From NCBI GenBank assembly GCA_964248365.1, contig CAXTYC010000015.1, positions 32,001 through 96,000 of the forward strand: DNA of 64,000 nt. Direction: 5' to 3'. Numbering within the stretch: the stretch's first letter is position 1; each line of letters starts with the position of its first letter. The translations under genes were made by a program, and so were the position numbers. A model generated the notes under the pieces. The model searched no databases. It saw only the letters and a program-made list of their open reading frames with translations, and was not told where the DNA came from. This DNA comes from an uncultured Chroococcidiopsis sp. (GTDB lineage Bacteria > Cyanobacteriota > Cyanobacteriia > Cyanobacteriales > Chroococcidiopsidaceae). This document shows, piece after piece, positions 1 to 64,000 of this stretch.

Positions 1-443
1 GCGACTGCAATTCCCAAGTCTAGTAAATTTGGTCGAGAACGGGCTACAACTTCGCTACCAAATTCTGGTAGTCTCACCAAAGAACCCAGAAGCAGGGCTA
101 AAAAAATTGCTGCCAGTGTTCCTACTACTATTGCAGTTAAACCTCTACGGAACAGCAAAACATTACCTTCTAAAGCTCCAAATGCTAACCCTCGAATTGG
201 TAACATCAAAGGAGCAACGAGCATAGCACCGATAATTACAGCCGCACTGTTGGAGAGTAACCCCAAAGTAGCGAACCTCCGTAGGAGGCGCTTCGCTAAC
301 GCACACGAACCGATAATCAATACAATATAGTTGCGATCTAAAGTTGATTCTTCTAACAGATCGACTTGTATTTTCTCTAGATTCTCCGAGCTAACTTTTC
401 TATTTTTGAGATTGTTAAAACGCTGCCTAATATTATTTGCCAT
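1..443 (-). CDS. DUF389 / TIGR00341-family membrane protein, runs off the window start; carries an in-frame 24-nt insertion
   Basis: Not in the ORF track. Manual translation from ATG at 443 (GGAGAGG upstream): MANNIRQRF...YIVLIIGSCA[LAKRLLRR]FATLGLLSNSAAVIIGAMLVAPLMLPIRG...RSRPNLLDLGIAVA, typical of DUF389. Confidence 0.85.
   Translation of the reverse strand, partial: MANNIRQRFNNLKNRKVSSENLEKIQVDLLEESTLDRNYIVLIIGSCALAKRLLRRFATLGLLSNSAAVIIGAMLVAPLMLPIRGLAFGALEGNVLLFRRGLTAIVVGTLAAIFLALLLGSLVRLPEFGSEVVARSRPNLLDLGIAV
276..299. mobile_element. Small dispersed repeat (SDR5-like) inserted at a HIP1-like site
   Basis: GCGAA-[CCTCCGTAGGAGGCGCTTCGCTAA]-CGC; contains a CCTCC-GTA-GGAGG hairpin; 24 nt, frame-preserving. 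Confidence 0.65.
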
Positions 444-546
444 CCTCTCCCTCCATCAGCAAAATGCATTATACGCACCAAAGTTGATTTCAGTCTGCTT
501 ATGTTGTTGTACTGTAGGGAACTGATGAATTTCATTTTAGTTCCCT

Positions 547-2112
547 ATGGCTTTAGATGCTGCTAAATCTGCAATTGAGCAAAATATAGAGCAATTTCTG
601 CTGGTGCTTTCCGTCTCCCTCAGTGTCGCCACCCTCTCGCGCGTTTTCACTTGGTTTCGCCAAATCCCTTACACCTTACTACTGGTGATTGTCGGCTTGG
701 TTTTAGCCTTCGTAGATGTGCGACTAGTTAGCCTCTCACCAGAATTGATTCTAGAGATTTTTTTGCCGCCGTTGCTGTTTGAAGCCGCCTGGAATTTGAA
801 ATGGCGGGATTTGCTGCGAGAGCTAGTACCAGTCACTCTTTATGCGGTTGTCGGTGTAATCATTTCTGTTGTGGGTATTGGTTTTGCCCTAAATCAAATA
901 GCTGGTATGACGTTACCTATAGCCCTGTTGGTGGGGGCGAGTCTAGCTGCTACAGATCCAGTTTCCGTAATTGCGCTGTTTCGGGAACTAGGGGCGGGAA
1001 AACGTCTTAACACTCTGATGGAGGGAGAGAGTTTATTCAATGACGGCGTGGCGGTTGTTGCTTTCGGTTTGTTGGTAGGAATTCCATTAGGGCTGGAGGA
1101 GTTCAATATTCCCACAACGATCGCTCGTTTCTTTGTGGTTGTTGGAGTCGGTATTGGTGTAGGTAGTATGATCGGTTTTGGTATTTCCTACCTCACCCAA
1201 AGGTTTGATTTACCCCTAGTGGAACAATCCCTTACTCTGGTTTCAGCTTATGGCACTTATATTGTTACTGAGAAATTGGGTGGTTCGGGTGTAATTGGTG
1301 TAGTTACCGTCAGTCTGATTTTAGGTAACTTTGGCTCTCGAATTGGTATGAATCCCCGTACCAGGCTCGTAGTGACTGAATTTTGGGAGTTTTTAGCCTT
1401 TTTTGTCAATTCAATCGTCTTTCTGCTAATTGGCGATCAAATCCACTATGCCAGTTTGGGCGAAAATCTAGGTTTGATTGCAATTACGATCGCAGCGATG
1501 ATTTTAACACGAGCGATCGCCATTTATGGACTGGGAGGCTTGAGCAATTGGTTAGCCAAGTCAGAAATTGGATTACGAAAGCAAACAGTACTGTGGTGGG
1601 GTGGCTTGCGCGGTTCTGTAGCGATCGCTCTAGCTTTAAGTGTGCCAGAATCCATCAGCGATCGCAAGGCGATTATTGACATTGTATTTGGAGTAGTTTT
1701 ATTTACACTGCTAGTCCAAGGTTTGACAATTAAAATATTGCTAGAAAAGCTAGGACTTATTAGCCAACAGCAGCCACTACGTCAAAAATATCTAGAAGCC
1801 GTTGCCCGTCGCATTGCCCTAAATCGGGTATTAAATTATCTATCTGCGGCAAGCCAATATCAAGAAATTGAGCCAGAATATTGCCGTTACCAAGCAGAAC
1901 TTATAGAAGGACAACTCAAAAGTATAGAAGAAGAAATTACTCAAATACAAAAGCAGTATCCTGATTTACGTACCTTGGTATTAGAACAACTTCAAGACAA
2001 ACTGTTAAACATTGAAGCTGATACTTATGCAGAATTAATCAGAGCAGGGCGACTTGATAATAAACTTTCTCCTCTACTTACAGAAATTATCGCAGTTGGA
2101 GAGGAAAACTAA
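547..2112 (+). CDS. Na+/H+ antiporter, CPA1 (NhaP/NhaS-like)
   Basis: FLPPLLF, ATDPVSV, EGESLFNDG and GGLRG motifs; many TM segments. Confidence 0.93.
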   Translation: MALDAAKSAIEQNIEQFLLVLSVSLSVATLSRVFTWFRQIPYTLLLVIVGLVLAFVDVRLVSLSPELILEIFLPPLLFEAAWNLKWRDLLRELVPVTLYAVVGVIISVVGIGFALNQIAGMTLPIALLVGASLAATDPVSVIALFRELGAGKRLNTLMEGESLFNDGVAVVAFGLLVGIPLGLEEFNIPTTIARFFVVVGVGIGVGSMIGFGISYLTQRFDLPLVEQSLTLVSAYGTYIVTEKLGGSGVIGVVTVSLILGNFGSRIGMNPRTRLVVTEFWEFLAFFVNSIVFLLIGDQIHYASLGENLGLIAITIAAMILTRAIAIYGLGGLSNWLAKSEIGLRKQTVLWWGGLRGSVAIALALSVPESISDRKAIIDIVFGVVLFTLLVQGLTIKILLEKLGLISQQQPLRQKYLEAVARRIALNRVLNYLSAASQYQEIEPEYCRYQAELIEGQLKSIEEEITQIQKQYPDLRTLVLEQLQDKLLNIEADTYAELIRAGRLDNKLSPLLTEIIAVGEEN

Positions 2113-2296
2113 ATAATTCGTAATTCGTAATTCGTAATTCGTAATTCGTAATTAACGGTTATAAGTGAAATTTATAGTAGGGTGGGCATTGCCCACCATT
2201 ATCTAAATAATTCGTAATTCGTAATTCGTAATTCGTAATTAACGGTTATAAGCATTGCCCACCATTCTCAGATTTGGTGGGCATTGCCCACCCTAC
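2113..2296. repeat. Composite repeat: duplicated (TAATTCG)n-TAATTAACGGTTATAAG unit plus GGTGGGCATTGCCCACC palindromes (STRR + REP-like)
   Basis: TAATTCG arrays at ~2113-2152 and ~2208-2240; palindromes at ~2181, ~2253 (partial) and ~2277; related palindromes at ~5990 and ~41763. Confidence 0.85.
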
Positions 2297-2313
2297 TAAA
2301 ATCTAAAATAGTA

Positions 2314-2934
2314 TTACCTTAACAAATTCTCTGGAATCTTCTCAGGTACAACCCAGTAGTAAATCAATTTGCCGTTTACCAGTTCCTTGCGCTGTGGTTT
2401 CCACTCTCCCATATCGAAAGCGTGGGACACTATGCGAGTACCAGGCTTGAGTTCTTTTAACAACTTCGGTCGCAACTTGATATTAATATCCGGTAGCAGG
2501 TAAAGAGTTACTACCGTAGCCTTACTCAAATCAGTCTCAAACAAGTCTTGTTGACGAAATTCTACCAGATTAGTGACACCAGCTTTTTGGGCATTTGCAT
2601 TCGCCTCCTCAATCCGCCTGGGGTTAATGTCTAGGCCCACACCGCGCGTACCGTACTTTTGTGCTGCGGTAATTACGATCCGCCCATCACCACTACCCAG
2701 ATCATAAAGAATATCATTTTTGTTGACTTTGGCGATCGCCAGCATTCGGTCTACAATTGCTCCAGGTGTTGGTACGTAGGGAACATCAGGCTGACGTTGG
2801 GGTTGAGTAGTAGGCGCACTTACTTGGGCTAGTACCAACGTATCGAACTGGTGTTTTTGAGTATACGCCACAAACATCAAGCTACCAACACTCACACCTG
2901 TAATCAGTAGCTGCGTTATTTGTTGTAACTGCAT
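2314..2934 (-). CDS. Class I SAM-dependent methyltransferase with N-terminal signal/anchor
   Basis: PDVPYVPTP, DLGSGDGRIV, VVTLYLLP, RIVSHAF. Confidence 0.9.
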   Translation of the reverse strand: MQLQQITQLLITGVSVGSLMFVAYTQKHQFDTLVLAQVSAPTTQPQRQPDVPYVPTPGAIVDRMLAIAKVNKNDILYDLGSGDGRIVITAAQKYGTRGVGLDINPRRIEEANANAQKAGVTNLVEFRQQDLFETDLSKATVVTLYLLPDINIKLRPKLLKELKPGTRIVSHAFDMGEWKPQRKELVNGKLIYYWVVPEKIPENLLR

Positions 2935-3020
2935 AGTACTTGTCTTTGTTTGAGTTGTAGAGACGCGACAGGTAGCGCGTCTCTACAAAATCATGCTTCA
3001 CAATCAGGAAAAGAAAGAGT

Positions 3021-3995
3021 TTAAAACCCGTTAAAGTTGTAGCCAACTCCGATTGCCAGCCCGACACTAGTGCTGTCAAAAAAGCCTGCATTGACCGCAG
3101 CTGTTGCGGTAAATTGGCGAGTTAAAGGAACGTCTACACCAGCAGTTACCATTGGTGCGACATCGCTGTTGTCACCAGTCGCAATGCCTATGCCAGCTCC
3201 TAAGTATGGAGCGAAAGAAGATAATGCTTCTTCGTCAATACCTGTTGATCTTAAGTTAAAGTCGTAGGTAATAGGAATCAAAACAGTCGTATTATCCCCA
3301 ATTATCGCCGACGGACGCACAGATATAGAATTTGTGAGTCCAATTTTGCTGATGATCGTAAAGTTACCCAAGCCCAATGCTGTTCCACCACCACCTAAAC
3401 CAATGTTACCAGCCACCCCAACATAGCTAGATCCAGAACGGGTAGCTCTACCAGGTCTAACATCACTACCAAAACTTGGCTGGGTAGGTGTGCTTTCTTG
3501 TGAAGGTGCAGTTTCCTGTGAAGGTGTGGTGGGTGTTGTTTCTGGGGTAGTAGTAGGTGGCATTTGCGTACCTGGGGTAGTAGGTGTAACAGTACCATCT
3601 GTACCTGGGGTAGTAGGTGTAACAGTACCATCTGTACCTGGGGTAGTAGTAGGTGGCACAGTTTGCGTACCTGGGGTAGTAGGTGTGACAGTACTATCTG
3701 TACCTGGGGTAGTAGGTGTGACAGTACCATCTGTACCTGGGGTAGTAGGTGTGACACTACCACCTGTACCTGGGGTAGTAGGTGTGGTGTTATCTGGAGC
3801 AGTAGGATCTACTTGTGCCACCCTAGTATCTATGGGTTCACTCCTTAGCACAGAAGCAGAAGTTAAAACCTTATTGTCTTTTCTCTCAACATTTGAGTTA
3901 ATAGTTTGAGCTTGAACTGAAAGTCCACTTGCAAGCACTGTCACACTAGTGAGACTAAGTAACAAAGAAGCCCGCTTGAAAAAAACGTTATTCAT
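3021..3995 (-). CDS. Exported outer-membrane beta-barrel-type protein with Thr/Pro-rich tandem repeats
   Basis: Signal peptide; TPTTPGTDGTV repeats; C-terminal PYLGAG...VGYNF amphipathic strands ending in Phe. Confidence 0.75.
   Translation of the reverse strand: MNNVFFKRASLLLSLTSVTVLASGLSVQAQTINSNVERKDNKVLTSASVLRSEPIDTRVAQVDPTAPDNTTPTTPGTGGSVTPTTPGTDGTVTPTTPGTDSTVTPTTPGTQTVPPTTTPGTDGTVTPTTPGTDGTVTPTTPGTQMPPTTTPETTPTTPSQETAPSQESTPTQPSFGSDVRPGRATRSGSSYVGVAGNIGLGGGGTALGLGNFTIISKIGLTNSISVRPSAIIGDNTTVLIPITYDFNLRSTGIDEEALSSFAPYLGAGIGIATGDNSDVAPMVTAGVDVPLTRQFTATAAVNAGFFDSTSVGLAIGVGYNFNGF
3568..3786. repeat. Coding tandem repeat, ~33-nt unit, about 7 copies
   Basis: GTACCTGGGGTAGTAGGTGT(A/G)ACAGTACCATCT repeated; encodes TPTTPGTDGTV. 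Confidence 0.9.
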
Positions 3996-4127
3996 TAGTT
4001 ATTCCCTCATGAACTCTGTGTCGAGAAATACCTAATAAATAACTTAGCTAAAGCAATGCTATTTAAAAATATTCAATGTGATGGATAATTGACTGACACA
4101 CTTGGATGTTCTTGTTTAGCAATAATC

Positions 4128-4230
4128 ATACCATTTTAGATTTTAGATTTTAGATTTAAAGATTGTGAAAGCCTTATAATAGTGGGAGTTTCAGCATTCC
4201 AAGTCTTGCTGCAATAAAATAAAATGGTAT
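4128..4230. mobile_element. MITE-like element
   Basis: Terminal inverted repeats ATACCATTTTA / TAAAATGGTAT enclosing (TTTTAGA)n. Confidence 0.55.
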
Positions 4231-4384
4231 CAGCAATTTCTTACCTAAGAAAGAGGTAATATTATCAATAAGTTTTAAGATATAGCGCTTTTTTATTTTA
4301 TCATGATAAAATAAAATATCAGCCCCTTTGCAAAGAGGCTTTTTGCCAACTATAAGCCGCGATCGCGTCTATAAAATTTCTGTC

Positions 4385-5824
4385 CTAATCCCTAGAATAT
4401 ATTCGCTTGAGCAAATCATAAAAAGGTTGCCAATTATCTTCGTTGGCGATCGGTTCCCAAATTGACTCAATCACTGGTCTAAGTAATGCAGTCTTAGGAT
4501 TACTCTGCTTCAATCGAGGAGCAACATTATCCATCTCATCCAAGGTCAACTGAGTTAAAATTTCGTGGTATAGATTACGCCAGTTATTTAAATATTGTGC
4601 TGGGATATCGGCTAATTCGAGTATAGAATTAGCATCAGAGCGCCAAAAGGGTGAAAAACTTTGTGCCAACTGTGAAAAGAAATCGTGGTAGCCGATTTGA
4701 GTATCTCTTAAAAGCAGAATTGTAAATTCAAAAAGCTGATTTGACTGGGGTAATTCAATCTGAGAAAAACCTAACTTTTTCAGCATTAAATTCTTATATT
4801 CAGCTTGATAATATTCACCAAAAAGAGCTAAACTATTTTCCATATCGGTAGGGTCAATCACAACCCCTAACGGTTCTTGCAGTGCTGCTAAATTAAGTTG
4901 ACAAATAGCAGGTTGCCTGCCATAACTATAGCGGCGGGAATAGTCAAAATATGCGGCAGTAAATTGGAGATCATAGCTAGGGATAAAAGCATAAGGACCA
5001 TAGTCAAAACTTTCACCCGTAATTGACATATTATCAGTATTTAGTACTCCATGACAAAAGCCAGCCGCCATCCATTGCGCTGTTAATTGTGCTACCCGTT
5101 TGACTAATTCTGCATAAAACAGAACATAAGAATCTGGTTTACCCTGGAAAGAAGGGTAGTAATACTCAATTACATGATCTAACAGCTTTTTGATTAAATC
5201 TGGACGCTCGATGCAATATAATCGCTCAAACGTGCCAAATCGAATATGCGATCGGCTAAAGCGCACCATTACAGACGATCGCGTTGGCGAAGGTTCATCG
5301 CCTCGCCAAAGTTGTTCACCTGTTTCAAGCATGGACAGACAGCGAGAGGTACGCACACCCATCTGATGTAGTGCTTCCGCTGCTAAGACTTCCCTCACAC
5401 CTCCCTTGAGTGTTAACCTACCATCACCACCACGAGAGTAGGGAGTTTTGCCCGAACCTTTCGTCCCAAAGTCATAAAGTTCGCCATCCACACCCCGCAC
5501 TTGACCATATAGAAAGCCTCTACCATCACCCAGAAAGGGGTTATATTCACCAAATTGATAGCCATGATAGCGTAGAGCTAAAAAAGGTTTTACTTGCTGA
5601 AATTTGCCAAACGCTTCAATAAAATCTTCGTCACTTACAGCTTGGGGATCTAATCCTAGCTTGGGTAGTAGGCGATCGTTGCGAAAGCGCAAAATGTGCT
5701 GGGGAAATTCAGCCGCTTCGACTTCATCGAAAAAGTCACCCCCCAAAGATTCCATCGCGCTTTCGTAGTTGAGGGTAAGGAAGGGGTTGGAAGAATTGGA
5801 GTTATTTGGAGTTGTAGCTATCAT
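4385..5824 (-). CDS. selO: Protein adenylyltransferase SelO (YdiU family)
   Basis: [35 protein letters not shown]. Confidence 0.93.
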
Positions 5825-6036
5825 GAGGAGCAAAATTTAATTCATTCTGCTCTCGATCCTAGCTAAGTATGATCGTAGTATACCACCCATGCCCACCTAA
5901 ATATAAATTAATCAAAAAAGCGAAATTTAATCTATGGCGACACAATATGTTTAATATATTGCAAATAAAATCTAAATTAAATTCCTGTGGTGGGCAATGC
6001 CCACCCTACTGACAAATTTAATTCCAGCGGCACAAG

Positions 6037-6694
6037 ATGATTAATATATTAGTATTAAAATCTAAATTGAATCAATTAGCTAGTATAGATAAAAAAATCA
6101 CTATTTTTGCTTCCCAATTCCATCAATATAAACTAAATACTTGCTTAGCAGCGGCAGAAATCCAAGCATTTGAGCGAGAATACAAAATTACACTTCCACA
6201 AGATTATCGCAACTTTTTGCGCTTAAGTTGGTAATGGGGGTGCAGGTCCTGGGTATGGTTTACTTGGGATAGGATATGAAAGTGAAATGACTGAAACATT
6301 GAATGAAGAAAGCGATAAATTTTTGGCTCAGCCATTTCTACTAAAGGAAGCATGGAATGATTTAGATTTAATGATTGAAAATGAACAGGAAGAAGAATAT
6401 GCCTACTTTGATAACAAATTCATCCAAGGCACTATCACAATTGCACACTATGGTTGTGGAATGTTTGCACGGTTAGTTATTACAGGGGAGCAGCGCGGAA
6501 ATATTTGGATGGACGATCGCAGTAATGATGGTGGTATATATCCTTTTTCTCGCAATGTTTGCTATTTTCTTCATGAAAGCAAAGCAGATAATTGCCATGA
6601 AGATGAAGATATGCAGCAGCCTTTGAGTTTTTATAACTGGTATGACGACTGGCTGAATAGGAGTTTGTCTGCAAGTCACAACTACTATCGGTAG
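6037..6694 (+). pseudogene. SMI1/KNR4 (SUKH) immunity-type protein, frameshifted
   Basis: ORF1 ends ...EIQAFEREYKITLPQDYRNFL; the expected continuation VGNGGAGPGYGL lies in the frame of ORF 6287-6694 (HYGCG...LVITGEQRGNIW..SFYNWY); break near 6215-6228. Confidence 0.8.
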
Positions 6695-6784
6695 ACATCC
6701 GCAAACTGCTTTACCGCCGTTTGCAGCAAGCAGGAGTGGGTACGGGCGCTTTGATTGATAAACCCGCCCCTACTACTTTTCGCT

Positions 6785-9067
6785 TTATTCCTCAACTTCA
6801 CCAACGCGGCGCATATCAATAATGTCACTCATTTTCTTAATCTGAGTAAAAACGTGTTCGAGTTGGTTGCGATCGCGCACATCTATTCCCAATTCAATCA
6901 CCGCTGGCTGACCATAAGCAGTTTTCACTTGGGCATTACGCACATTGATCCCCACGTCAGTCAATCTTGACAGGATATCTCTAAGTACCCCTACTCGGTC
7001 AATTGCTTCGATTTGAATATTAACCGGATAAGTTTGGGGACGCATTCTTTGTGAGTCGGTTGAATTCCAACTCGTTGGTACTAGGCGATCGCACTGCACA
7101 TTTTCTACATTCTGGCATCCTTGGCGATGAATCGAAATTCCCCGATTGCTGCGTGTCGTCACCACACCGATAATTGATTCCCCAGGAATTGGACTACAAC
7201 ACTTTGCCAAATGATAAAGTAGCCCTTCTACTCCGGCTATAGGCGATTCACTTGCACGGGTTGGGGGTGAAACAGCGGCTTCTCGCAGCGATTTTGTATT
7301 ATTAGAAGGCAAGCTGGGGGGAACTTCCGAGTTAGTAACAAGTGGTTGCTGTGCTTTAACTACTTCTCGCCAACGATTTAGCACCAAGTTCAAAGTAACT
7401 TCGCCATAACCTAAAGCGGCGAGTAAATCTTCAACGCTGTGATAATTACATCGCTCTGCTACAGTTTGCATTGGTTCTGACTTTAACAAAGCTTCAAAGC
7501 CAGTTTTACCCATTTCCTTTTCTAACAATCCACGACCACGAGCGACGTTTTCTTCTCGACGCGATCGCTTGTACCACTGCCGAATTCTGTTTTTCGCTGC
7601 TGACGTTGTGACAAAATTCAACCAATCCAAACTCGGATGACTGTTCTTCTGAGTGATAATTTCTACAATATCCCCATTCTTCAGCGTTGTGTCCAGAGTC
7701 ATCATCCGCCCGTTGACTTTCGCCCCAGCACAACGATTTCCTACTTCGGTGTGAATTCGATAGGCAAAATCCACTGGCGTTGAACCTGGACTTAGGGGAA
7801 CCACATCTCCTTTAGGAGTGAAGACATAAACTTCATCTTCAAATAAGTTGTCTTTGATGCTTTCTAGATATTCCTGGGCATCTTTGAGGTCATTTTGCCA
7901 TTCCAATAGCTGCCTTAGCCAAGTAAACTTCTCGTCTACAGGTGTGAGCTTGGCATTACTAGAACCACCTGTTTCCTTATACTTCCAATGAGCGGCAATT
8001 CCATACTCTGCTACTTGGTGCATCTCCACCGTCCGAATCTGCACCTCTAGGGGACGACCTGTAAAACCGACGACAGCAGTATGCAAAGACTGATAGCGGT
8101 TCGGCTTGGGCAAACCGATATAGTCCTTAAATCGTCCAGGGATCGGTTTAAAGGCATCATGCACCACTGCCAAAGCACGGTAGCATTCCTCATTCGTTTT
8201 CACAATGATCCGAATTGCTGCCAGATCGTAAATTTCATGAAATTCTTTTTGCTGCCGCTGCATCTTTTGGTAGATTCCATAAAGGTGCTTAGGACGACCA
8301 CTGATGTCAAATACCTGAATGCCAGAGTGCGCCAACCCCTGCTGCAAAGTTTCTGTAACTTTTGTGAGTCTTTCCTCCCTAGCTGCTCGTTTTTCAGCTA
8401 CTAATTCCTGAATTTGACGATAAGCTTCGGGTTCGAGATACTTAAATGCTAAATCTTCCAATTCCCACTTAAACCGCCCGATCCCCAACCGATTAGCCAA
8501 GGGAGCAAATATTTCTCGTGTTTCCAGAGCGATGCGACGGCGTTTGTCATCTGGCAAATGTTCGAGTGTACGCATATTGTGCAGCCGATCCGCTAGCTTG
8601 ACTACAATTACGCGAATATCTTGAGCCATTGCTAAGAACATCCGCCGGAAGTTCTCGGCTTGGCGCTCAGTCTTGCTGGAGAAATTTTCCGAAAACTTTG
8701 ATAGCTTAGTTACACCTTCGACTAGATGCCGGACTTCTGCACCAAAGCGTTGTTCTATCTCTTCTGGCGTGACTGGCGTATCCTCAACCACGTCGTGCAA
8801 AAAACCAGCAGCAATCATAGCGCTGCCACCTCCTAAGTCCCGCAACAACCCAGAAACGGCGATAGGATGACAAATGTAAGGTTCTCCTGATTTGCGGTAT
8901 TGCTCTTTATGCAGGTTGTAGGCAAATTCAAAGGCTCGACAAATCAGGCTATTGTCTTGCTGCGATCGCTCTGAGTTTGCATGGCTATCTGGCGCTGCTA
9001 TTAAACAGTTTTGTAGCCAATCAGGAATAGCAACATCAAAGGGGGTAATGGGAGCCAGGGTGTTCAT
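6785..9067 (-). CDS. rel: Bifunctional (p)ppGpp synthetase/hydrolase (RelA/SpoT)
   Basis: HD motif LHDVVED, KLADRLHNMRTL, YQSLHT, EVQIRT, TGS and ACT domains. Confidence 0.97.
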   Translation of the reverse strand: MNTLAPITPFDVAIPDWLQNCLIAAPDSHANSERSQQDNSLICRAFEFAYNLHKEQYRKSGEPYICHPIAVSGLLRDLGGGSAMIAAGFLHDVVEDTPVTPEEIEQRFGAEVRHLVEGVTKLSKFSENFSSKTERQAENFRRMFLAMAQDIRVIVVKLADRLHNMRTLEHLPDDKRRRIALETREIFAPLANRLGIGRFKWELEDLAFKYLEPEAYRQIQELVAEKRAAREERLTKVTETLQQGLAHSGIQVFDISGRPKHLYGIYQKMQRQQKEFHEIYDLAAIRIIVKTNEECYRALAVVHDAFKPIPGRFKDYIGLPKPNRYQSLHTAVVGFTGRPLEVQIRTVEMHQVAEYGIAAHWKYKETGGSSNAKLTPVDEKFTWLRQLLEWQNDLKDAQEYLESIKDNLFEDEVYVFTPKGDVVPLSPGSTPVDFAYRIHTEVGNRCAGAKVNGRMMTLDTTLKNGDIVEIITQKNSHPSLDWLNFVTTSAAKNRIRQWYKRSRREENVARGRGLLEKEMGKTGFEALLKSEPMQTVAERCNYHSVEDLLAALGYGEVTLNLVLNRWREVVKAQQPLVTNSEVPPSLPSNNTKSLREAAVSPPTRASESPIAGVEGLLYHLAKCCSPIPGESIIGVVTTRSNRGISIHRQGCQNVENVQCDRLVPTSWNSTDSQRMRPQTYPVNIQIEAIDRVGVLRDILSRLTDVGINVRNAQVKTAYGQPAVIELGIDVRDRNQLEHVFTQIKKMSDIIDMRRVGEVEE

Positions 9068-9110
9068 AGGGACGGGCTTCAAACACTCTTATATGTAGAT
9101 TTAGGGAAAC

Positions 9111-9124
9111 GTAACATAAACTAC
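9111..9124. promoter_or_regulatory. NtcA-binding site between rel and patD
   Basis: GTA-ACATAAAC-TAC, a perfect GTA-N8-TAC. Confidence 0.65.
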
Positions 9125-9364
9125 AATGCTTCAGGATTGAGGTATTCAAAAATCGGCTATTACTACATTTTTAGTCTGAAGAGTAATAGCTTTGCCTTTG
9201 CTGTGTGCCTCAAGCGCGGCTATCGAAAGATTTTGACGGACGATTTGACTTTAGACTGAAAAAACCTCAAGCTTGCTTAAACTTTGTAGCTATCCTCAGT
9301 GTTGAATAGGGTTTATTCTATAACCAAAATTCTTTACATTAATACTATCCTAAGAATGGGATGT

Positions 9365-9736
9365 ATGTTGCCACATATTTATATTCAGCGCTATAACGAC
9401 TTTGCCATGATGCTTTTGCAGTTGCAACAAGCGGCAGCAGCTGGGGCGAGGATAGATGCACCTACCCTTCAAGAGAGTTTTTTGAAAGCACAACAATTTT
9501 TTCAGCAGCAGATAGTAAGTTTGGACAATAGTGACTTAGAGCCAGCTGATGAACCTAGAGTACGATCATATCAAACGGAGATCAGTAAACAACTACAGTT
9601 GTTAAGCATAGATGTGATGTTTTTGCAAGCGGCGCGCCAGCAACAAACGGCTACAATTAGACAAAACCAAATTCATTTGCGCCTGCAAACTTTGATTAGC
9701 TACTGTAATGCAATCATGGAAGGGGCTAGGGGCTAG
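9365..9736 (+). CDS. patD: PatD-family protein
   Basis: QQFFQQQI..RSYQTEISKQLQLL..DVMFLQAARQ..RLQTLISYC; divergent from rel. Confidence 0.8.
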   Translation: MLPHIYIQRYNDFAMMLLQLQQAAAAGARIDAPTLQESFLKAQQFFQQQIVSLDNSDLEPADEPRVRSYQTEISKQLQLLSIDVMFLQAARQQQTATIRQNQIHLRLQTLISYCNAIMEGARG

Positions 9737-9992
9737 GGGTTAGGGGCTAGAAGGAAGCCAAAGGAAGCCAAAGGGAGAATTGCGAATTGTTCTGTCTGTT
9801 GGAAGTAGCCGCCAGATGGTGCATATTTCCTACTTTTTACGATCCGATTGTGTGTAAATCCTGATTATTCTTGACTTGGGAAAAACAACTGTAATAAATC
9901 TAGTAGGGTAGCGATCGCTTGCAATACCAGATAAATCAGTTACGACGCGATCGCCCAAGCCAAACAAATAGATTCAGCAAGGGTACAGCCTT

Positions 9993-10442
9993 ATGACATT
10001 CTTTCAATTCGAGGCAGATTTTGTAGATAGTCTACGTTGTATTCCTATGCAGGTGCGATTGAAGCTTGACACTTGCGGCATCAAGTTGCAACTGTCTGAT
10101 TGGAACCATTTTAATGCAACACAAAGGCAAGCTTTGGTTGAGATGCCTTGTCACACTGAAACTGAAATTCAAACTTACCGAGAATTTCTTCAACAATTGG
10201 TGCAGCAATACAATGGCGCACCACCAGCAGAACTACCAGTCGAGTCACATCCAGCGTGGATGGATTATACCACTATTCCAACTTTTGTGCAAGAAAAAGC
10301 TCAGGAAGTCGGAGGGGCGATCGCCTTACCACAATGGGCTTCCCTTACTCCTTTACAACGCTTTGCCTTAATTAAACTTAGCCGTCCCAGCCATGAAAAC
10401 AAAAATTTTTTACCAGCACTTCAAGAATTCAACCTACTCTAA
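9993..10442 (+). CDS. narM: Nitrate reductase-associated protein
   Basis: FFQFEADFVDSLRCIPMQVRLKLD...LQRFALIKLSRPSHEN. Confidence 0.88.
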   Translation: MTFFQFEADFVDSLRCIPMQVRLKLDTCGIKLQLSDWNHFNATQRQALVEMPCHTETEIQTYREFLQQLVQQYNGAPPAELPVESHPAWMDYTTIPTFVQEKAQEVGGAIALPQWASLTPLQRFALIKLSRPSHENKNFLPALQEFNLL

Positions 10443-10514
10443 CCAAAATAGCTATTAGCTATTAGCTAAATGTTCATTGTTTATTGGTTTTTGACATAGA
10501 CGCTATTGATCCTG

Positions 10515-10642
10515 CTAAGCTAAAGCGCATTTAAATTGCATATGATTAACTAGAACAAAAACGGTCAAACCTTCTCCCACTCTCCCACTCTCCCCCTCTC
10601 CCCCTCAATCTATACGAGTAAATTGAATGCCTAACAGCTTAG
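10515..10642. mobile_element. Degenerate MITE-like element
   Basis: Imperfect TIRs CTAAGCTAAAGCGCATTTAAATT / AATTGAATGCCTAACAGCTTAG enclosing TCTCCCAC-type repeats. Confidence 0.45.
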
Positions 10643-10753
10643 GACGCGCAGACACTCGTACAAATAACACTCGTACAGCGAGCTAAAAGATTCGTGAAAC
10701 TTTTAGGGTTGCTATATTTGAAGTGAGCTTGTTTCATTTTGTCAACCCCTGGC

Positions 10754-13165
10754 TTAAGCTGACAGGATTTTTGAAGAAGTTGGTGATGGGATGATATGCT
10801 TACTTAGCAAAAGTGTTGTAGCAGCCTGGCTATCTACAGGTTTAGAGAATAAATATCCCTGTCCAAATTGACAATTTAGATCTTTAAGTTGAGCCAGATG
10901 TTTCACTGTTTCCACCCCTTCAGCAACTACACTCATTCCTAAGTTACTGGCAAGTGCCATAATAGCCCGAACAATCTCCAATTGTTCGATATCAGTATCG
11001 ATTTTGTTAATAAAAGAACGATCAATTTTTAATGTATGGGTAGGCAAACGGTACAAATAAGCTAAGGATGAATAACCTGTACCAAAGTCATCAATGGAAA
11101 ATTGAATGCCTAGAGCCTGAAGTTGCAAAAGCATAGCAGTTGCAGACTCGGTATTTTCCATAATTACACTTTCGGTAATTTCTAACTTTAAACTACTAGG
11201 CTCTAATTCTGTTTCCAGCAGAATTTGTTTAATTTGTGCTATCAAATTTGGTTGAGCAAATTGCTTAGCAGAAAGATTTATGCTCATTACTAAAGATGAA
11301 TATTCGGTAAATTGCAAATGCCAGAGGCGCAGCTGACGGCAAGCTTCTCTGAATACCCACCACCCAATTGGTACAATCAAACCAGTTTCTTCTGCTAAGG
11401 GAATAAACTCTGCTGGAGAAACTAAACCCCGTTGGGGGTGCTGCCAGCGAATTAATGCTTCAAATCCTGTAATTTTACCATTTTGTAATGAAACAATTGG
11501 CTGATAATATAGCTGAAATTCCCCGCGCTCAATTCCGCGTCGTAGGTCAGTTTCTAATTGTAAAAGCACAACTGCTCGCGTGTGCATAGTGGTGTCAAAT
11601 ACCTCATAGCGAGCTTTTCCTAATGTTTTTGCACGATACATCGCTATGTCAGCATCACGCAGCAGGTCTTCCGCGCACTCATAACCAATAGTACTAGAAG
11701 CAATACCAATGCTGGCTGAGGTGAATACTTCATGTCCATCTAGATAGAAGGGCATTGTTAATTCTTCTTGCAGCCGATCAGCAATATTGGTTGTAACACT
11801 AACGTCTTTAATATCTTCTAGCAGAATTGTGAACTCATCTCCCCCCAGACGGGCGACTGTATCACCAATCCGTAGGTGCTTCTCTAGTCGGCGGGCGATC
11901 GCAATTAACAACTGATCACCAACTGCATGACCAAGACTATCATTAATCAGCTTAAAGCGATCAAGATCCAAGAAAAGTACTGCAAATGAATAATTCCTAC
12001 GCCGCTTTCCCAGAGAAAGTGCATGGCTCAACCGCTCCATGAATAAGATTCGGTTAGGCAACCCTGTCAAGGCATCGTGTAAGGCATCATGCAATAATTT
12101 TTCTTCGGTATATTTTCGAGCGCTAATATCCGTCTGTAACCCAACTATGCGATAGGCTTTTCCTGATGCATCCCTCACTACAACGGCGCGGCTGAGCATC
12201 CAACGATAGGTTCTGCCTTTACATAGAATGCGGTATTCACTTTCAAATTGCACGCTTAGCTCAGCCAGATGGTTCAGAATTTCCATCTTTATTCGTTCAA
12301 CATCTCCCGGATGGATGCGACTGAACCAATCATCTAAAGTATTCCCAATCTCGCTTTCCTGATAGTCCAGCATTGATTTCCATCGCGGCGAAAAGTAAAC
12401 CTCGTTAGTTCTCAGGTTCCAGTCCCACAGCCCATCATTGATCCCTTGCATGGCAAGGGCATAGCGCTCTTCACTCTCTTGCAGTGCTGCTTCTATCTGC
12501 TTGCGCTGGGTTATATCAATTTCTATAAAAACTGCGGCTTGCTCCTGTGTGTATTTCTGAGCAATAATCAGGTGGCTACGACAATTAGCTTTATTTTGAG
12601 TATTAATTTCTAAAGAGCTTCTTGTTGCTGGTTTAGCAAAAAAATCTTTGACAAATTCGATCCTTTCTGGGCTGCTGTTGAGAAAGTCAATAGGCTGACC
12701 AATAAAATCTTCAGGACATAAATCGAAAGCTCTAGCTAGCTGGTGGTTGACTCCAAGATATTTTAAGTTTGAACTCACCCAATAAATCTGTGCAGGAACT
12801 GCATCCAGAACAGCTTTAAATTGCTCTGTTGCTTGTTCTTGAGTATCAACAGCGCCAACTTGAGGCATAGACCAGCAGGCGATCGCAAATCCAACAAAAG
12901 TTAAAGTAATTAACACTATTACAAATAACTGGGTGCTGGAATGACCAGAGACGCTATTTAGCCCAGTACTCAGATAACTAACAACAATAGTACTGCACAG
13001 CAAAAGCAGTAGGCTCAATACTTGAGGGTTTACAAAGTTAAAGGCAATGCTTGTCGCAGATCTAGTGTAATGCTGCCACCACCATTGAGGATGAAAGGAG
13101 GCAAAAAAATACTGATTGCAGGTTAGGCGTGCAGACGAAGGCTGATTTAGACCCAGATTCTCCAT
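10754..13165 (-). CDS. Membrane-anchored PAS-PAS-GGDEF-EAL diguanylate cyclase/phosphodiesterase
   Basis: Two N-terminal TM segments, PAS/PAC, RLGGDEF, GFEAL, DDFGTGYSSL. Confidence 0.95.
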   Translation of the reverse strand: MENLGLNQPSSARLTCNQYFFASFHPQWWWQHYTRSATSIAFNFVNPQVLSLLLLLCSTIVVSYLSTGLNSVSGHSSTQLFVIVLITLTFVGFAIACWSMPQVGAVDTQEQATEQFKAVLDAVPAQIYWVSSNLKYLGVNHQLARAFDLCPEDFIGQPIDFLNSSPERIEFVKDFFAKPATRSSLEINTQNKANCRSHLIIAQKYTQEQAAVFIEIDITQRKQIEAALQESEERYALAMQGINDGLWDWNLRTNEVYFSPRWKSMLDYQESEIGNTLDDWFSRIHPGDVERIKMEILNHLAELSVQFESEYRILCKGRTYRWMLSRAVVVRDASGKAYRIVGLQTDISARKYTEEKLLHDALHDALTGLPNRILFMERLSHALSLGKRRRNYSFAVLFLDLDRFKLINDSLGHAVGDQLLIAIARRLEKHLRIGDTVARLGGDEFTILLEDIKDVSVTTNIADRLQEELTMPFYLDGHEVFTSASIGIASSTIGYECAEDLLRDADIAMYRAKTLGKARYEVFDTTMHTRAVVLLQLETDLRRGIERGEFQLYYQPIVSLQNGKITGFEALIRWQHPQRGLVSPAEFIPLAEETGLIVPIGWWVFREACRQLRLWHLQFTEYSSLVMSINLSAKQFAQPNLIAQIKQILLETELEPSSLKLEITESVIMENTESATAMLLQLQALGIQFSIDDFGTGYSSLAYLYRLPTHTLKIDRSFINKIDTDIEQLEIVRAIMALASNLGMSVVAEGVETVKHLAQLKDLNCQFGQGYLFSKPVDSQAATTLLLSKHIIPSPTSSKILSA

Positions 13166-13902
13166 ATCAATTAGCTATACATCCTGAACTAAAAATTTTT
13201 GCTAAGTATTCCTGCTGGTATCAAATCTCTAAAGCTTTTAAAGCAGATATATTTGTATCCAAAACTTAATTAACTCTCTAAAATATGAATATGACTAAGT
13301 TTTACTTAATAAAAACCATTATTTTTTTTATTCACTGAATCTTTATTAAGATATTGCTCTAATTATTTTTTACTTAAATTTAAGTATTTTCTCCCAGTTT
13401 TTATTTCCAAAGCTATATTCAAGCAAAATTATTTTGTTGATTAGCTTGCTAAAATATCGAATCATATTTCTGTTGCTATAGCCTACTCTAGCAAAGTCCT
13501 CTACCAGTCTCTTGTCAACTCTTTCATTAGTTTTTTAGAAACTATCAATGTTACCTTACTGCTCCAGGGGCTTAGGTAATGCTACTCTACGAATTACATT
13601 AACATAACAATTTATATTAAATATATATCTCACCCTAAAAACAACCGAAAAAATACTTAAATTAAAACTTAAACTTCAAATCTTCAATTGCTAACGGTTT
13701 AAATGATAATTTAATAAAATAGCTTGTTTATTGCAGGTACTTAATGGAATATTAGTAACATACGACAGATAAGTTTAATCGTGTTTTTCACGTCTTTAAC
13801 CTGTAACAATACTGCTTAGTTATTGCAATTAATATAATAAAAACTAAATAAAACTTATTAACTGAAGCATTATATTTTTGAAATTCTTGAAAGAAGAAGC
13901 AG

Positions 13903-15678
13903 ATGATTGAAATTAATCTCAAGAAAATTGTCAGCAAGAAAGAAGTAATTGCCGTTTTGAATTACCTTGCCGAGGAAACAGGGGCTGCCATTCAGATTGA
14001 GGATGCAGCAGGTAAAAAACTAATCGGAGCGAACAGCGAGAATTTTACCCATAAATACCCGATAGAACTTTCAGACAAAGTGATTGGTTGGGTGCTTGGC
14101 GAGGAAAAAGTTGTCGTTGCTGCTAGCCTTATTTCCTACCTGGTAAAACAGGAGTTTGAGAAGAAGGCACTTACCAACGAATTACTAGATAAGTACCGAG
14201 AGATCACCCTACTTCATAATATTGCTACTCAAATTACTGGCAGTTTGGACTTGAAAGAGGTTGCCCAATTAGTAATTGAGGGGGTGGGGAAACTGATTGA
14301 GTCAACGGGAGGTTCAATTTTACTACTCAATCAAAAAACAAATCAGCTGGAGCCACTCTCGACATTTGGGCAAGCTTTTCCTTCCCAGGAACCTCTGAAA
14401 TTGGGAGAGGGAATTATTGGCAGCATTGCTCAAACAGGCAAGGGTGAGATTGTCAATGATGTTTTCTCTGATCTCAGGTTTACTCATTATCAAGAACTAG
14501 TCAACTCTTTCATTTGTGTACCGCTAAAGACGAAGGAGCAAATGATTGGGGTGATATTCCTTTGGAGCCATTGTACAAATGACAATAATAGTCAAAGCTC
14601 GATTACCTACACTTCCGAAGATCTGAAAATTTTGACCATGTTTGCGTTCCATGCGGCGGTAGCAATTGAAAATGCTCTGCTTTATGAGCAAACTTGTGCC
14701 GCAGCTACGGTTGCACAGGCTCAGGCACAGCAACTACAGCAAGCCCTATACGAGTTGCAACACACTCAAGCTCACCTAATTCAGAGTGAGAAGATGTCTA
14801 GCTTGGGAGAGCTTGTGGCAGGAATTGCCAATGAAATCAATAATCCAATCAACTTTATTCATGGAAATCTTACCTACGTTAGTCACTATGCCCAGAATCT
14901 GTTGACTTTGGTTAACCACTACCAGCAGTGCCACTCTACGGGTGATCCCAAAGTTAAGTCATTGTTGCAAGACATAGACATTGAATTTCTCACCGAGGAT
15001 TTACCTAAGACTTTAACTTCTATGAAAGTTGACGTAGAGCGCATTCGCAAGATCGTGCTTTCGCTGCGAAACCTCTCTCGCTCTGATGAGGTTGAGATGA
15101 AACCTGTCAATATCCACGAGGGTATCGATAGCACCCTGCTAATCTTGGAGAGCCGCCTGAAGCCAATGGGCAAGCATTCTGGCATTCGGATAGTGAAAAA
15201 TTACAGCAAACTGCCTCTGGTGGAATGCTATGCCAGTCAAATAAATCAGGTGTTTATGAATATCCTTGCTAATGCGATCGATGCCCTAGAGAATCAGACA
15301 GAACCAGGCATCATCACGATCCATACAGAAGTGAGGGAAGAATTGTCTCCTGACTTGCTACTTCCTACTACCTATGTAGTAATACGTATTCAAGACAACG
15401 GTTCTGGAATCAATCAAGAGATGCTTGCCCGCCTGTTTGATCCCTTCTTTACCACGAAGGCGCAAGGCAAGGGCGCGGGGCTAGGGCTTTCTATTAGTCA
15501 TCAGATTATCGAGAAGCATGGTGGGGCTCTAAAATGCCTATCCCAACCTGGGCAAGGGGCTATCTTTTCGATTCATATTCCAGTCAAGCCAACAATTATG
15601 TTGCAACCTATATTTCATTCTTCTACTGGCACAACAGGAATTTTTAACTCAAAGCGATCGCTTGCCCAGGTTGCCTGA
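13903..15678 (+). CDS. GAF-domain sensor histidine kinase; phosphoacceptor His replaced by Asn
   Basis: GAF, SEKMSSLGELVAGIANEINNP (canonical AHEINNP), N box NILANAIDA, DNGSG, FFTTK, GKGAGLGL. Confidence 0.88.
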   Translation: MIEINLKKIVSKKEVIAVLNYLAEETGAAIQIEDAAGKKLIGANSENFTHKYPIELSDKVIGWVLGEEKVVVAASLISYLVKQEFEKKALTNELLDKYREITLLHNIATQITGSLDLKEVAQLVIEGVGKLIESTGGSILLLNQKTNQLEPLSTFGQAFPSQEPLKLGEGIIGSIAQTGKGEIVNDVFSDLRFTHYQELVNSFICVPLKTKEQMIGVIFLWSHCTNDNNSQSSITYTSEDLKILTMFAFHAAVAIENALLYEQTCAAATVAQAQAQQLQQALYELQHTQAHLIQSEKMSSLGELVAGIANEINNPINFIHGNLTYVSHYAQNLLTLVNHYQQCHSTGDPKVKSLLQDIDIEFLTEDLPKTLTSMKVDVERIRKIVLSLRNLSRSDEVEMKPVNIHEGIDSTLLILESRLKPMGKHSGIRIVKNYSKLPLVECYASQINQVFMNILANAIDALENQTEPGIITIHTEVREELSPDLLLPTTYVVIRIQDNGSGINQEMLARLFDPFFTTKAQGKGAGLGLSISHQIIEKHGGALKCLSQPGQGAIFSIHIPVKPTIMLQPIFHSSTGTTGIFNSKRSLAQVA

Positions 15679-15761
15679 AGCAAAAATCGTAGGTTTTCAG
15701 TAGAAGAGCGCTTTGTGCTGATTGTGATTGCTTATTCCCGATTCAAATAAGGTAAAAAATA

Positions 15762-18700
15762 ATGCTGAACAATTTAGAATCTACATCTATTCATCAATTG
15801 GTAGAGTCCCAAGCTTTACAAACCCCTGATGCTGTAGCGGTGATCTTTGGTCAGGAGCAACTGACCTACCGCGAACTCAACCAAAAAGCTAATCAATTAG
15901 CGCATTATCTACAAACTCTAAATGTAGGACCTGAAGTGCTAGTTGGAGTTTGTCTAGAGCGAAGTCTCTCAATGTTGATTGGGCTGTTAGGGGTTCTCAA
16001 AGCAGGTGGAGCTTATGTACCGCTAGATCCCTCCTTTCCCCAAGAAAGGTTAGCTTTCATGCTGGAGGACTCAGAAGTTCCAGTTCTGCTAACCCAACAA
16101 CATTTGCTTGAGATTTTGCCAGAGCGTGAAGGATTAAAAATTGTATGCATAGATACAGACTGGCAGGCAATAACTCAGCACACAGAAGAGAATCTTGACA
16201 GCCCAGTTAGCCCCGAAAACCTAGCCTACACTATTTATACTTCAGGCTCAACTGGCAAACCGAAAGGTGTGCAGATCGTCCATCGTGCTGTTGTTAACCT
16301 GCTTAAGTCTATGCAACAAGAGCCAGGACTCACCCAGTCAGATATTTTCCTGGGAATTACTACGATTTCCTTTGATATGTCAGTCCCAGAACTCTACTTA
16401 CCCCTGATAGTAGGTGCGCGAATTGTTCTAGTTAGACGAGAAGCGGGGAGCGATCCTGCCCAATTATCCAAGATTTTATCTGAATCTGGCGCTACCGTCA
16501 TGCAAGCTACGCCAGCAACTTGGCAACTTTTGCTCAGCGCAGGCTGGAAAGGAAATAAACAGCTAAAAATGCTGTGCGGCGGGGAAGCAATGACGCGATC
16601 GCTAGCCGATCAACTGCTCGAAAAAGGTGGCTCTGTTTGGCAGATGTACGGACCTACTGAAACGACTGTCTGGTCAGCAGTCTATCAAGTAAAGCCTGGA
16701 ATCAATCCTGTACCAATTGGTTATCCGATTGCAAATACGCAAATCTATCTCATACATGGACCAGCACGTAGGAAAGATGACTTATTACAACCTGTTCGGG
16801 TGGGAGAGCCTGGAGAAGTCTACATTGGTGGGGTAGGACTTGCTCGCGGTTATCTAAACCGTCCTGAACTCACGAGCGAAAGATTCATTCACGACCCCTT
16901 CAGTGACGATCCTGACGCACGCCTTTACAAGACTGGGGATTTAGCTCGTTACTTACCAGATGGCAGCATTGAGTTCATCGGTCGTATTGACTATCAAGTT
17001 AAAATTCGTGGTTTCCGAGTTGAGTTGGGAGACATTGAGGCAGCGCTGAGTCAATATCCAGTAGTCACAGAGGCTGCTGTTGTTGCCAAAGAAGATGCTT
17101 CTGGTAGTAAATGTCTAGTTGCATATATTGTTCCAAAGCTAGAGCCATCTGAGAAAAAAAACCTGGTTCCACAGCTGCGCGTATTTCTGAAGGAAAAACT
17201 CCCCAACTACATGGTTCCTTCAGTATTTGTTGTGATGGAATCCTTGCCCCTAACTCCTAGTGGTAAGATTGATCGGCGATCGCTCCCCGATCCGAAAAAC
17301 AGCAGAAAGAGTTTAGCAGAGGTATTTATTGCACCTTCTACCCCAATGGAGAAGCAATTAGCCCAGATTTGGTCGCAGGTTTTAGGCATTGAGGAAATAG
17401 GTATCTATGACAATTTCTTTGAGCTTGGAGGACATTCGCTCTTATCGGTTCAATTACTTTCTCAGGTAAGAGAAGCGTTTCAGGTAGATGTGCCTCTGTT
17501 TTACCTTCTTAAGGAACCAACCATAGCAGGACTGATCGAAGCGATTAATGTAGTTCAGAACTTAAGTTCTGCGGCTGTAGACAAGGAAACTGAGATAGAC
17601 TTACAAGCCGATGTTGTCCTCGACCCCACGATTAGTCCTAAGACTCCTGACGTTCAGCCTACAACAGAGCCAAAGCATATCTTTTTGACTGGAGCAACTG
17701 GTTTTCTCGGTGCTTTCTTACTACACGAGCTTCTAGAGAAAACTGGGGCAACCATCCACTGTCTAGTTCGTTCCAGAAGCCTTGAGGAAGCGGGGCAGAG
17801 AATTCAAAGTAATCTAGAACGCTACTTACTTTGGAATGAACAGTTAAGTTCCAGAATCATTCCAGTATTAGGGGATCTAACGCAACCCTTGTTAGGACTT
17901 AGTGACCAAGAGTTTTCTAAGTTGGCACTGAAGCTCGATTCAATCTATCACAATGGTGCATTCGTTAATATGGTTTATCCATACTCTGAACTTCGAGCAG
18001 CTAATGTACTGGGTACTGGGGAAGTTTTAAAATTAGCCAGTCTTGTCAAAGTTACTCCCGTCCATTTCATCTCTACTCTTGATATCTTCCAATCATCTTT
18101 CTACTCTAAGATGGATGTCATTCCTGAAAATGTTGACCTCGTCTATAGTGAAGATTATTACAATGGATACGCTCCAAGTAAATGGGTAGCTGAAAAGTTG
18201 ATGACGGCTGCACGAGAGAGGGGGATTCCTGTCTGTATTTATCGGTTAGGAATGGTGACAGGTCATAGCTATACAGGGGTTTCTCAAACAAATGATTTAA
18301 TGTGCAGATTGATCAAGGGCATGATTCAAATGGAAAGTGCGCCCCAGTTGGATCGTATGATTAACATGACTCCAGTAGACTACGTGAGCGGGGCGATCGT
18401 TCACTTATCGATGCAGCCAGAATCAATAGGGAAAGCTTTTCACCTGAACAATTCCCATCCCTTACACTTGAGCGAATTTGTTAGTGAGATCCGCGCTCTG
18501 GGCTATCCCATTGAGCAGATTCCTTACGATGAGTGGCTTTCACAGCTACTACAGCCTGATTTTTCGCGGGAAAATGTTTTGCGTCCGCTGTCTTTTCTAC
18601 TAACTAAGAGGTTTGAACAACAACTGTCCTATCTAGAGATATCCTTGCTAGCATCCCAGACATTCGATTGCCAGAACACAATCGACGGGCTTATAGGGAC

Positions 18701-18875
18701 ATCTATTGTTTGTCCACCAGTCGATGCCCAACTGTTGAATGTTTACTTTTCCTATTTCAGTCGTAGTGGTTTTCTACAACCTCCTTTAGTGGATGTTAAG
18801 GAAAGCTTCGTATTCGACCAGATACTAGAAGCTAAGACTAAGTTACAGCTACTAGTAGGCAGCGGGCAAAAATAA
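15762..18875 (+). CDS. Stand-alone NRPS-like enzyme: adenylation-PCP-thioester reductase (A-T-R)
   Basis: YTSGSTGKPKG, YGPTE, YKTGDL, GRIDYQVKIRG, PCP FFELGGHSL, reductase TGATGFLG and YAPSKWVAE; no condensation domain. Confidence 0.93.
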   Translation: MLNNLESTSIHQLVESQALQTPDAVAVIFGQEQLTYRELNQKANQLAHYLQTLNVGPEVLVGVCLERSLSMLIGLLGVLKAGGAYVPLDPSFPQERLAFMLEDSEVPVLLTQQHLLEILPEREGLKIVCIDTDWQAITQHTEENLDSPVSPENLAYTIYTSGSTGKPKGVQIVHRAVVNLLKSMQQEPGLTQSDIFLGITTISFDMSVPELYLPLIVGARIVLVRREAGSDPAQLSKILSESGATVMQATPATWQLLLSAGWKGNKQLKMLCGGEAMTRSLADQLLEKGGSVWQMYGPTETTVWSAVYQVKPGINPVPIGYPIANTQIYLIHGPARRKDDLLQPVRVGEPGEVYIGGVGLARGYLNRPELTSERFIHDPFSDDPDARLYKTGDLARYLPDGSIEFIGRIDYQVKIRGFRVELGDIEAALSQYPVVTEAAVVAKEDASGSKCLVAYIVPKLEPSEKKNLVPQLRVFLKEKLPNYMVPSVFVVMESLPLTPSGKIDRRSLPDPKNSRKSLAEVFIAPSTPMEKQLAQIWSQVLGIEEIGIYDNFFELGGHSLLSVQLLSQVREAFQVDVPLFYLLKEPTIAGLIEAINVVQNLSSAAVDKETEIDLQADVVLDPTISPKTPDVQPTTEPKHIFLTGATGFLGAFLLHELLEKTGATIHCLVRSRSLEEAGQRIQSNLERYLLWNEQLSSRIIPVLGDLTQPLLGLSDQEFSKLALKLDSIYHNGAFVNMVYPYSELRAANVLGTGEVLKLASLVKVTPVHFISTLDIFQSSFYSKMDVIPENVDLVYSEDYYNGYAPSKWVAEKLMTAARERGIPVCIYRLGMVTGHSYTGVSQTNDLMCRLIKGMIQMESAPQLDRMINMTPVDYVSGAIVHLSMQPESIGKAFHLNNSHPLHLSEFVSEIRALGYPIEQIPYDEWLSQLLQPDFSRENVLRPLSFLLTKRFEQQLSYLEISLLASQTFDCQNTIDGLIGTSIVCPPVDAQLLNVYFSYFSRSGFLQPPLVDVKESFVFDQILEAKTKLQLLVGSGQK

Positions 18876-19010
18876 CTTGAACAATTTCACATTCATCTAA
18901 AAGGGCTAGCCTAACTGAAGTTCCAAAACTAAAGGGATTTAGTTATAAAGAGAGTTAGCTAAATTTTTTGGGAATTCTAGGTACTAGTAGTCTAATTATT
19001 AGTGCCAAAT

Positions 19011-22000
19011 ATGAAGAGTACTCAGGCAGGCGTAACTTCAGCGCCCCATCTTCCTCGCACTCTCAACCCTTTGGAAACCTATGGCTTTGGACTAGCAGGA
19101 CCTCCTGGCTGGACAGGTGTAGTTGGGCTAATCCATGCGGCGCTAGCTTCACAAGCTATTTTTGTCTGGATTCCAGTGACATTGATTGGGGTGTTAATCA
19201 ACTACCAAGTGAAGCGTCTGGGGATGTCTCAGGTAGACGTAGCTGGGGGTACACCTAACTACATTTCCAGGTTGCTCAATCGTTACCCAATTGTTGCTCG
19301 CTATGCTGCAATTGGGTATCTGCTCAATTGGGTTTCAAGTATATCACTAAATGCCATTATCCTCACCGACTTGGTTCAGGGCAATCTTGAGGTATTTGGC
19401 ATTACGCTGCCCACAATGTTCGTGCGCGTCGGTTTTATGCTGTTGCCCTTTATATTGGCACTTAGTGGCACCCGTGCCTTAAGCATCCTGCTCTTATTTT
19501 TTATTCTTCCATCTATTGGGCTGCTCGTGGTATTCAGTCTACAGGGGCTGGGCTGGCTAGCACTGTCTCCAGATAGTCCTGGCTTTTTTCCCACGAGTTG
19601 GGGTGAGTTTAACTTTGCTTCCTGGGCAAAGTGGTTCTTTTTCGCAACCTTTGTTACCTACAGTAGTGAAACCGCCTCATCGTTTGTTGCCGATAGTCGC
19701 CGCCCTGTTGAAACCCTTCGCTTCCTAGACTTTGCTGCCTGGACGGGTGCAATCATCTTTATTGGTGGGGCTTGGGTAGTAATGCGATTAGCTCCTGGTG
19801 CAGCTTTAGGTTCAAGTAATTCAGACGATCCGTTTCTAAATCTAGTGGCTGCTTCCAAACCCTTTTGGGGTCAATCTGCATCACTGATTGTCACCTTCTT
19901 ACTAGGATCTTCTTGCCTGCTTACTATTGCAACGGCTGTTTCCAACTGTCCCCGAATCTTGTATCAGCTTGCCCTGGATAAGCATCTCGCACCAGTTTTT
20001 AGCGTTGTGTCACGGCAGGGAGTATTTGGTCCCGCATTAACCTTAGTTTTCGGGCTGGCAATGTTCTTTCTCCTTTGGGGAGATGTTGCCCATATTGTGG
20101 TTGTCGGTAATGTAAGCTGGTTCGTGTCCTTCACACTGCTGCATTTATCTGTCTGGTTACAACGAGGTAGAGCGGAGGTTCTGGCTCCGCGATTATCCTT
20201 GGGCATTTTTCTATTGGAAGTAATTGTCCTGTTCGTGGGTGGAATAGCTTGGGAGTGGCAATACTTTTTGATTGGGTTGCTTGCTCCGGTTGGGATTTTG
20301 ACGATTGATGCTGCCATCCGACGTATTCGATTTGCTCCCTTTCGCCCAACTTGGTGGATACAGCGATATAAAGCAAATACTTCGATCAGGATCAAAGACC
20401 TACTAATTTTCCAAGTCACTGTCCTGATCGTTTTGATCTGTGGAGCAGTTTTGATTGGTTGGGGGTTTAGATCGCTTTTAAATTCAGGTACAGCTGAGCA
20501 ATCTAACAACCTCATTCTTGTACTGATGATGATCGTTGCATTTATAGGAGTGGCGATCGCCTGCTGGACTACTTTGCCCCAGGTATTTGAGCTAGAACTC
20601 CGAGTCGAGGAGCGTACTGCCTATTTAAGTGCCATCATTGATAACTTAGCAGACGGTCTACTGGTGGTTGACCTAAATGGCAAGATTGTTCGCACGAATC
20701 CGGTTCTATTCACACTATTTGGTTTTGAAAACACCGAGTTGAGCGATCACAATTTTGAGATTGTGTTCAATCGCAAAGTTGTAGAACTAGTGGAACAGAC
20801 CCGCAAATCTCCAGAAAAAGTCTTTGTTGCGGAAATTGCCCTGACAGGTGAAAAAACGGGTAAGGCAGTGGCAACTGCCATTATGAGAAATTCGAGTTTT
20901 GCAAATGACAAAAATCAACACAATCAGTCTATTGGTTCAGTGCTGCTAATTCGAGATATCACATCTGATAAAGAAGTGGATCAGATGAAGACTGATTTTA
21001 TCTCCACAGTCTCGCACGAATTGAGAACGCCGCTAACTTCCGTACTAGGTTTTGCCAAGATTATTAAGAAAAAACTGGATGAGACAATATTTCCACTACT
21101 AAGCCCTGATGATAAGAAAGTTCAGCGCAATATACGGCAAGTAGGAGACAATATCAACATTATCTTATCAGAAGGCATCAGGCTGACCGATTTGATCAAC
21201 GATGTTCTAGACATCGCTAAGATGGAGGCAGGCAAGATTGAATGGAAAATGGAACCGCTGCAGATAACTGAGGTTGTAGAACGGGCGATCGCTGCTACCT
21301 CTGCTCTATTCCAACAGAAAGACCTAAAATTGATTCAGGAAATCGAACCAGGGTTGCCCTCTGTTATGGGCGATCGCGATCGATTGATCCAAGTAGTCAT
21401 TAACCTGATCTCCAATGCGGTGAAGTTTACTGACAATGGCTCAGTTACTTGCACAGTGGGTAAAGATGACAACACAATTACCGTTAGCATAATTGACGCG
21501 GGTATAGGTATTGCCTCGTCTGACCTAGACAAGGTATTTGAGAAATTCAAGCAGGTTGGTGATACACTCACTGACAAACCCAAAGGCACTGGTTTAGGGC
21601 TACCTATCTGTAAACAAATTGTGGAACATCATGGGGGTAGAATTTGGGTTGAAAGCGAACTGGGCAAGGGTAGTAATTTCTCCTTTACCTTACCGATAAG
21701 TACTGCTTGCGAAATGAAGATCAAGACCTTAGATATGGATACTTTGGTCAAGCAGCTGCGGGAACACGTAGTCATAAACTCATCTGTTTCGGCAGCCCGT
21801 CAGAAAAATATTTTAGTGGTGGATGACGATGCCAATATCCGGCAACTGCTGCGGCAACAACTAGAAGCTGAAGGCTACATAATCAGAGAAGCAAAGGACG
21901 GGATAGAGGCGATCGCACAGGTTAAAAAATCCGTCCCCGATTTGATTATTCTAGATGTGATGATGCCTGAAATGAGCGGCTTTGATGTTGCTGCTGTACT

Positions 22001-22445
22001 AAAAAATGATCCTAAAACTATGGGAATTCCGATTATTATCTTGTCTATTGTCGAAGACAAAGAACGGGGCTATCGTCTGGGAATCGAACGCTATTTAATG
22101 AAACCAATTGAAACCGAAACACTGTTACATGAAATTGGCACATTGATTTCTCAAGGCAATTCCTGCAAAAAAGTTTTAGTGGTAGATGAAGATTTGTCAA
22201 CTGTTAAAACCTTGTCTGAGGTATTACAGGCAAAAGGATACAGCGTGGTTGAGGTAACTAACGCCGAGGAACTGCGCGAAAAGGCAATGTCAGTTGTACC
22301 CTATATGATTGTTGCCAATGCCAACCTTTGGCAATCTGAAGTCATTAAAACCTTACAGTTTGAAAAAGGGTTGGAAAATGTCTTCTTTATCTTATTAGCA
22401 GACAATCTAGCTAGTAGTAAAAAAAATGAATTTTTATTACTTTAA
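19011..22445 (+). CDS. APC amino-acid permease fused to PAS-HisKA-HATPase-receiver-pseudo-receiver (hybrid sensor kinase)
   Basis: ~520-aa polytopic APC-like N-terminus ([27 protein letters not shown]), [26 protein letters not shown], receiver LDVMMP; alternative GTG start at 19002. Confidence 0.88.
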
Positions 22446-22560
22446 ACCAATTATTACTAATAAAGAAATAGCTTGGTTAACCTTAGTACGAGTCTTGTCA
22501 AATATTGAGAGAATATTTGTAAACTTCTGAAAGTTATATTTTGATATTCAAAGGTGTTGC

Positions 22561-22938
22561 ATGAATCAGAAAATCTTGATTGTAGATGATGAACCCCATG
22601 TCAGGCTACTAATAGAGCAAACGTTGGAAGAGTTAGAAGATGAAGGAGTAGAGCTGTTATTTGCGGAAAATGGAGAATTAGCGCTAGAAATAATTAAAAA
22701 CGAAAAACCTCAACTCGTTTTTTTGGATGTGATGATGCCCAAAATGAACGGTTTTGACGTGTGCAATTGGGTTAAGCATAAATTGGGTCTTGAAGATATT
22801 TACATCGTTATGCTAACTGCTAAAGGTCAGGAATTTGATAGGCAAAAAAGCATTGAAGTTGGAGCTGATATGTATACTACCAAGCCATTTGATCCTGATG
22901 AAATTCTTAAGAAGTCCCAAGAAGTGCTGGGTATCTAA
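22561..22938 (+). CDS. Single-domain response regulator (CheY-like)
   Basis: IVDDE, FLDVMMP, MLTAKG, TKPF. Confidence 0.93.
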   Translation: MNQKILIVDDEPHVRLLIEQTLEELEDEGVELLFAENGELALEIIKNEKPQLVFLDVMMPKMNGFDVCNWVKHKLGLEDIYIVMLTAKGQEFDRQKSIEVGADMYTTKPFDPDEILKKSQEVLGI

Positions 22939-23055
22939 TAGGATTCCAGATTTTAGATTTCAAGATTGTAGAAGTATTTCCATTGGGGAATTTCAAAAAT
23001 ATTGTTTTTGCAACAATAAAAATAAATGGTGTAAAGTAATATTTTTACATATAGT

Positions 23056-23805
23056 GTGTTAAATAGTCATGGGATGTGGCATCCACCACCCATAGAATTA
23101 ACATTATCCAAGAGTGATGTTCATGTTTGGCGTGCTAGTCTCGACCAACCAGCAGGACGTATTCAACAGCTAGCACAAACTCTTTCTGCTGACGAACATC
23201 TTCGGGCGGAACGTTTCTACTTTGATCTCGATAGAGCGCGTTTTATCGTCGGTCGAGGGCTACTTAGAGCAATCCTGAGTCGTTACTTGGGTATGGCTGC
23301 CAATCAATTACAGTTTTGTTATAGCTCTCGTGGTAAACCGGATTTGACAAAAACGTCAGGTGGAGATAGGCTGCGGTTTAACTTATCTCATTCCCAAGGA
23401 CTCGTTTTGTATGCAGTGAGTTGGGATCGCTCTATTGGCATCGATCTTGAACACATTCGTCCAATTGCCGATATTGAGCAGATCGTCAAAAGCTTTTTTT
23501 CAGACTATGAAAAGACTGTCTTTGAACACCTTCCTCCACACCAAAAACAAGTAGCATTTTTTAATTGCTGGACTCGTAAGGAAGCTTTCATCAAAGCCGT
23601 TGGTGAGGGGTTGGCTTTACCCCTCGATTCTTTTGATGTCTCACTTGCTCCTGGTGAACCAGCCAGACTACTAAGAATCAAAAGCGAAAGAGCAATATCA
23701 AAGCGCTGGACACTTCAAGACTTGACGCCAGCGCCAAATTATGCTGCTGCCTTAGCTGTCGAAGGAAAAGGATGGAATTTTGCCTGTTGGGAATGGGCTG
23801 AGTGA
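23056..23805 (+). CDS. Sfp/HetI-type 4'-phosphopantetheinyl transferase
   Basis: GKP, FNLSHS, IGIDLE, WTRKEAFIKA. Confidence 0.93.
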   Translation: MLNSHGMWHPPPIELTLSKSDVHVWRASLDQPAGRIQQLAQTLSADEHLRAERFYFDLDRARFIVGRGLLRAILSRYLGMAANQLQFCYSSRGKPDLTKTSGGDRLRFNLSHSQGLVLYAVSWDRSIGIDLEHIRPIADIEQIVKSFFSDYEKTVFEHLPPHQKQVAFFNCWTRKEAFIKAVGEGLALPLDSFDVSLAPGEPARLLRIKSERAISKRWTLQDLTPAPNYAAALAVEGKGWNFACWEWAE

Positions 23806-23959
23806 GGGGCTAGAGACTAGGGATTAGGGGCTAGGGAGATGGGGAGAGGGGGAGCAAAAGGGAGCAAAAGGAAGCAAAAGGGAGCAAAAGGAAGATTCTT
23901 CTTTTCAAAATTCAAGGCTCCAAAATCCTCTAGTCCCTAGCCCCTAGCCCCTAGTCCCT
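23805..23959. repeat. STRR arrays forming an inverted arrangement between convergent genes
   Basis: GGGCTAG-type repeats, (GGAGCAAAAG)n and complementary CCCTAGC repeats. Confidence 0.75.
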
Positions 23960-24718
23960 CTAAAACCATCCTTCTTGTTCCAAGGTTTCAATCAGCTGGA
24001 GTCCTCTAGGATCGCCCACTCCTAGCAGGGAAGCTTTGGCATCTTCCCTCACTCCCAGGTCTTCATCTTCGGCAAAGGCTTGAATCAGAGCATCGATCGC
24101 AGTGGCATAAACAACGTTGGAAGGTAGTTCGCGGCATAACTGTCCAATCGACCAAGCACAGTTACTACGCACAGCAGGCACGGGATCTTGGATCAAAGCT
24201 TCAATTAGGGGTGGCATGGCTGCCAAAACAGCTTCATAACCCACCTGTGCCATTTGCGCTAAAGCACTAGCTGCCCACAGACGAACGGCAGAAATATCAG
24301 ATTTTAAAGCGGACGCTAGCGGTGCAAGGGAACGGCGATCGCGGCAGTTGCCCAAAGCCCAAACTACACCCTTACGCACATATCCATTCCAATCTCGGTT
24401 GAGTTGATTAATCAAAGGCTCCACAGCCTCTGGACTAGGATTGCGTCCAATAGCATAAGCCGCACTGACTCGTATTAATGGGCAGGCATCAGTTAGCAGG
24501 CGAATCAATTGGGGAGTTGCCCGTTTATCTTCTAGCTCACAAAAAGCTCGCGCCGCCAGCATCCTTTGTTGTGGTTCAGGGTTCTCTAGCAGGGCAAGCA
24601 TTGCCTCTGGATTAGGTTTTTCCGCCTCTGCATCGGCACTGTGAGGTTCTAGATGATCCAAGGGACTGTCTAGCTCTATTGCCGCATCGAGTAAGCTTAA
24701 GTCGTCTTCGTCATACAT
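23960..24718 (-). CDS. HEAT-repeat (PBS lyase-like) protein
   Basis: Repeated VRxxAAxALG units; DWNGYVRKGVVWALG. Confidence 0.85.
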   Translation of the reverse strand: MYDEDDLSLLDAAIELDSPLDHLEPHSADAEAEKPNPEAMLALLENPEPQQRMLAARAFCELEDKRATPQLIRLLTDACPLIRVSAAYAIGRNPSPEAVEPLINQLNRDWNGYVRKGVVWALGNCRDRRSLAPLASALKSDISAVRLWAASALAQMAQVGYEAVLAAMPPLIEALIQDPVPAVRSNCAWSIGQLCRELPSNVVYATAIDALIQAFAEDEDLGVREDAKASLLGVGDPRGLQLIETLEQEGWF

Positions 24719-24891
24719 GAGTGATCAGTATTCTACACCCATTCACCATTTTGGCTTCAGTGGGTACATTTAAACTAGCTACAATGATTTTACTTTGCCA
24801 TTACCTAACCAATAACTTTTATCCGAATCGGTTGAAACATATCTTCTTTGTTCCTTCTGACTCGATATAATTAAATAATCGCCCCGAATGC

Positions 24892-25422
24892 TCACGATCG
24901 CACTTGCTTGACCATCCAAAGGGACACAGTTTGATAACCGAGTTGGTGGTAAAGATTTAATGCTGCTGCGTTGGATTGAAAGACTTGCAAACCAATAGAG
25001 CGATCCCCCCTAGCACTTGCCCAGTGTTCTACCCTATGCATCAAACCCGTGCCTATACCTCGTCGCCGATGTGACGGTTTGACGTAGAGTAGGAAGATGT
25101 GAGCATGGCGATCGCCTCGTACTTGATCTATAGCATTACCCACCCAGAGGCATCCAATTGGGGCAGGCGTTGCCCCGCAAGCTGAGGGGGTAGATTCTTC
25201 CTCTTGCCCCTCGCCTCTTGCCCCTTGCCCCTTGCCTAAAGATTCTACCCACCAAAGGGGTGTTTCTTTGGAGAAGAATTGTTCGACTGTTTGGGCTAGG
25301 TGGGAAAAATCTTGCTCTGGAAACAACTCTTGATAAGTCAACTGCATAAACTTTACTAGCAGCGCCCGATCAAGGCTAGAGCCAGCGTGTATGGTGTAAC
25401 CAGGTAGCAGTTGTTCAGACAC
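24892..25422 (-). CDS. GNAT-family N-acetyltransferase with a repeat-derived insert
   Basis: LYVKPSHRRRGIGTGLM, N..ALNLYHQLGY. Confidence 0.88.
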   Translation of the reverse strand: MSEQLLPGYTIHAGSSLDRALLVKFMQLTYQELFPEQDFSHLAQTVEQFFSKETPLWWVESLGKGQGARGEGQEEESTPSACGATPAPIGCLWVGNAIDQVRGDRHAHIFLLYVKPSHRRRGIGTGLMHRVEHWASARGDRSIGLQVFQSNAAALNLYHQLGYQTVSLWMVKQVRS

Positions 25423-25436
25423 TAAAACTAATACGT

Positions 25437-25643
25437 TTAAGCTTGGTTATTTTCAAGTTGCACTAATGCCACAGCCCCTGAAAACTCAGCTTGGGCATTT
25501 TTAGGATTGGGATTGATTGTTTCTGTTGGTGCTGGGGCTGCCATATCTGTGGGTAGAAAGATTCTGGCGCTGACTGCAATTAGTGCCACCAAAAATACCA
25601 GTATTACGAGTAACGGAGCAATATACTGTCGAATGATAGCCAT
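25437..25643 (-). CDS. Small single-TM cyanobacterial protein
   Basis: MAIIRQYIAPLLVILVFLVALIAVSARIFLPTDMAAPAP; the longer track ORF overlaps ampG, so ATG 25643 is preferred. Confidence 0.7.
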   Translation of the reverse strand: MAIIRQYIAPLLVILVFLVALIAVSARIFLPTDMAAPAPTETINPNPKNAQAEFSGAVALVQLENNQA

Positions 25644-25726
25644 GTTTATAGCTGTAAGAGGTAGCTGAAGATTTGTTAATTTATCTGTTTCTATCCTACA
25701 ACTGATGAAAGTCTTCTTCTTCCAGT

Positions 25727-26989
25727 TCAGGGCTTGGCGATGGGATTTGGTTGGGGATTCCAAGGAGCAAAAAACGGCAGCAGCATTAATCCTGGCAAAG
25801 CCCCTGCGGCTGTAATCAGGAAGAACAAAGACCAACCAGTAGCTTCTGCCCATGCGCCAGCTGGTGCTGTCAGAATATCTCGGCTAAAAGCTTGCAAACT
25901 TGAAAGCAAAGCATACTGAGTGGCTGAAAAAGCCGGATTACACAGACTCATCAAAAACGCTACGAAAGCAGCAGATTCTAAACCAGCACAAAAATTTTCA
26001 ATATTAATTGCTGCCACCATCAAAGGGTAATTTTTACCCACCACTGCCAAAGCAAAGTAGGCAAGGTTGCCAACAGCTTGCAAAATAGCAAAGATCCACA
26101 AAGAGCGATTAATGCCAATTTTAGTCATCAATGCTCCCCCTGCCAAAGTGCCGACAATAACAGCGAAAATCCCCAAAGCGTTGGGAAATGCTAATTCGGG
26201 TTCGGTAAAATTTAAACCTTTGGCTAACAAAAATGGAGTGGCTACATTCTTGAGTAAAGAATCTCCCAACTTATAGATGACAATGAACAGCAAAATGAAA
26301 ACTGCTTGCAAAGAGCCATTACGCTGGAAAAATTCAATAAAAGGTAATGTGACAGCATCATATAAACTAGCAGGAGGGCGATCGCGTCCTATTGGCTCAG
26401 GAGCGAATATACTACTTACCAAGCCCACAAGCATCAATAACGACATCAACAAGTAAACAGCTTGCCAGGGCATAAAACCTGCCAAAAACAGAGTTAAAGA
26501 ACTCGTAATCAAAACAGCAATACGATAGCCCAGAAGGAACATTGACGCTCCTGCACCTCGTTCTGGTTCCTCTAATACATCAGTGCGGTAGGCATCAACC
26601 GAAATATCTTGACTTGCACTTAAAAAAGCAACTATTATAGCACTAATTCCCAACAATTGCAAACCCTGCTCTGGTTTTTGTAAAGCCATCGCAGCGATCG
26701 CCACGAGCAAAGCTCCTTGTGTCAAAACCAGCCAACCCCGCCGCCGCCCCAAAAACGGCGGTACATATCGATCCAGTAAAGGAGACCACAAGAATTTTAA
26801 CGAATAGGGCAACGCCACCAGACTAAAAGCACCAATCGCAGTCAAACTAACCCCTTCTTTCGTCAACCAAGCCTGGATAGGTGTCTTACTAGTTAGATAA
26901 AACGGCAAACCTGACGAAAAACCCAAAAACAACAAAGCCGCCATTTTGCGACTTTGAAAAACGTGCAGCAGCGATTTAACTGTTCTCAC
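25727..26989 (-). CDS. ampG: AmpG muropeptide MFS permease
   Basis: LGFSSGLP, KFLWSPLLDR, GRRRGW, SASQDISVDAYR, ATQYALLSSL. Confidence 0.92.
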   Translation of the reverse strand: MRTVKSLLHVFQSRKMAALLFLGFSSGLPFYLTSKTPIQAWLTKEGVSLTAIGAFSLVALPYSLKFLWSPLLDRYVPPFLGRRRGWLVLTQGALLVAIAAMALQKPEQGLQLLGISAIIVAFLSASQDISVDAYRTDVLEEPERGAGASMFLLGYRIAVLITSSLTLFLAGFMPWQAVYLLMSLLMLVGLVSSIFAPEPIGRDRPPASLYDAVTLPFIEFFQRNGSLQAVFILLFIVIYKLGDSLLKNVATPFLLAKGLNFTEPELAFPNALGIFAVIVGTLAGGALMTKIGINRSLWIFAILQAVGNLAYFALAVVGKNYPLMVAAINIENFCAGLESAAFVAFLMSLCNPAFSATQYALLSSLQAFSRDILTAPAGAWAEATGWSLFFLITAAGALPGLMLLPFFAPWNPQPNPIAKP

Positions 26990-27090
26990 CCTTCAAAAAC
27001 TCCAACGTGCATCACTCCTGTTCTCACTCAAAAGCTGCTCCGAAAAACTCACCCCCAGCTTGGCAAATAATTTCGGGTATCTTTCTCGCA

Positions 27091-28626
27091 CTAACTTGTT
27101 ATACTCTCTTCGCAACTCTCCCCTTCCTCTCTCTGCGTCCTCTGCGCCTTTGCGGTTCGTTTTAAAGATATCACTCGCTCCCCCCTAATCTCCACCTGAC
27201 GCTCTTCCAACCATTTTTGCCAACCATCACGAGTACCAATCGAACGAGAATTTTTCAGCAAGCCTAACTTCTCTTCGAGGCGAGTCAGATTAGCAAATCG
27301 CTCATACAAAGGATAGCTAGGAGTAACAAAAGTTTCCTTGCGGTGCAAAATGGGCGGATTAGCTGTATTCTCGTAATTGCGATAAGTTACCGTCAAATCG
27401 CGCAAGTTAACTTGCATACTAGTATGCAAAGCTGGATGGGGATCGGTATCGAATTCGGGGTAAAACAGATACGATATTTTAGGTTTATTGGTATAAAACT
27501 TAACTAAAGTAGCCAATTCTAATCGCCCAATTGCGCGGCTAGCACAGCCTTCGTATATTCGCAGGAGGGGATCGAGTGAGGCGATCGCGCTCACATGAAC
27601 GTACAAAGCAGTAGGTAAGTGCTTACCAATCTTACTCTTGAGGCAGCTTTTAGCAACCACACCAGGCTTACCCAAACTAAAAAGCATTTTGTCAGCTACT
27701 TCACAAGCTTCTTGATAATCACCAAAAAAGGCTTTGATGTCGTGGCGAATTTCTGGTGCTAACTGCAACGGTGTAGGGCGTTGACCCAAAGAGCTAAGAG
27801 CTAGATATACTAATATATCAAGTGAGTGACGATAGGCGATCGCATCCCAATCAGCTTCATCTGTGGCTTGCAAAATCACTTTAAAGGCACGGCGAAGGCT
27901 ACCAAATTCGCTCACCAGTTGTGGTTCATCTGGCAACTCACCTTTGACAGGTAATCTTCCCCGTTCAGTCACAAAAGCCATCAGCGGTGCTAGCTGTTCT
28001 TGATAGTCCTCAAAGCGTTTACTGGGAATACGCACTCTAGGTGTTGTAGTTCCAGAGCGAAAGCGCAAAGCGCGAAAACTTTCTCGCTCTTGCTCAGAGC
28101 GAAAGACAAAATAGATGCCTAGTGCCACTGGCACTGCATCTACATTTAACACTTCATCAATGTAATTTTTCAGTTCTTCTTGGTCGTAATATTTTTGGAA
28201 CGTGTTACGGCGAGTAATGATGCCGTCTGCGTAAGCTATTTGATTGCTACTGCGGTCATTAATCAGTACTTGGGCAGAGACAATTAAAACTTTGCGGGTA
28301 AGTTCCCAAGCATTTATTAAGGCTTGACGGCGCTCATCTAAATCTTCAATCACGTTGAGGACGTAGCCCAGATTAACTATGTCAGATGGTATGCGTGGGG
28401 CTTGGGGACGGTAATACGGGTCCCAACCAGCGCAGGTGTAGTTTAGCTTAGCTATTCGTTCAAGATCGCCACCATGACCACATCCATAATCAAAAAATGT
28501 GGTATCGTTATTTAAGATTGCCGATTCTATTGCTAATCGCACAGGACGAGAAAGTTCAGGGCGAAACATAGCGGCTCGATGGCGTTCGATCTCTAGTGGT
28601 TCTGATTGGTAGCTAGACTCGACCAT
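27091..28626 (-). CDS. DNA phosphorothioation-associated putative methyltransferase (TIGR04096-like)
   Basis: ERHRAAM, FDYGCGHGGD, WDPYY, VNLGYVLNVIE, FQKYY, PPILHRKE; overlaps the dndE stop. Confidence 0.88.
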   Translation of the reverse strand: MVESSYQSEPLEIERHRAAMFRPELSRPVRLAIESAILNNDTTFFDYGCGHGGDLERIAKLNYTCAGWDPYYRPQAPRIPSDIVNLGYVLNVIEDLDERRQALINAWELTRKVLIVSAQVLINDRSSNQIAYADGIITRRNTFQKYYDQEELKNYIDEVLNVDAVPVALGIYFVFRSEQERESFRALRFRSGTTTPRVRIPSKRFEDYQEQLAPLMAFVTERGRLPVKGELPDEPQLVSEFGSLRRAFKVILQATDEADWDAIAYRHSLDILVYLALSSLGQRPTPLQLAPEIRHDIKAFFGDYQEACEVADKMLFSLGKPGVVAKSCLKSKIGKHLPTALYVHVSAIASLDPLLRIYEGCASRAIGRLELATLVKFYTNKPKISYLFYPEFDTDPHPALHTSMQVNLRDLTVTYRNYENTANPPILHRKETFVTPSYPLYERFANLTRLEEKLGLLKNSRSIGTRDGWQKWLEERQVEIRGERVISLKRTAKAQRTQREEGESCEESITS

Positions 28627-29011
28627 GAGAGTGTAAAGCAATTGCGATTAAGTCTTCGATTTTTTTGATGTTAGGATCGCCCGCCAAATAGCCAATACCG
28701 CGATGCAGGTGCAGGCGAAATTGCATGGCGAGGGTTTCCTTGTCAGTGCCTAAGTTGTCATTGTAGCAGCGTTGTTTGAGGGCAAGTAGAAGGATATCTG
28801 ACATTTCTCCCCCAAAGACACGCCAAGTCATCTCGACGTTGCTATCTGTTGGAATTGGCACGGGTGAGGGTATAGTTGGTTCTGCCAGGGAACGACAGAA
28901 CGCCCAGCGACACAATATGTTCCATTGGTCGATTTTCGTGCTGCGTTTGAGTTTGGTAAGTTGATCTTTGGCTGTTTGGGAAAGGCGAATTCTTTCAATA
29001 GGTGATTCCAT
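28613..29011 (-). CDS. dndE: DNA sulfur modification protein DndE
   Basis: IRLSQTAKDQLTKLKR, WNILCRWAFCRSL, HLHRGIGYL; follows dndD. Confidence 0.9.
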   Translation of the reverse strand: MESPIERIRLSQTAKDQLTKLKRSTKIDQWNILCRWAFCRSLAEPTIPSPVPIPTDSNVEMTWRVFGGEMSDILLLALKQRCYNDNLGTDKETLAMQFRLHLHRGIGYLAGDPNIKKIEDLIAIALHSHGRV

Positions 29012-29063
29012 AATATTGGTAGTTGGTAGTTGGTAATTGGTATAACTCATTACCCATTACCCA

Positions 29064-31070
29064 TTACCAAAAATATCCAGGTTGTATGGTTGTTTGACGG
29101 TTGGATGAGTCGTATTTTAGAAGATATTCGCGGGCGATCGCTTCGTTTGAGCGTAGTTTTTTGACTTCGTTTTCTCCTATTTCGGTGTCCGTAGAAAGTA
29201 GGATTACTTGATGGCTGGCGGATGGGAAATATCTTTCAACTAGGTTTTGGCGGTGGGAGGAGTCAAGCCGACCTAGTGGAGTATCAATTGCTACTGGTAA
29301 TCTTCTTCCTGAGACACGGGCTAATCCCCAGAGAAAGGCGATCGCCAGGAGTTGTTTTTCTCCTGCTGAGAGGCGATGTTTGGGTACTGGTTTCGAGTGC
29401 AAGTCGTAGAGGGAAAGGCTGAAGGTATGGGTGTCAATGGCGACACGATGCACTAAGTCAGATTTGTGCAGCAGGTAGCGGAAGCATTCGGTTACTTCCA
29501 ACTCTAGTTTATTCAGTTTTCTGAGTGTTAATCGTTCTCGGAAAAGTTTGAGTGTTTCTTGAACTTTAGCAGAGGCGGTGATAATATGCTCGTTATTTTT
29601 GCGAGCAATGTTTTTTTCTGTATATTGTTCTAAGTCTTTTTTTGTTTTGTTAATATTAGCGGTTAATTCATCTAAACGGCGTTTTGCTGTTTCGTAGTTA
29701 GCCTTAGCTTCAACAACTTCGGTTTGTGCTTGTTCAAGCACGTCTACTAGCTTTTGATAAGCTTCTGGTGATGCAGCAGTAAGTACTTGTCTTTCAATTG
29801 TTATAATTTCTTCTTCCTTATTTTTGAGCAAGTTTATTTTTTCTTGGGCAGCATCTTTGACAGAGCGCAAGTAGTAATTTAGAATATTAGATAGTTGATT
29901 TAAAGTTTCAGTATCAGGTAATAACCAGAAATTTTCAGTTTCGGTTGTTTCTTGCTCAAGCACTTGATTTTCTTGATTGAGAAAATATTTGATTTTGTCA
30001 ATCTGTTCATCTGATATAGCTAATTGACTAATCCAATTGATTAGGCGTTGATCTCGCTCAAGTAATATATCTCGTGCTATATGTGCTTGTTGACGGCGAA
30101 ATTCTTGTTCTGCTTGAGATAGAGTTTTAGTAAGTAGTGGTTCAATTAACGCCAGAGGTAAAATATCAGCGGCTAATTCACACATAGCCATCCGCGCTTG
30201 TTCTGCTTGGGCAGTTATTTCCCATTGCTGTTTTTCTAGGGTGGGGCGATCGCCTGCAATTTTACCACCTTCTGAAACGAATTTATCAAATGCGAGTTGC
30301 TGCTGTTTTTCTGCTATTTCTAACTTCTTTTGTAAAGTCTCTAAATTTCGCGTTTCTACATTGTATTCTTCTTGTTGATGTTTCAGCTTTTGTTCGATTT
30401 CCTCTAAGTTCGCCAACTCTTGTGTATCAGCAAGCGCTTTTCGTTTACGGTTGACTAAAATTTCTAAATCAACTGCCAAACGTTCAGCCAGTTCTAGCCC
30501 TAACAGTCCGCGAATTGCATCTACTACAACTGGTGGCGGTACTTCTGCTTGAGCGAGTTCTTTAACTTGTTCACCATCAAAGAGAAACAAGTTAGAAATT
30601 CCTACTGGCAGTAAATTTTCAATATACTCATCCCAGATATTAGCTAAGGCTGATTCGATCCATTCCGTACTACCCAAAATGCCTAAGCTGTCTTTACCAT
30701 CTTTAGGGTTTTTTTCCCAAGTTCGTACAATGCGGTATTGTACAGGCTTATCGTTTTCAATGTGTTCAAAAACCAATTCAATTCGAGTTTTACCTGCTGG
30801 TGGAGTATGGCTATTAACGCATTGGGTAAGAAAGTCACTATAACTCAAGTTGCCCCTCGTAGAACATTCGGCACGATGTCCATAAAGAGCAAGGCGAATA
30901 GCATCCAAAAGTGTTGTTTTTCCTCCACCATTCATCCCACCTAATAGGATGATTGGGCGAGAATTTTTATTATCGTTCTCAGGATCAGCCTGGGAATGGG
31001 GAGAGAGATTGATGACTTGTCGCCCACAGTAGGGACCAAAGTTTTGTAGTACAAGTTCGAGAAATATCAC
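29064..31070 (-). CDS. dndD: DNA sulfur modification ATPase DndD
   Basis: GMNGGGKTT, FLFDGEQ, coiled coil, LSAGEKQ, IDTPLGRLD, HQVILLSTDTE. Confidence 0.93.
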   Translation of the reverse strand: MIFLELVLQNFGPYCGRQVINLSPHSQADPENDNKNSRPIILLGGMNGGGKTTLLDAIRLALYGHRAECSTRGNLSYSDFLTQCVNSHTPPAGKTRIELVFEHIENDKPVQYRIVRTWEKNPKDGKDSLGILGSTEWIESALANIWDEYIENLLPVGISNLFLFDGEQVKELAQAEVPPPVVVDAIRGLLGLELAERLAVDLEILVNRKRKALADTQELANLEEIEQKLKHQQEEYNVETRNLETLQKKLEIAEKQQQLAFDKFVSEGGKIAGDRPTLEKQQWEITAQAEQARMAMCELAADILPLALIEPLLTKTLSQAEQEFRRQQAHIARDILLERDQRLINWISQLAISDEQIDKIKYFLNQENQVLEQETTETENFWLLPDTETLNQLSNILNYYLRSVKDAAQEKINLLKNKEEEIITIERQVLTAASPEAYQKLVDVLEQAQTEVVEAKANYETAKRRLDELTANINKTKKDLEQYTEKNIARKNNEHIITASAKVQETLKLFRERLTLRKLNKLELEVTECFRYLLHKSDLVHRVAIDTHTFSLSLYDLHSKPVPKHRLSAGEKQLLAIAFLWGLARVSGRRLPVAIDTPLGRLDSSHRQNLVERYFPSASHQVILLSTDTEIGENEVKKLRSNEAIAREYLLKYDSSNRQTTIQPGYFW

Positions 31071-31151
31071 AGTGAGTAGTGGGTAGAGAAGTAGAGAAGT
31101 AGAGACGTAGAGAAGTAAAGAAGTAGCAATGCTACGTCTCTACTTCTCTAC

Positions 31152-32756
31152 TCACTCTTTTACTTGAAACTTTATACTTGCCCAACTTTGAGGTTTTTCA
31201 GGTTCGACATTATTTTCAGTAACAACATCCCCCAAAGTTAGCTGCTTTACTTTTTCAATATCACCTTGGGTAACTGCTGCTTTCAAATCGCGTTTAAAAT
31301 GAGCATTCTTAATTGCTTCTGCTTGAGAACGGGAACTGGTGGCAAAACATTTCTCTAAAGTGTCGTATATTCCCACGCGACGAGCCATCTTGCGATACTG
31401 ACGTTCTGTGTCCAATAGCTTTGCCATGAGTTCTAAATGCATAGCATCACCCTCACAGATTTCTTCTAGCACAGCCCATTCATCGCTACCTAATAGACTA
31501 TAGCCAGCATCAGGACGCGGATCTATAAAAGGTACGCCCGTGACTTCTTGATAGATTCGAGGTAAACTATCATCAAATTCGTGTTTTTCTTCTAACCAAA
31601 TACGCCGTATTTCGCTCATTTCTTCTAGGGTAATTAGGGTGATGTCGCACATATTTTCTGGTGCTGTGCGACGGATTTTTGTCTGTGCTTCTAAGACTCG
31701 TCTTAACCAATGTTCTCGCCAATATTTGGTATATGGACCAGGAATGGGTTCAACAGAAATGTCGCCATCTAAATTGCGTTCAAATAGTTGGACTTCACCC
31801 CAGATTCTTCGGAAGTCTCTCTTGTCGCGATCGTTTTCAATATCTAATTCATTGCGAATATCGAGTAGAGGTTGCATCCATTCTTTATCCTCGTCATTCT
31901 GGATCATTGCCTCCATTGATTTATCCTTACTCACCATTGTGCAAACCCAGCAGCCAAAGCGAGAATCACCACAACTGGGAGTAGAAGTATCGACAACTAA
32001 GGGACATTCGTTATCTGCTGTTGCACCTCGGTACATAGTGAATAAGTCTTTGTTGCTGTGTCCCCAAGGGTTTTGCCACTGCATGAGGTAAAGCCAAACT
32101 TCATCTGTTAGCCAGTCTTCTATGGGAAGGTAAATCAGTGAGTTAGGTCGGTTGGGATTAGTATTGATGCGATCGCGTACTCGCCACTCCCGATGCTTAG
32201 CCATATTAGCAGCGCGATTGGCACTTTCAGCTTTGCGTGTACCTAGCACAAGAATTACTTCACCACTAGAGCGAATTACTGCACGGATGAAGCTGTCAGA
32301 AGGTTGAATCTTCAATCGTTCAGTACACCATCTAAATCTGTTACGAGGTGCTGGGTAGCCTTTGCCAATTAAGCTTACCCAAAAGGTGTCTTTAATTGCG
32401 GGATAAAGCAAATGGGGTTCAACTGGCATCCCTTGCTCTTGCGCCGCTAGTTTCATCTGTTTGAGTGAATTGCTTACCCAAGCCGAGACGATTGGATTTT
32501 CTACCAGCGTATCTGTTGTAATGACATGAATAGTCTTGGTTCGCTTGGAAGGTGGGAGTGAAGCGATCGCGTTCCAGACTAGCTGTAGAGTAGCACTAGA
32601 ATCTTTTCCACCGCTATAACCTAAACACCAGGGTATTTCGTCTAAGCAGTATAACTCTTGAATTTCCTGTGTGAGAGATTGGATATTTTCCACCAAATCT
32701 GCTACAGTACGCGCTTGCTGCTGATTTTGATTTTCTGGCTGTTGTGCTGTAGGCAT
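31152..32756 (-). CDS. dndC: DNA phosphorothioation sulfurtransferase DndC
   Basis: YSGGKDS, DTLVENP, RWCTERLKI, SRFGCWVCT. Confidence 0.95.
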   Translation of the reverse strand: MPTAQQPENQNQQQARTVADLVENIQSLTQEIQELYCLDEIPWCLGYSGGKDSSATLQLVWNAIASLPPSKRTKTIHVITTDTLVENPIVSAWVSNSLKQMKLAAQEQGMPVEPHLLYPAIKDTFWVSLIGKGYPAPRNRFRWCTERLKIQPSDSFIRAVIRSSGEVILVLGTRKAESANRAANMAKHREWRVRDRINTNPNRPNSLIYLPIEDWLTDEVWLYLMQWQNPWGHSNKDLFTMYRGATADNECPLVVDTSTPSCGDSRFGCWVCTMVSKDKSMEAMIQNDEDKEWMQPLLDIRNELDIENDRDKRDFRRIWGEVQLFERNLDGDISVEPIPGPYTKYWREHWLRRVLEAQTKIRRTAPENMCDITLITLEEMSEIRRIWLEEKHEFDDSLPRIYQEVTGVPFIDPRPDAGYSLLGSDEWAVLEEICEGDAMHLELMAKLLDTERQYRKMARRVGIYDTLEKCFATSSRSQAEAIKNAHFKRDLKAAVTQGDIEKVKQLTLGDVVTENNVEPEKPQSWASIKFQVKE

Positions 32757-33072
32757 TTCTCTCTACCTTTGGAAATACAGGCGATCGTTGCTTGATATTT
32801 TGCAATAGCCTTGGCGATATTCGTAATCGCGTCTATACAAACTCTTTCCGCCTGCGCGGACTTCATAGAACTCGCCAATGCGGGTTTTATCTGTGTAGCC
32901 GCAATTACTAATCATCGGGTTTTGAGGCAAGACCTAATTTACCCTTTCTAGATTTACTGCAAAGGCAACCCTAGTATTGTAAACTTTAAAGGTTTTTTAA
33001 AAACCTGAGTCATACAACTAAATTTTTCAGAGAATTAAGCTGTCTTACACCATTTAGTTTTTAAAACTCAAA

Positions 33073-34671
33073 ATGAATCACAGTGCAGCCGATCCAATCG
33101 CTGATATCGCTAGTGAGTACCTGGAACGGGAATTGAGAGATCAAAAGCTACTCACTTTACTGCTGGATAAGTACCTGCAAAAAAAGGATCGAATTCTGGT
33201 TCAGAAAACAGAGATGGGTGGAACCCAGGCTTATGTAGGGTCAGTTAGTTTGGAATGGTTTGCAGGAAGAGTTCACTTTGCGTCTTGTTTACCTCTGCTT
33301 CAGCAAAAATATAATCCAATGACGGATAATATTGAAATTGACGCGGATAGTATTGATGAAATTCAGCAGCGTCCTCTTGATTGGTCGCGTCAAGTACCTT
33401 TAGCTCATTATCTGGTAGCGAGGACAAACCACAAGTTTCCGCCAGTGCTAGTAGTGATTAATCAACCTTGGGTGGATAATCCCAAAGCTACCCAGTGGGA
33501 TAGTGAAGGACGCGCGATTAAATCTACTACTGATTTCTCCCCACTGGATCAAGACGGTAAGGTCGGTCTACTCAATATTTCTGAGGAGGATGTCACCATT
33601 TATGCACTGGATGGTCAACACCGACTGATGGGGGTGCAGGGGTTAATGGAGTTGCTCAAAACTCGCAAACTTCAGCGATATAAGAAAGATAAATCACCTG
33701 ATGATTCTTTCATTACAGTGAGTGATTTGATCGAGCAGTACCAAGTAGATCTAGCTTACCTACAAAGTTTACCGAAAGAAAAAATTGGAATTGAGTTTAT
33801 TGCAGCTGTTGCTGCTGGTGAAACCCGCATCGAGGCAAGGCGACGTGTGAGATCGATCTTTGTTCATGTCAATTTGATGGCTGCACCCTTAACTAAAGGT
33901 CAGTTGGCACAGTTGGATGAGGATGATGGTTTTTCGATTGTGGCGAGAAAAATTGCTGTGTCTCATCCGCTTTTGGAACAGCGAGGCGATCGCAAACCTC
34001 GCGTCAATTGGAATAGTGCGACAGTTGCGGCAAAATCAACGGTTTTGACTACGCTGCAAGCTCTTAAAGATATGTCTGAGCGATATTTGCAGCATAAATT
34101 TCCTCATTGGAAACCCTTGGACAAAGGTATAGTCCCCATGCGACCAGAGGATGAGGAACTGGAGGAGGGGATTTCGGAATTTCTGAAACTCTTTGATTAT
34201 TTAGCAGATTTGCCTAGTTATAAGATTCTTGAAGACGAGGATACGCCGCCATTGCGACGGTTCAGCTTTGAGAAGGATGGAGGCGAAGGAAATATGCTTT
34301 TCCGTCCTGTTGGTCAAGTAGCACTAGCTCAAGCTTTGGGAATTCTGGTTTATAAAAAAGGATTTTCGCTGGCAGACATTTTTAAGAAGCTGCGGAAGTT
34401 TGACTTAGAGGGCGGATTTAGTAGTATGGAGTACCCGCAATCTCTTTGGTATGGTGTGTTGTATGACCCGAATAAAAAGCGAGTGCAGGTTGCCCGACGG
34501 GATTTAGCAACGAAGTTACTAATTTACATCCTGGGTGGAATTGAAGATCGGATGGAACGGGCAGAACTTCGCAAGGCTTTAGCTGATGCTAGAACAATTG
34601 AAGAACAATCGATTAGCTTTGATGGTAAGTTTGTTGAACCCAAGCAAGTGGGACTTCCACCAGTGCTGTAA
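33073..34671 (+). CDS. DGQHR-domain protein (DndB-like, long form)
   Basis: QRPLDWSR, ALDGQHRL; divergent from dndC. Confidence 0.88.
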   Translation: MNHSAADPIADIASEYLERELRDQKLLTLLLDKYLQKKDRILVQKTEMGGTQAYVGSVSLEWFAGRVHFASCLPLLQQKYNPMTDNIEIDADSIDEIQQRPLDWSRQVPLAHYLVARTNHKFPPVLVVINQPWVDNPKATQWDSEGRAIKSTTDFSPLDQDGKVGLLNISEEDVTIYALDGQHRLMGVQGLMELLKTRKLQRYKKDKSPDDSFITVSDLIEQYQVDLAYLQSLPKEKIGIEFIAAVAAGETRIEARRRVRSIFVHVNLMAAPLTKGQLAQLDEDDGFSIVARKIAVSHPLLEQRGDRKPRVNWNSATVAAKSTVLTTLQALKDMSERYLQHKFPHWKPLDKGIVPMRPEDEELEEGISEFLKLFDYLADLPSYKILEDEDTPPLRRFSFEKDGGEGNMLFRPVGQVALAQALGILVYKKGFSLADIFKKLRKFDLEGGFSSMEYPQSLWYGVLYDPNKKRVQVARRDLATKLLIYILGGIEDRMERAELRKALADARTIEEQSISFDGKFVEPKQVGLPPVL

Positions 34672-34779
34672 TTGGCAGAGTTAGCGAAGCATTTTGCAGT
34701 GTGGTTTTCACCGATGCCACAGGATAACGGCATTGCATATTATGTTGGCTAACCTTTACCAATTTGTATAGATATTTTT

Positions 34780-35973
34780 ATGGTTAAAACGAACGAGGAT
34801 AGTACCAATAACCCCCAGTTAGAAATGAATCAAAGGCTTGATTCCATAATTGAGCCTTACTTCTCAAAGCATCATCGAGAACGGTGCTATCCTGGACTTA
34901 TTTTTCAGCAGGGTAAACGAAAAATGGTGCAAATTAATGTCCCTGCTGGAGACTTACCTGTTCTTCTCCAAGCTAAACCATCCACTGACAATAATCCTGA
35001 TTCTGGAAAAAATCGTCCAGAGGTCAAAGGTCATGCTGATGAAATCAAAAAATATGTTGTTAATCGTGTCCGAAATGGAAAACCTTGGATTTTAGGAACA
35101 CTGACTGCAAATGTATCTCCAGAAAAAATAACAATTATTGAATTAGGTAGAGGTATTTGCTTAATTGTTATTCCTCGTGGAGTTAAGTTAGATATTACTG
35201 ATGGTCAGCATCGTAAAACTGCAATTCATGAATTGATTGAAGGTTCACAAAGCGAGTTAATTGGTGATGACGATTTTCCCATTACTCTGGTTTTAGAGGG
35301 TGACTTCCATCAGTGCCAAACTGACTTTAAAGATATGGCTCAAACTAGGCAACTAGATAAATCTTTGCTGCTGTCATTTGGTGAATTTTACGGTCGAGTT
35401 GGCATTACAAAAAAGTTAATAGAACAAGTGCCAATGTTTCAGGGTAAGACAGAGAAGATTAAATCAACTCCTGCCACTAAACAAAAGTTAATCTACACAA
35501 TTAATTACATAGCAAGATTTGTAAGTTGTGTTTTTGCTGATGACCCAATTAATGAACTTCAAAATTTTGAAGTCAACGAAACATCTGAAGCTTTAGTTAA
35601 CTGCCTCAATCAGTTTTTCTCAGAATGTCAAAATACACGAGATATTTTTGAGAAAAATGTTGAAGAATTAACTATTGATGAAGTAAGTGCATTTAAGGAA
35701 GAATGCTTACTAGGTATAAGCGTTGGACTGGAAGTTTTGGGAAGATTGCTGTACTGTACTTATGCCCCAGATAGCAATCATTTTAATGAAGGAAAAGTTT
35801 TACAACTAGCGCAGCAGATTGATTGGTCACGAGAAGCCGACCTTTGGAGAGACAACATTGTTAGGCTAGATCCAAAACCTAAAAATCCAGATAAGCCTTA
35901 TAAAATAGCTTTTGGCGCAAATGGTATAGCAACAGCAGCCAAAATTGTAAAAATGAAGCTGGGATGGATATAA
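34780..35973 (+). CDS. dndB: DNA sulfur modification regulator DndB-family (DGQHR) protein
   Basis: KNRP, ITDGQHRK, QCQTDF..M. Confidence 0.78.
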   Translation: MVKTNEDSTNNPQLEMNQRLDSIIEPYFSKHHRERCYPGLIFQQGKRKMVQINVPAGDLPVLLQAKPSTDNNPDSGKNRPEVKGHADEIKKYVVNRVRNGKPWILGTLTANVSPEKITIIELGRGICLIVIPRGVKLDITDGQHRKTAIHELIEGSQSELIGDDDFPITLVLEGDFHQCQTDFKDMAQTRQLDKSLLLSFGEFYGRVGITKKLIEQVPMFQGKTEKIKSTPATKQKLIYTINYIARFVSCVFADDPINELQNFEVNETSEALVNCLNQFFSECQNTRDIFEKNVEELTIDEVSAFKEECLLGISVGLEVLGRLLYCTYAPDSNHFNEGKVLQLAQQIDWSREADLWRDNIVRLDPKPKNPDKPYKIAFGANGIATAAKIVKMKLGWI

Positions 35974-36003
35974 GCTATCAATTGTTATGTAATAAAATTT
36001 GAT

Positions 36004-36477
36004 TCAAGATAGGAATTTGCTTAGGTCAAATTCCTCCTCGTGTTCTTCTTGCTGTACTCGTTCAGAACTAAGAATTAATAGAAGACGTTCTGAATAGTCT
36101 ACCGCACCCCGAAATTCTACTTGTAATATTTCAAGTCCACCATTTGCATATTCTTCAAAAATATAATTACGTTTTTCATAACTCTTTTCTTCTAGCAAAG
36201 ATAGAATTTTTATATCTTTAGTTTCATTAATCGCTAGTAAATTTATTACGGTATCATATCCCCTAACAATAAATTGTTCTTGGGGAATTGGAGAAGGTTC
36301 TCTTTTGGAGATTTCCCCTAAAGGTACTCTCTTATTATGCTTTGCACCCAAAGCAGCAGCAAACACAATTACATCAGCATAAGTTTGAAAAGGACCTGTT
36401 GCACCATCTGCTGATGTTAAAGCCTTGACTAATTCAGCCTTATCTTTAGCTACTCTAATTCTGCCTGTTTCTACCAT
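36004..36477 (-). CDS. DNA phosphorothioation-associated protein 4 (dnd_assoc_4; PbeD-like)
   Basis: RIRVAKDKAELVKAL..GPFQTYADVIVFAAALG..FEEYANGGLEIL. Confidence 0.85.
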   Translation of the reverse strand: MVETGRIRVAKDKAELVKALTSADGATGPFQTYADVIVFAAALGAKHNKRVPLGEISKREPSPIPQEQFIVRGYDTVINLLAINETKDIKILSLLEEKSYEKRNYIFEEYANGGLEILQVEFRGAVDYSERLLLILSSERVQQEEHEEEFDLSKFLS

Positions 36478-36580
36478 AATTTCGAGATCTAGTTCCTAGC
36501 AATCTTAACTGAAAGAATAAAACGATCGCACTAGGTTCCCTTCTGTGTGTGGTTCGTTCAAAAACGCGATCGCACCGTAC

Positions 36581-37132
36581 CTAAACAAAAAGATCGTCCA
36601 CCCCCATCACCCATCCTGGTACAGCAGGTTCAGCGTCAGCCACCTCACCACGACGATATACTTGCGGCTTTTGGGGGTTGCTAGAACGATATACCCTGAC
36701 AACTTCTTCTTTAAGTACATCTACATCCCATACAACCAAAGTACCAGCAGCAAAGTAATCTAGACGTTTTGCTGCTATAGCCTTTTCTGCTGCATCGCCG
36801 TAGTCATTCTCACTTTTTACCTCGGCTGCAAACACAGGTGCGCCTTCTAAAAACTTCCCCCCCGTAGGTTTACCCATGTAGAATGCTGCATCAGGACTAA
36901 AAGAACGACGATTTGGTAGATTAACGATAAAACCAACATTATCAGGCAAAGCATAACCCTTATTGGTGCGGCGTTCATACTCGCGCAGACTCACATATAT
37001 TTCACCGCCAGCACGTCCTGGTAAAAAACCTGTAGCCGCCATAATTATTAATTGTCCATTCACAATTTCCGCTTTACCGTCTTCGGGTACGCGATATAAA
37101 TCTTCAATAGTTGCTTCAGTTCTTGTACTCAT
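36581..37132 (-). CDS. Uma2-family (DUF820) PD-(D/E)XK endonuclease
   Basis: KAEIVNG, SPDAAF, AAEVKSEND, YFAAGTLVVWDVD. Confidence 0.88.
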   Translation of the reverse strand: MSTRTEATIEDLYRVPEDGKAEIVNGQLIIMAATGFLPGRAGGEIYVSLREYERRTNKGYALPDNVGFIVNLPNRRSFSPDAAFYMGKPTGGKFLEGAPVFAAEVKSENDYGDAAEKAIAAKRLDYFAAGTLVVWDVDVLKEEVVRVYRSSNPQKPQVYRRGEVADAEPAVPGWVMGVDDLFV

Positions 37133-37252
37133 AAACACCTGACAATAAATCGGAATTACTTACCTTCAAACTTATGCGATCGCCCCTCTCTTCTCTTCCC
37201 TCTGCGTCCTTTGCGTCTTTGCGGTTCGTTTCTCTTCAAACCGCACTCGCAC

Positions 37253-37822
37253 TCAGCTTGAAAACTGCACATCTTCATACAACAGCGACATAGGAAAGCG
37301 AAAATCAACGCTAGTTAAATGCACTTCATCCCCCTCTTCATAGGGATGAAGTTCCCACAAACCTCTGTCATTTAGCCGGAAACACTCTACACTAACTTTT
37401 TCCGCATCAATTAAAACGTATTCTCTTAAAGTCTGTATTCGACGGTAGTGAGTAAATTTACCGCCTCGGTCATAACCTTCTGTACTAGGGGATAGCACTT
37501 CGACAATTAAACAAGGATACTCAATGAATTTAATCGCTTGTCTATCTCTTTCATCGCAACTCACCATCACATCTGGATAGTGAAATAGTCCATCCTGGGA
37601 TACACATACTTTCGCATCTGCCATATAGGTACGACAACCACCCCCTCGCAGGTGGCTTTTTAATGCCGAAGCTAGATTAAGGGCAATGGTAGTATGGGGA
37701 ATAGTACCCCCAGTCATCGCAAAAACTTTGCCGTTGACGTACTCGTATTTAAACTCTTGGCGTTCTTCCCATTCCAGGTATTCCTGGGGAGTCATATAAT
37801 TTCGGTCTGGACTGGCAATCAT
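37253..37822 (-). CDS. Uma2-family endonuclease
   Basis: [34 protein letters not shown]. Confidence 0.9.
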
Positions 37823-37840
37823 AATTTAATACCTTGTGGT

Positions 37841-37918
37841 CTATAAGAACAATATTTCTAGCAACTCGTCACGGCTTAGACTAGCATGAGTGGCTACGTC
37901 GTTTAGAATAACGATTGC
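37841..37918 (-). pseudogene. C-terminal remnant of a HicA-like toxin
   Basis: Frame without a start codon reads AIVILNDVATHASLSRDELLEILFL*, resembling HicA C-termini. Confidence 0.55.
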
Positions 37919-38090
37919 GGATCACTTTAGGACGAATCTGTTCATCAGGGAAATGACAACGTACCGCGTCGCGCAGCATATCTTTAAGAGTGTCGAGGTC
38001 CGAAGCTTGGGTGAAAATTGACTCTCCGAGTGCGCGTGCAATATAGCCACCATCAACATCATCCTCAATCAAAAACACAATTTCACTCAT
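37881..38090 (-). CDS. Small HicB-like protein with an aberrant C-terminus
   Basis: MSEIVFLIEDDVDGGYIARALGESIFTQA..LKDMLRDAVRCHF..RPKVIR, then a divergent tail. Confidence 0.7.
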   Translation of the reverse strand: MSEIVFLIEDDVDGGYIARALGESIFTQASDLDTLKDMLRDAVRCHFPDEQIRPKVIRNRYSKRRSHSC

Positions 38091-38129
38091 TATTTGTTTC
38101 CTTTTTTCTACCTAAGATCGCATTCACCC

Positions 38130-38777
38130 TTAACCGAATGTTTGTAACAACCAGCGATTAATCTCCCCATCGTCTTGTGTTTCACTGCGTTGTAAAGCGG
38201 ATTCTACCAGTGCGATCGCTAATCCTGGTAATACCAATGATTCTTGAATTTCACCACTACGTCCTTCGGAAATTTCAAAGGCAATAACGTCACCAGCTTT
38301 AACATCAACTACCCAATATTCCTGCACTTCTGACTGTTCATAAAATAAACGCTTCATTCCCAAATCATCGTTTACAGATGTTGCGCCAATTTCGACTACC
38401 AACTTTGGCGATTGAAACTCATTCAAATTAATTGGTGTATTTGTTCTTGGTGGCAATTGAAATTCTGAACCGATATAATAAGCTAAATCAGGTTGAAATT
38501 CACCAGCACCAGGTTTACGAAAACTAGCATTAATTAATTCAACAAGTCTGATATTCCTGAGAGTGGCAAATAGTTTAACCACACTAGAAATAATTGAATT
38601 TTCCCTTGCATGAAGTGGACCAACTGCTGACATTTCAATCCTCATGTAGCCGCGATAGTAATAAAACTTACCTTTTTCGTAATCTGGGTTGTCTGCCAAT
38701 GCTAGAAATTCTGACCAGCTTGCTTTCACCCAGGTATCAATTTCTAATGTCTGTGTAGTCAGAGATGAATTAACCAT
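38130..38777 (-). CDS. Uma2-family endonuclease
   Basis: YMRIEMS..GPLH, QPDLAYY, VVEIG, DLGMKR, EYWVVD; start overlaps the upstream ATPase stop. Confidence 0.88.
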   Translation of the reverse strand: MVNSSLTTQTLEIDTWVKASWSEFLALADNPDYEKGKFYYYRGYMRIEMSAVGPLHARENSIISSVVKLFATLRNIRLVELINASFRKPGAGEFQPDLAYYIGSEFQLPPRTNTPINLNEFQSPKLVVEIGATSVNDDLGMKRLFYEQSEVQEYWVVDVKAGDVIAFEISEGRSGEIQESLVLPGLAIALVESALQRSETQDDGEINRWLLQTFG

Positions 38778-40839
38778 GACGTTCCACCTCGATAATTTCC
38801 GTATATTCAAACTCGTTCGGACTTTGCCTAACTAAAGGATAGCGTCTACCACCTATATCAATAGAATCTTCTTGACAATCTGGTTTAGAAGAATAGTAAG
38901 TAAGCACATATTCCCTACCAATTCTGTTTGCCATTTCTGCTTCTACTTCACCCCGCCACTGTGTCTTAGTGACTAAAACTACCAATTGATTCGCTAATTT
39001 TGGAATTATATTTGCAATTTGCCGTCGATTAATTTGATCTAAACTACCAAAGGGTGAATCCATTACAATGGGGAATGTGCTACTATCTGGAACCATCAAC
39101 ATCTTCTTTTCACTCCATTCCCGCACTCTGTCAATGATGCTACCGATAAAAGACAAACTTAGGATTTGATTTTCTCCAGTAGAAGCTGCAACAGGCATTT
39201 CTAAACCCGCTGTATTTTCTACCAATGATAGTTCATATTTATCGGTGATTTTTGGTAGATATGGAGTAAATGAAATCTCCCTAAATATTTCTTGTACTCG
39301 CTTTTCTAACTGCAAGCGAAATTGTTTTTCTTGCCGATACCTTACTTCAGTTAAACGCTCAATAGCATCTCCAGTTGCTGCAATACGCCTTTGAGCAAGG
39401 GTTTGCTTCTCTTCATTCAGCTTTTGCTTGACAATTTGTTTATTCAAGCCTTCAATTTCAGCTTGTAAATTAGTAATCTGCTGCTGATTTGCTCCTTTGT
39501 CTATGTTTAAGTCGCGGATTTTTTCTTCAATTCCATCTAGCCGCTTTTGCAGGTTTCTAATTTCTTCACTGGGATCTTTTCGCAACCGTTCTTGAATGTT
39601 ATCTAACTCGGATTCAATTTCAGAAATAGTTTGTCTTAATTGAGCAATTCTGGCTTGCTCTCTATCAACTTCTGACCAAAATACTGGTGCTTGTTTATCA
39701 ATTTCATCTACCTGTGCGCTCATGCGAATAGCTGTTTCTTCTACGGCTGAAGAACCTGCTCTATCCAGCCAGTTTCTCACGCGATCGCAAGATGAGCTAC
39801 CCTCATGTAAATCAGCACCACAAATACAGCGTTGTTGTGTTAATAACTCACTCACAAATTCTCGTGATATTCCAGCAGTTAACTCGCCTCGCTGCTTCAA
39901 ATCATTGACTATTGCTCGAAACTGTGCTGTTGTCTCTGACAATAATACTGTGTAACCTCTAGTTGAAATTGCTCGTTTTAAAGCTTCCTTACTTTGTTTT
40001 AAGTTGTCTTGATTTGACTTTTTTAGCTTTTCTAACTCCTGTCGTCTTGACTGCAATTCCTTCGCAGCACTCAGTTCTCGTAAACGATTACTCGTTTCTT
40101 TTTTGATTGTCTCTTGATATTCCAACTCTTGACTAATTTCACTTTGTCGGCTATTTATTCGTTCAATTTCTTTTGCGACTTTATCTTGCTGTTTGAGTAG
40201 CTGCTTAGTTTCAGAATCGCCAATTACTTTTAACTCGTTGTCTAAATTTCTCTTCGCTTCTCCCAAATGCTTAATAGCACGATTTAACACCTCCACACCT
40301 AATAGCATTTTCGTAGCTTCAGCAATTTCAGCTTTTTTATCAGAACGAACGATTTGCTCAATTCGTTCTCCATCAAAGAAGAAATATTGATGTAAACTAC
40401 TTGGTAAAATTTGATTAATTATTTCGTCTGGGTGTTGTGGTGGTAAATACCAGCATCCATCATCCCCAGCTATCTGCATAAATAAGTCACTTCTACCCGC
40501 CTCAAAGTCACTTTCATTCTTATACACACGACACATCCGCCTCGCACGGTAGCTTTTAGCGTCATGTTCCCAGCCAATCTCTACCCAACATTCTACAGCT
40601 TCTCCCGATTTTGCTTCGGCGATCGCGCGTTTATTTACTAGTTGTTCAACCGAAGCAAAAGCTGCACTAAATTTCTCGTACAATACCCATGTAAAAGCAT
40701 TCAACAAGCTCGTTTTTCCAGATCCATTGTTACCGTGAATTACGGTTGTGTTGCTATTGCTTCCCCATGCAAGTATTATCTCTGGTGTCTTGCCATAAAA
40801 TGAGCGAAAGTTGCAAAGTTTGAGCGAAGTTAGCTTCAT
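38770..40839 (-). CDS. SMC/Rad50-like ATPase (DndD paralog, PbeC-like)
   Basis: GNNGSGKT, FFFDGE, central CICG hook, ASTGENQ, VMDSPFGSLD. Confidence 0.88.
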   Translation of the reverse strand: MKLTSLKLCNFRSFYGKTPEIILAWGSNSNTTVIHGNNGSGKTSLLNAFTWVLYEKFSAAFASVEQLVNKRAIAEAKSGEAVECWVEIGWEHDAKSYRARRMCRVYKNESDFEAGRSDLFMQIAGDDGCWYLPPQHPDEIINQILPSSLHQYFFFDGERIEQIVRSDKKAEIAEATKMLLGVEVLNRAIKHLGEAKRNLDNELKVIGDSETKQLLKQQDKVAKEIERINSRQSEISQELEYQETIKKETSNRLRELSAAKELQSRRQELEKLKKSNQDNLKQSKEALKRAISTRGYTVLLSETTAQFRAIVNDLKQRGELTAGISREFVSELLTQQRCICGADLHEGSSSCDRVRNWLDRAGSSAVEETAIRMSAQVDEIDKQAPVFWSEVDREQARIAQLRQTISEIESELDNIQERLRKDPSEEIRNLQKRLDGIEEKIRDLNIDKGANQQQITNLQAEIEGLNKQIVKQKLNEEKQTLAQRRIAATGDAIERLTEVRYRQEKQFRLQLEKRVQEIFREISFTPYLPKITDKYELSLVENTAGLEMPVAASTGENQILSLSFIGSIIDRVREWSEKKMLMVPDSSTFPIVMDSPFGSLDQINRRQIANIIPKLANQLVVLVTKTQWRGEVEAEMANRIGREYVLTYYSSKPDCQEDSIDIGGRRYPLVRQSPNEFEYTEIIEVERHG

Positions 40840-41009
40840 TGCACAGCTTCCTTGACTATGTTTAAAATATCATCGTTGATATGTCCTTGGCTTTTCTTAT
40901 CTAGTCTGCTTTTTTCTATTTGACATACTCGCTCAATAATTTGCTTTACTTCCGGCGGTGCGCTGTTAATTGGCTCCTGCACGTCATGCATGATCGATTC
41001 ATTTGTCAT
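40836..41009 (-). CDS. 57-aa small protein translationally coupled to the ATPase (PbeB-like position)
   Basis: Below the track cutoff: MTNESIMHDVQEPINSAPPEVKQIIERVCQIEKSRLDKKSQGHINDDILNIVKEAVQ*; ATGA overlap with the ATPase start. Confidence 0.78.
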   Translation of the reverse strand: MTNESIMHDVQEPINSAPPEVKQIIERVCQIEKSRLDKKSQGHINDDILNIVKEAVQ

Positions 41010-41077
41010 AGCAGTAAAATTAATTGCTATGCATTATTTTATACATTTAAATTACCGCATGACTAGGGTGCGTCTGT

Positions 41078-41241
41078 TGTGTTGCACAGGTTTATGATGA
41101 TTGTGTCACGCCTCGACGCAAAGGCGCAAAGCGGAGCCTCTTCGTAGAGTAGGCGCTAAGATACTAAGGGAAACGGGCATAGTTTCTAGTATCTTTGAGT
41201 GAGAATAAGCTCAAAGTTATCTCGCTTATTGTGCAATGTCT
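41078..41241. mobile_element. Degenerate MITE copy, homologous to 43307-43432
   Basis: GTTGCACAG.TTTA.GATGAT.GTGTCACGC ... TTATTGTGCAA shared with the second copy; extra GCGGAGCCTCTTCGTAGAG insert. Confidence 0.65.
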
Positions 41242-41244
41242 ATT

Positions 41245-41746
41245 TTGTGGCGTTCAAATTCTAATTGAGTGCAAAAAAAAATTTTGTTTTTTGTCTGCTT
41301 GGTGATATTATTAAATTAGCCTAGATGGTTTACTTAATAGTCGGAATATTGGCGTTTATCAAAAATAGATTATATCCCCATTGTTAAATAGTACCACAAG
41401 AGGGAAAATAATAAAATTAGCAATTACAATTTTTTATTTCGCTGCCAATATCCATAAATTTACATTTAGGTTTCCCCACTACCTCTTGTTACTCAGAACA
41501 AAGGTTAAAAAATTATTTTAAGGTGGGCATGGGTGGCATACTGTACTGTGGTGTTTAAATTGAAAATATTTGCCCAAAAAAATTTTGTTTTTTAGTCGGC
41601 TTGGTGATATTATTAAATTAATCTAGATAGTTTAATTAATAATGGAAATAGCGAGATTTAAAAATTCGGGTCTATATCTCCATTATAAAATAATATCATT
41701 AAATTCAAAAGTGATCGTGTCGCTCATTACAATTCTTGATTTCGCT
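41245..41746. repeat. Diverged ~200-bp direct duplication (41245-41445 / 41547-41746)
   Basis: Shared AAAAAAATTTTGTTTTTT..GCTTGGTGATATTATTAAATTA..CTAGAT..TATATC.CCATT..ATTACAATT.TT.ATTTCGCTG. Confidence 0.8.
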
Positions 41747-41799
41747 GAAAATTGAAGCTGTAGGTGGGCAATGCCCACCCTAGGATTACTACGATTACT

Positions 41800-43254
41800 T
41801 TAAATATCTAACAAACCATATTTTTTCTGTAAATTTAGTAATTTGATTCGGGCTTCTCCGGCGTTGTCTGCCAAATCTGCAAACTCGACAAATCGCTTTA
41901 ACTCTTTACGCAGCAGATTGCGTTCAACTTCCCAAGTTTGTCGATCCAATTCGGGAGGTAAGACAATCATATCGAATAAAGTGGCGCGTTCTTTGCCTGG
42001 TGATGGGCGTAAAATTCTGCCTCGACGTTGCACAAATTGGCGGGGGTTGCTGCTACTTGCAAGAATTACAGCAGTTTGAATTGCTGGAATATCTACACCT
42101 TCGTCTAAACACCGAATTGCTACTAAACCCTGCAAATCACCCGTTTCAAATTGTCGTCGTAGGTTTTCTCGTTGTGCTAGGGGTGTCTTTGCCGTATAGG
42201 TGTTAACTCGGTAGCCTAGTTCTACACCTAGCATTCTAGCTACAGCTGCAAGTTGGCGATCGCTTTCTTGACTGGTTGCACCCTCGACCGTACCATCACC
42301 ACAATAAAATAAAGTGTGGCTAGTATCAAGACGGTTTATCATCAACTCTCGCAAAGCCTGCAATTTGTTTGCTGCTGCACCGATTAATCTAGCTCTTTGC
42401 ATCAATAATGGTGTCACATCACCGTTTGCACCTTCTTCTTTTGAGCCAAGTACCCAGCCAATCCTAGTAGTTAATCGAGCATATGCCCCCGCTTCTGCCT
42501 GGGTCAAGTCTACCAGAATTGGGTAATAAAGGTAATGAACTAGCGCCCCTTGGCGGATAGCATCTCCCAAGGTGAGTTCTGGTTGTAAAACAGAACCAAA
42601 GTAATCGAAGATAAAAGAGGTTCCTTCTTCATCAAAATACCTTTCTGGTGTGGCAGATAAGGCGAGGCGCAGCCCAATTGTACGTGGTAAACTTTCCTCC
42701 AGGCGAGTAGCACCTAAGTTATGTGCTTCATCTCCGATGATTAGGGTTTTGTCGGGGAAATATTTCAGCTGCGACTGAAAGCCTTCGCTGATCAAGGTAG
42801 AATTTGTTGTGATGACTGTGACAAAGGAATTGCTACGCACATTGTACAATGCGGTTGATAATTGACTTTGCCAGTTGCGGACATTTTCAAAAGCTAAGAT
42901 TGGCTGTAAACCAAATTTCTCACATTCTCGCGCCCATTGGGTGACTAAGTGCCGATAAGGGCAAACTACCAGCAAGACTTGCAAGCCGATTTGTTGGTAT
43001 AGTTGAGATGCGATCGCCAATGCGGTAATTGTCTTGCCACTACCAGTCGCCATTTTCAGCGTACCTCTACCGTTATTGGCAAACCAGTTAGCAACTGCTT
43101 GTTGTTGGTATTGCCGCAATTGGATAGATGGGGGTATCCTAGGACATCCAGGTAGTGGCAGTCTGGGTACTGAATGGGGCTGATACTTGCCCTTATTTTC
43201 GCCTGCGACTACTAATTTTAAGCTTTGCCGCTTGGCTTGCTGCGTTAAATACAT
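41800..43254 (-). CDS. Phosphorothioation-system restriction enzyme-like SF2 helicase (TIGR04095 / PbeA-like, no PLD domain)
   Basis: LRQYQ, MATGSGKT, DEAH, LSATPER, LDEGVDIP, QRRGRILR. Confidence 0.88.
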   Translation of the reverse strand: MYLTQQAKRQSLKLVVAGENKGKYQPHSVPRLPLPGCPRIPPSIQLRQYQQQAVANWFANNGRGTLKMATGSGKTITALAIASQLYQQIGLQVLLVVCPYRHLVTQWARECEKFGLQPILAFENVRNWQSQLSTALYNVRSNSFVTVITTNSTLISEGFQSQLKYFPDKTLIIGDEAHNLGATRLEESLPRTIGLRLALSATPERYFDEEGTSFIFDYFGSVLQPELTLGDAIRQGALVHYLYYPILVDLTQAEAGAYARLTTRIGWVLGSKEEGANGDVTPLLMQRARLIGAAANKLQALRELMINRLDTSHTLFYCGDGTVEGATSQESDRQLAAVARMLGVELGYRVNTYTAKTPLAQRENLRRQFETGDLQGLVAIRCLDEGVDIPAIQTAVILASSSNPRQFVQRRGRILRPSPGKERATLFDMIVLPPELDRQTWEVERNLLRKELKRFVEFADLADNAGEARIKLLNLQKKYGLLDI

Positions 43255-43306
43255 TATTCGAGACTCACTACAATCTAACTCAAGAACACCAGACATCTAT
43301 ATTTTT

Positions 43307-43432
43307 GGCGTTGCACAGATTTAGGATGATAGTGTCACGCAATAGACGCTAAGGCGCTAAGAAAAATTAGTTAGCTTTTAGAATCTTTAAGCTTGAATAA
43401 CTAGAAAATCATCACGTTTATTGTGCAACGCC
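43307..43432. mobile_element. MITE (126 bp)
   Basis: Perfect 11-bp TIR GGCGTTGCACA / TGTGCAACGCC; flanking 8-mers ATATTTTT / ACATTTTT resemble a TSD. Confidence 0.78.
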
Positions 43433-43438
43433 ACATTT

Positions 43439-44050
43439 TTAGTTACAGTTGCGCCAGACACCGATGAGGGAACCTTGCACCTGCACTTGTCTAGCCGTAA
43501 CTTCTATGGGTTTGTACTTGGCATTTGCTGGCTTGAGGGTGACGCGATCGCCTTTACGATAAAAGCGCTTTAAAGTTGTACCATGTCCATCTACACGTGC
43601 AGCAACAATAGTGCCGTTTTTCACCTGTTCTGGATCTGATATTGGACACATGATCACTACATCACCTTCGGTAATATAGTCTTCGATCATGCTGTCACCC
43701 ATTACCCTTAAGGCAAAAGATTTGGGTGGTAAAAACAAGCTAGAAAAATCCAACTGTTCTACTGCATCTGTAAACGGTTCCACTAAACCGCCTGCTGCTA
43801 TAGCACCTAAAACTGGGATACCATGTTGCCTTGCTGGTGGTTGTAAAATCCGAATTGTCCGCGCTTTGCCTTCTGTCCACTCAATATATCCTTTAGCGCG
43901 TAAATGTTCCAACCGACTTTGAACAGGTGCTGGCGACTTGAGTTGCATCGCTTGCATCATCTGTCGAATTGATGGTGAATGCTGGTACAGCCGAACATAT
44001 TCGGCTAGCCAGTCATAGAGTTCTTGTTGAGCTGTTGTCAGGGGTTCCAT
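43439..44050 (-). CDS. lexA: SOS repressor LexA
   Basis: HTH PSIRQM..SPAPVQSRLEHL, cleavage site IAAG, catalytic GDSM and TLKR. Confidence 0.95.
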   Translation of the reverse strand: MEPLTTAQQELYDWLAEYVRLYQHSPSIRQMMQAMQLKSPAPVQSRLEHLRAKGYIEWTEGKARTIRILQPPARQHGIPVLGAIAAGGLVEPFTDAVEQLDFSSLFLPPKSFALRVMGDSMIEDYITEGDVVIMCPISDPEQVKNGTIVAARVDGHGTTLKRFYRKGDRVTLKPANAKYKPIEVTARQVQVQGSLIGVWRNCN

Positions 44051-44081
44051 AATTTGTAGTGATTTTCTCACTAACCTACAT

Positions 44082-44095
44082 AGAACATTCGTACT
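44082..44095 (-). promoter_or_regulatory. Cyanobacterial LexA box upstream of lexA
   Basis: Minus strand AGTACGAATGTTCT matches RGTACNNNDGTWCB. Confidence 0.85.
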
Positions 44096-44240
44096 ACATA
44101 AATGCCCCTGATGGCAAAAAAATTATTAATCAAGCAGTCAGAATTCAGGAGTCAGGAGTCACAATTGTGAATATTTGTTTTCTTATTTCCCCTTGTCCCC
44201 TTGTTTCCTTGTCCCTAGCCCCGCGCTTCCTCTGGTTCCC

Positions 44241-45161
44241 CTAGCCCCCAGCCCCTAGTAAACTTGCCAATAAAGCTTTTTGGGCGTGCATTCTATTTTC
44301 TGCCTGATCCCATACTCTTGATTGGGAGCCTTCGATCGCCTCATGGGTGATTTCTTCACCACGATGGGCTGGTAAACAGTGTAAAACAATTGCCTCCCGA
44401 TCTGCAATACTCAAAAGTTGTTCGTTTACTTGGTAGGGTTGAAAGATGGGAATACGGGAATTTGCTTCTGCTTCTTGTCCCATACTTGCCCAAACATCAG
44501 TATAAATTACATTAGCTCCTTTAGCAGCAACTTCGGGTTCTTCGGTTACAATTACCTCTGTTTGGGGAAGGGCGATCGCTTTTGCTTTCTCAACCATCGC
44601 TGCATCCGGTTTAAATTCGGCAGGTGTAGCAATTCTGACATTCATTCCTACCAATGCACAGCCTAATAGCAAAGAATGAGCGACGTTATTACCATCACCC
44701 AAATATGTTAATGTCAAGCCTGCCAGACTGCCAAAACACTCTTGGATTGTGAGTAAATCTGCCAAAATCTGACAAGGATGCTCTAAATCAGTCAAAGCAT
44801 TCACTACAGGAATTTTGGCATAGTGAGCAAAGGTTTCTAATTGCTGCTGCTCAAACGTGCGAATCGCTAAAATATCTAAATATCGATCTAAAACTCGCGC
44901 TGTGTCTTCGACTGGTTCGCCGCGACTCACTTGGGTGGTACTGGTATTAAGATCGATCACTTGTCCACCTAGCCCGTACATTGCTACGGAAAAACTCACT
45001 CTGGTACGAGTGGAAGCTTTGTAAAACAATAGCCCTAAAACTTTATTGCATCGTAGGTTCAATCCTGATTTCAAATCTGCTGCTAATTGCAGCAGTTCTT
45101 GAACTTCCTCTGCGCTCAGATCTGCCAGACTTAATAAATCTCTTCCCTTCAATGCTGCCAT
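44241..45161 (-). CDS. argF: Ornithine carbamoyltransferase
   Basis: STRTR, HPCQ, GDGNN, DVWASMG, HCLP, AENR. Confidence 0.96.
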   Translation of the reverse strand: MAALKGRDLLSLADLSAEEVQELLQLAADLKSGLNLRCNKVLGLLFYKASTRTRVSFSVAMYGLGGQVIDLNTSTTQVSRGEPVEDTARVLDRYLDILAIRTFEQQQLETFAHYAKIPVVNALTDLEHPCQILADLLTIQECFGSLAGLTLTYLGDGNNVAHSLLLGCALVGMNVRIATPAEFKPDAAMVEKAKAIALPQTEVIVTEEPEVAAKGANVIYTDVWASMGQEAEANSRIPIFQPYQVNEQLLSIADREAIVLHCLPAHRGEEITHEAIEGSQSRVWDQAENRMHAQKALLASLLGAGG

Positions 45162-45458
45162 GCTTGTCAGTAAACAGTGAAGAACAATGCACGAAATGAA
45201 AATTCTCACAGCAAGATTTTGCTGTGTTTAGCTAGCTGTGTCACAAAAATTCTGATTTTAAGACAGTAGCAGATTTTTTGAAGTTAGCACAGTCGGAAAA
45301 TGTGGATTTGCTGACTTTAGCGATCGCAAGATATGAACCGCAAAGACGCAAAGAGCGCAAAGGAAGAAATACAAAGAAATGTTAGCTTTTGCTAATGTCA
45401 TAAATCAGTATTACTGAGTATGGCTTTTCTCTAGTCACTGGTTCCACCCGTTTAAAGC

Positions 45459-45488
45459 TTGCCAAAACATCTGTGTATGTGCTAATAT
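45459..45488 (+). promoter_or_regulatory. Sigma70-type promoter of tRNA-Thr
   Basis: TTGCCA-18 nt-TAATAT with TG extension, 10 nt before the tRNA. Confidence 0.6.
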
Positions 45489-45498
45489 AGTTAATTGT

Positions 45499-45570
45499 GC
45501 TGGTGTAGCTCAGTGGTAGAGCAGCTGATTTGTAATCAGCCGGTCGCAGGTTCAAATCCCGTCACCAGCT
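45499..45570 (+). tRNA. trnT: tRNA-Thr(UGU)
   Basis: Acceptor GCTGGTG/CACCAGC, D-arm TAGCTCAGTGGTAGAGC, anticodon arm GCTGA-TTTGTAA-TCAGC, T-loop GGTTCAAATCC; no encoded CCA. Confidence 0.95.
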
Positions 45571-46799
45571 TTGTATGCCTCATAGAGTTGATCCAAGCGT
45601 AGAAGTGTTTGCAGCAGCACATTAGCGCCCTGAGTACATTGCTCTGGAGAGGTGTATTCGTCTTGGGCATGACTTATTCCGGCAAGGCTGGGGACGAAGA
45701 TCATACCCATGTCAGCAAAGCGACCAATTTCCTGGGCATCATGTCCGGCACGACTGGGTAGATGACAATAGCTTAACCCTAACTGCTGGCAAGAAGCGGC
45801 GATCGCATCTTGAATTTGCTCTGCTGCTAGGGTGGGTGATACCTGCAACGTTTGCGTCATAACAATTTCTGTTTGGGTAGCTGCCGCAATCTCACTCAAG
45901 TGCTGTTCCAACTTTGTAACTAAGTGATCCAAATGAGTTTGGGATAGATCGCGCAGGTCGATACTTAGGTCAACTTTTCCTGGTACTATATTGGTAGCAT
46001 TGGGCGAAACATTGAAAAAACCTACAGTTGCCACCGCATCCCCTGGAATTTGGGTTGCTAGATTATTCACAGCCAAGACTATTTGAGATGCTGCAACTAA
46101 AGCATCTTTGCGTAGATGCATTGGTGTAGTTCCAGCATGGTTAGGACGACCTGTAACACTCACCTGGTAGCGATATTGTCCTACAACTCCCGTAACCACT
46201 CCAATCGAATCGCCTGTATTTTCCAATACGCCCCCTTGCTCAACGTGTAGCTCAACGAAGGCAGCAATTTCACCAGGTTGTCGTCTTGACGTAGCGAGTT
46301 TTGACCAATCACCGCCAATTCGTTCTAGACAAGTTTGCATAGAAGTACCATCACGACGACGATAGTATTCTGGATCTTTTACTAAAGTACCAGCCATTGC
46401 TTTGCAGCCAATCACGCTGCTTTCTTCGTCGGTAAATACTATTACCTCAACCGGATGATTCAGTCGGATAGCATTTTCTTGCAATACCCGCACTACCTCG
46501 ATTCCTGCTAGTACCCCCAACACTCCATCGTAGCGACCAGCCACTGGTACTGTATCGATATGAGATCCTGTTGCTAACGCGCATCCACCTTCTCGCACTG
46601 GGGCATAAGTGCCGATGATGTTACCTGCGGCATCGATGCGAACTGTCATGCCAGCTTCTACCATCCAAGATTGTACTAGCTGTCGTGCCAGTAAGTCTTC
46701 AGGACTAAAAGCAATCCGACTGACACCACCTGCTGGTAATTTCCCGATTTGGGCTAGTTGGGCAATGCTACGATTGAGGCGATCGCTATTTACATTCAT
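45552..46799 (-). CDS. M20 Zn-dependent hydrolase, probable allantoate amidohydrolase
   Basis: GSHIDTV..GRYDG, DEE, ELHVEQG, NHAGTTPM, SRAGHDA, GISH; purine-catabolism context. Confidence 0.88.
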   Translation of the reverse strand: MNVNSDRLNRSIAQLAQIGKLPAGGVSRIAFSPEDLLARQLVQSWMVEAGMTVRIDAAGNIIGTYAPVREGGCALATGSHIDTVPVAGRYDGVLGVLAGIEVVRVLQENAIRLNHPVEVIVFTDEESSVIGCKAMAGTLVKDPEYYRRRDGTSMQTCLERIGGDWSKLATSRRQPGEIAAFVELHVEQGGVLENTGDSIGVVTGVVGQYRYQVSVTGRPNHAGTTPMHLRKDALVAASQIVLAVNNLATQIPGDAVATVGFFNVSPNATNIVPGKVDLSIDLRDLSQTHLDHLVTKLEQHLSEIAAATQTEIVMTQTLQVSPTLAAEQIQDAIAASCQQLGLSYCHLPSRAGHDAQEIGRFADMGMIFVPSLAGISHAQDEYTSPEQCTQGANVLLQTLLRLDQLYEAYKAGDGI

Positions 46800-46859
46800 A
46801 ATTCAGAATTCATAATGAATAATTCTCCCCTTTGCTCCGCTTTGCTCTCTTAAACGCCC

Positions 46860-46964
46860 CTACCTAGATTGACGGCAAAAGAAAAATTGACCTGCCGCTA
46901 GAGCTAGAGCTTGTTGGGTATCTAAGCTAGCATTGGGTAAGCTATTTTTTATTCCAGTTGTCAT
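46860..46964 (-). CDS. Possible 34-aa small ORF upstream of the amidohydrolase
   Basis: MTTGIKNSLPNASLDTQQALALAAGQFFFCRQSR*; no recognised family. Confidence 0.35.
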   Translation of the reverse strand: MTTGIKNSLPNASLDTQQALALAAGQFFFCRQSR

Positions 46965-47133
46965 GGCTCGTTTCGTTTAAATGAAGATAGTTGTGAAAGG
47001 AAATTACATTTGTCCCAGATCTAGTAACATCACAAGTAAAGGTATGGTTATTTCAACAAATTATTAACGCTGTTATTTGTAACGTTAGAGCTTTGCATCA
47101 TTCACAAGTATGAACTTATATCTCTGCTCAACT

Positions 47134-47148
47134 TGTATACTGTATACA
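47134..47148. promoter_or_regulatory. Candidate GntR/FadR operator
   Basis: TGTATACTGTATACA in the divergent promoter upstream of the GntR gene. Confidence 0.55.
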
Positions 47149-47230
47149 GTAATACTTGAAAAATTAATGTACTGACTTATACCTTTTAGAAATTAAAATA
47201 GTAAACACCTTATTCACTTAGCTTATAACC

Positions 47231-47956
47231 GTGAGGAGTGTGATTTTGCCCCTCTCGCCTAGCTCACTACAGCGAAATAAATCTTTACAAGAGCAAACTT
47301 ATCAGGCGCTTAAAACTGCCATTCTCTCAGGAGAACTGGCTCCGGGACAGCGGCTAGTGGAAACCCAGCTAGCTAAGAAACTACAGGTTAGCAGAACGCC
47401 GATTCGAGAAGCGATTGGGCTACTCCAGCATGAGAATCTGGCAACCATCGACTCAAATGGTGTAGTGCGCGTTGCCACAATTTCGATTGAGGATGCTGTA
47501 CAACTGTATGACTGCCGGATTGCCTTAGAGCAGCTGTCGGTGATTGGAGCTTGCCAGAATGCGACTGATTCACAGCTAAAGGAACTCGAACTGATGGTCG
47601 AGCAAGCAGAAAAGCTGGTGAACAGTAAACCGTCTTCATTAACTAGCTTTCGCCTACTTGACCTCGACTATCGTTTTCATCGTCTGCTGGTTCAGAGTTC
47701 TGGGAACGCGTGGCTAGTGGATCTTCTAGATCAGGTATTTGATAAAATGCAACTGCTAAGGATTCAGACGACAAAGAATAACCCAAATGTACTGGAAATT
47801 CGTACAGAGCATCGGCAAATTTATAAACCAGTGCAACAGCGCAACCCAGAAGCAGCTGTTCAGGCAATCAAAGAACACCTAATAGCTAGTAAGGAGAGAG
47901 TAATCCGAGAAGTGCAGCAGCTGCAACACCGATCAAGCAGCACAGTAGAGACGTAG
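47231..47956 (+). CDS. GntR-family regulator (FCD domain)
   Basis: GELAPGQRLVETQLAKKLQVSRTPIREA; FH...SGN; EHRQI. Confidence 0.93.
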   Translation: MRSVILPLSPSSLQRNKSLQEQTYQALKTAILSGELAPGQRLVETQLAKKLQVSRTPIREAIGLLQHENLATIDSNGVVRVATISIEDAVQLYDCRIALEQLSVIGACQNATDSQLKELELMVEQAEKLVNSKPSSLTSFRLLDLDYRFHRLLVQSSGNAWLVDLLDQVFDKMQLLRIQTTKNNPNVLEIRTEHRQIYKPVQQRNPEAAVQAIKEHLIASKERVIREVQQLQHRSSSTVET

Positions 47957-48027
47957 CATTGCAACGTCTGTACAAAGCATTGCTACGTCTGTACAAAGTA
48001 GAGACGTAGTATACTACATCTGTACAA
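47945..48027. repeat. REP-like palindromic repeat cluster
   Basis: GTAGAGACGTAGCATTGCAACGTCTGTACA and variants; related copies at ~2957-2986 and ~31100-31143. Confidence 0.75.
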
Positions 48028-48039
48028 AAGATAAAACAA

Positions 48040-48447
48040 ATGACAGAAACTCAACTAGGTGTGAAGCGGGTTTTCATTTGTGGTTCTGCTCTACGTGGAC
48101 AACCAGATCACAAAAATCTCAGGGATGCAATGTTTATCAAACAAGCAGCAACTCTTCCTCGCTACCGACTCCATGCGGCTGTTGATGGTTGGCATCCGGC
48201 AATTTACGAAGTTGAAACTGGAGGAATTTCAATTCCTGGTGAAGTGTACGAGCTAACTTTAGAGCAGTACGAACACTTATCGGCAACCGAGCCGCCTAAT
48301 ATGTATCCTGGTGATGTAGTTCTGGAGGATGGAGAAGTATTGACAGCCTTTCTCTACCCGCGCGAACTAGTCGAGAAATACAACTGGATAGATATTTCTG
48401 ATTATGGCGGTTGGGCTGCTTATAAAGCTAGTTCTGAGGTAAGCTAA
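48040..48447 (+). CDS. Gamma-glutamylcyclotransferase-fold / allophanate hydrolase C-terminal-like protein
   Basis: FICGSALRGQPDH, YRL, IPGEVYE, EPP, DISDYGGWAAY. Confidence 0.8.
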   Translation: MTETQLGVKRVFICGSALRGQPDHKNLRDAMFIKQAATLPRYRLHAAVDGWHPAIYEVETGGISIPGEVYELTLEQYEHLSATEPPNMYPGDVVLEDGEVLTAFLYPRELVEKYNWIDISDYGGWAAYKASSEVS

Positions 48448-48459
48448 TGTCCAGATACT

Positions 48460-50247
48460 TTAGAAACTAAACACAGTTCGCAAATTACCTACGTAGATTG
48501 TAGGGTTGTCGCTAAAGTTGTTGGGATTTTCAATCATATAAAAAGCAGGGGCGATCGCAATATTATCTGTCAGTGGGAAGTAGTATGTAGCTTCAAATTC
48601 GTATTGAATGCCACCATCACCGCCCCCTGATACGAGAAAGTTACGACCATCCAAAATTGAAAATGGAATGACATAGGAAAATGTTAATAATGCCCCCTCT
48701 TTACCCAAGTCGGGAAAACCAAGCCCAGCTTGAACTGATTGGGCATTCACCTCACCGTTTGGTCTACCTGGAGTTAAGGGAAATATATTCGTACTACCGT
48801 AGGTATAGCGTCCAAACACACCCAAGCCGCTGGAGATCAGCCAATCAAAGTTAAACTCATAGGTATCAGCCGTAGCATTATCAATTCGACCGCCAAAACC
48901 ATCATCGGCAAATCCATAAATCGGTTCTCCAATTGCACCGCCAACTTGTCCAGCCACAGCCCGAATATTAGAACGATTGTAAAGGAATCTCAAATTTAAG
49001 TTCTTGCTAGGGGAAAAAGTTAATTCGCTTGTCAGTGTGTTGGTAGGACTAAATAAACCTTGCCTGGGGTTACTCGATGAGTTGAATAAGCCACTCTCAA
49101 GAAATTCTGTGTTCTCACCCAAATAGGCTACATTCAACTTCAATTGGTCGTTTATCTCCCACAAAATAGCCGCTCCCGAACCGCGATCAATTGCGTTTAA
49201 CAAAGTACTACCGCTAGAGTTAAAGCTACTTGCACCCTTCAAGAAGAAAGTAAAACGATTATTATCAAAGTAGCGATACCAGTTAACTCTTGGACCAAAC
49301 ACTACCTGAATGTTATTAGTCACAGGGAAGCTATAGAAAAGTTCTCGAACGACTACGTTATTATCTGCGCCTGTTACACCCTTTTGGTCAGTATAAGGAA
49401 CGCCAAAGGTATTATATAAACCTGCTGAGACAAACTGATTAGCTGGAGAATTACCATTACCTGCTACTAATTGTGTAACTAGGCTATCTTTGCCTGTAAA
49501 TGATGTGTTGAAATTGAGAAATATATAATCACTGAAAGTAATATTGGGATCGTTATCAATTCGCCGCAACGCATTTGGAGTAGCCCTAGGCTGAGTCCTA
49601 AAAGCGGTTAGCCCTTCTGCTAACACCTCTCCATTTGCAAAAGCTCCTGTAACATTGAGGAATATATCAGCAGTTAGTTTCGTCGTTGTAGAAAAAGAAT
49701 TTGCTTCTAGTTCGGCTGTCTGCGCTTCTAAAGCATCTACCCTGACACGTAAAGTAGCTAGTTCTGTTGCAAATTCCGTTTGCAACTTTTGCACTGTAGC
49801 TAAATCATCTTTACTTACCGAATCGGTAGTAGCAGTTGCTATCAGTTCATTTATTCGATCTAAACAAGCATTCAAACCTGCTGCAAATTCATAACGAGTT
49901 AAAGCACGATTTCCTCTAAAGGTACTATCTGGATATCCGGCAATGCAACCATATCTTTCTACTAAAGATTGTAATGCCCCAAAAGCCCAATCTGTTGGCT
50001 GCACGTCTGAAAGTTGAGATACAGATGTGACCTGCGCCATTGTATTATTGGTAGCAGCATTCTTTTTAAACTCATCTACCGTCAAAATTGGCAGGAATTG
50101 ATTTTGGTTTTTATTAGCAGTTGCTGCCTCAACTTCATTACTTATTGCTTTGGATATATTCAGAGAAATCACAGTTAAAAAAAACAACAAAGCTAGCGAA
50201 ATTTTTGGAGGGAGCGCCCCAATTATATTATTCGCAACCTGAATCAT
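48460..50247 (-). CDS. SLH-domain / OprB-type outer-membrane porin
   Basis: VTSVSQLSDVQPTDWAF.ALQSLVERYGCIAGYPD, FSTTTKL, terminal LRTVFSF. Confidence 0.92.
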   Translation of the reverse strand: MIQVANNIIGALPPKISLALLFFLTVISLNISKAISNEVEAATANKNQNQFLPILTVDEFKKNAATNNTMAQVTSVSQLSDVQPTDWAFGALQSLVERYGCIAGYPDSTFRGNRALTRYEFAAGLNACLDRINELIATATTDSVSKDDLATVQKLQTEFATELATLRVRVDALEAQTAELEANSFSTTTKLTADIFLNVTGAFANGEVLAEGLTAFRTQPRATPNALRRIDNDPNITFSDYIFLNFNTSFTGKDSLVTQLVAGNGNSPANQFVSAGLYNTFGVPYTDQKGVTGADNNVVVRELFYSFPVTNNIQVVFGPRVNWYRYFDNNRFTFFLKGASSFNSSGSTLLNAIDRGSGAAILWEINDQLKLNVAYLGENTEFLESGLFNSSSNPRQGLFSPTNTLTSELTFSPSKNLNLRFLYNRSNIRAVAGQVGGAIGEPIYGFADDGFGGRIDNATADTYEFNFDWLISSGLGVFGRYTYGSTNIFPLTPGRPNGEVNAQSVQAGLGFPDLGKEGALLTFSYVIPFSILDGRNFLVSGGGDGGIQYEFEATYYFPLTDNIAIAPAFYMIENPNNFSDNPTIYVGNLRTVFSF

Positions 50248-50698
50248 TAATCCTCACACCAACTTTAGAATCAAGCATTCAAAATTTATCAATTTCAAAT
50301 TGATTTTATTGTATTTTTCCCTACATTATGTTTATTGCTTGAATCTAATTTTATCGATTGTCAGGTGGGGGCAATCTTTATTAAATGTTTTTATTTATAA
50401 CTAAAAATATCTGGTCGAAATCGCCTCGACGAAACATTCATCTAAAAGATATAATAATTTAAGGTTATAACAATACTACAAAGATTATTTGTCAATTTTT
50501 TATACAACTTTTGACTATTAACTAATGACATGACTATCCCGATTGCTGTTTTGAGGCATAGTTCGTGTTTTTCAATTGCATTTGTTCTGAACCAGAATTA
50601 ATCCATTAAGCAACTAGCGACTACGGAACCTCAAACAATGCAGCTAATATCATAGTTGGGTGCTTATTAGTCTAAGGTTAGGTTCCAATGGTTTTTCT

Positions 50699-50740
50699 GT
50701 GTTAAACAATACAAAATATCCAGAAGTTTTGGGATACGGT
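50699..50740 (+). promoter_or_regulatory. Candidate class II NtcA-activated promoter of the xanthine permease
   Basis: GTG-TTAAACAA-TAC, then exactly 22 nt to TACGGT (TA-N3-T); GATACGGTATAC overlaps the -10. Confidence 0.5.
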
Positions 50741-50832
50741 ATACAAAACCTAATATTTAAGCCATCCTTGTATACCGTCAGAAAAATTCTAGAAGCATAA
50801 CGCAGATGGTTGCCGAACTTTGAGGATTAGTA

Positions 50833-52308
50833 ATGGCACACGTTGAAATTCATGGGGCAAGCTCGTCACATACTGCACCGCGCTCCAACCTGCTGTATGG
50901 ATTGAATGATAAACCGCCAATTAAAGAAGCGTTGTTTGTGGCAATGCAGCACGTTTGTGCAATTTTTATTCCCGTTGTCACACCAGGGTTGTTGATTACA
51001 GGAGCGTTAGGACTCGATCCAGCTCCTGCAAGCTACATTCTGGGGATGTCTTTGTTTGTTTCTGGGGTGGGTACGTTCATTCAGGTGAACCGATTAGGAC
51101 CGATTGGTTCTGGTTTGCTCGCCGTTCAGGGAACTAGTTTTGCATTTGTCACGCCGATTCTTGCGGTTGTGACAAACTCTTTGGCAGCAGGCAAAACGCC
51201 TGAAGCAACGCTGTCATTAATTCTCGGAATGTGCTTTTTCGGATCGTTTATTCCCATCATCCTCAGTCGCTTTTTGCATCTCACCCGCAAGATCTTTACT
51301 CCCCTGGTGACAGGTACTGCCGTAACGTTGATTGGATTGTGTTTGATCAAGGTGGGAATGTTCTACATGGCAGGAGGTGGCAAGGCGCAGGCGATCGCCG
51401 CAAAGAATCCTGAAAGTCCTCAAGCATTTGGCAGTTTGCACAATTGGGGGTTGGCAGTTTTGGTGTTTGCGATCGTCGGAGTTTGCAGCGCCAATTCTAA
51501 CAGGTTTTTACGGATGAGTTCGGTAATTATCGGCTTGTTCGTTGGCTTTGTCATCTCTATCTTTTTAGGGATTGCAGATTTCAGCAAGCTGGGTACTTTG
51601 CCGCTAGTCAATCTTCCGATTCCATTCCGATTTGGTTTAGGTTTCGATTTAGTGACTTTTATTTCCTTTGCCGTAATTTACATCGCTTTGACGCTGGAAG
51701 TATTGGGAGACATTACAGCAACATCAATGGTGTCAGGAGAACCAATCGAAGGCAGTACATACATTCGCAGACTCAAAGGCGGTATCTTGGGTGATGGTGT
51801 AAATTCACTAATTGCTTCTATCTGCGGTTCCTTCCCCATCGTCACTCCAGCACAAAACAACGGCATCATTCAACTAACGGGAGTTGGTAGCCGCTATGTC
51901 GGCTATTACATTGCCGCAATCCTAGCATTCCTGGGGCTATTTCCCCTTGTCGGTGGCGTGTTGCTAGCAATCCCCACACCTGTGTTTGGTGGTGCGGTGA
52001 TGCTGATGTTTGGCACGGTTGCTGTGGCGGGATTTAACATCTTACGCGAAGTCCAAATGGATAATCGCTCGTTTGTTATTCTGGCAGTTTCCCTAGCTGC
52101 TGGTTTGGGCGTTACTTTTTTGCCTGAAGCACTCGAACACTTCCCTAGTGGAGTTAAAAGCGTACTTGAGTCTGGAATTGCCACAGGCTCTATTTGTGCC
52201 TTAGTCTTAAACATGATAATGCCCAAACCCAAGCAGTCAGAGGTAGCGCCGACATCTGCCGAAGAAACAGTTGTTGTAAGACCTACTGCACCTGTGGAAT
52301 CAGAATAG
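50833..52308 (+). CDS. NCS2 xanthine/uric acid permease
   Basis: MQH in TM1, QGTSFAF, NAT signature AQNNGIIQLTG. Confidence 0.92.
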   Translation: MAHVEIHGASSSHTAPRSNLLYGLNDKPPIKEALFVAMQHVCAIFIPVVTPGLLITGALGLDPAPASYILGMSLFVSGVGTFIQVNRLGPIGSGLLAVQGTSFAFVTPILAVVTNSLAAGKTPEATLSLILGMCFFGSFIPIILSRFLHLTRKIFTPLVTGTAVTLIGLCLIKVGMFYMAGGGKAQAIAAKNPESPQAFGSLHNWGLAVLVFAIVGVCSANSNRFLRMSSVIIGLFVGFVISIFLGIADFSKLGTLPLVNLPIPFRFGLGFDLVTFISFAVIYIALTLEVLGDITATSMVSGEPIEGSTYIRRLKGGILGDGVNSLIASICGSFPIVTPAQNNGIIQLTGVGSRYVGYYIAAILAFLGLFPLVGGVLLAIPTPVFGGAVMLMFGTVAVAGFNILREVQMDNRSFVILAVSLAAGLGVTFLPEALEHFPSGVKSVLESGIATGSICALVLNMIMPKPKQSEVAPTSAEETVVVRPTAPVESE

Positions 52309-52350
52309 TAATGGTAACTGGTAACTGGTACTACCAACTACCAAAAACAA

Positions 52351-52623
52351 TTAATTCATCAGTGTCCAGAGTTGTTGCCAAGTATCATTGTCATTCTCAG
52401 GAACCAAACAATCGCGTTCCCAACACCGTTGTATATATTCAACTTGTTGCTCGTACACTAGCTCTTGTGTAAGCGCGACAATTAATACTCGCCAGACTCG
52501 ATCTATTCCAAGTGAAAACGTTTTACGAGCAGATGGTTCTGATATTGAATTGGGAATCAATTCTAATTCTCTGTAGTTCTCCCACAAAGATTTTTCGTTT
52601 ATATTGCGATGTAAAGATTTCAT
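52351..52623 (-). CDS. Hypothetical 90-aa protein under glutamine riboswitch control
   Basis: ATG with GAGG upstream, ~33 nt after the glnA motif. Confidence 0.7.
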   Translation of the reverse strand: MKSLHRNINEKSLWENYRELELIPNSISEPSARKTFSLGIDRVWRVLIVALTQELVYEQQVEYIQRCWERDCLVPENDNDTWQQLWTLMN

Positions 52624-52656
52624 GGGAATTGCCTCTTATTATTTGTCTAGTGATGA

Positions 52657-52742
52657 GGCGCGTTCCTTCGGGCATGAGCCTACTTCCGTCTCTTGCTGGC
52701 TGGCAAATTGATTACAACCGCTCCAGATAAGAGATGAACGAT
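52657..52742 (-). ncRNA. Glutamine riboswitch (glnA RNA motif)
   Basis: Minus strand ATCGTTCATCTCTT...AAGAGACGGAAGTAGGCTCATGCCCGAAGGAACGCGCC matches the glnA motif conserved blocks. Confidence 0.88.
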
Positions 52743-52851
52743 TGAATTTTTTCTGTAATCTCATATACATTATAGCATAAATTTTAGAAATTGTCAGGCG
52801 ATCCCACCACTTAAAAACATGAAAAACACTGAATAACAAAAGGAAAAGGAT

Positions 52852-54012
52852 ATGTACGATTTGAAAATAGTAATTATTGGTGCTGGCATTGGTGGTTTAA
52901 CAGCAGGCATTGCTTTGCAGATGGCTGGGTACGAAGTAGAGATTTACGACAGAGTGAGGGAATTGCGCCCAGCTGGGGCTGGTATTTCTCTGTGGTCGAA
53001 CGGGGTAAAAGTGCTGAATCGGTTGGGATTGGGCGAAAAGATGGCGAACATTGGGGGGCTGATGGATCGAATGCAATACCGCAGCCTCGCAGGTGAGCTA
53101 CTCAACGATATCGATTTATATCCATTGATAGAGGAAGTGGGGCAACGCCCTTACCCAGTTGCTCGGACTGACTTGCAACAAATGCTACAAGATGCATTTC
53201 CAGGCGAGGTGAAGCTTAACCATAAGTGCATTGCAGTTGAGCAAGATGAAAAGAGTGTTACGGCAATATTTGAGAACGGACATATTGCGAGGGGAGATTT
53301 GTTAATTGCGGCAGATGGAGTGCGATCGCGTGGGCGACAATATGTATTGGGAAGGGAATTATTACCCAATTACGGCGGTTACGTCAACTGGAATGGATTA
53401 GTACCAGCTAGCGTTGATTTAGCACCAAAGAATACATGGGTAATTTATGTTGGCAAACATCAACGTGCTTCGATGATGCCTGTAGCAGGCGATCGCTTCT
53501 ATTTCTTTTTCGATGTACCATTACCCAAAGGCACACCATCCCAGCCCGAAGACTACCGCGCAGACTTGAGCGAACACTTTCAAGGTTGGGCAAAACCCGT
53601 GCAGACACTAATTGAGCGACTCGATCCTTACCTTACTAACCGCGTAGAAATTCACGACGTTGGACCAATCGATCGCATGGTGCGCGGTAGAGTTGCTTTG
53701 TTAGGAGATTCTGCCCATGCAACTTGTCCAGATTTGGGACAAGGCGGCTGTCAAGCAATGGAAGATGGACTCGTACTCACCCAATATCTTCAGACTACAA
53801 ACCTGGGTGTTGAATACGCCCTTCAACGCTACGAAGCAGAACGCAAAGAACGAACAAGCGCAATCGTTCAAAAAGCTCGCAAACGCGCAGAGATGATTCA
53901 CGGTAAAGATCCCCAAATCACTCAAAAGTGGTATCAGCAACTCGCCCAAGAAGATCCATCCGACGTAACAAGTGCTATTTCTAAGATTATCCTCGCAGGA
54001 CCGTTACACTAA
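52852..54012 (+). CDS. hpxO: FAD-dependent urate hydroxylase
   Basis: GAGIGG, AGISLWSNG, YVNWNG, GDSAH..CPDLGQGGCQAMED; next to uraH. Confidence 0.9.
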   Translation: MYDLKIVIIGAGIGGLTAGIALQMAGYEVEIYDRVRELRPAGAGISLWSNGVKVLNRLGLGEKMANIGGLMDRMQYRSLAGELLNDIDLYPLIEEVGQRPYPVARTDLQQMLQDAFPGEVKLNHKCIAVEQDEKSVTAIFENGHIARGDLLIAADGVRSRGRQYVLGRELLPNYGGYVNWNGLVPASVDLAPKNTWVIYVGKHQRASMMPVAGDRFYFFFDVPLPKGTPSQPEDYRADLSEHFQGWAKPVQTLIERLDPYLTNRVEIHDVGPIDRMVRGRVALLGDSAHATCPDLGQGGCQAMEDGLVLTQYLQTTNLGVEYALQRYEAERKERTSAIVQKARKRAEMIHGKDPQITQKWYQQLAQEDPSDVTSAISKIILAGPLH

Positions 54013-54021
54013 GGCATAGTG

Positions 54022-54384
54022 ATGGCAGGAAAACTTACTACTCATGTCCTCGATACTGCTGGGGGGTGTCCAGCCGCTAATATGACTATAGAACTGTGGG
54101 CAGTGGATTCTCTTGCGCGAGAGAAAACACTACTGAAAACAGTCACGACAAACAGCGATGGGCGCACGGATACCCCCTTACTGGCAGATGATGAGATCGA
54201 GGTTGGTGTATACGAATTGGTATTTGCTGTTGGTGACTATTTTGCGAAATCAGCAGTAAGTACCACAAAACCACCTTTTCTTGATCGCGTACCGATTCAG
54301 TTTGGCATTGCCCATCCCAATTCCCATTATCATGTACCGTTGCTAGCTTCACCTTGGGCTTACAGCACTTATCGGGGAAGCTAA
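54022..54384 (+). CDS. uraH: 5-hydroxyisourate hydrolase
   Basis: LTTHVLD, TNSDGR, HYHVPLL, C-terminal YRGS. Confidence 0.95.
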   Translation: MAGKLTTHVLDTAGGCPAANMTIELWAVDSLAREKTLLKTVTTNSDGRTDTPLLADDEIEVGVYELVFAVGDYFAKSAVSTTKPPFLDRVPIQFGIAHPNSHYHVPLLASPWAYSTYRGS

Positions 54385-54521
54385 CTATCGTCATTAGTTA
54401 TTTGTCCTTAGTCCATAGTAACTACAAATGACTAATGACGTGGGACAAAGGACAGCCACACTGAAAGATTTTACAAATCCAAGTGGGTTGCTATAAATGT
54501 TGATATTTTTAAGTTTGCAGG

Positions 54522-55595
54522 TTAATGCAAGGCTTCTAAGTGGATACTATTTGTTTGAGGATCTTGCAACAAAGTCGCAGCAATATTGCTTTTGGTTTGC
54601 TCGACTTCGCCATGTGCTTTTAACAAAGCTGCGATTTTTTTACGCATGACTATTCCTGGTTTGTCTGTGAATATATGCTGCTCCCTGCTCAAGCTCAGCG
54701 GTACATCATAATCTGTCGTTTCTAGAATATGTTTGTCTTCTAATGTTACGGCGCGATCGAAGGCAATTACATCACTACTTTTTGTCTGTGCCTCTGTATC
54801 GTTGCGAATACAAAACTGCAGCATTTGCGAAGTTGAGTCATCGATTGGAGTCATTGTATTTACAATGATGTGAGTTAATCCGTTCGGGTAGCCAATTCGC
54901 AGTTTCACGGTAAAGGGCATAAACCAAGTCATGTCCAAAGTGCGGACGGTTTGTTTTTCCTTTATCTTCAAGTTCTGCTGTTGTAGTTCTGGATTGACGA
55001 CACCCAAAACACCATGTGCGTGCAATCCCCATTCAGTTTCGCTCACTTCCAGCACATCGGGGATGGAATGTTCTTCGCTACCAAATGTCTTAGTATGCAC
55101 GAAGGTGGGATGAGCTAGATCGAATTCATTTTCCATCACCCTTAACCCCGCACATTTCCAGGGTTCATAAAATTCATGGATCAGGCGATACTCAGGATCT
55201 GCCGCCTCAGCAATCCGGGGTATGTCAGTTAGCGGTTCTTCTAGGCAAACCCAGACATATCCATAGCGCTCGGTACAATGATATGCCTGTACCTGATAGC
55301 TGGCAGAAATTGCACCGTTTTTCAGTTGAGGTACATGAACACAGGTTCCATCGCCATTGAATTGCCAACCGTGATAGGCACAACAGATGTTGCCATTAAC
55401 TACTTTTCCAATTGAAAGTTGAGCAGAACGATGACAACATCGATCTCGAACAGCTGCTGGCTTGCCTGTCGAATCTAACCAAACAACAATTTTTTCACCT
55501 AATAATTCAAAAGGCTTTGGTCTATCGAGCAGTTCTGTAAATTGGATGACGGGATACCAGAACCGACGAAACACAGGTTGTTTTGTGACTAACAT
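54522..55595 (-). CDS. Rieske non-heme iron oxygenase (HpxD/NdmA-like purine oxygenase)
   Basis: DRCCHR...CAYHGW Rieske motif; ENEFDLAHPTFVH iron site. Confidence 0.85.
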   Translation of the reverse strand: MLVTKQPVFRRFWYPVIQFTELLDRPKPFELLGEKIVVWLDSTGKPAAVRDRCCHRSAQLSIGKVVNGNICCAYHGWQFNGDGTCVHVPQLKNGAISASYQVQAYHCTERYGYVWVCLEEPLTDIPRIAEAADPEYRLIHEFYEPWKCAGLRVMENEFDLAHPTFVHTKTFGSEEHSIPDVLEVSETEWGLHAHGVLGVVNPELQQQNLKIKEKQTVRTLDMTWFMPFTVKLRIGYPNGLTHIIVNTMTPIDDSTSQMLQFCIRNDTEAQTKSSDVIAFDRAVTLEDKHILETTDYDVPLSLSREQHIFTDKPGIVMRKKIAALLKAHGEVEQTKSNIAATLLQDPQTNSIHLEALH

Positions 55596-55779
55596 AACCT
55601 TAATTGAAGAGGACACAGGAAAAAAGTGGGAAAGTAAGCTGTCCTATTCTATTTGCCGTAATTATTGCATACTTTATACATCATAAATAGCAAAATTTTA
55701 ACTAAGTATTCTGTATATGTATTAACAGATATTTAATGAGATTGCTTTTACAGTTTAGAACTTTGAACAATTAGCTACT

Positions 55780-56390
<611 letters not shown>

Positions 56391-56425
56391 CTACTGGGTC
56401 TTTGAAACTAGAGAGACAATAAAAA

Positions 56426-57331
56426 ATGCCAAAGCCTTATCCCAGGGACATAGTTGGTTACGGGCGCAACCCGCCTCTTCCTAAGTGGCACAATCAAGCG
56501 CGGATTGCCGTGCAGTTTGTAATCAATTACGAAGAAGGGGGAGAAACCTGTATCCTGCATGGCGACCAGGCTTCGGAGACATTTTTATCAGAGATTGTTG
56601 GCGCGGAACCTCTAAGGGGGTTGCGACACATGAACATGGAATCTGTCTACGAATACGGTAGTCGGGCGGGCTTCTGGCGATTGCATCGGTTATTTACCTC
56701 GCGGGGTATTCCTGTGACAGTCTATGGTATAGCGATGGCGTTAGAGCGCAATCCAGAAGCAGTATCCGCTATGGTTGAGGCAGATTGGGAAATTGCCAGT
56801 CATGGCTGGCGTTGGATTGACTATAAGTATTTTGGTGAGGATGAAGAGCGAGAGCATCTACACAAAGCGATCGCTATCCACACCCAGGTAACAGGTAGTC
56901 GTCCTCTCGGTTGGTATACTGGACGCACTAGCCCTCATAGCCGTCGGCTAGTAGTAGAAGCAGGAGGCTTTCTCTACGATGCCGATAGCTACGCCGATGA
57001 TTTGCCCTACTGGGTGCATGACTACGGCAAACCCCATCTGGTGATTCCCTACACTCTTGACAATAATGATATGCGCTTCGCCACCACCCAAGGGTTTAAT
57101 TCTGGCGATCAGTTTTTTACTTACCTGCGAGATGCCTTTGATGTCCTCTATGCCGAGGGTGAAATCACACCCAAGATGATGAGTGTGGGGCTACACTGTC
57201 GCTTAGCAGGTAGACCAGGACGAGCCGCTTCCCTAGCGCGTTTTCTAGACTACGTACAGCAACATGAGCGAGTTTGGCTATGTCGTCGAATTGACATTGC
57301 TCGTCATTGGCATAAGCATCATCAGCCGTGA
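56426..57331 (+). CDS. puuE: Allantoinase PuuE (polysaccharide deacetylase fold)
   Basis: YPRDIVGYG, NYEEGGE, YEYGSRAGFWR, HGWRW, GWYTGR, GLHCRL.GRPGR. Confidence 0.93.
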   Translation: MPKPYPRDIVGYGRNPPLPKWHNQARIAVQFVINYEEGGETCILHGDQASETFLSEIVGAEPLRGLRHMNMESVYEYGSRAGFWRLHRLFTSRGIPVTVYGIAMALERNPEAVSAMVEADWEIASHGWRWIDYKYFGEDEEREHLHKAIAIHTQVTGSRPLGWYTGRTSPHSRRLVVEAGGFLYDADSYADDLPYWVHDYGKPHLVIPYTLDNNDMRFATTQGFNSGDQFFTYLRDAFDVLYAEGEITPKMMSVGLHCRLAGRPGRAASLARFLDYVQQHERVWLCRRIDIARHWHKHHQP

Positions 57332-57487
57332 TCTCGTTGTGTGTTTAGATAGTACTCGTTATGGCAGCAGGGGGGCAGAGGGGCAAAGGGGCAGAGGAGC
57401 CACTTGCGTGCGGGGGTTCCCCCCGCAGGGGCAAAGTGGCGTGGGCAGAGGGGCAGACTAGCCTAAGCGCCTCTAGCTATAGCGCCC

Positions 57488-58831
57488 CTAGCCTCTATAC
57501 TGAATGCGGTAAATCCTATTATTAGCTTCCTCTGTAAATAATAAACTGCCGTCGGGCAATACAAGTAAACCAACTGGTCTACCCCAGGTAGTGGGAACAG
57601 ATGGATCTAGGAGAAATCCTGTGAGAAAATCTTCGTAGTAGCCTTGAGGTCGCCCGTTTGAGTTGAAGGGAACAAAAACAATTTTATAACCAGTGCCGCG
57701 ATCGCGGTTCCAAGAACCACGAAAAGCCACAAATGCCCCGTTTCGATATTTTTCAGGAAAGGTTTTACCGTCGTAAAATTGAAGCCCCAGCGCAGCTGAA
57801 TGCGCTTGGAACAAAACATCTGGTGTTTTGGTTTTGGCTACCAAATCAGGGCGTTTACTCTTGCCGTTTTGTGTCTGGCGCGGATCTAATTTATTTGGTG
57901 TTAAGTAAGCATAGGGCCAGCCGTAGAATTCTCCCTGTTGTAGGCGAGTTAGATAGTCTGGCACTAAATCATCACCAATTTGATCTCGTTCGTTCACCGT
58001 TGCATACAATTGTTTCGTGGTAGGGTGAAAATCTAAACCAACTGGATTACGCAAACCAAAGGCAAAGGTTTGTTGGTTTGAACCGTCCAGATTCATTACC
58101 TGAACTGAAGCACGGGGAAGCGGTTCTTCATCAACATTTGATTTGGAACCAACCGACACATATAACTTCTGCCCATCAGGTGAAGCAACAACATTGCGCG
58201 TCCAATGTTGGTTGTAGCCACCACCAGGAAGAGCGGCAATTTTTTTACCCGTACCTGTGAGTTGCTGTTGACCTTTAGTATAGGGAAACCGCAATACAGC
58301 ATCTGTGTTGCCAAGGAAAAAAGAATTCCCACTAAAAGCCATACCAAAGGGAATATTCAGCCCATTTTTAGCACTAGCAAAGGTTTGACTCACATCTGCC
58401 ACACCATCGCCATTGGTGTCGCGCAGTAAGCGAATTCGATTTTGTCTGGTTTGTGTTACCAGTACATCACCACTGGGAGTAAGAGCAAGCCAACGCGGGG
58501 CATCTAAATCTTCAGCATAGACGTTGACTGTGAAGCCTTTCGGTACACGCAAAGTTGGGTTTTGTGGAATGGGGATGGCATCGGGAGGTTTAGACGCGCT
58601 TTCGCTAGCAAAGGGTGCTGGTAAATCAGTTGCTTTAATGCGGATAGGTGTCGGTGATAGCGCCTCTGTTGGCACTATATTTTTGGGTTGTGCGGGGGCG
58701 GATTGGGGCGAATTGCTTGCATAGAGTTGCGTTACAGTAGTTTTCGTTTGCTCATCGAGTGCGGCGCGAGTCGAGTCACAGCCAGATGAAAAAAGCAGCA
58801 GTAGCAGCAGCAACAAACGGAGTGAATTCAT
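57488..58831 (-). CDS. Sorbosone dehydrogenase-family (PQQ-dependent sugar dehydrogenase-like) lipoprotein
   Basis: Lipobox-like SSGC, HWTRN, GLRNPVG, VNERD..GDDLVPDY, GSWNR, GRPVG. Confidence 0.88.
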   Translation of the reverse strand: MNSLRLLLLLLLLFSSGCDSTRAALDEQTKTTVTQLYASNSPQSAPAQPKNIVPTEALSPTPIRIKATDLPAPFASESASKPPDAIPIPQNPTLRVPKGFTVNVYAEDLDAPRWLALTPSGDVLVTQTRQNRIRLLRDTNGDGVADVSQTFASAKNGLNIPFGMAFSGNSFFLGNTDAVLRFPYTKGQQQLTGTGKKIAALPGGGYNQHWTRNVVASPDGQKLYVSVGSKSNVDEEPLPRASVQVMNLDGSNQQTFAFGLRNPVGLDFHPTTKQLYATVNERDQIGDDLVPDYLTRLQQGEFYGWPYAYLTPNKLDPRQTQNGKSKRPDLVAKTKTPDVLFQAHSAALGLQFYDGKTFPEKYRNGAFVAFRGSWNRDRGTGYKIVFVPFNSNGRPQGYYEDFLTGFLLDPSVPTTWGRPVGLLVLPDGSLLFTEEANNRIYRIQYRG

Positions 58832-58974
58832 GGTTTTTGGAGGGGCTAGGGGCTAGAGGTGAGTGGGAGAGGGGGAACTCGATATTCCCCTCTGGGGATA
58901 AGGGGGCAAGGGGGAGAGGGGGAGAAAATACCTTTACCCTTTACCCTTTCCCCTTTACCCTTTCTTCTTACTTT

Positions 58975-59330
58975 CTATTTAACCGGGCGAAATTGATAAG
59001 GCTCGTCTTTCGCCCCCCATATCTGTTCACCAGCAGCATCAAAGCCGCGATCTTGGGTGTCCATCCCTGCTTGATGCAATACAATATGATTTGTGATTCT
59101 CGTTGCACCTTTCCAATCACTTGGACAACCACCTGCTTTTGTCTCACCTACATATTTATCAACTTGACGTTGCAAGAACACACTACAGGTGGATTTACCA
59201 ACTTCACTAATTCTCACGACACGCTCTGCTTCTGGCTTAGCACATAAGCCAATCCAAGCTTTTGGAGTTGGGGGTTTAAATACAGCTGATTCTACACTGC
59301 GTCCATCTGCACTAGTTGGCTTGCAAAAAA
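58975..59330 (-). pseudogene. 5'-truncated CpcT/CpeT-family chromophore lyase
   Basis: SADGRSVESAVFKP..WIGLC..CSVFL..GCPSDWKGATRITN..MDTQDRGFDAAGEQIWGA..YQFR is a CpcT/CpeT C-terminal half; the N-terminal half is missing. Confidence 0.7.
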
Positions 59331-59332
59331 CA

Positions 59333-60697
59333 TTATTTGTTGATTGCATTTACTTTTTTAGCATGAGTAATAATTACATTTACTGTCGTATCTTTGTCAT
59401 AAACACTATACCAACCTTGTTGCTCATGGGGAGGATCGCCTATAAAAGTATCTCCTACTTTCCAATTTGAACCATAAGGCTTTTTCGGTCTGCCTTCTCC
59501 TGCCCAAGCCCAGAAATTTACTCCCACAACAGGGTTTTTATCTTTAATTGATTGCTCAACTTTATCAAAGACCGCTCGGTAATAAATATCTCTGTATTTT
59601 GTAGATTTAGCAGGATCAAAGCTACCCGAATCTCTGGCAATCCCAAACTCTTCTAATACAAGTGGCTTATTAAGCTGTTTCGCTTTCTTCACATGGTCAT
59701 CAAAATATTCTATCATTTTTTTCTGGGCAGATTCATAAGTGCTGTCTTGTTTTGATGGGTCGTACCAGCCCCAATTTTGTATCCAAATGTGCATGGTAGT
59801 ATAGTCGATATTTTTCCCATCATGATTTTTAATAAAGTCCATACCAGCATCTTTATACGGCGTTTCACCTTCAGAACCCGTAGTTACAAGATGATTTCTA
59901 TCTAATGATTTAATATAATCCGCAGTCTCATCTATCCATTGATTAAACGCCTCAACATTATTAACTCCCCTGGGCTCATTGGCAAGCTCCCAAGCCATGA
60001 TTGTCGGATCATCTTTATAAGCAATATTGCTATATTTATTCGTTCTACTAATAATGAATTTCAACAAATTATTAAAATCTTCTTTAGCTGCCCCCTTCGA
60101 GTAAAATTTCGCAGTATACTTTTGATAAGTATCCCAGCTACCACCAGGTTGAGGAGGAGGATAGGGGATAGATTCTTGAGAATGCCATTGAATATATTGT
60201 GCCATTCCTCCAGACCAGTGCCAAAAATTATTTAGGCATACAACGGCATACATATTTCTTTTACCCATTTCATAAAGTAGGAAATCTAAAGCATCTAAGA
60301 CTTCTTGGTTATATACACCTGGAGACTTTTGTAAAGCAGGTTTCATGCGCCAAGGCTCGGTATCTGGACCTTCACTGGCAGCCATAATCCTGAGATTTGT
60401 GATTCCCATTGATTTCAATTTGTCTAATTCTCGAAGCAATCTTTTTCTATCACCTCCGGTTCCTTTTGAGCCAAGGTTTAAGCCGTACCAAAAATTAGTA
60501 CCAACGAAATAATAAGGTTTTCCATTTACTTCAAATCTTGTGCCGTTTACTCTTACAAAGTTATCTTGCCTTTGATTTGTATTACCTAAACTAACAGTAA
60601 TCGCCAGAAATAAAAAAATAAATCCTGCTGATGGGAATAAAAATTTTTTGTAACTGTTAGCAAATAAAGCTTTGATCTGATTGAGATGGAAAACCAT
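59333..60697 (-). CDS. GH5 endo-1,4-beta-mannanase
   Basis: FVGTNFWY, NNFWHWSGGM, acid/base AWELANEPR, nucleophile VLEEFG, FWAW, GDPPHE. Confidence 0.88.
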   Translation of the reverse strand: MVFHLNQIKALFANSYKKFLFPSAGFIFLFLAITVSLGNTNQRQDNFVRVNGTRFEVNGKPYYFVGTNFWYGLNLGSKGTGGDRKRLLRELDKLKSMGITNLRIMAASEGPDTEPWRMKPALQKSPGVYNQEVLDALDFLLYEMGKRNMYAVVCLNNFWHWSGGMAQYIQWHSQESIPYPPPQPGGSWDTYQKYTAKFYSKGAAKEDFNNLLKFIISRTNKYSNIAYKDDPTIMAWELANEPRGVNNVEAFNQWIDETADYIKSLDRNHLVTTGSEGETPYKDAGMDFIKNHDGKNIDYTTMHIWIQNWGWYDPSKQDSTYESAQKKMIEYFDDHVKKAKQLNKPLVLEEFGIARDSGSFDPAKSTKYRDIYYRAVFDKVEQSIKDKNPVVGVNFWAWAGEGRPKKPYGSNWKVGDTFIGDPPHEQQGWYSVYDKDTTVNVIITHAKKVNAINK

Positions 60698-60840
60698 AGG
60701 GTCTGATTGCAATCCTTACTTTTGAGTTGCCCATTACTAGGCAAAGTCTAGTTTATCTCGTTACTAGGCTCAGCCTGATAACGAGAATAATAGCAATTAT
60801 TTAAGAATCCAAAATCTAAAATTTAAAATCTAAAATCAGA

Positions 60841-61821
60841 TCAGCGATGTCGGGAGCGGGTGCGGAGTTTATCAATGATTACTGCGATAATGATAACTAG
60901 ACCTTTAACTACTAACTGCCAGAAAAATGACATATTTAGCAAGGTAAGACCATTGTTGAGTGTGGCAATAATCAAAGCTCCTAGCAGTGTACCGAAAATA
61001 GTTCCAACTCCACCAGAGAAACTAGTTCCCCCTAGGATAACAGCAGCGATCGCATCAAGTTCATAACCAGTTCCCAATATACCAGTTGCACTGTAAAGAC
61101 GGCTGGCACTCATAATTCCTGCCAAGCCTGAAAGCAAGCCACTCACACCATAGACAAATAACAACACATAACTTACTTTAATTCCTGTAAGCCTTGCTGC
61201 TCGTGAGTTGCCACCTACTGCATAAATCTGCACTCCAAGTACAGTGCGTCTCAAGATAAACCAGCTTACCAGAACGGTTAACAGGGCAATTACAACCAGC
61301 CAAGGAATTGCACCGAGATAGCTATTACCCACCCAGGCAAAATTCAAGTTAGGATTAATTACCGTCGTGCCATTAGCCAAGAGATAGGCGACACCCCGTA
61401 ATCCTGTAAGCCCACCAAGGGTTACTATGAACGGTGGCAAATCTAGATAGGCTATTAGTATACCGTTAATCAAACCGATAAGTAGTCCTGCTGCCAGGGC
61501 AACTGGTACAGCAAGCCAACTGATTGGAAGTAACGAAATGACAACTGCAATGACTGCGGTTACGGCTAAAATTGACCCAACTGACAGATCAATTCCTCCG
61601 GTTAAAATCACAAATGTCATGCCGCAAGCCAGCACAATATTGATTGATGCTTGTCGGACAACATTAATTAGGTTCCCTACCGAGAGGAAGTTGGGTGTAA
61701 GGATAGAAAATAGGATACAAATTAAGATTAGAATCGGTAGGATGCCTGCAACTTGAAATAGATTACTCCACGATCGCACGAGGGAAGCATGGCGATCGCT
61801 TGTTACCTTGGCAAATTTCAT
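60841..61821 (-). CDS. rbsC: Ribose-type sugar ABC permease
   Basis: GGIDLSVGS, PPFIVTLG, YAVGGN..AARLTGI, YELDAIAAVILGGTS. Confidence 0.85.
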   Translation of the reverse strand: MKFAKVTSDRHASLVRSWSNLFQVAGILPILILICILFSILTPNFLSVGNLINVVRQASINIVLACGMTFVILTGGIDLSVGSILAVTAVIAVVISLLPISWLAVPVALAAGLLIGLINGILIAYLDLPPFIVTLGGLTGLRGVAYLLANGTTVINPNLNFAWVGNSYLGAIPWLVVIALLTVLVSWFILRRTVLGVQIYAVGGNSRAARLTGIKVSYVLLFVYGVSGLLSGLAGIMSASRLYSATGILGTGYELDAIAAVILGGTSFSGGVGTIFGTLLGALIIATLNNGLTLLNMSFFWQLVVKGLVIIIAVIIDKLRTRSRHR

Positions 61822-61932
61822 AATTTTTCTGGTGTTGCAGAGATTATGAAGAATGATGTCACGCAAAGACGCACTCGTCGCTAAGGTGCTAAGGAGAGAA
61901 GAGGCAAAGGTGCTAAGGAGAGAAGAGGATTT

Positions 61933-63444
61933 TTATACCTGTGCTGCTCCTGTTGCCAATGCCATTATGTTCTGGGGGGTAATTTCTTTTCGTGATGATC
62001 CTCCTAGTTCACCAACTAGTCTACCCTCGCGCATGACTAAGACGCGATCGCTCATGCCTACAATTTCGGGCAATTCACTGGAAATCATTAAGATTGCTAC
62101 ACCTTGCCTTGCCAAATTACCAATAATATGATATATTTCTTGTTTAGCTCCAATATCAACTCCCCGCGTTGGCTCATCTAGCAACAGTATTTTAGGATTA
62201 ATTTCTAGCCAGCGCGATAGCAGTAACTTTTGTTGATTGCCTCCTGAAAGATCCATTGCTCTTGTAGATAGGCTTGCCCCACGAATGCTAAACTTTTTCA
62301 CTGCCCCAGCTGCAATCTTACCAATCTGCTGCCAGTTGACAATTCCAGCTTTTGATTCGCGTGGGAACACATTCATAGTAATATTATTACAAGCACTCAT
62401 CTCCAGAAACAATCCTTGCTGTTTGCGGTCTTCTGGGACATAAGCAATTCCAGATGCGATGGCATCAGCAGGACTGAAATTTTTCAGTTTTTGACCTGCT
62501 AGTTTAACTTCACCACTTACGCTTGAGTCTGCACCAAATATCAGACGAGCAAGTTCTGTTCTACCAGCACCAACTAAACCCGCTAGACCAACAATTTCCC
62601 CAGCATGAAGTTGGAAAGATGTAGGTTTAATCTTGCGTCCATCACTCAAATCGGTGACTTCCAGCATGACTGCACCAAGAGTCTTTTGGGCTTTATGTTC
62701 ATAAAAATCTTGTAATGACCGCCCCACCATCATTTGAATCAGTTTGTGTGGGGATTCACCTTGCTCAAGAGTGCCAACGTATTCACCATCGCGCAGCACA
62801 CTAATCCGGTTAGCAAGTAGCAACACTTCTTCCATTCGGTGGCTGATGTAAATTATCGCTATTCCATCATTTTGTAATTTGCGAATTACCTGGAATAATC
62901 TTTCTGTTTCACGTTCACTCAGGGCTGCTGTTGGCTCATCCATAACTAGGATGCGGCTACGATCTTTTAAAGCTCTGGCAATCTCGACTTGCTGCTGTGA
63001 GGCAATCGAGAGAGTTGAAACGAGATCGTCGGGTGCAAAACTAGCTCCCAGGTTTTCGAGAACAACCGCAGCTTGCGATCGCATTCGCTCTCGAGCCAAA
63101 ATTATACCAGCCTGGGCAAGTTCACTACCCATAAATATATTTTCAGCGACGCTGAGATTAGGAGCAAGATTAAGCTCTTGATAAATCAGTGTAATGCCTG
63201 CGCCTCTTGCCTGACTTGGGTTAGTAATATCAACTGCCATCCCATTGATGCAGATTTTACCCTCGTCAGCTGCGATCGCCCCTGCTAGAATTTTCATCAA
63301 TGTACTCTTTCCCGCCCCATTCTCACCCATCAAGGCATGAATTTCACCTGGAAAAATTGTCAAGTTTACATTCTGCAAAGCAGGTACACCATGAAACCTT
63401 TTTGTAATACCCTGCATTTCCAGTATCGGTGTACCTTCTTTCAT
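61933..63444 (-). CDS. rbsA: Sugar ABC ATP-binding protein (two ABC domains)
   Basis: [29 protein letters not shown]. Confidence 0.88.
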
Positions 63445-63584
63445 CCTTTGTCCTTTATCATTAGGCTTATAAGTCTTTTTTTGTTTCGCGCAAAGGCGCA
63501 AAGCCGCGATCGTTCGGACGCAAAAGGTTCCGCGCTGCGCTCTTTATGCAAGAAGTCTATTCATCCTTTATCCTTCATCCTTTA

Positions 63585-64000
63585 TCATTTACTAGTCCAA
63601 CCTTGATATTCTTTAACATTCTCACGAGTAACAAGTTTTACCGGAATCAAAATTGTAGAAGAGGCAGGTTTGTTGCCTTGCAGGATATCGTTACCAATTT
63701 CAACTGCTCTCACAGCCATTTGAAAGGGGTCTTGAGCGGCTGTAGCAACAAATAAGCTATCTTTAGTTTCAATTGCACTTTTAGCTTCGGGTGCGCCGTC
63801 TACACCAACAATAAAAAATTCGTTACGTTTAGCTTGTTTAGCTGCTAATTCTGCACCGATTCCAGTAGGATCGTTAATAGCAAAAACAGCATCAATTTTG
63901 GGAAATGATGTGAGTAAATCGCTCATTACTCTTAATCCACCGTCACGATTTCCTTCAGCATTTTGATCTCTGGAAAGAACTTTTATCCCTTGATATTTTG
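63585..64000 (-). CDS. Sugar ABC substrate-binding protein (partial, start beyond window)
   Basis: VFAINDP, IVGVDG, TAAQDP. Confidence 0.85.
   Translation of the reverse strand, partial: KYQGIKVLSRDQNAEGNRDGGLRVMSDLLTSFPKIDAVFAINDPTGIGAELAAKQAKRNEFFIVGVDGAPEAKSAIETKDSLFVATAAQDPFQMAVRAVEIGNDILQGNKPASSTILIPVKLVTRENVKEYQGWTSK

Follow-up and report, generated by a model that had tools for sequence, protein, structure and literature searches.

In Vibrio, a signal-making gene (CqsA) lies adjacent to a membrane histidine kinase (CqsS), and in the staphylococcal agr and Bacillus ComQXPA pherotype loci the synthase and the N-terminal sensor of the receptor form a hypervariable block between conserved transmitters. 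Transporter folds are also used for sensing, as in the LeuT-fold transporter domain of yeast Ssy1. The priming of carrier domains by a phosphopantetheinyl transferase (PPTase) and reductive release by A-T-R enzymes are established chemistry, and MxaA performs a four-electron reduction, releasing polyketide-bound alaninol from an assembly line. Several described A-T-R(-R) enzymes reduce one amino acid and have no condensation (C) domain. These include the minimal Xenorhabdus NRPS ATRed, which releases phenylalaninal that dimerizes to a pyrazine (PMC7586950), the fungal ATRR, which has two reductase (R) domains and no conserved neighborhood and is missing Asp235 (10.1101/559534), and the diatom PtNRPS1, which also has two R domains and makes tryptophanol that is active at low concentration (PMC13194791). 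CbrA, an SLC5-STAC-histidine kinase nutrient transceptor, transports histidine (PMC13022988), and PctD, PacA, McpX, and 3LIB are dCache_1AM amine sensors (10.1101/2023.04.06.535858). In the accessible portions of these sources, no cognate receptor accompanies ATRed, ATRR, or PtNRPS1, and no linked synthase accompanies the dCache_1AM sensors.

The window analyzed here, a 64,000-nucleotide stretch of an uncultured Chroococcidiopsis genome (G000), contains an enzyme/sensor cassette that resembles CqsA/CqsS, agr, and ComQXPA in that a candidate signal-making gene adjoins a membrane histidine kinase. As in agr and ComQXPA, a hypervariable synthase and sensor block lies between conserved genes. The cassette differs from all three in that its synthase is an NRPS-like reductase, its predicted signal is an amino alcohol, its sensors have dCache_1 or APC folds, and it contains no DNA-binding regulator. 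The arrangement suggests a quorum-sensing-like circuit with new chemistry and receptors. No description of an A-T-R enzyme paired with a membrane sensor was found in the literature covered, with most subscription journals outside that coverage, or in the accessible parts of a survey of NRPSs across the phylum, supplements included (PMC4247773).

Gene content of the cassette

The preliminary description listed five co-oriented genes with named domains. All five open reading frames were confirmed with the same boundaries on the + strand, with intergenic gaps of 83, 126, 115, and 117 bp, and a divergent PAS-GGDEF-EAL gene is a sixth member of the cassette. The features are:

10754..13165, - strand: divergent diguanylate cyclase/phosphodiesterase with two TM helices, two PAS domains, GGDEF, and EAL (GGDEF and EAL motifs intact)
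13903..15678, + strand: cytoplasmic GAF-histidine-kinase-like protein with an N-domain, GAF, and HATPase_c (domain search)
15762..18875, + strand: stand-alone A-T-R reductase with AMP-binding, PP-binding, and NAD_binding_4 domains (candidate signal synthase)
19002..22445, + strand: hybrid kinase gene with a weak AA_permease match, PAS, HisKA, HATPase_c, and REC (domain search)
19002..20590, + strand: APC/LeuT-fold membrane sensor domain with two additional C-terminal helices (TM1 motif AGPPGW)
20589..22445, + strand: transmitter, PAS-HisKA(His672)-HATPase-REC-degenerate REC (fusion joint at [12 protein letters not shown])
22561..22938, + strand: single-domain CheY-like response regulator (REC; acceptor Asp present)
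23056..23805, + strand: Sfp/HetI-like PPTase (domain search)

The N-terminus of the GGDEF-EAL protein matches the tail of the APC sensor (31% identity over 131 aa, E = 1e-14) and, judged by this match, is a remnant of that sensor's last two helices; an orthologue occupies the same position in congeners G001, G002, and G004. Scans across the cassette for promoters (21 vs 19.8 expected by chance) and terminators (10 vs 10.0) were at chance level. The region is covered only by short contig pieces in four DNA runs, with no contig spanning it. Joints from 10606 to 23934 in contigs from these runs were not taken as an empty site because they involve short repeats that match the genome 179 and 462 times. 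Orthology to HrmK was rejected (251 bits against a cut-off of 725).

Pfam and NCBIfam searches identified A, T, and thioester-reductase domains and no condensation domain in the enzyme, confirming the stand-alone architecture described earlier. Its catalytic motifs are intact (A3, A10 Lys, carrier Ser, NADPH motif, and Thr/Tyr/Lys). Specificity codes were read by motif against PheA numbering. The A domain is of the Gly clade with a variant code, DMPQLGMVW(K); there is no methyltransferase (MT). Codes among the A-T-R enzymes comprise those assigned to Ala and Pro, the window's D[ML]PQ variant, and DILQLGMIW, the last being a Gly code (PMC12283262). No match to the D[ML]PQ code was found in the literature, where tables kept as images could hide an assignment. 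The best solved match of the R domain is MxaA (PDB 4U7W, E = 8e-107), with the catalytic Thr/Tyr/Lys aligned, and the match to carboxylic acid reductases is far weaker (E = 6e-38). Unlike MxaA, which works at the end of an assembly line, the window module stands alone. A betaine reductase like ATRR was rejected, as the window enzyme has one R domain and Asp235.

The match of the membrane domain to AA_permease is weak (E = 5e-5, below the Pfam cut-off). An AF2 model (pLDDT 82.6, pTM 0.85) matched KimA, LAT1, ApcT, and AdiC in Foldseek, a profile search led to LysP, and ESM Atlas clusters also support an APC fold. The assignment to an APC/LeuT fold is sound as a model-based prediction and upholds the fusion of an APC-permease fold to a PAS/hybrid kinase that had been proposed. 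In the kinase, His672, the ATP domain, and the first receiver are intact; the second receiver is degenerate and missing its acceptor Asp. The use of a LeuT-fold transporter domain for sensing makes Ssy1 a parallel for this candidate sensor, and CbrA a parallel in concept only, as far as the accessible account of CbrA goes: CbrA combines SLC5 with STAC, whereas the window domain is APC-like with two extra helices, and neither SSF nor STAC was matched in the sensor kinase in Pfam or NCBIfam.

In the GAF protein, the H-box has Asn at residue 310 (codon AAT, 14830-14832) instead of His. This His is present in 103 of 120 homologues (14 gave no reading, and Asn, Ser, or Gln stands at this position in the remaining three) and is kept in the GAF kinases of G001, G002, and G004. 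The earlier label of GAF kinase thus holds for the GAF and HATPase_c domains but not for kinase status, and because of the replaced His the protein is probably a pseudokinase or phosphatase here. Its nearest named relatives are Chroococcidiopsis proteins (72% identity). The CheY-like regulator is 83%–84% identical to its counterparts in G001, G002, and G004. The PPTase is the only close Sfp-type match in the genome and therefore probably also serves the genome's other NRPSs. Most enzyme/sensor pairs elsewhere are not accompanied by these three genes.

Joint exchange of enzyme and receptor

Five genomes of the same genus have the same slot and gene order with five different enzyme/sensor combinations:

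G000 (window): enzyme with the DMPQ code and APC sensor
G001: Ala enzyme and dCacheX
G002: Pro enzyme and dCacheY
G003: Pro-PilZ enzyme, disrupted by an insertion sequence and a stop, followed by an intact dCacheY start
G004: Gly+MT enzyme and dCacheY

The conserved parts of the cassette (transmitter, CheY, PPTase, GAF kinase, and cyclase domains) share 91%–100% identity among G001, G002, and G004 (kinase core 96%–97%, GAF kinase 93%–98%, GGDEF/EAL 99%–100%, PPTase 91%–98%), and the variable parts have identities of 40%–43% (A core), 44%–51% (R), and 16%–59% (sensor pockets). DNA identity among the alleles is lost within both the receptor gene and the 5' end of the NRPS. The window transmitter shares 77%–78% identity with the dCache_1 kinases that occupy this slot in its congeners, and the APC domain is fused to this shared transmitter exactly at the coiled coil, the point at which the dCache versions are also joined. 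In an R-domain tree, the window A-T-R is sister to the G004 enzyme, with which it is colinear except for the 1.3-kb methyltransferase block of that A-MT-T-R. The same flanking genes enclose an APC-GGDEF-EAL gene, an A-MT-T-R, and a PPTase in G022 and G018, and these queries recovered the cassette kinases in neither G005 (95% complete) nor G006 (89%). The cassette is exchangeable, with the enzyme core and the ligand domain of the receptor replaced jointly and the transmitter kept. Such swapping would be agr-like, giving strain-specific signal types (pherotypes). The five alleles, along with a broken synthase beside an intact receptor in G003, fit social signalling better than housekeeping.

In the pairs examined, receptor type follows predicted enzyme chemistry. 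In all 20 pairs with dCacheX the enzyme is an unmethylated Gly/Ala type, and in all 17 with dCacheY it is N-methylating (MT) or Pro. There is no exception in these 37 pairs; the R-domain tree of 36 of them (the 37th, G003, was added afterwards) gives three phylogenetically independent contrasts, all in the expected direction (3/3, P = 0.25). Linked enzyme and sensor genes travel together anyway. The first set contained 13 dCacheX loci with unmethylated Gly/Ala enzymes and five dCacheY loci with MT or Pro enzymes, and further samples were chosen by enzyme only. The best 30 A-MT-T-R matches, nine of them seen before, included 26 without a C domain, and the sensors at these MT-type loci were dCacheY (13), APC (4), and dCacheX (0), with none within 1.5 kb at the other nine. 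Twenty further loci without MT had dCacheX at seven of nine Ala enzymes and dCacheY at one of two Pro enzymes, with no recognized sensor at 12 loci.

The pockets of dCacheY cluster by the code of the partner enzyme across families, with one exception in 15. The best solved relatives of dCacheY include the amine-binding 3LIB, PacA, and McpX; an aromatic pair, a P-Y-x-aromatic motif, and a terminal Asp align with 3LIB and PacA, in an alignment that covers only the C-terminal half of the amine motif. The likeness to dCache_1AM sensors, as these are described in the accessible part of their source, thus belongs to the dCacheY of congeners that occupies the window's sensor slot; the window's own sensor is of the APC type. 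No close solved relative was found for dCacheX.

Linkage of enzymes and sensors across cyanobacteria

The APC domain was matched in 39 of 301 genomes sampled from the cyanobacterial phylum and is a common cyanobacterial receptor domain. Its outputs across homologues are kinases, GGDEF-EAL, or SpoIIE; one protein (P0003) carries an APC domain 82% identical to the window's on a GGDEF-EAL output, and some APC kinases lie in tandem, two or three in a row. In a comparison of 83 distinct APC homologues (three duplicates were dropped), pocket-side positions of TM1, TM3, TM6, and TM10 vary and the scaffold is fixed, a pattern that fits a receptor family.

A general link between APC kinases and A-T-R genes had been proposed and was examined in about 9 kb on each side of the APC matches, with some loci stopping at contig edges. 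Among 53 loci with a recognizable APC sensor, an A-T-R gene was present in one and a PLP decarboxylase in five, and the general link was rejected, several of these loci ending at contig edges. On the criterion set in the preliminary description, that APC-kinase homologues be unlinked to A-T-R genes in other genomes, its proposal is therefore partly refuted. The link does hold for the window's own subclade (at least 70% identity; TM1 AGPPGW or AGIPGW), in which the sensor lies directly behind an A-T-R-type gene at five of five loci: L011, L151 (Phormidesmis priestleyi), L152 (Kamptonema), L153, where the enzyme gene is split in two frames and the sensor is cut by the contig end, and L164. It also holds for part of a second clade (TM1 mostly TGHVGWIGT), which adjoins an A(-MT)-T-R in five loci and a decarboxylase in seven. 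All seven decarboxylases have a GYPYN motif, and the one examined resembles plant Ser/Ala decarboxylases more than it does histidine decarboxylase. According to the accessible text on AtSerDC, which makes ethanolamine, the Tyr of this motif is the serine-specificity residue (PMC11407765). An APC clade found beside either an A-T-R or a serine-decarboxylase-like gene points to ethanolamine-type amino alcohols. Some APC kinases have a BioF-like gene next to them, which scores above the BioF cut-off and was treated as an ordinary neighbor.

The same 301 genomes were searched with the T-R part of the enzyme, with four candidates scored per genome. This yielded 113 non-self rows, from which 62 loci were examined; the 51 left out were mostly T-R frames of 400–570 aa, along with seven of about 2,000 aa or more and one that was R-first. 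A co-oriented dCache_1 or APC sensor was found within 1.3 kb of 16 of the 22 stand-alone A(-MT/-PilZ)-T-R genes and at none of 40 other reductase-domain loci, a control that rejects chance clustering. The other six stand-alone genes had no recognized sensor in the DNA fetched, and two of them are near ethanolamine-permease-like genes. Such permease-like genes adjoin PilZ-bearing Gly enzymes (354–362 bits, below the cut-off of 381.75), and PilZ inserts are present in many A-T-R homologues. These counts support a general unit in which a stand-alone A-T-R is paired with a membrane sensor, in most cases dCache_1. A signal synthase matched to a cognate receptor is supported as an idea, in a broader form than the pairing of A-T-R with an APC kinase, which was too narrow. 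Sensors appear to work without a linked synthase as well, given the 52 of 53 APC loci that have no A-T-R and two orphan receptors in G000, a dCacheX kinase and a dCacheY protein in a chemotaxis-like operon.

A proposed signalling circuit

We propose, with a probability of about 0.5, that the cassette makes an amino-alcohol signal read by its own cognate receptor, which drives a phosphorelay and c-di-GMP outputs, and that its alleles are swapped in the manner of agr; the product, ligand, secretion, and density dependence of this circuit are inferred. The PPTase would prime the A-T-R, which would activate a small amino acid via its Gly-clade pocket and, using NADPH, convert it to an ethanolamine-type amino alcohol, most likely by a four-electron reduction. 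This product is suggested by the closeness of the R domain to MxaA, the convergence with serine-type decarboxylases, the ethanolamine-permease-like neighbors, and the amine-type sensors. The amino alcohol would then exit the cell and bind the APC-fold domain as its receptor. Binding would set the activity of the hybrid kinase, and phosphate would pass from His672 to the receiver and the CheY-like protein, a wiring predicted from the observed architecture; the GAF protein and the c-di-GMP enzyme may be further nodes of the relay. Relatives would exchange the enzyme specificity core, the methyltransferase or PilZ insert, and the ligand domain of the receptor together while keeping the transmitter, and the PilZ inserts may provide c-di-GMP feedback. 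Ethanolamine-like molecules are common metabolites and would make poor private signals, which counts against a signal of this kind.

The same circuit could use another molecule if reduction by the R domain ends at the aldehyde stage, with the amino aldehyde or a cyclic dimer (pyrazine or piperazine) as the signal. ATRed, whose phenylalaninal dimerizes to a pyrazine, is a precedent (PMC7586950), and the alcohol-making fungal and diatom enzymes, in the accessible parts of their descriptions, use a second R domain that is absent here. The affinity of the R domain to MxaA rather than to carboxylic acid reductases (8e-107 vs 6e-38) argues against an aldehyde, as does the serine-decarboxylase-like gene, a direct route to ethanolamine, found in place of the NRPS beside one APC clade. 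Simple aromatization is not available to N-methyl and Pro products, which weakens the case for a pyrazine further. We regard an aldehyde or dimer as unlikely, and the pyrazine formation raised in the preliminary description as the less likely chemistry. Slightly less likely is metabolic feedback with no signalling between cells, in which the receptor would monitor the substrate amino acid or the product pool of its own cell and adjust the enzyme accordingly. That APC folds bind amino acids, that PilZ inserts and a linked c-di-GMP enzyme suggest control of the enzyme, and that CbrA is a nutrient transceptor (PMC13022988) would fit such feedback. However, in the pairs examined, sensor class follows the methyltransferase insert, which alters the product and not the free substrate, and five alleles in five congeners with a broken synthase beside an intact receptor point to social signalling more than to housekeeping. 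The dCache_1 domains, lying between two membrane helices, also face outward.

The receptors might instead detect amines of plants, fungi, or neighbors while the A-T-R feeds an amino alcohol to another pathway, the clustering then reflecting co-regulation. Sunscreen mycosporines carry ethanolamine or alaninol, a linked synthase is missing beside most APC and some dCache sensors, APC kinases occur in tandem arrays of two or three, and permease-like uptake genes adjoin some A-T-Rs. This explanation is improbable, as it leaves the joint replacement of enzyme core and sensor pocket unexplained and there are no downstream biosynthetic genes within the window's cassette. Polymorphic linked gene pairs are typical of allelopathy and kin-discrimination systems and amino aldehydes are reactive, so the product could be a compound of that type, with the receptor turning on self-protection. 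The cassette has no exporter, immunity, or detoxifying gene, and the outputs are phosphorelay, cyclase, and phosphatase proteins, which makes this very improbable.

The self-made amino-alcohol signal may be one case of a wider system, which we put forward tentatively: an undescribed form of quorum sensing widespread in filamentous and coccoid cyanobacteria. Minimal NRPS reductases or a serine decarboxylase would make a small set of amino alcohols (ethanolamine, alaninol, prolinol, and N-methyl forms). Two dCache_1 types and the transporter-derived APC fold, receptor domains unrelated to each other and interchangeable, would read them. Exchange of cassettes would switch the pherotype, PilZ in the synthase would provide c-di-GMP feedback, and some strains would be receivers only. 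Chemical signalling between cyanobacteria is a long-standing open question, and the cassette gives named enzyme-receptor pairs, purchasable predicted ligands, and soluble dCache domains for binding tests. If the proposal is true, it would give many orphan single-module NRPS genes a function, establish the APC-fold domains of 39/301 sampled cyanobacterial genomes as a receptor family, and offer orthogonal sender-receiver parts.

Phosphorothioation and PatD-family genes in the window

The remainder of the window includes a DNA phosphorothioation cluster and a PatD-family gene, the latter neighboring relA/spoT (6785-9082).

27091-32756 (-) and 33073-34671 (+): DNA phosphorothioation cluster with dndC, dndD, dndE, an associated putative methyltransferase, and a divergent DGQHR protein
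9299-9736 (+): PatD-family gene (match above the cut-off; a family of heterocyst frequency control)

Variant reductase-terminated enzymes in other cyanobacteria

Loci fetched from sampled cyanobacterial genomes contain relatives of the adenylation-carrier-reductase (A-T-R) enzyme with additional domains, including methyltransferase (MT) and PilZ domains.

L125:3418-11865: A-MT-T-R enzyme, after which come an amine methyltransferase of the PNMT family and a hybrid kinase with a dCache_1 domain
L096:1841-14231 (also in L103 and L104): two-module NRPS, A-PilZ-T-C-A(Pro)-T-R, immediately preceded by a gene for a Ser/Thr kinase-AAA-GAF-histidine kinase

PilZ domains are inserted into the A subdomain of A-T-R enzymes at five loci (L088, L089, L093, L134, and L219), and c-di-GMP apparently gates these NRPS enzymes. 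The two-module enzymes are possibly a dipeptide-alcohol variant controlled by c-di-GMP. A stand-alone A-T-R class with the specificity code DVWYFGIVV (L211-L213 and L216) has no sensor downstream at these loci and probably has a different function. Gly-code A-T-R genes in L215 and L217 are followed by a co-oriented membrane protein, a further sensor-like type outside the recognized classes.

Orphan sensors and APC-fold kinase arrays

The genome carrying the window (G000) also encodes two orphan dCache_1 sensors, without a linked synthase, and a decarboxylase.

G000:C57:3445-5841: orphan dCacheY protein, encoded within a chemotaxis-like operon
G000:C13:104215-107835: orphan dCacheX hybrid kinase
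G000:C10:30441-33426: decarboxylase whose motif reads GYPIN; a probable APC-type permease lies opposite

Five genomes of the same genus (L078-L082) retain, next to the HEAT-repeat gene that flanks the cassette in the window, a second GGDEF-EAL gene whose APC tail is truncated. Two or three APC-fold kinases with differing motifs in the first helix (TM1) occur in tandem at four loci (L015, L020, L161, and L162), and these arrays suggest panels of receptors for amines or amino acids.
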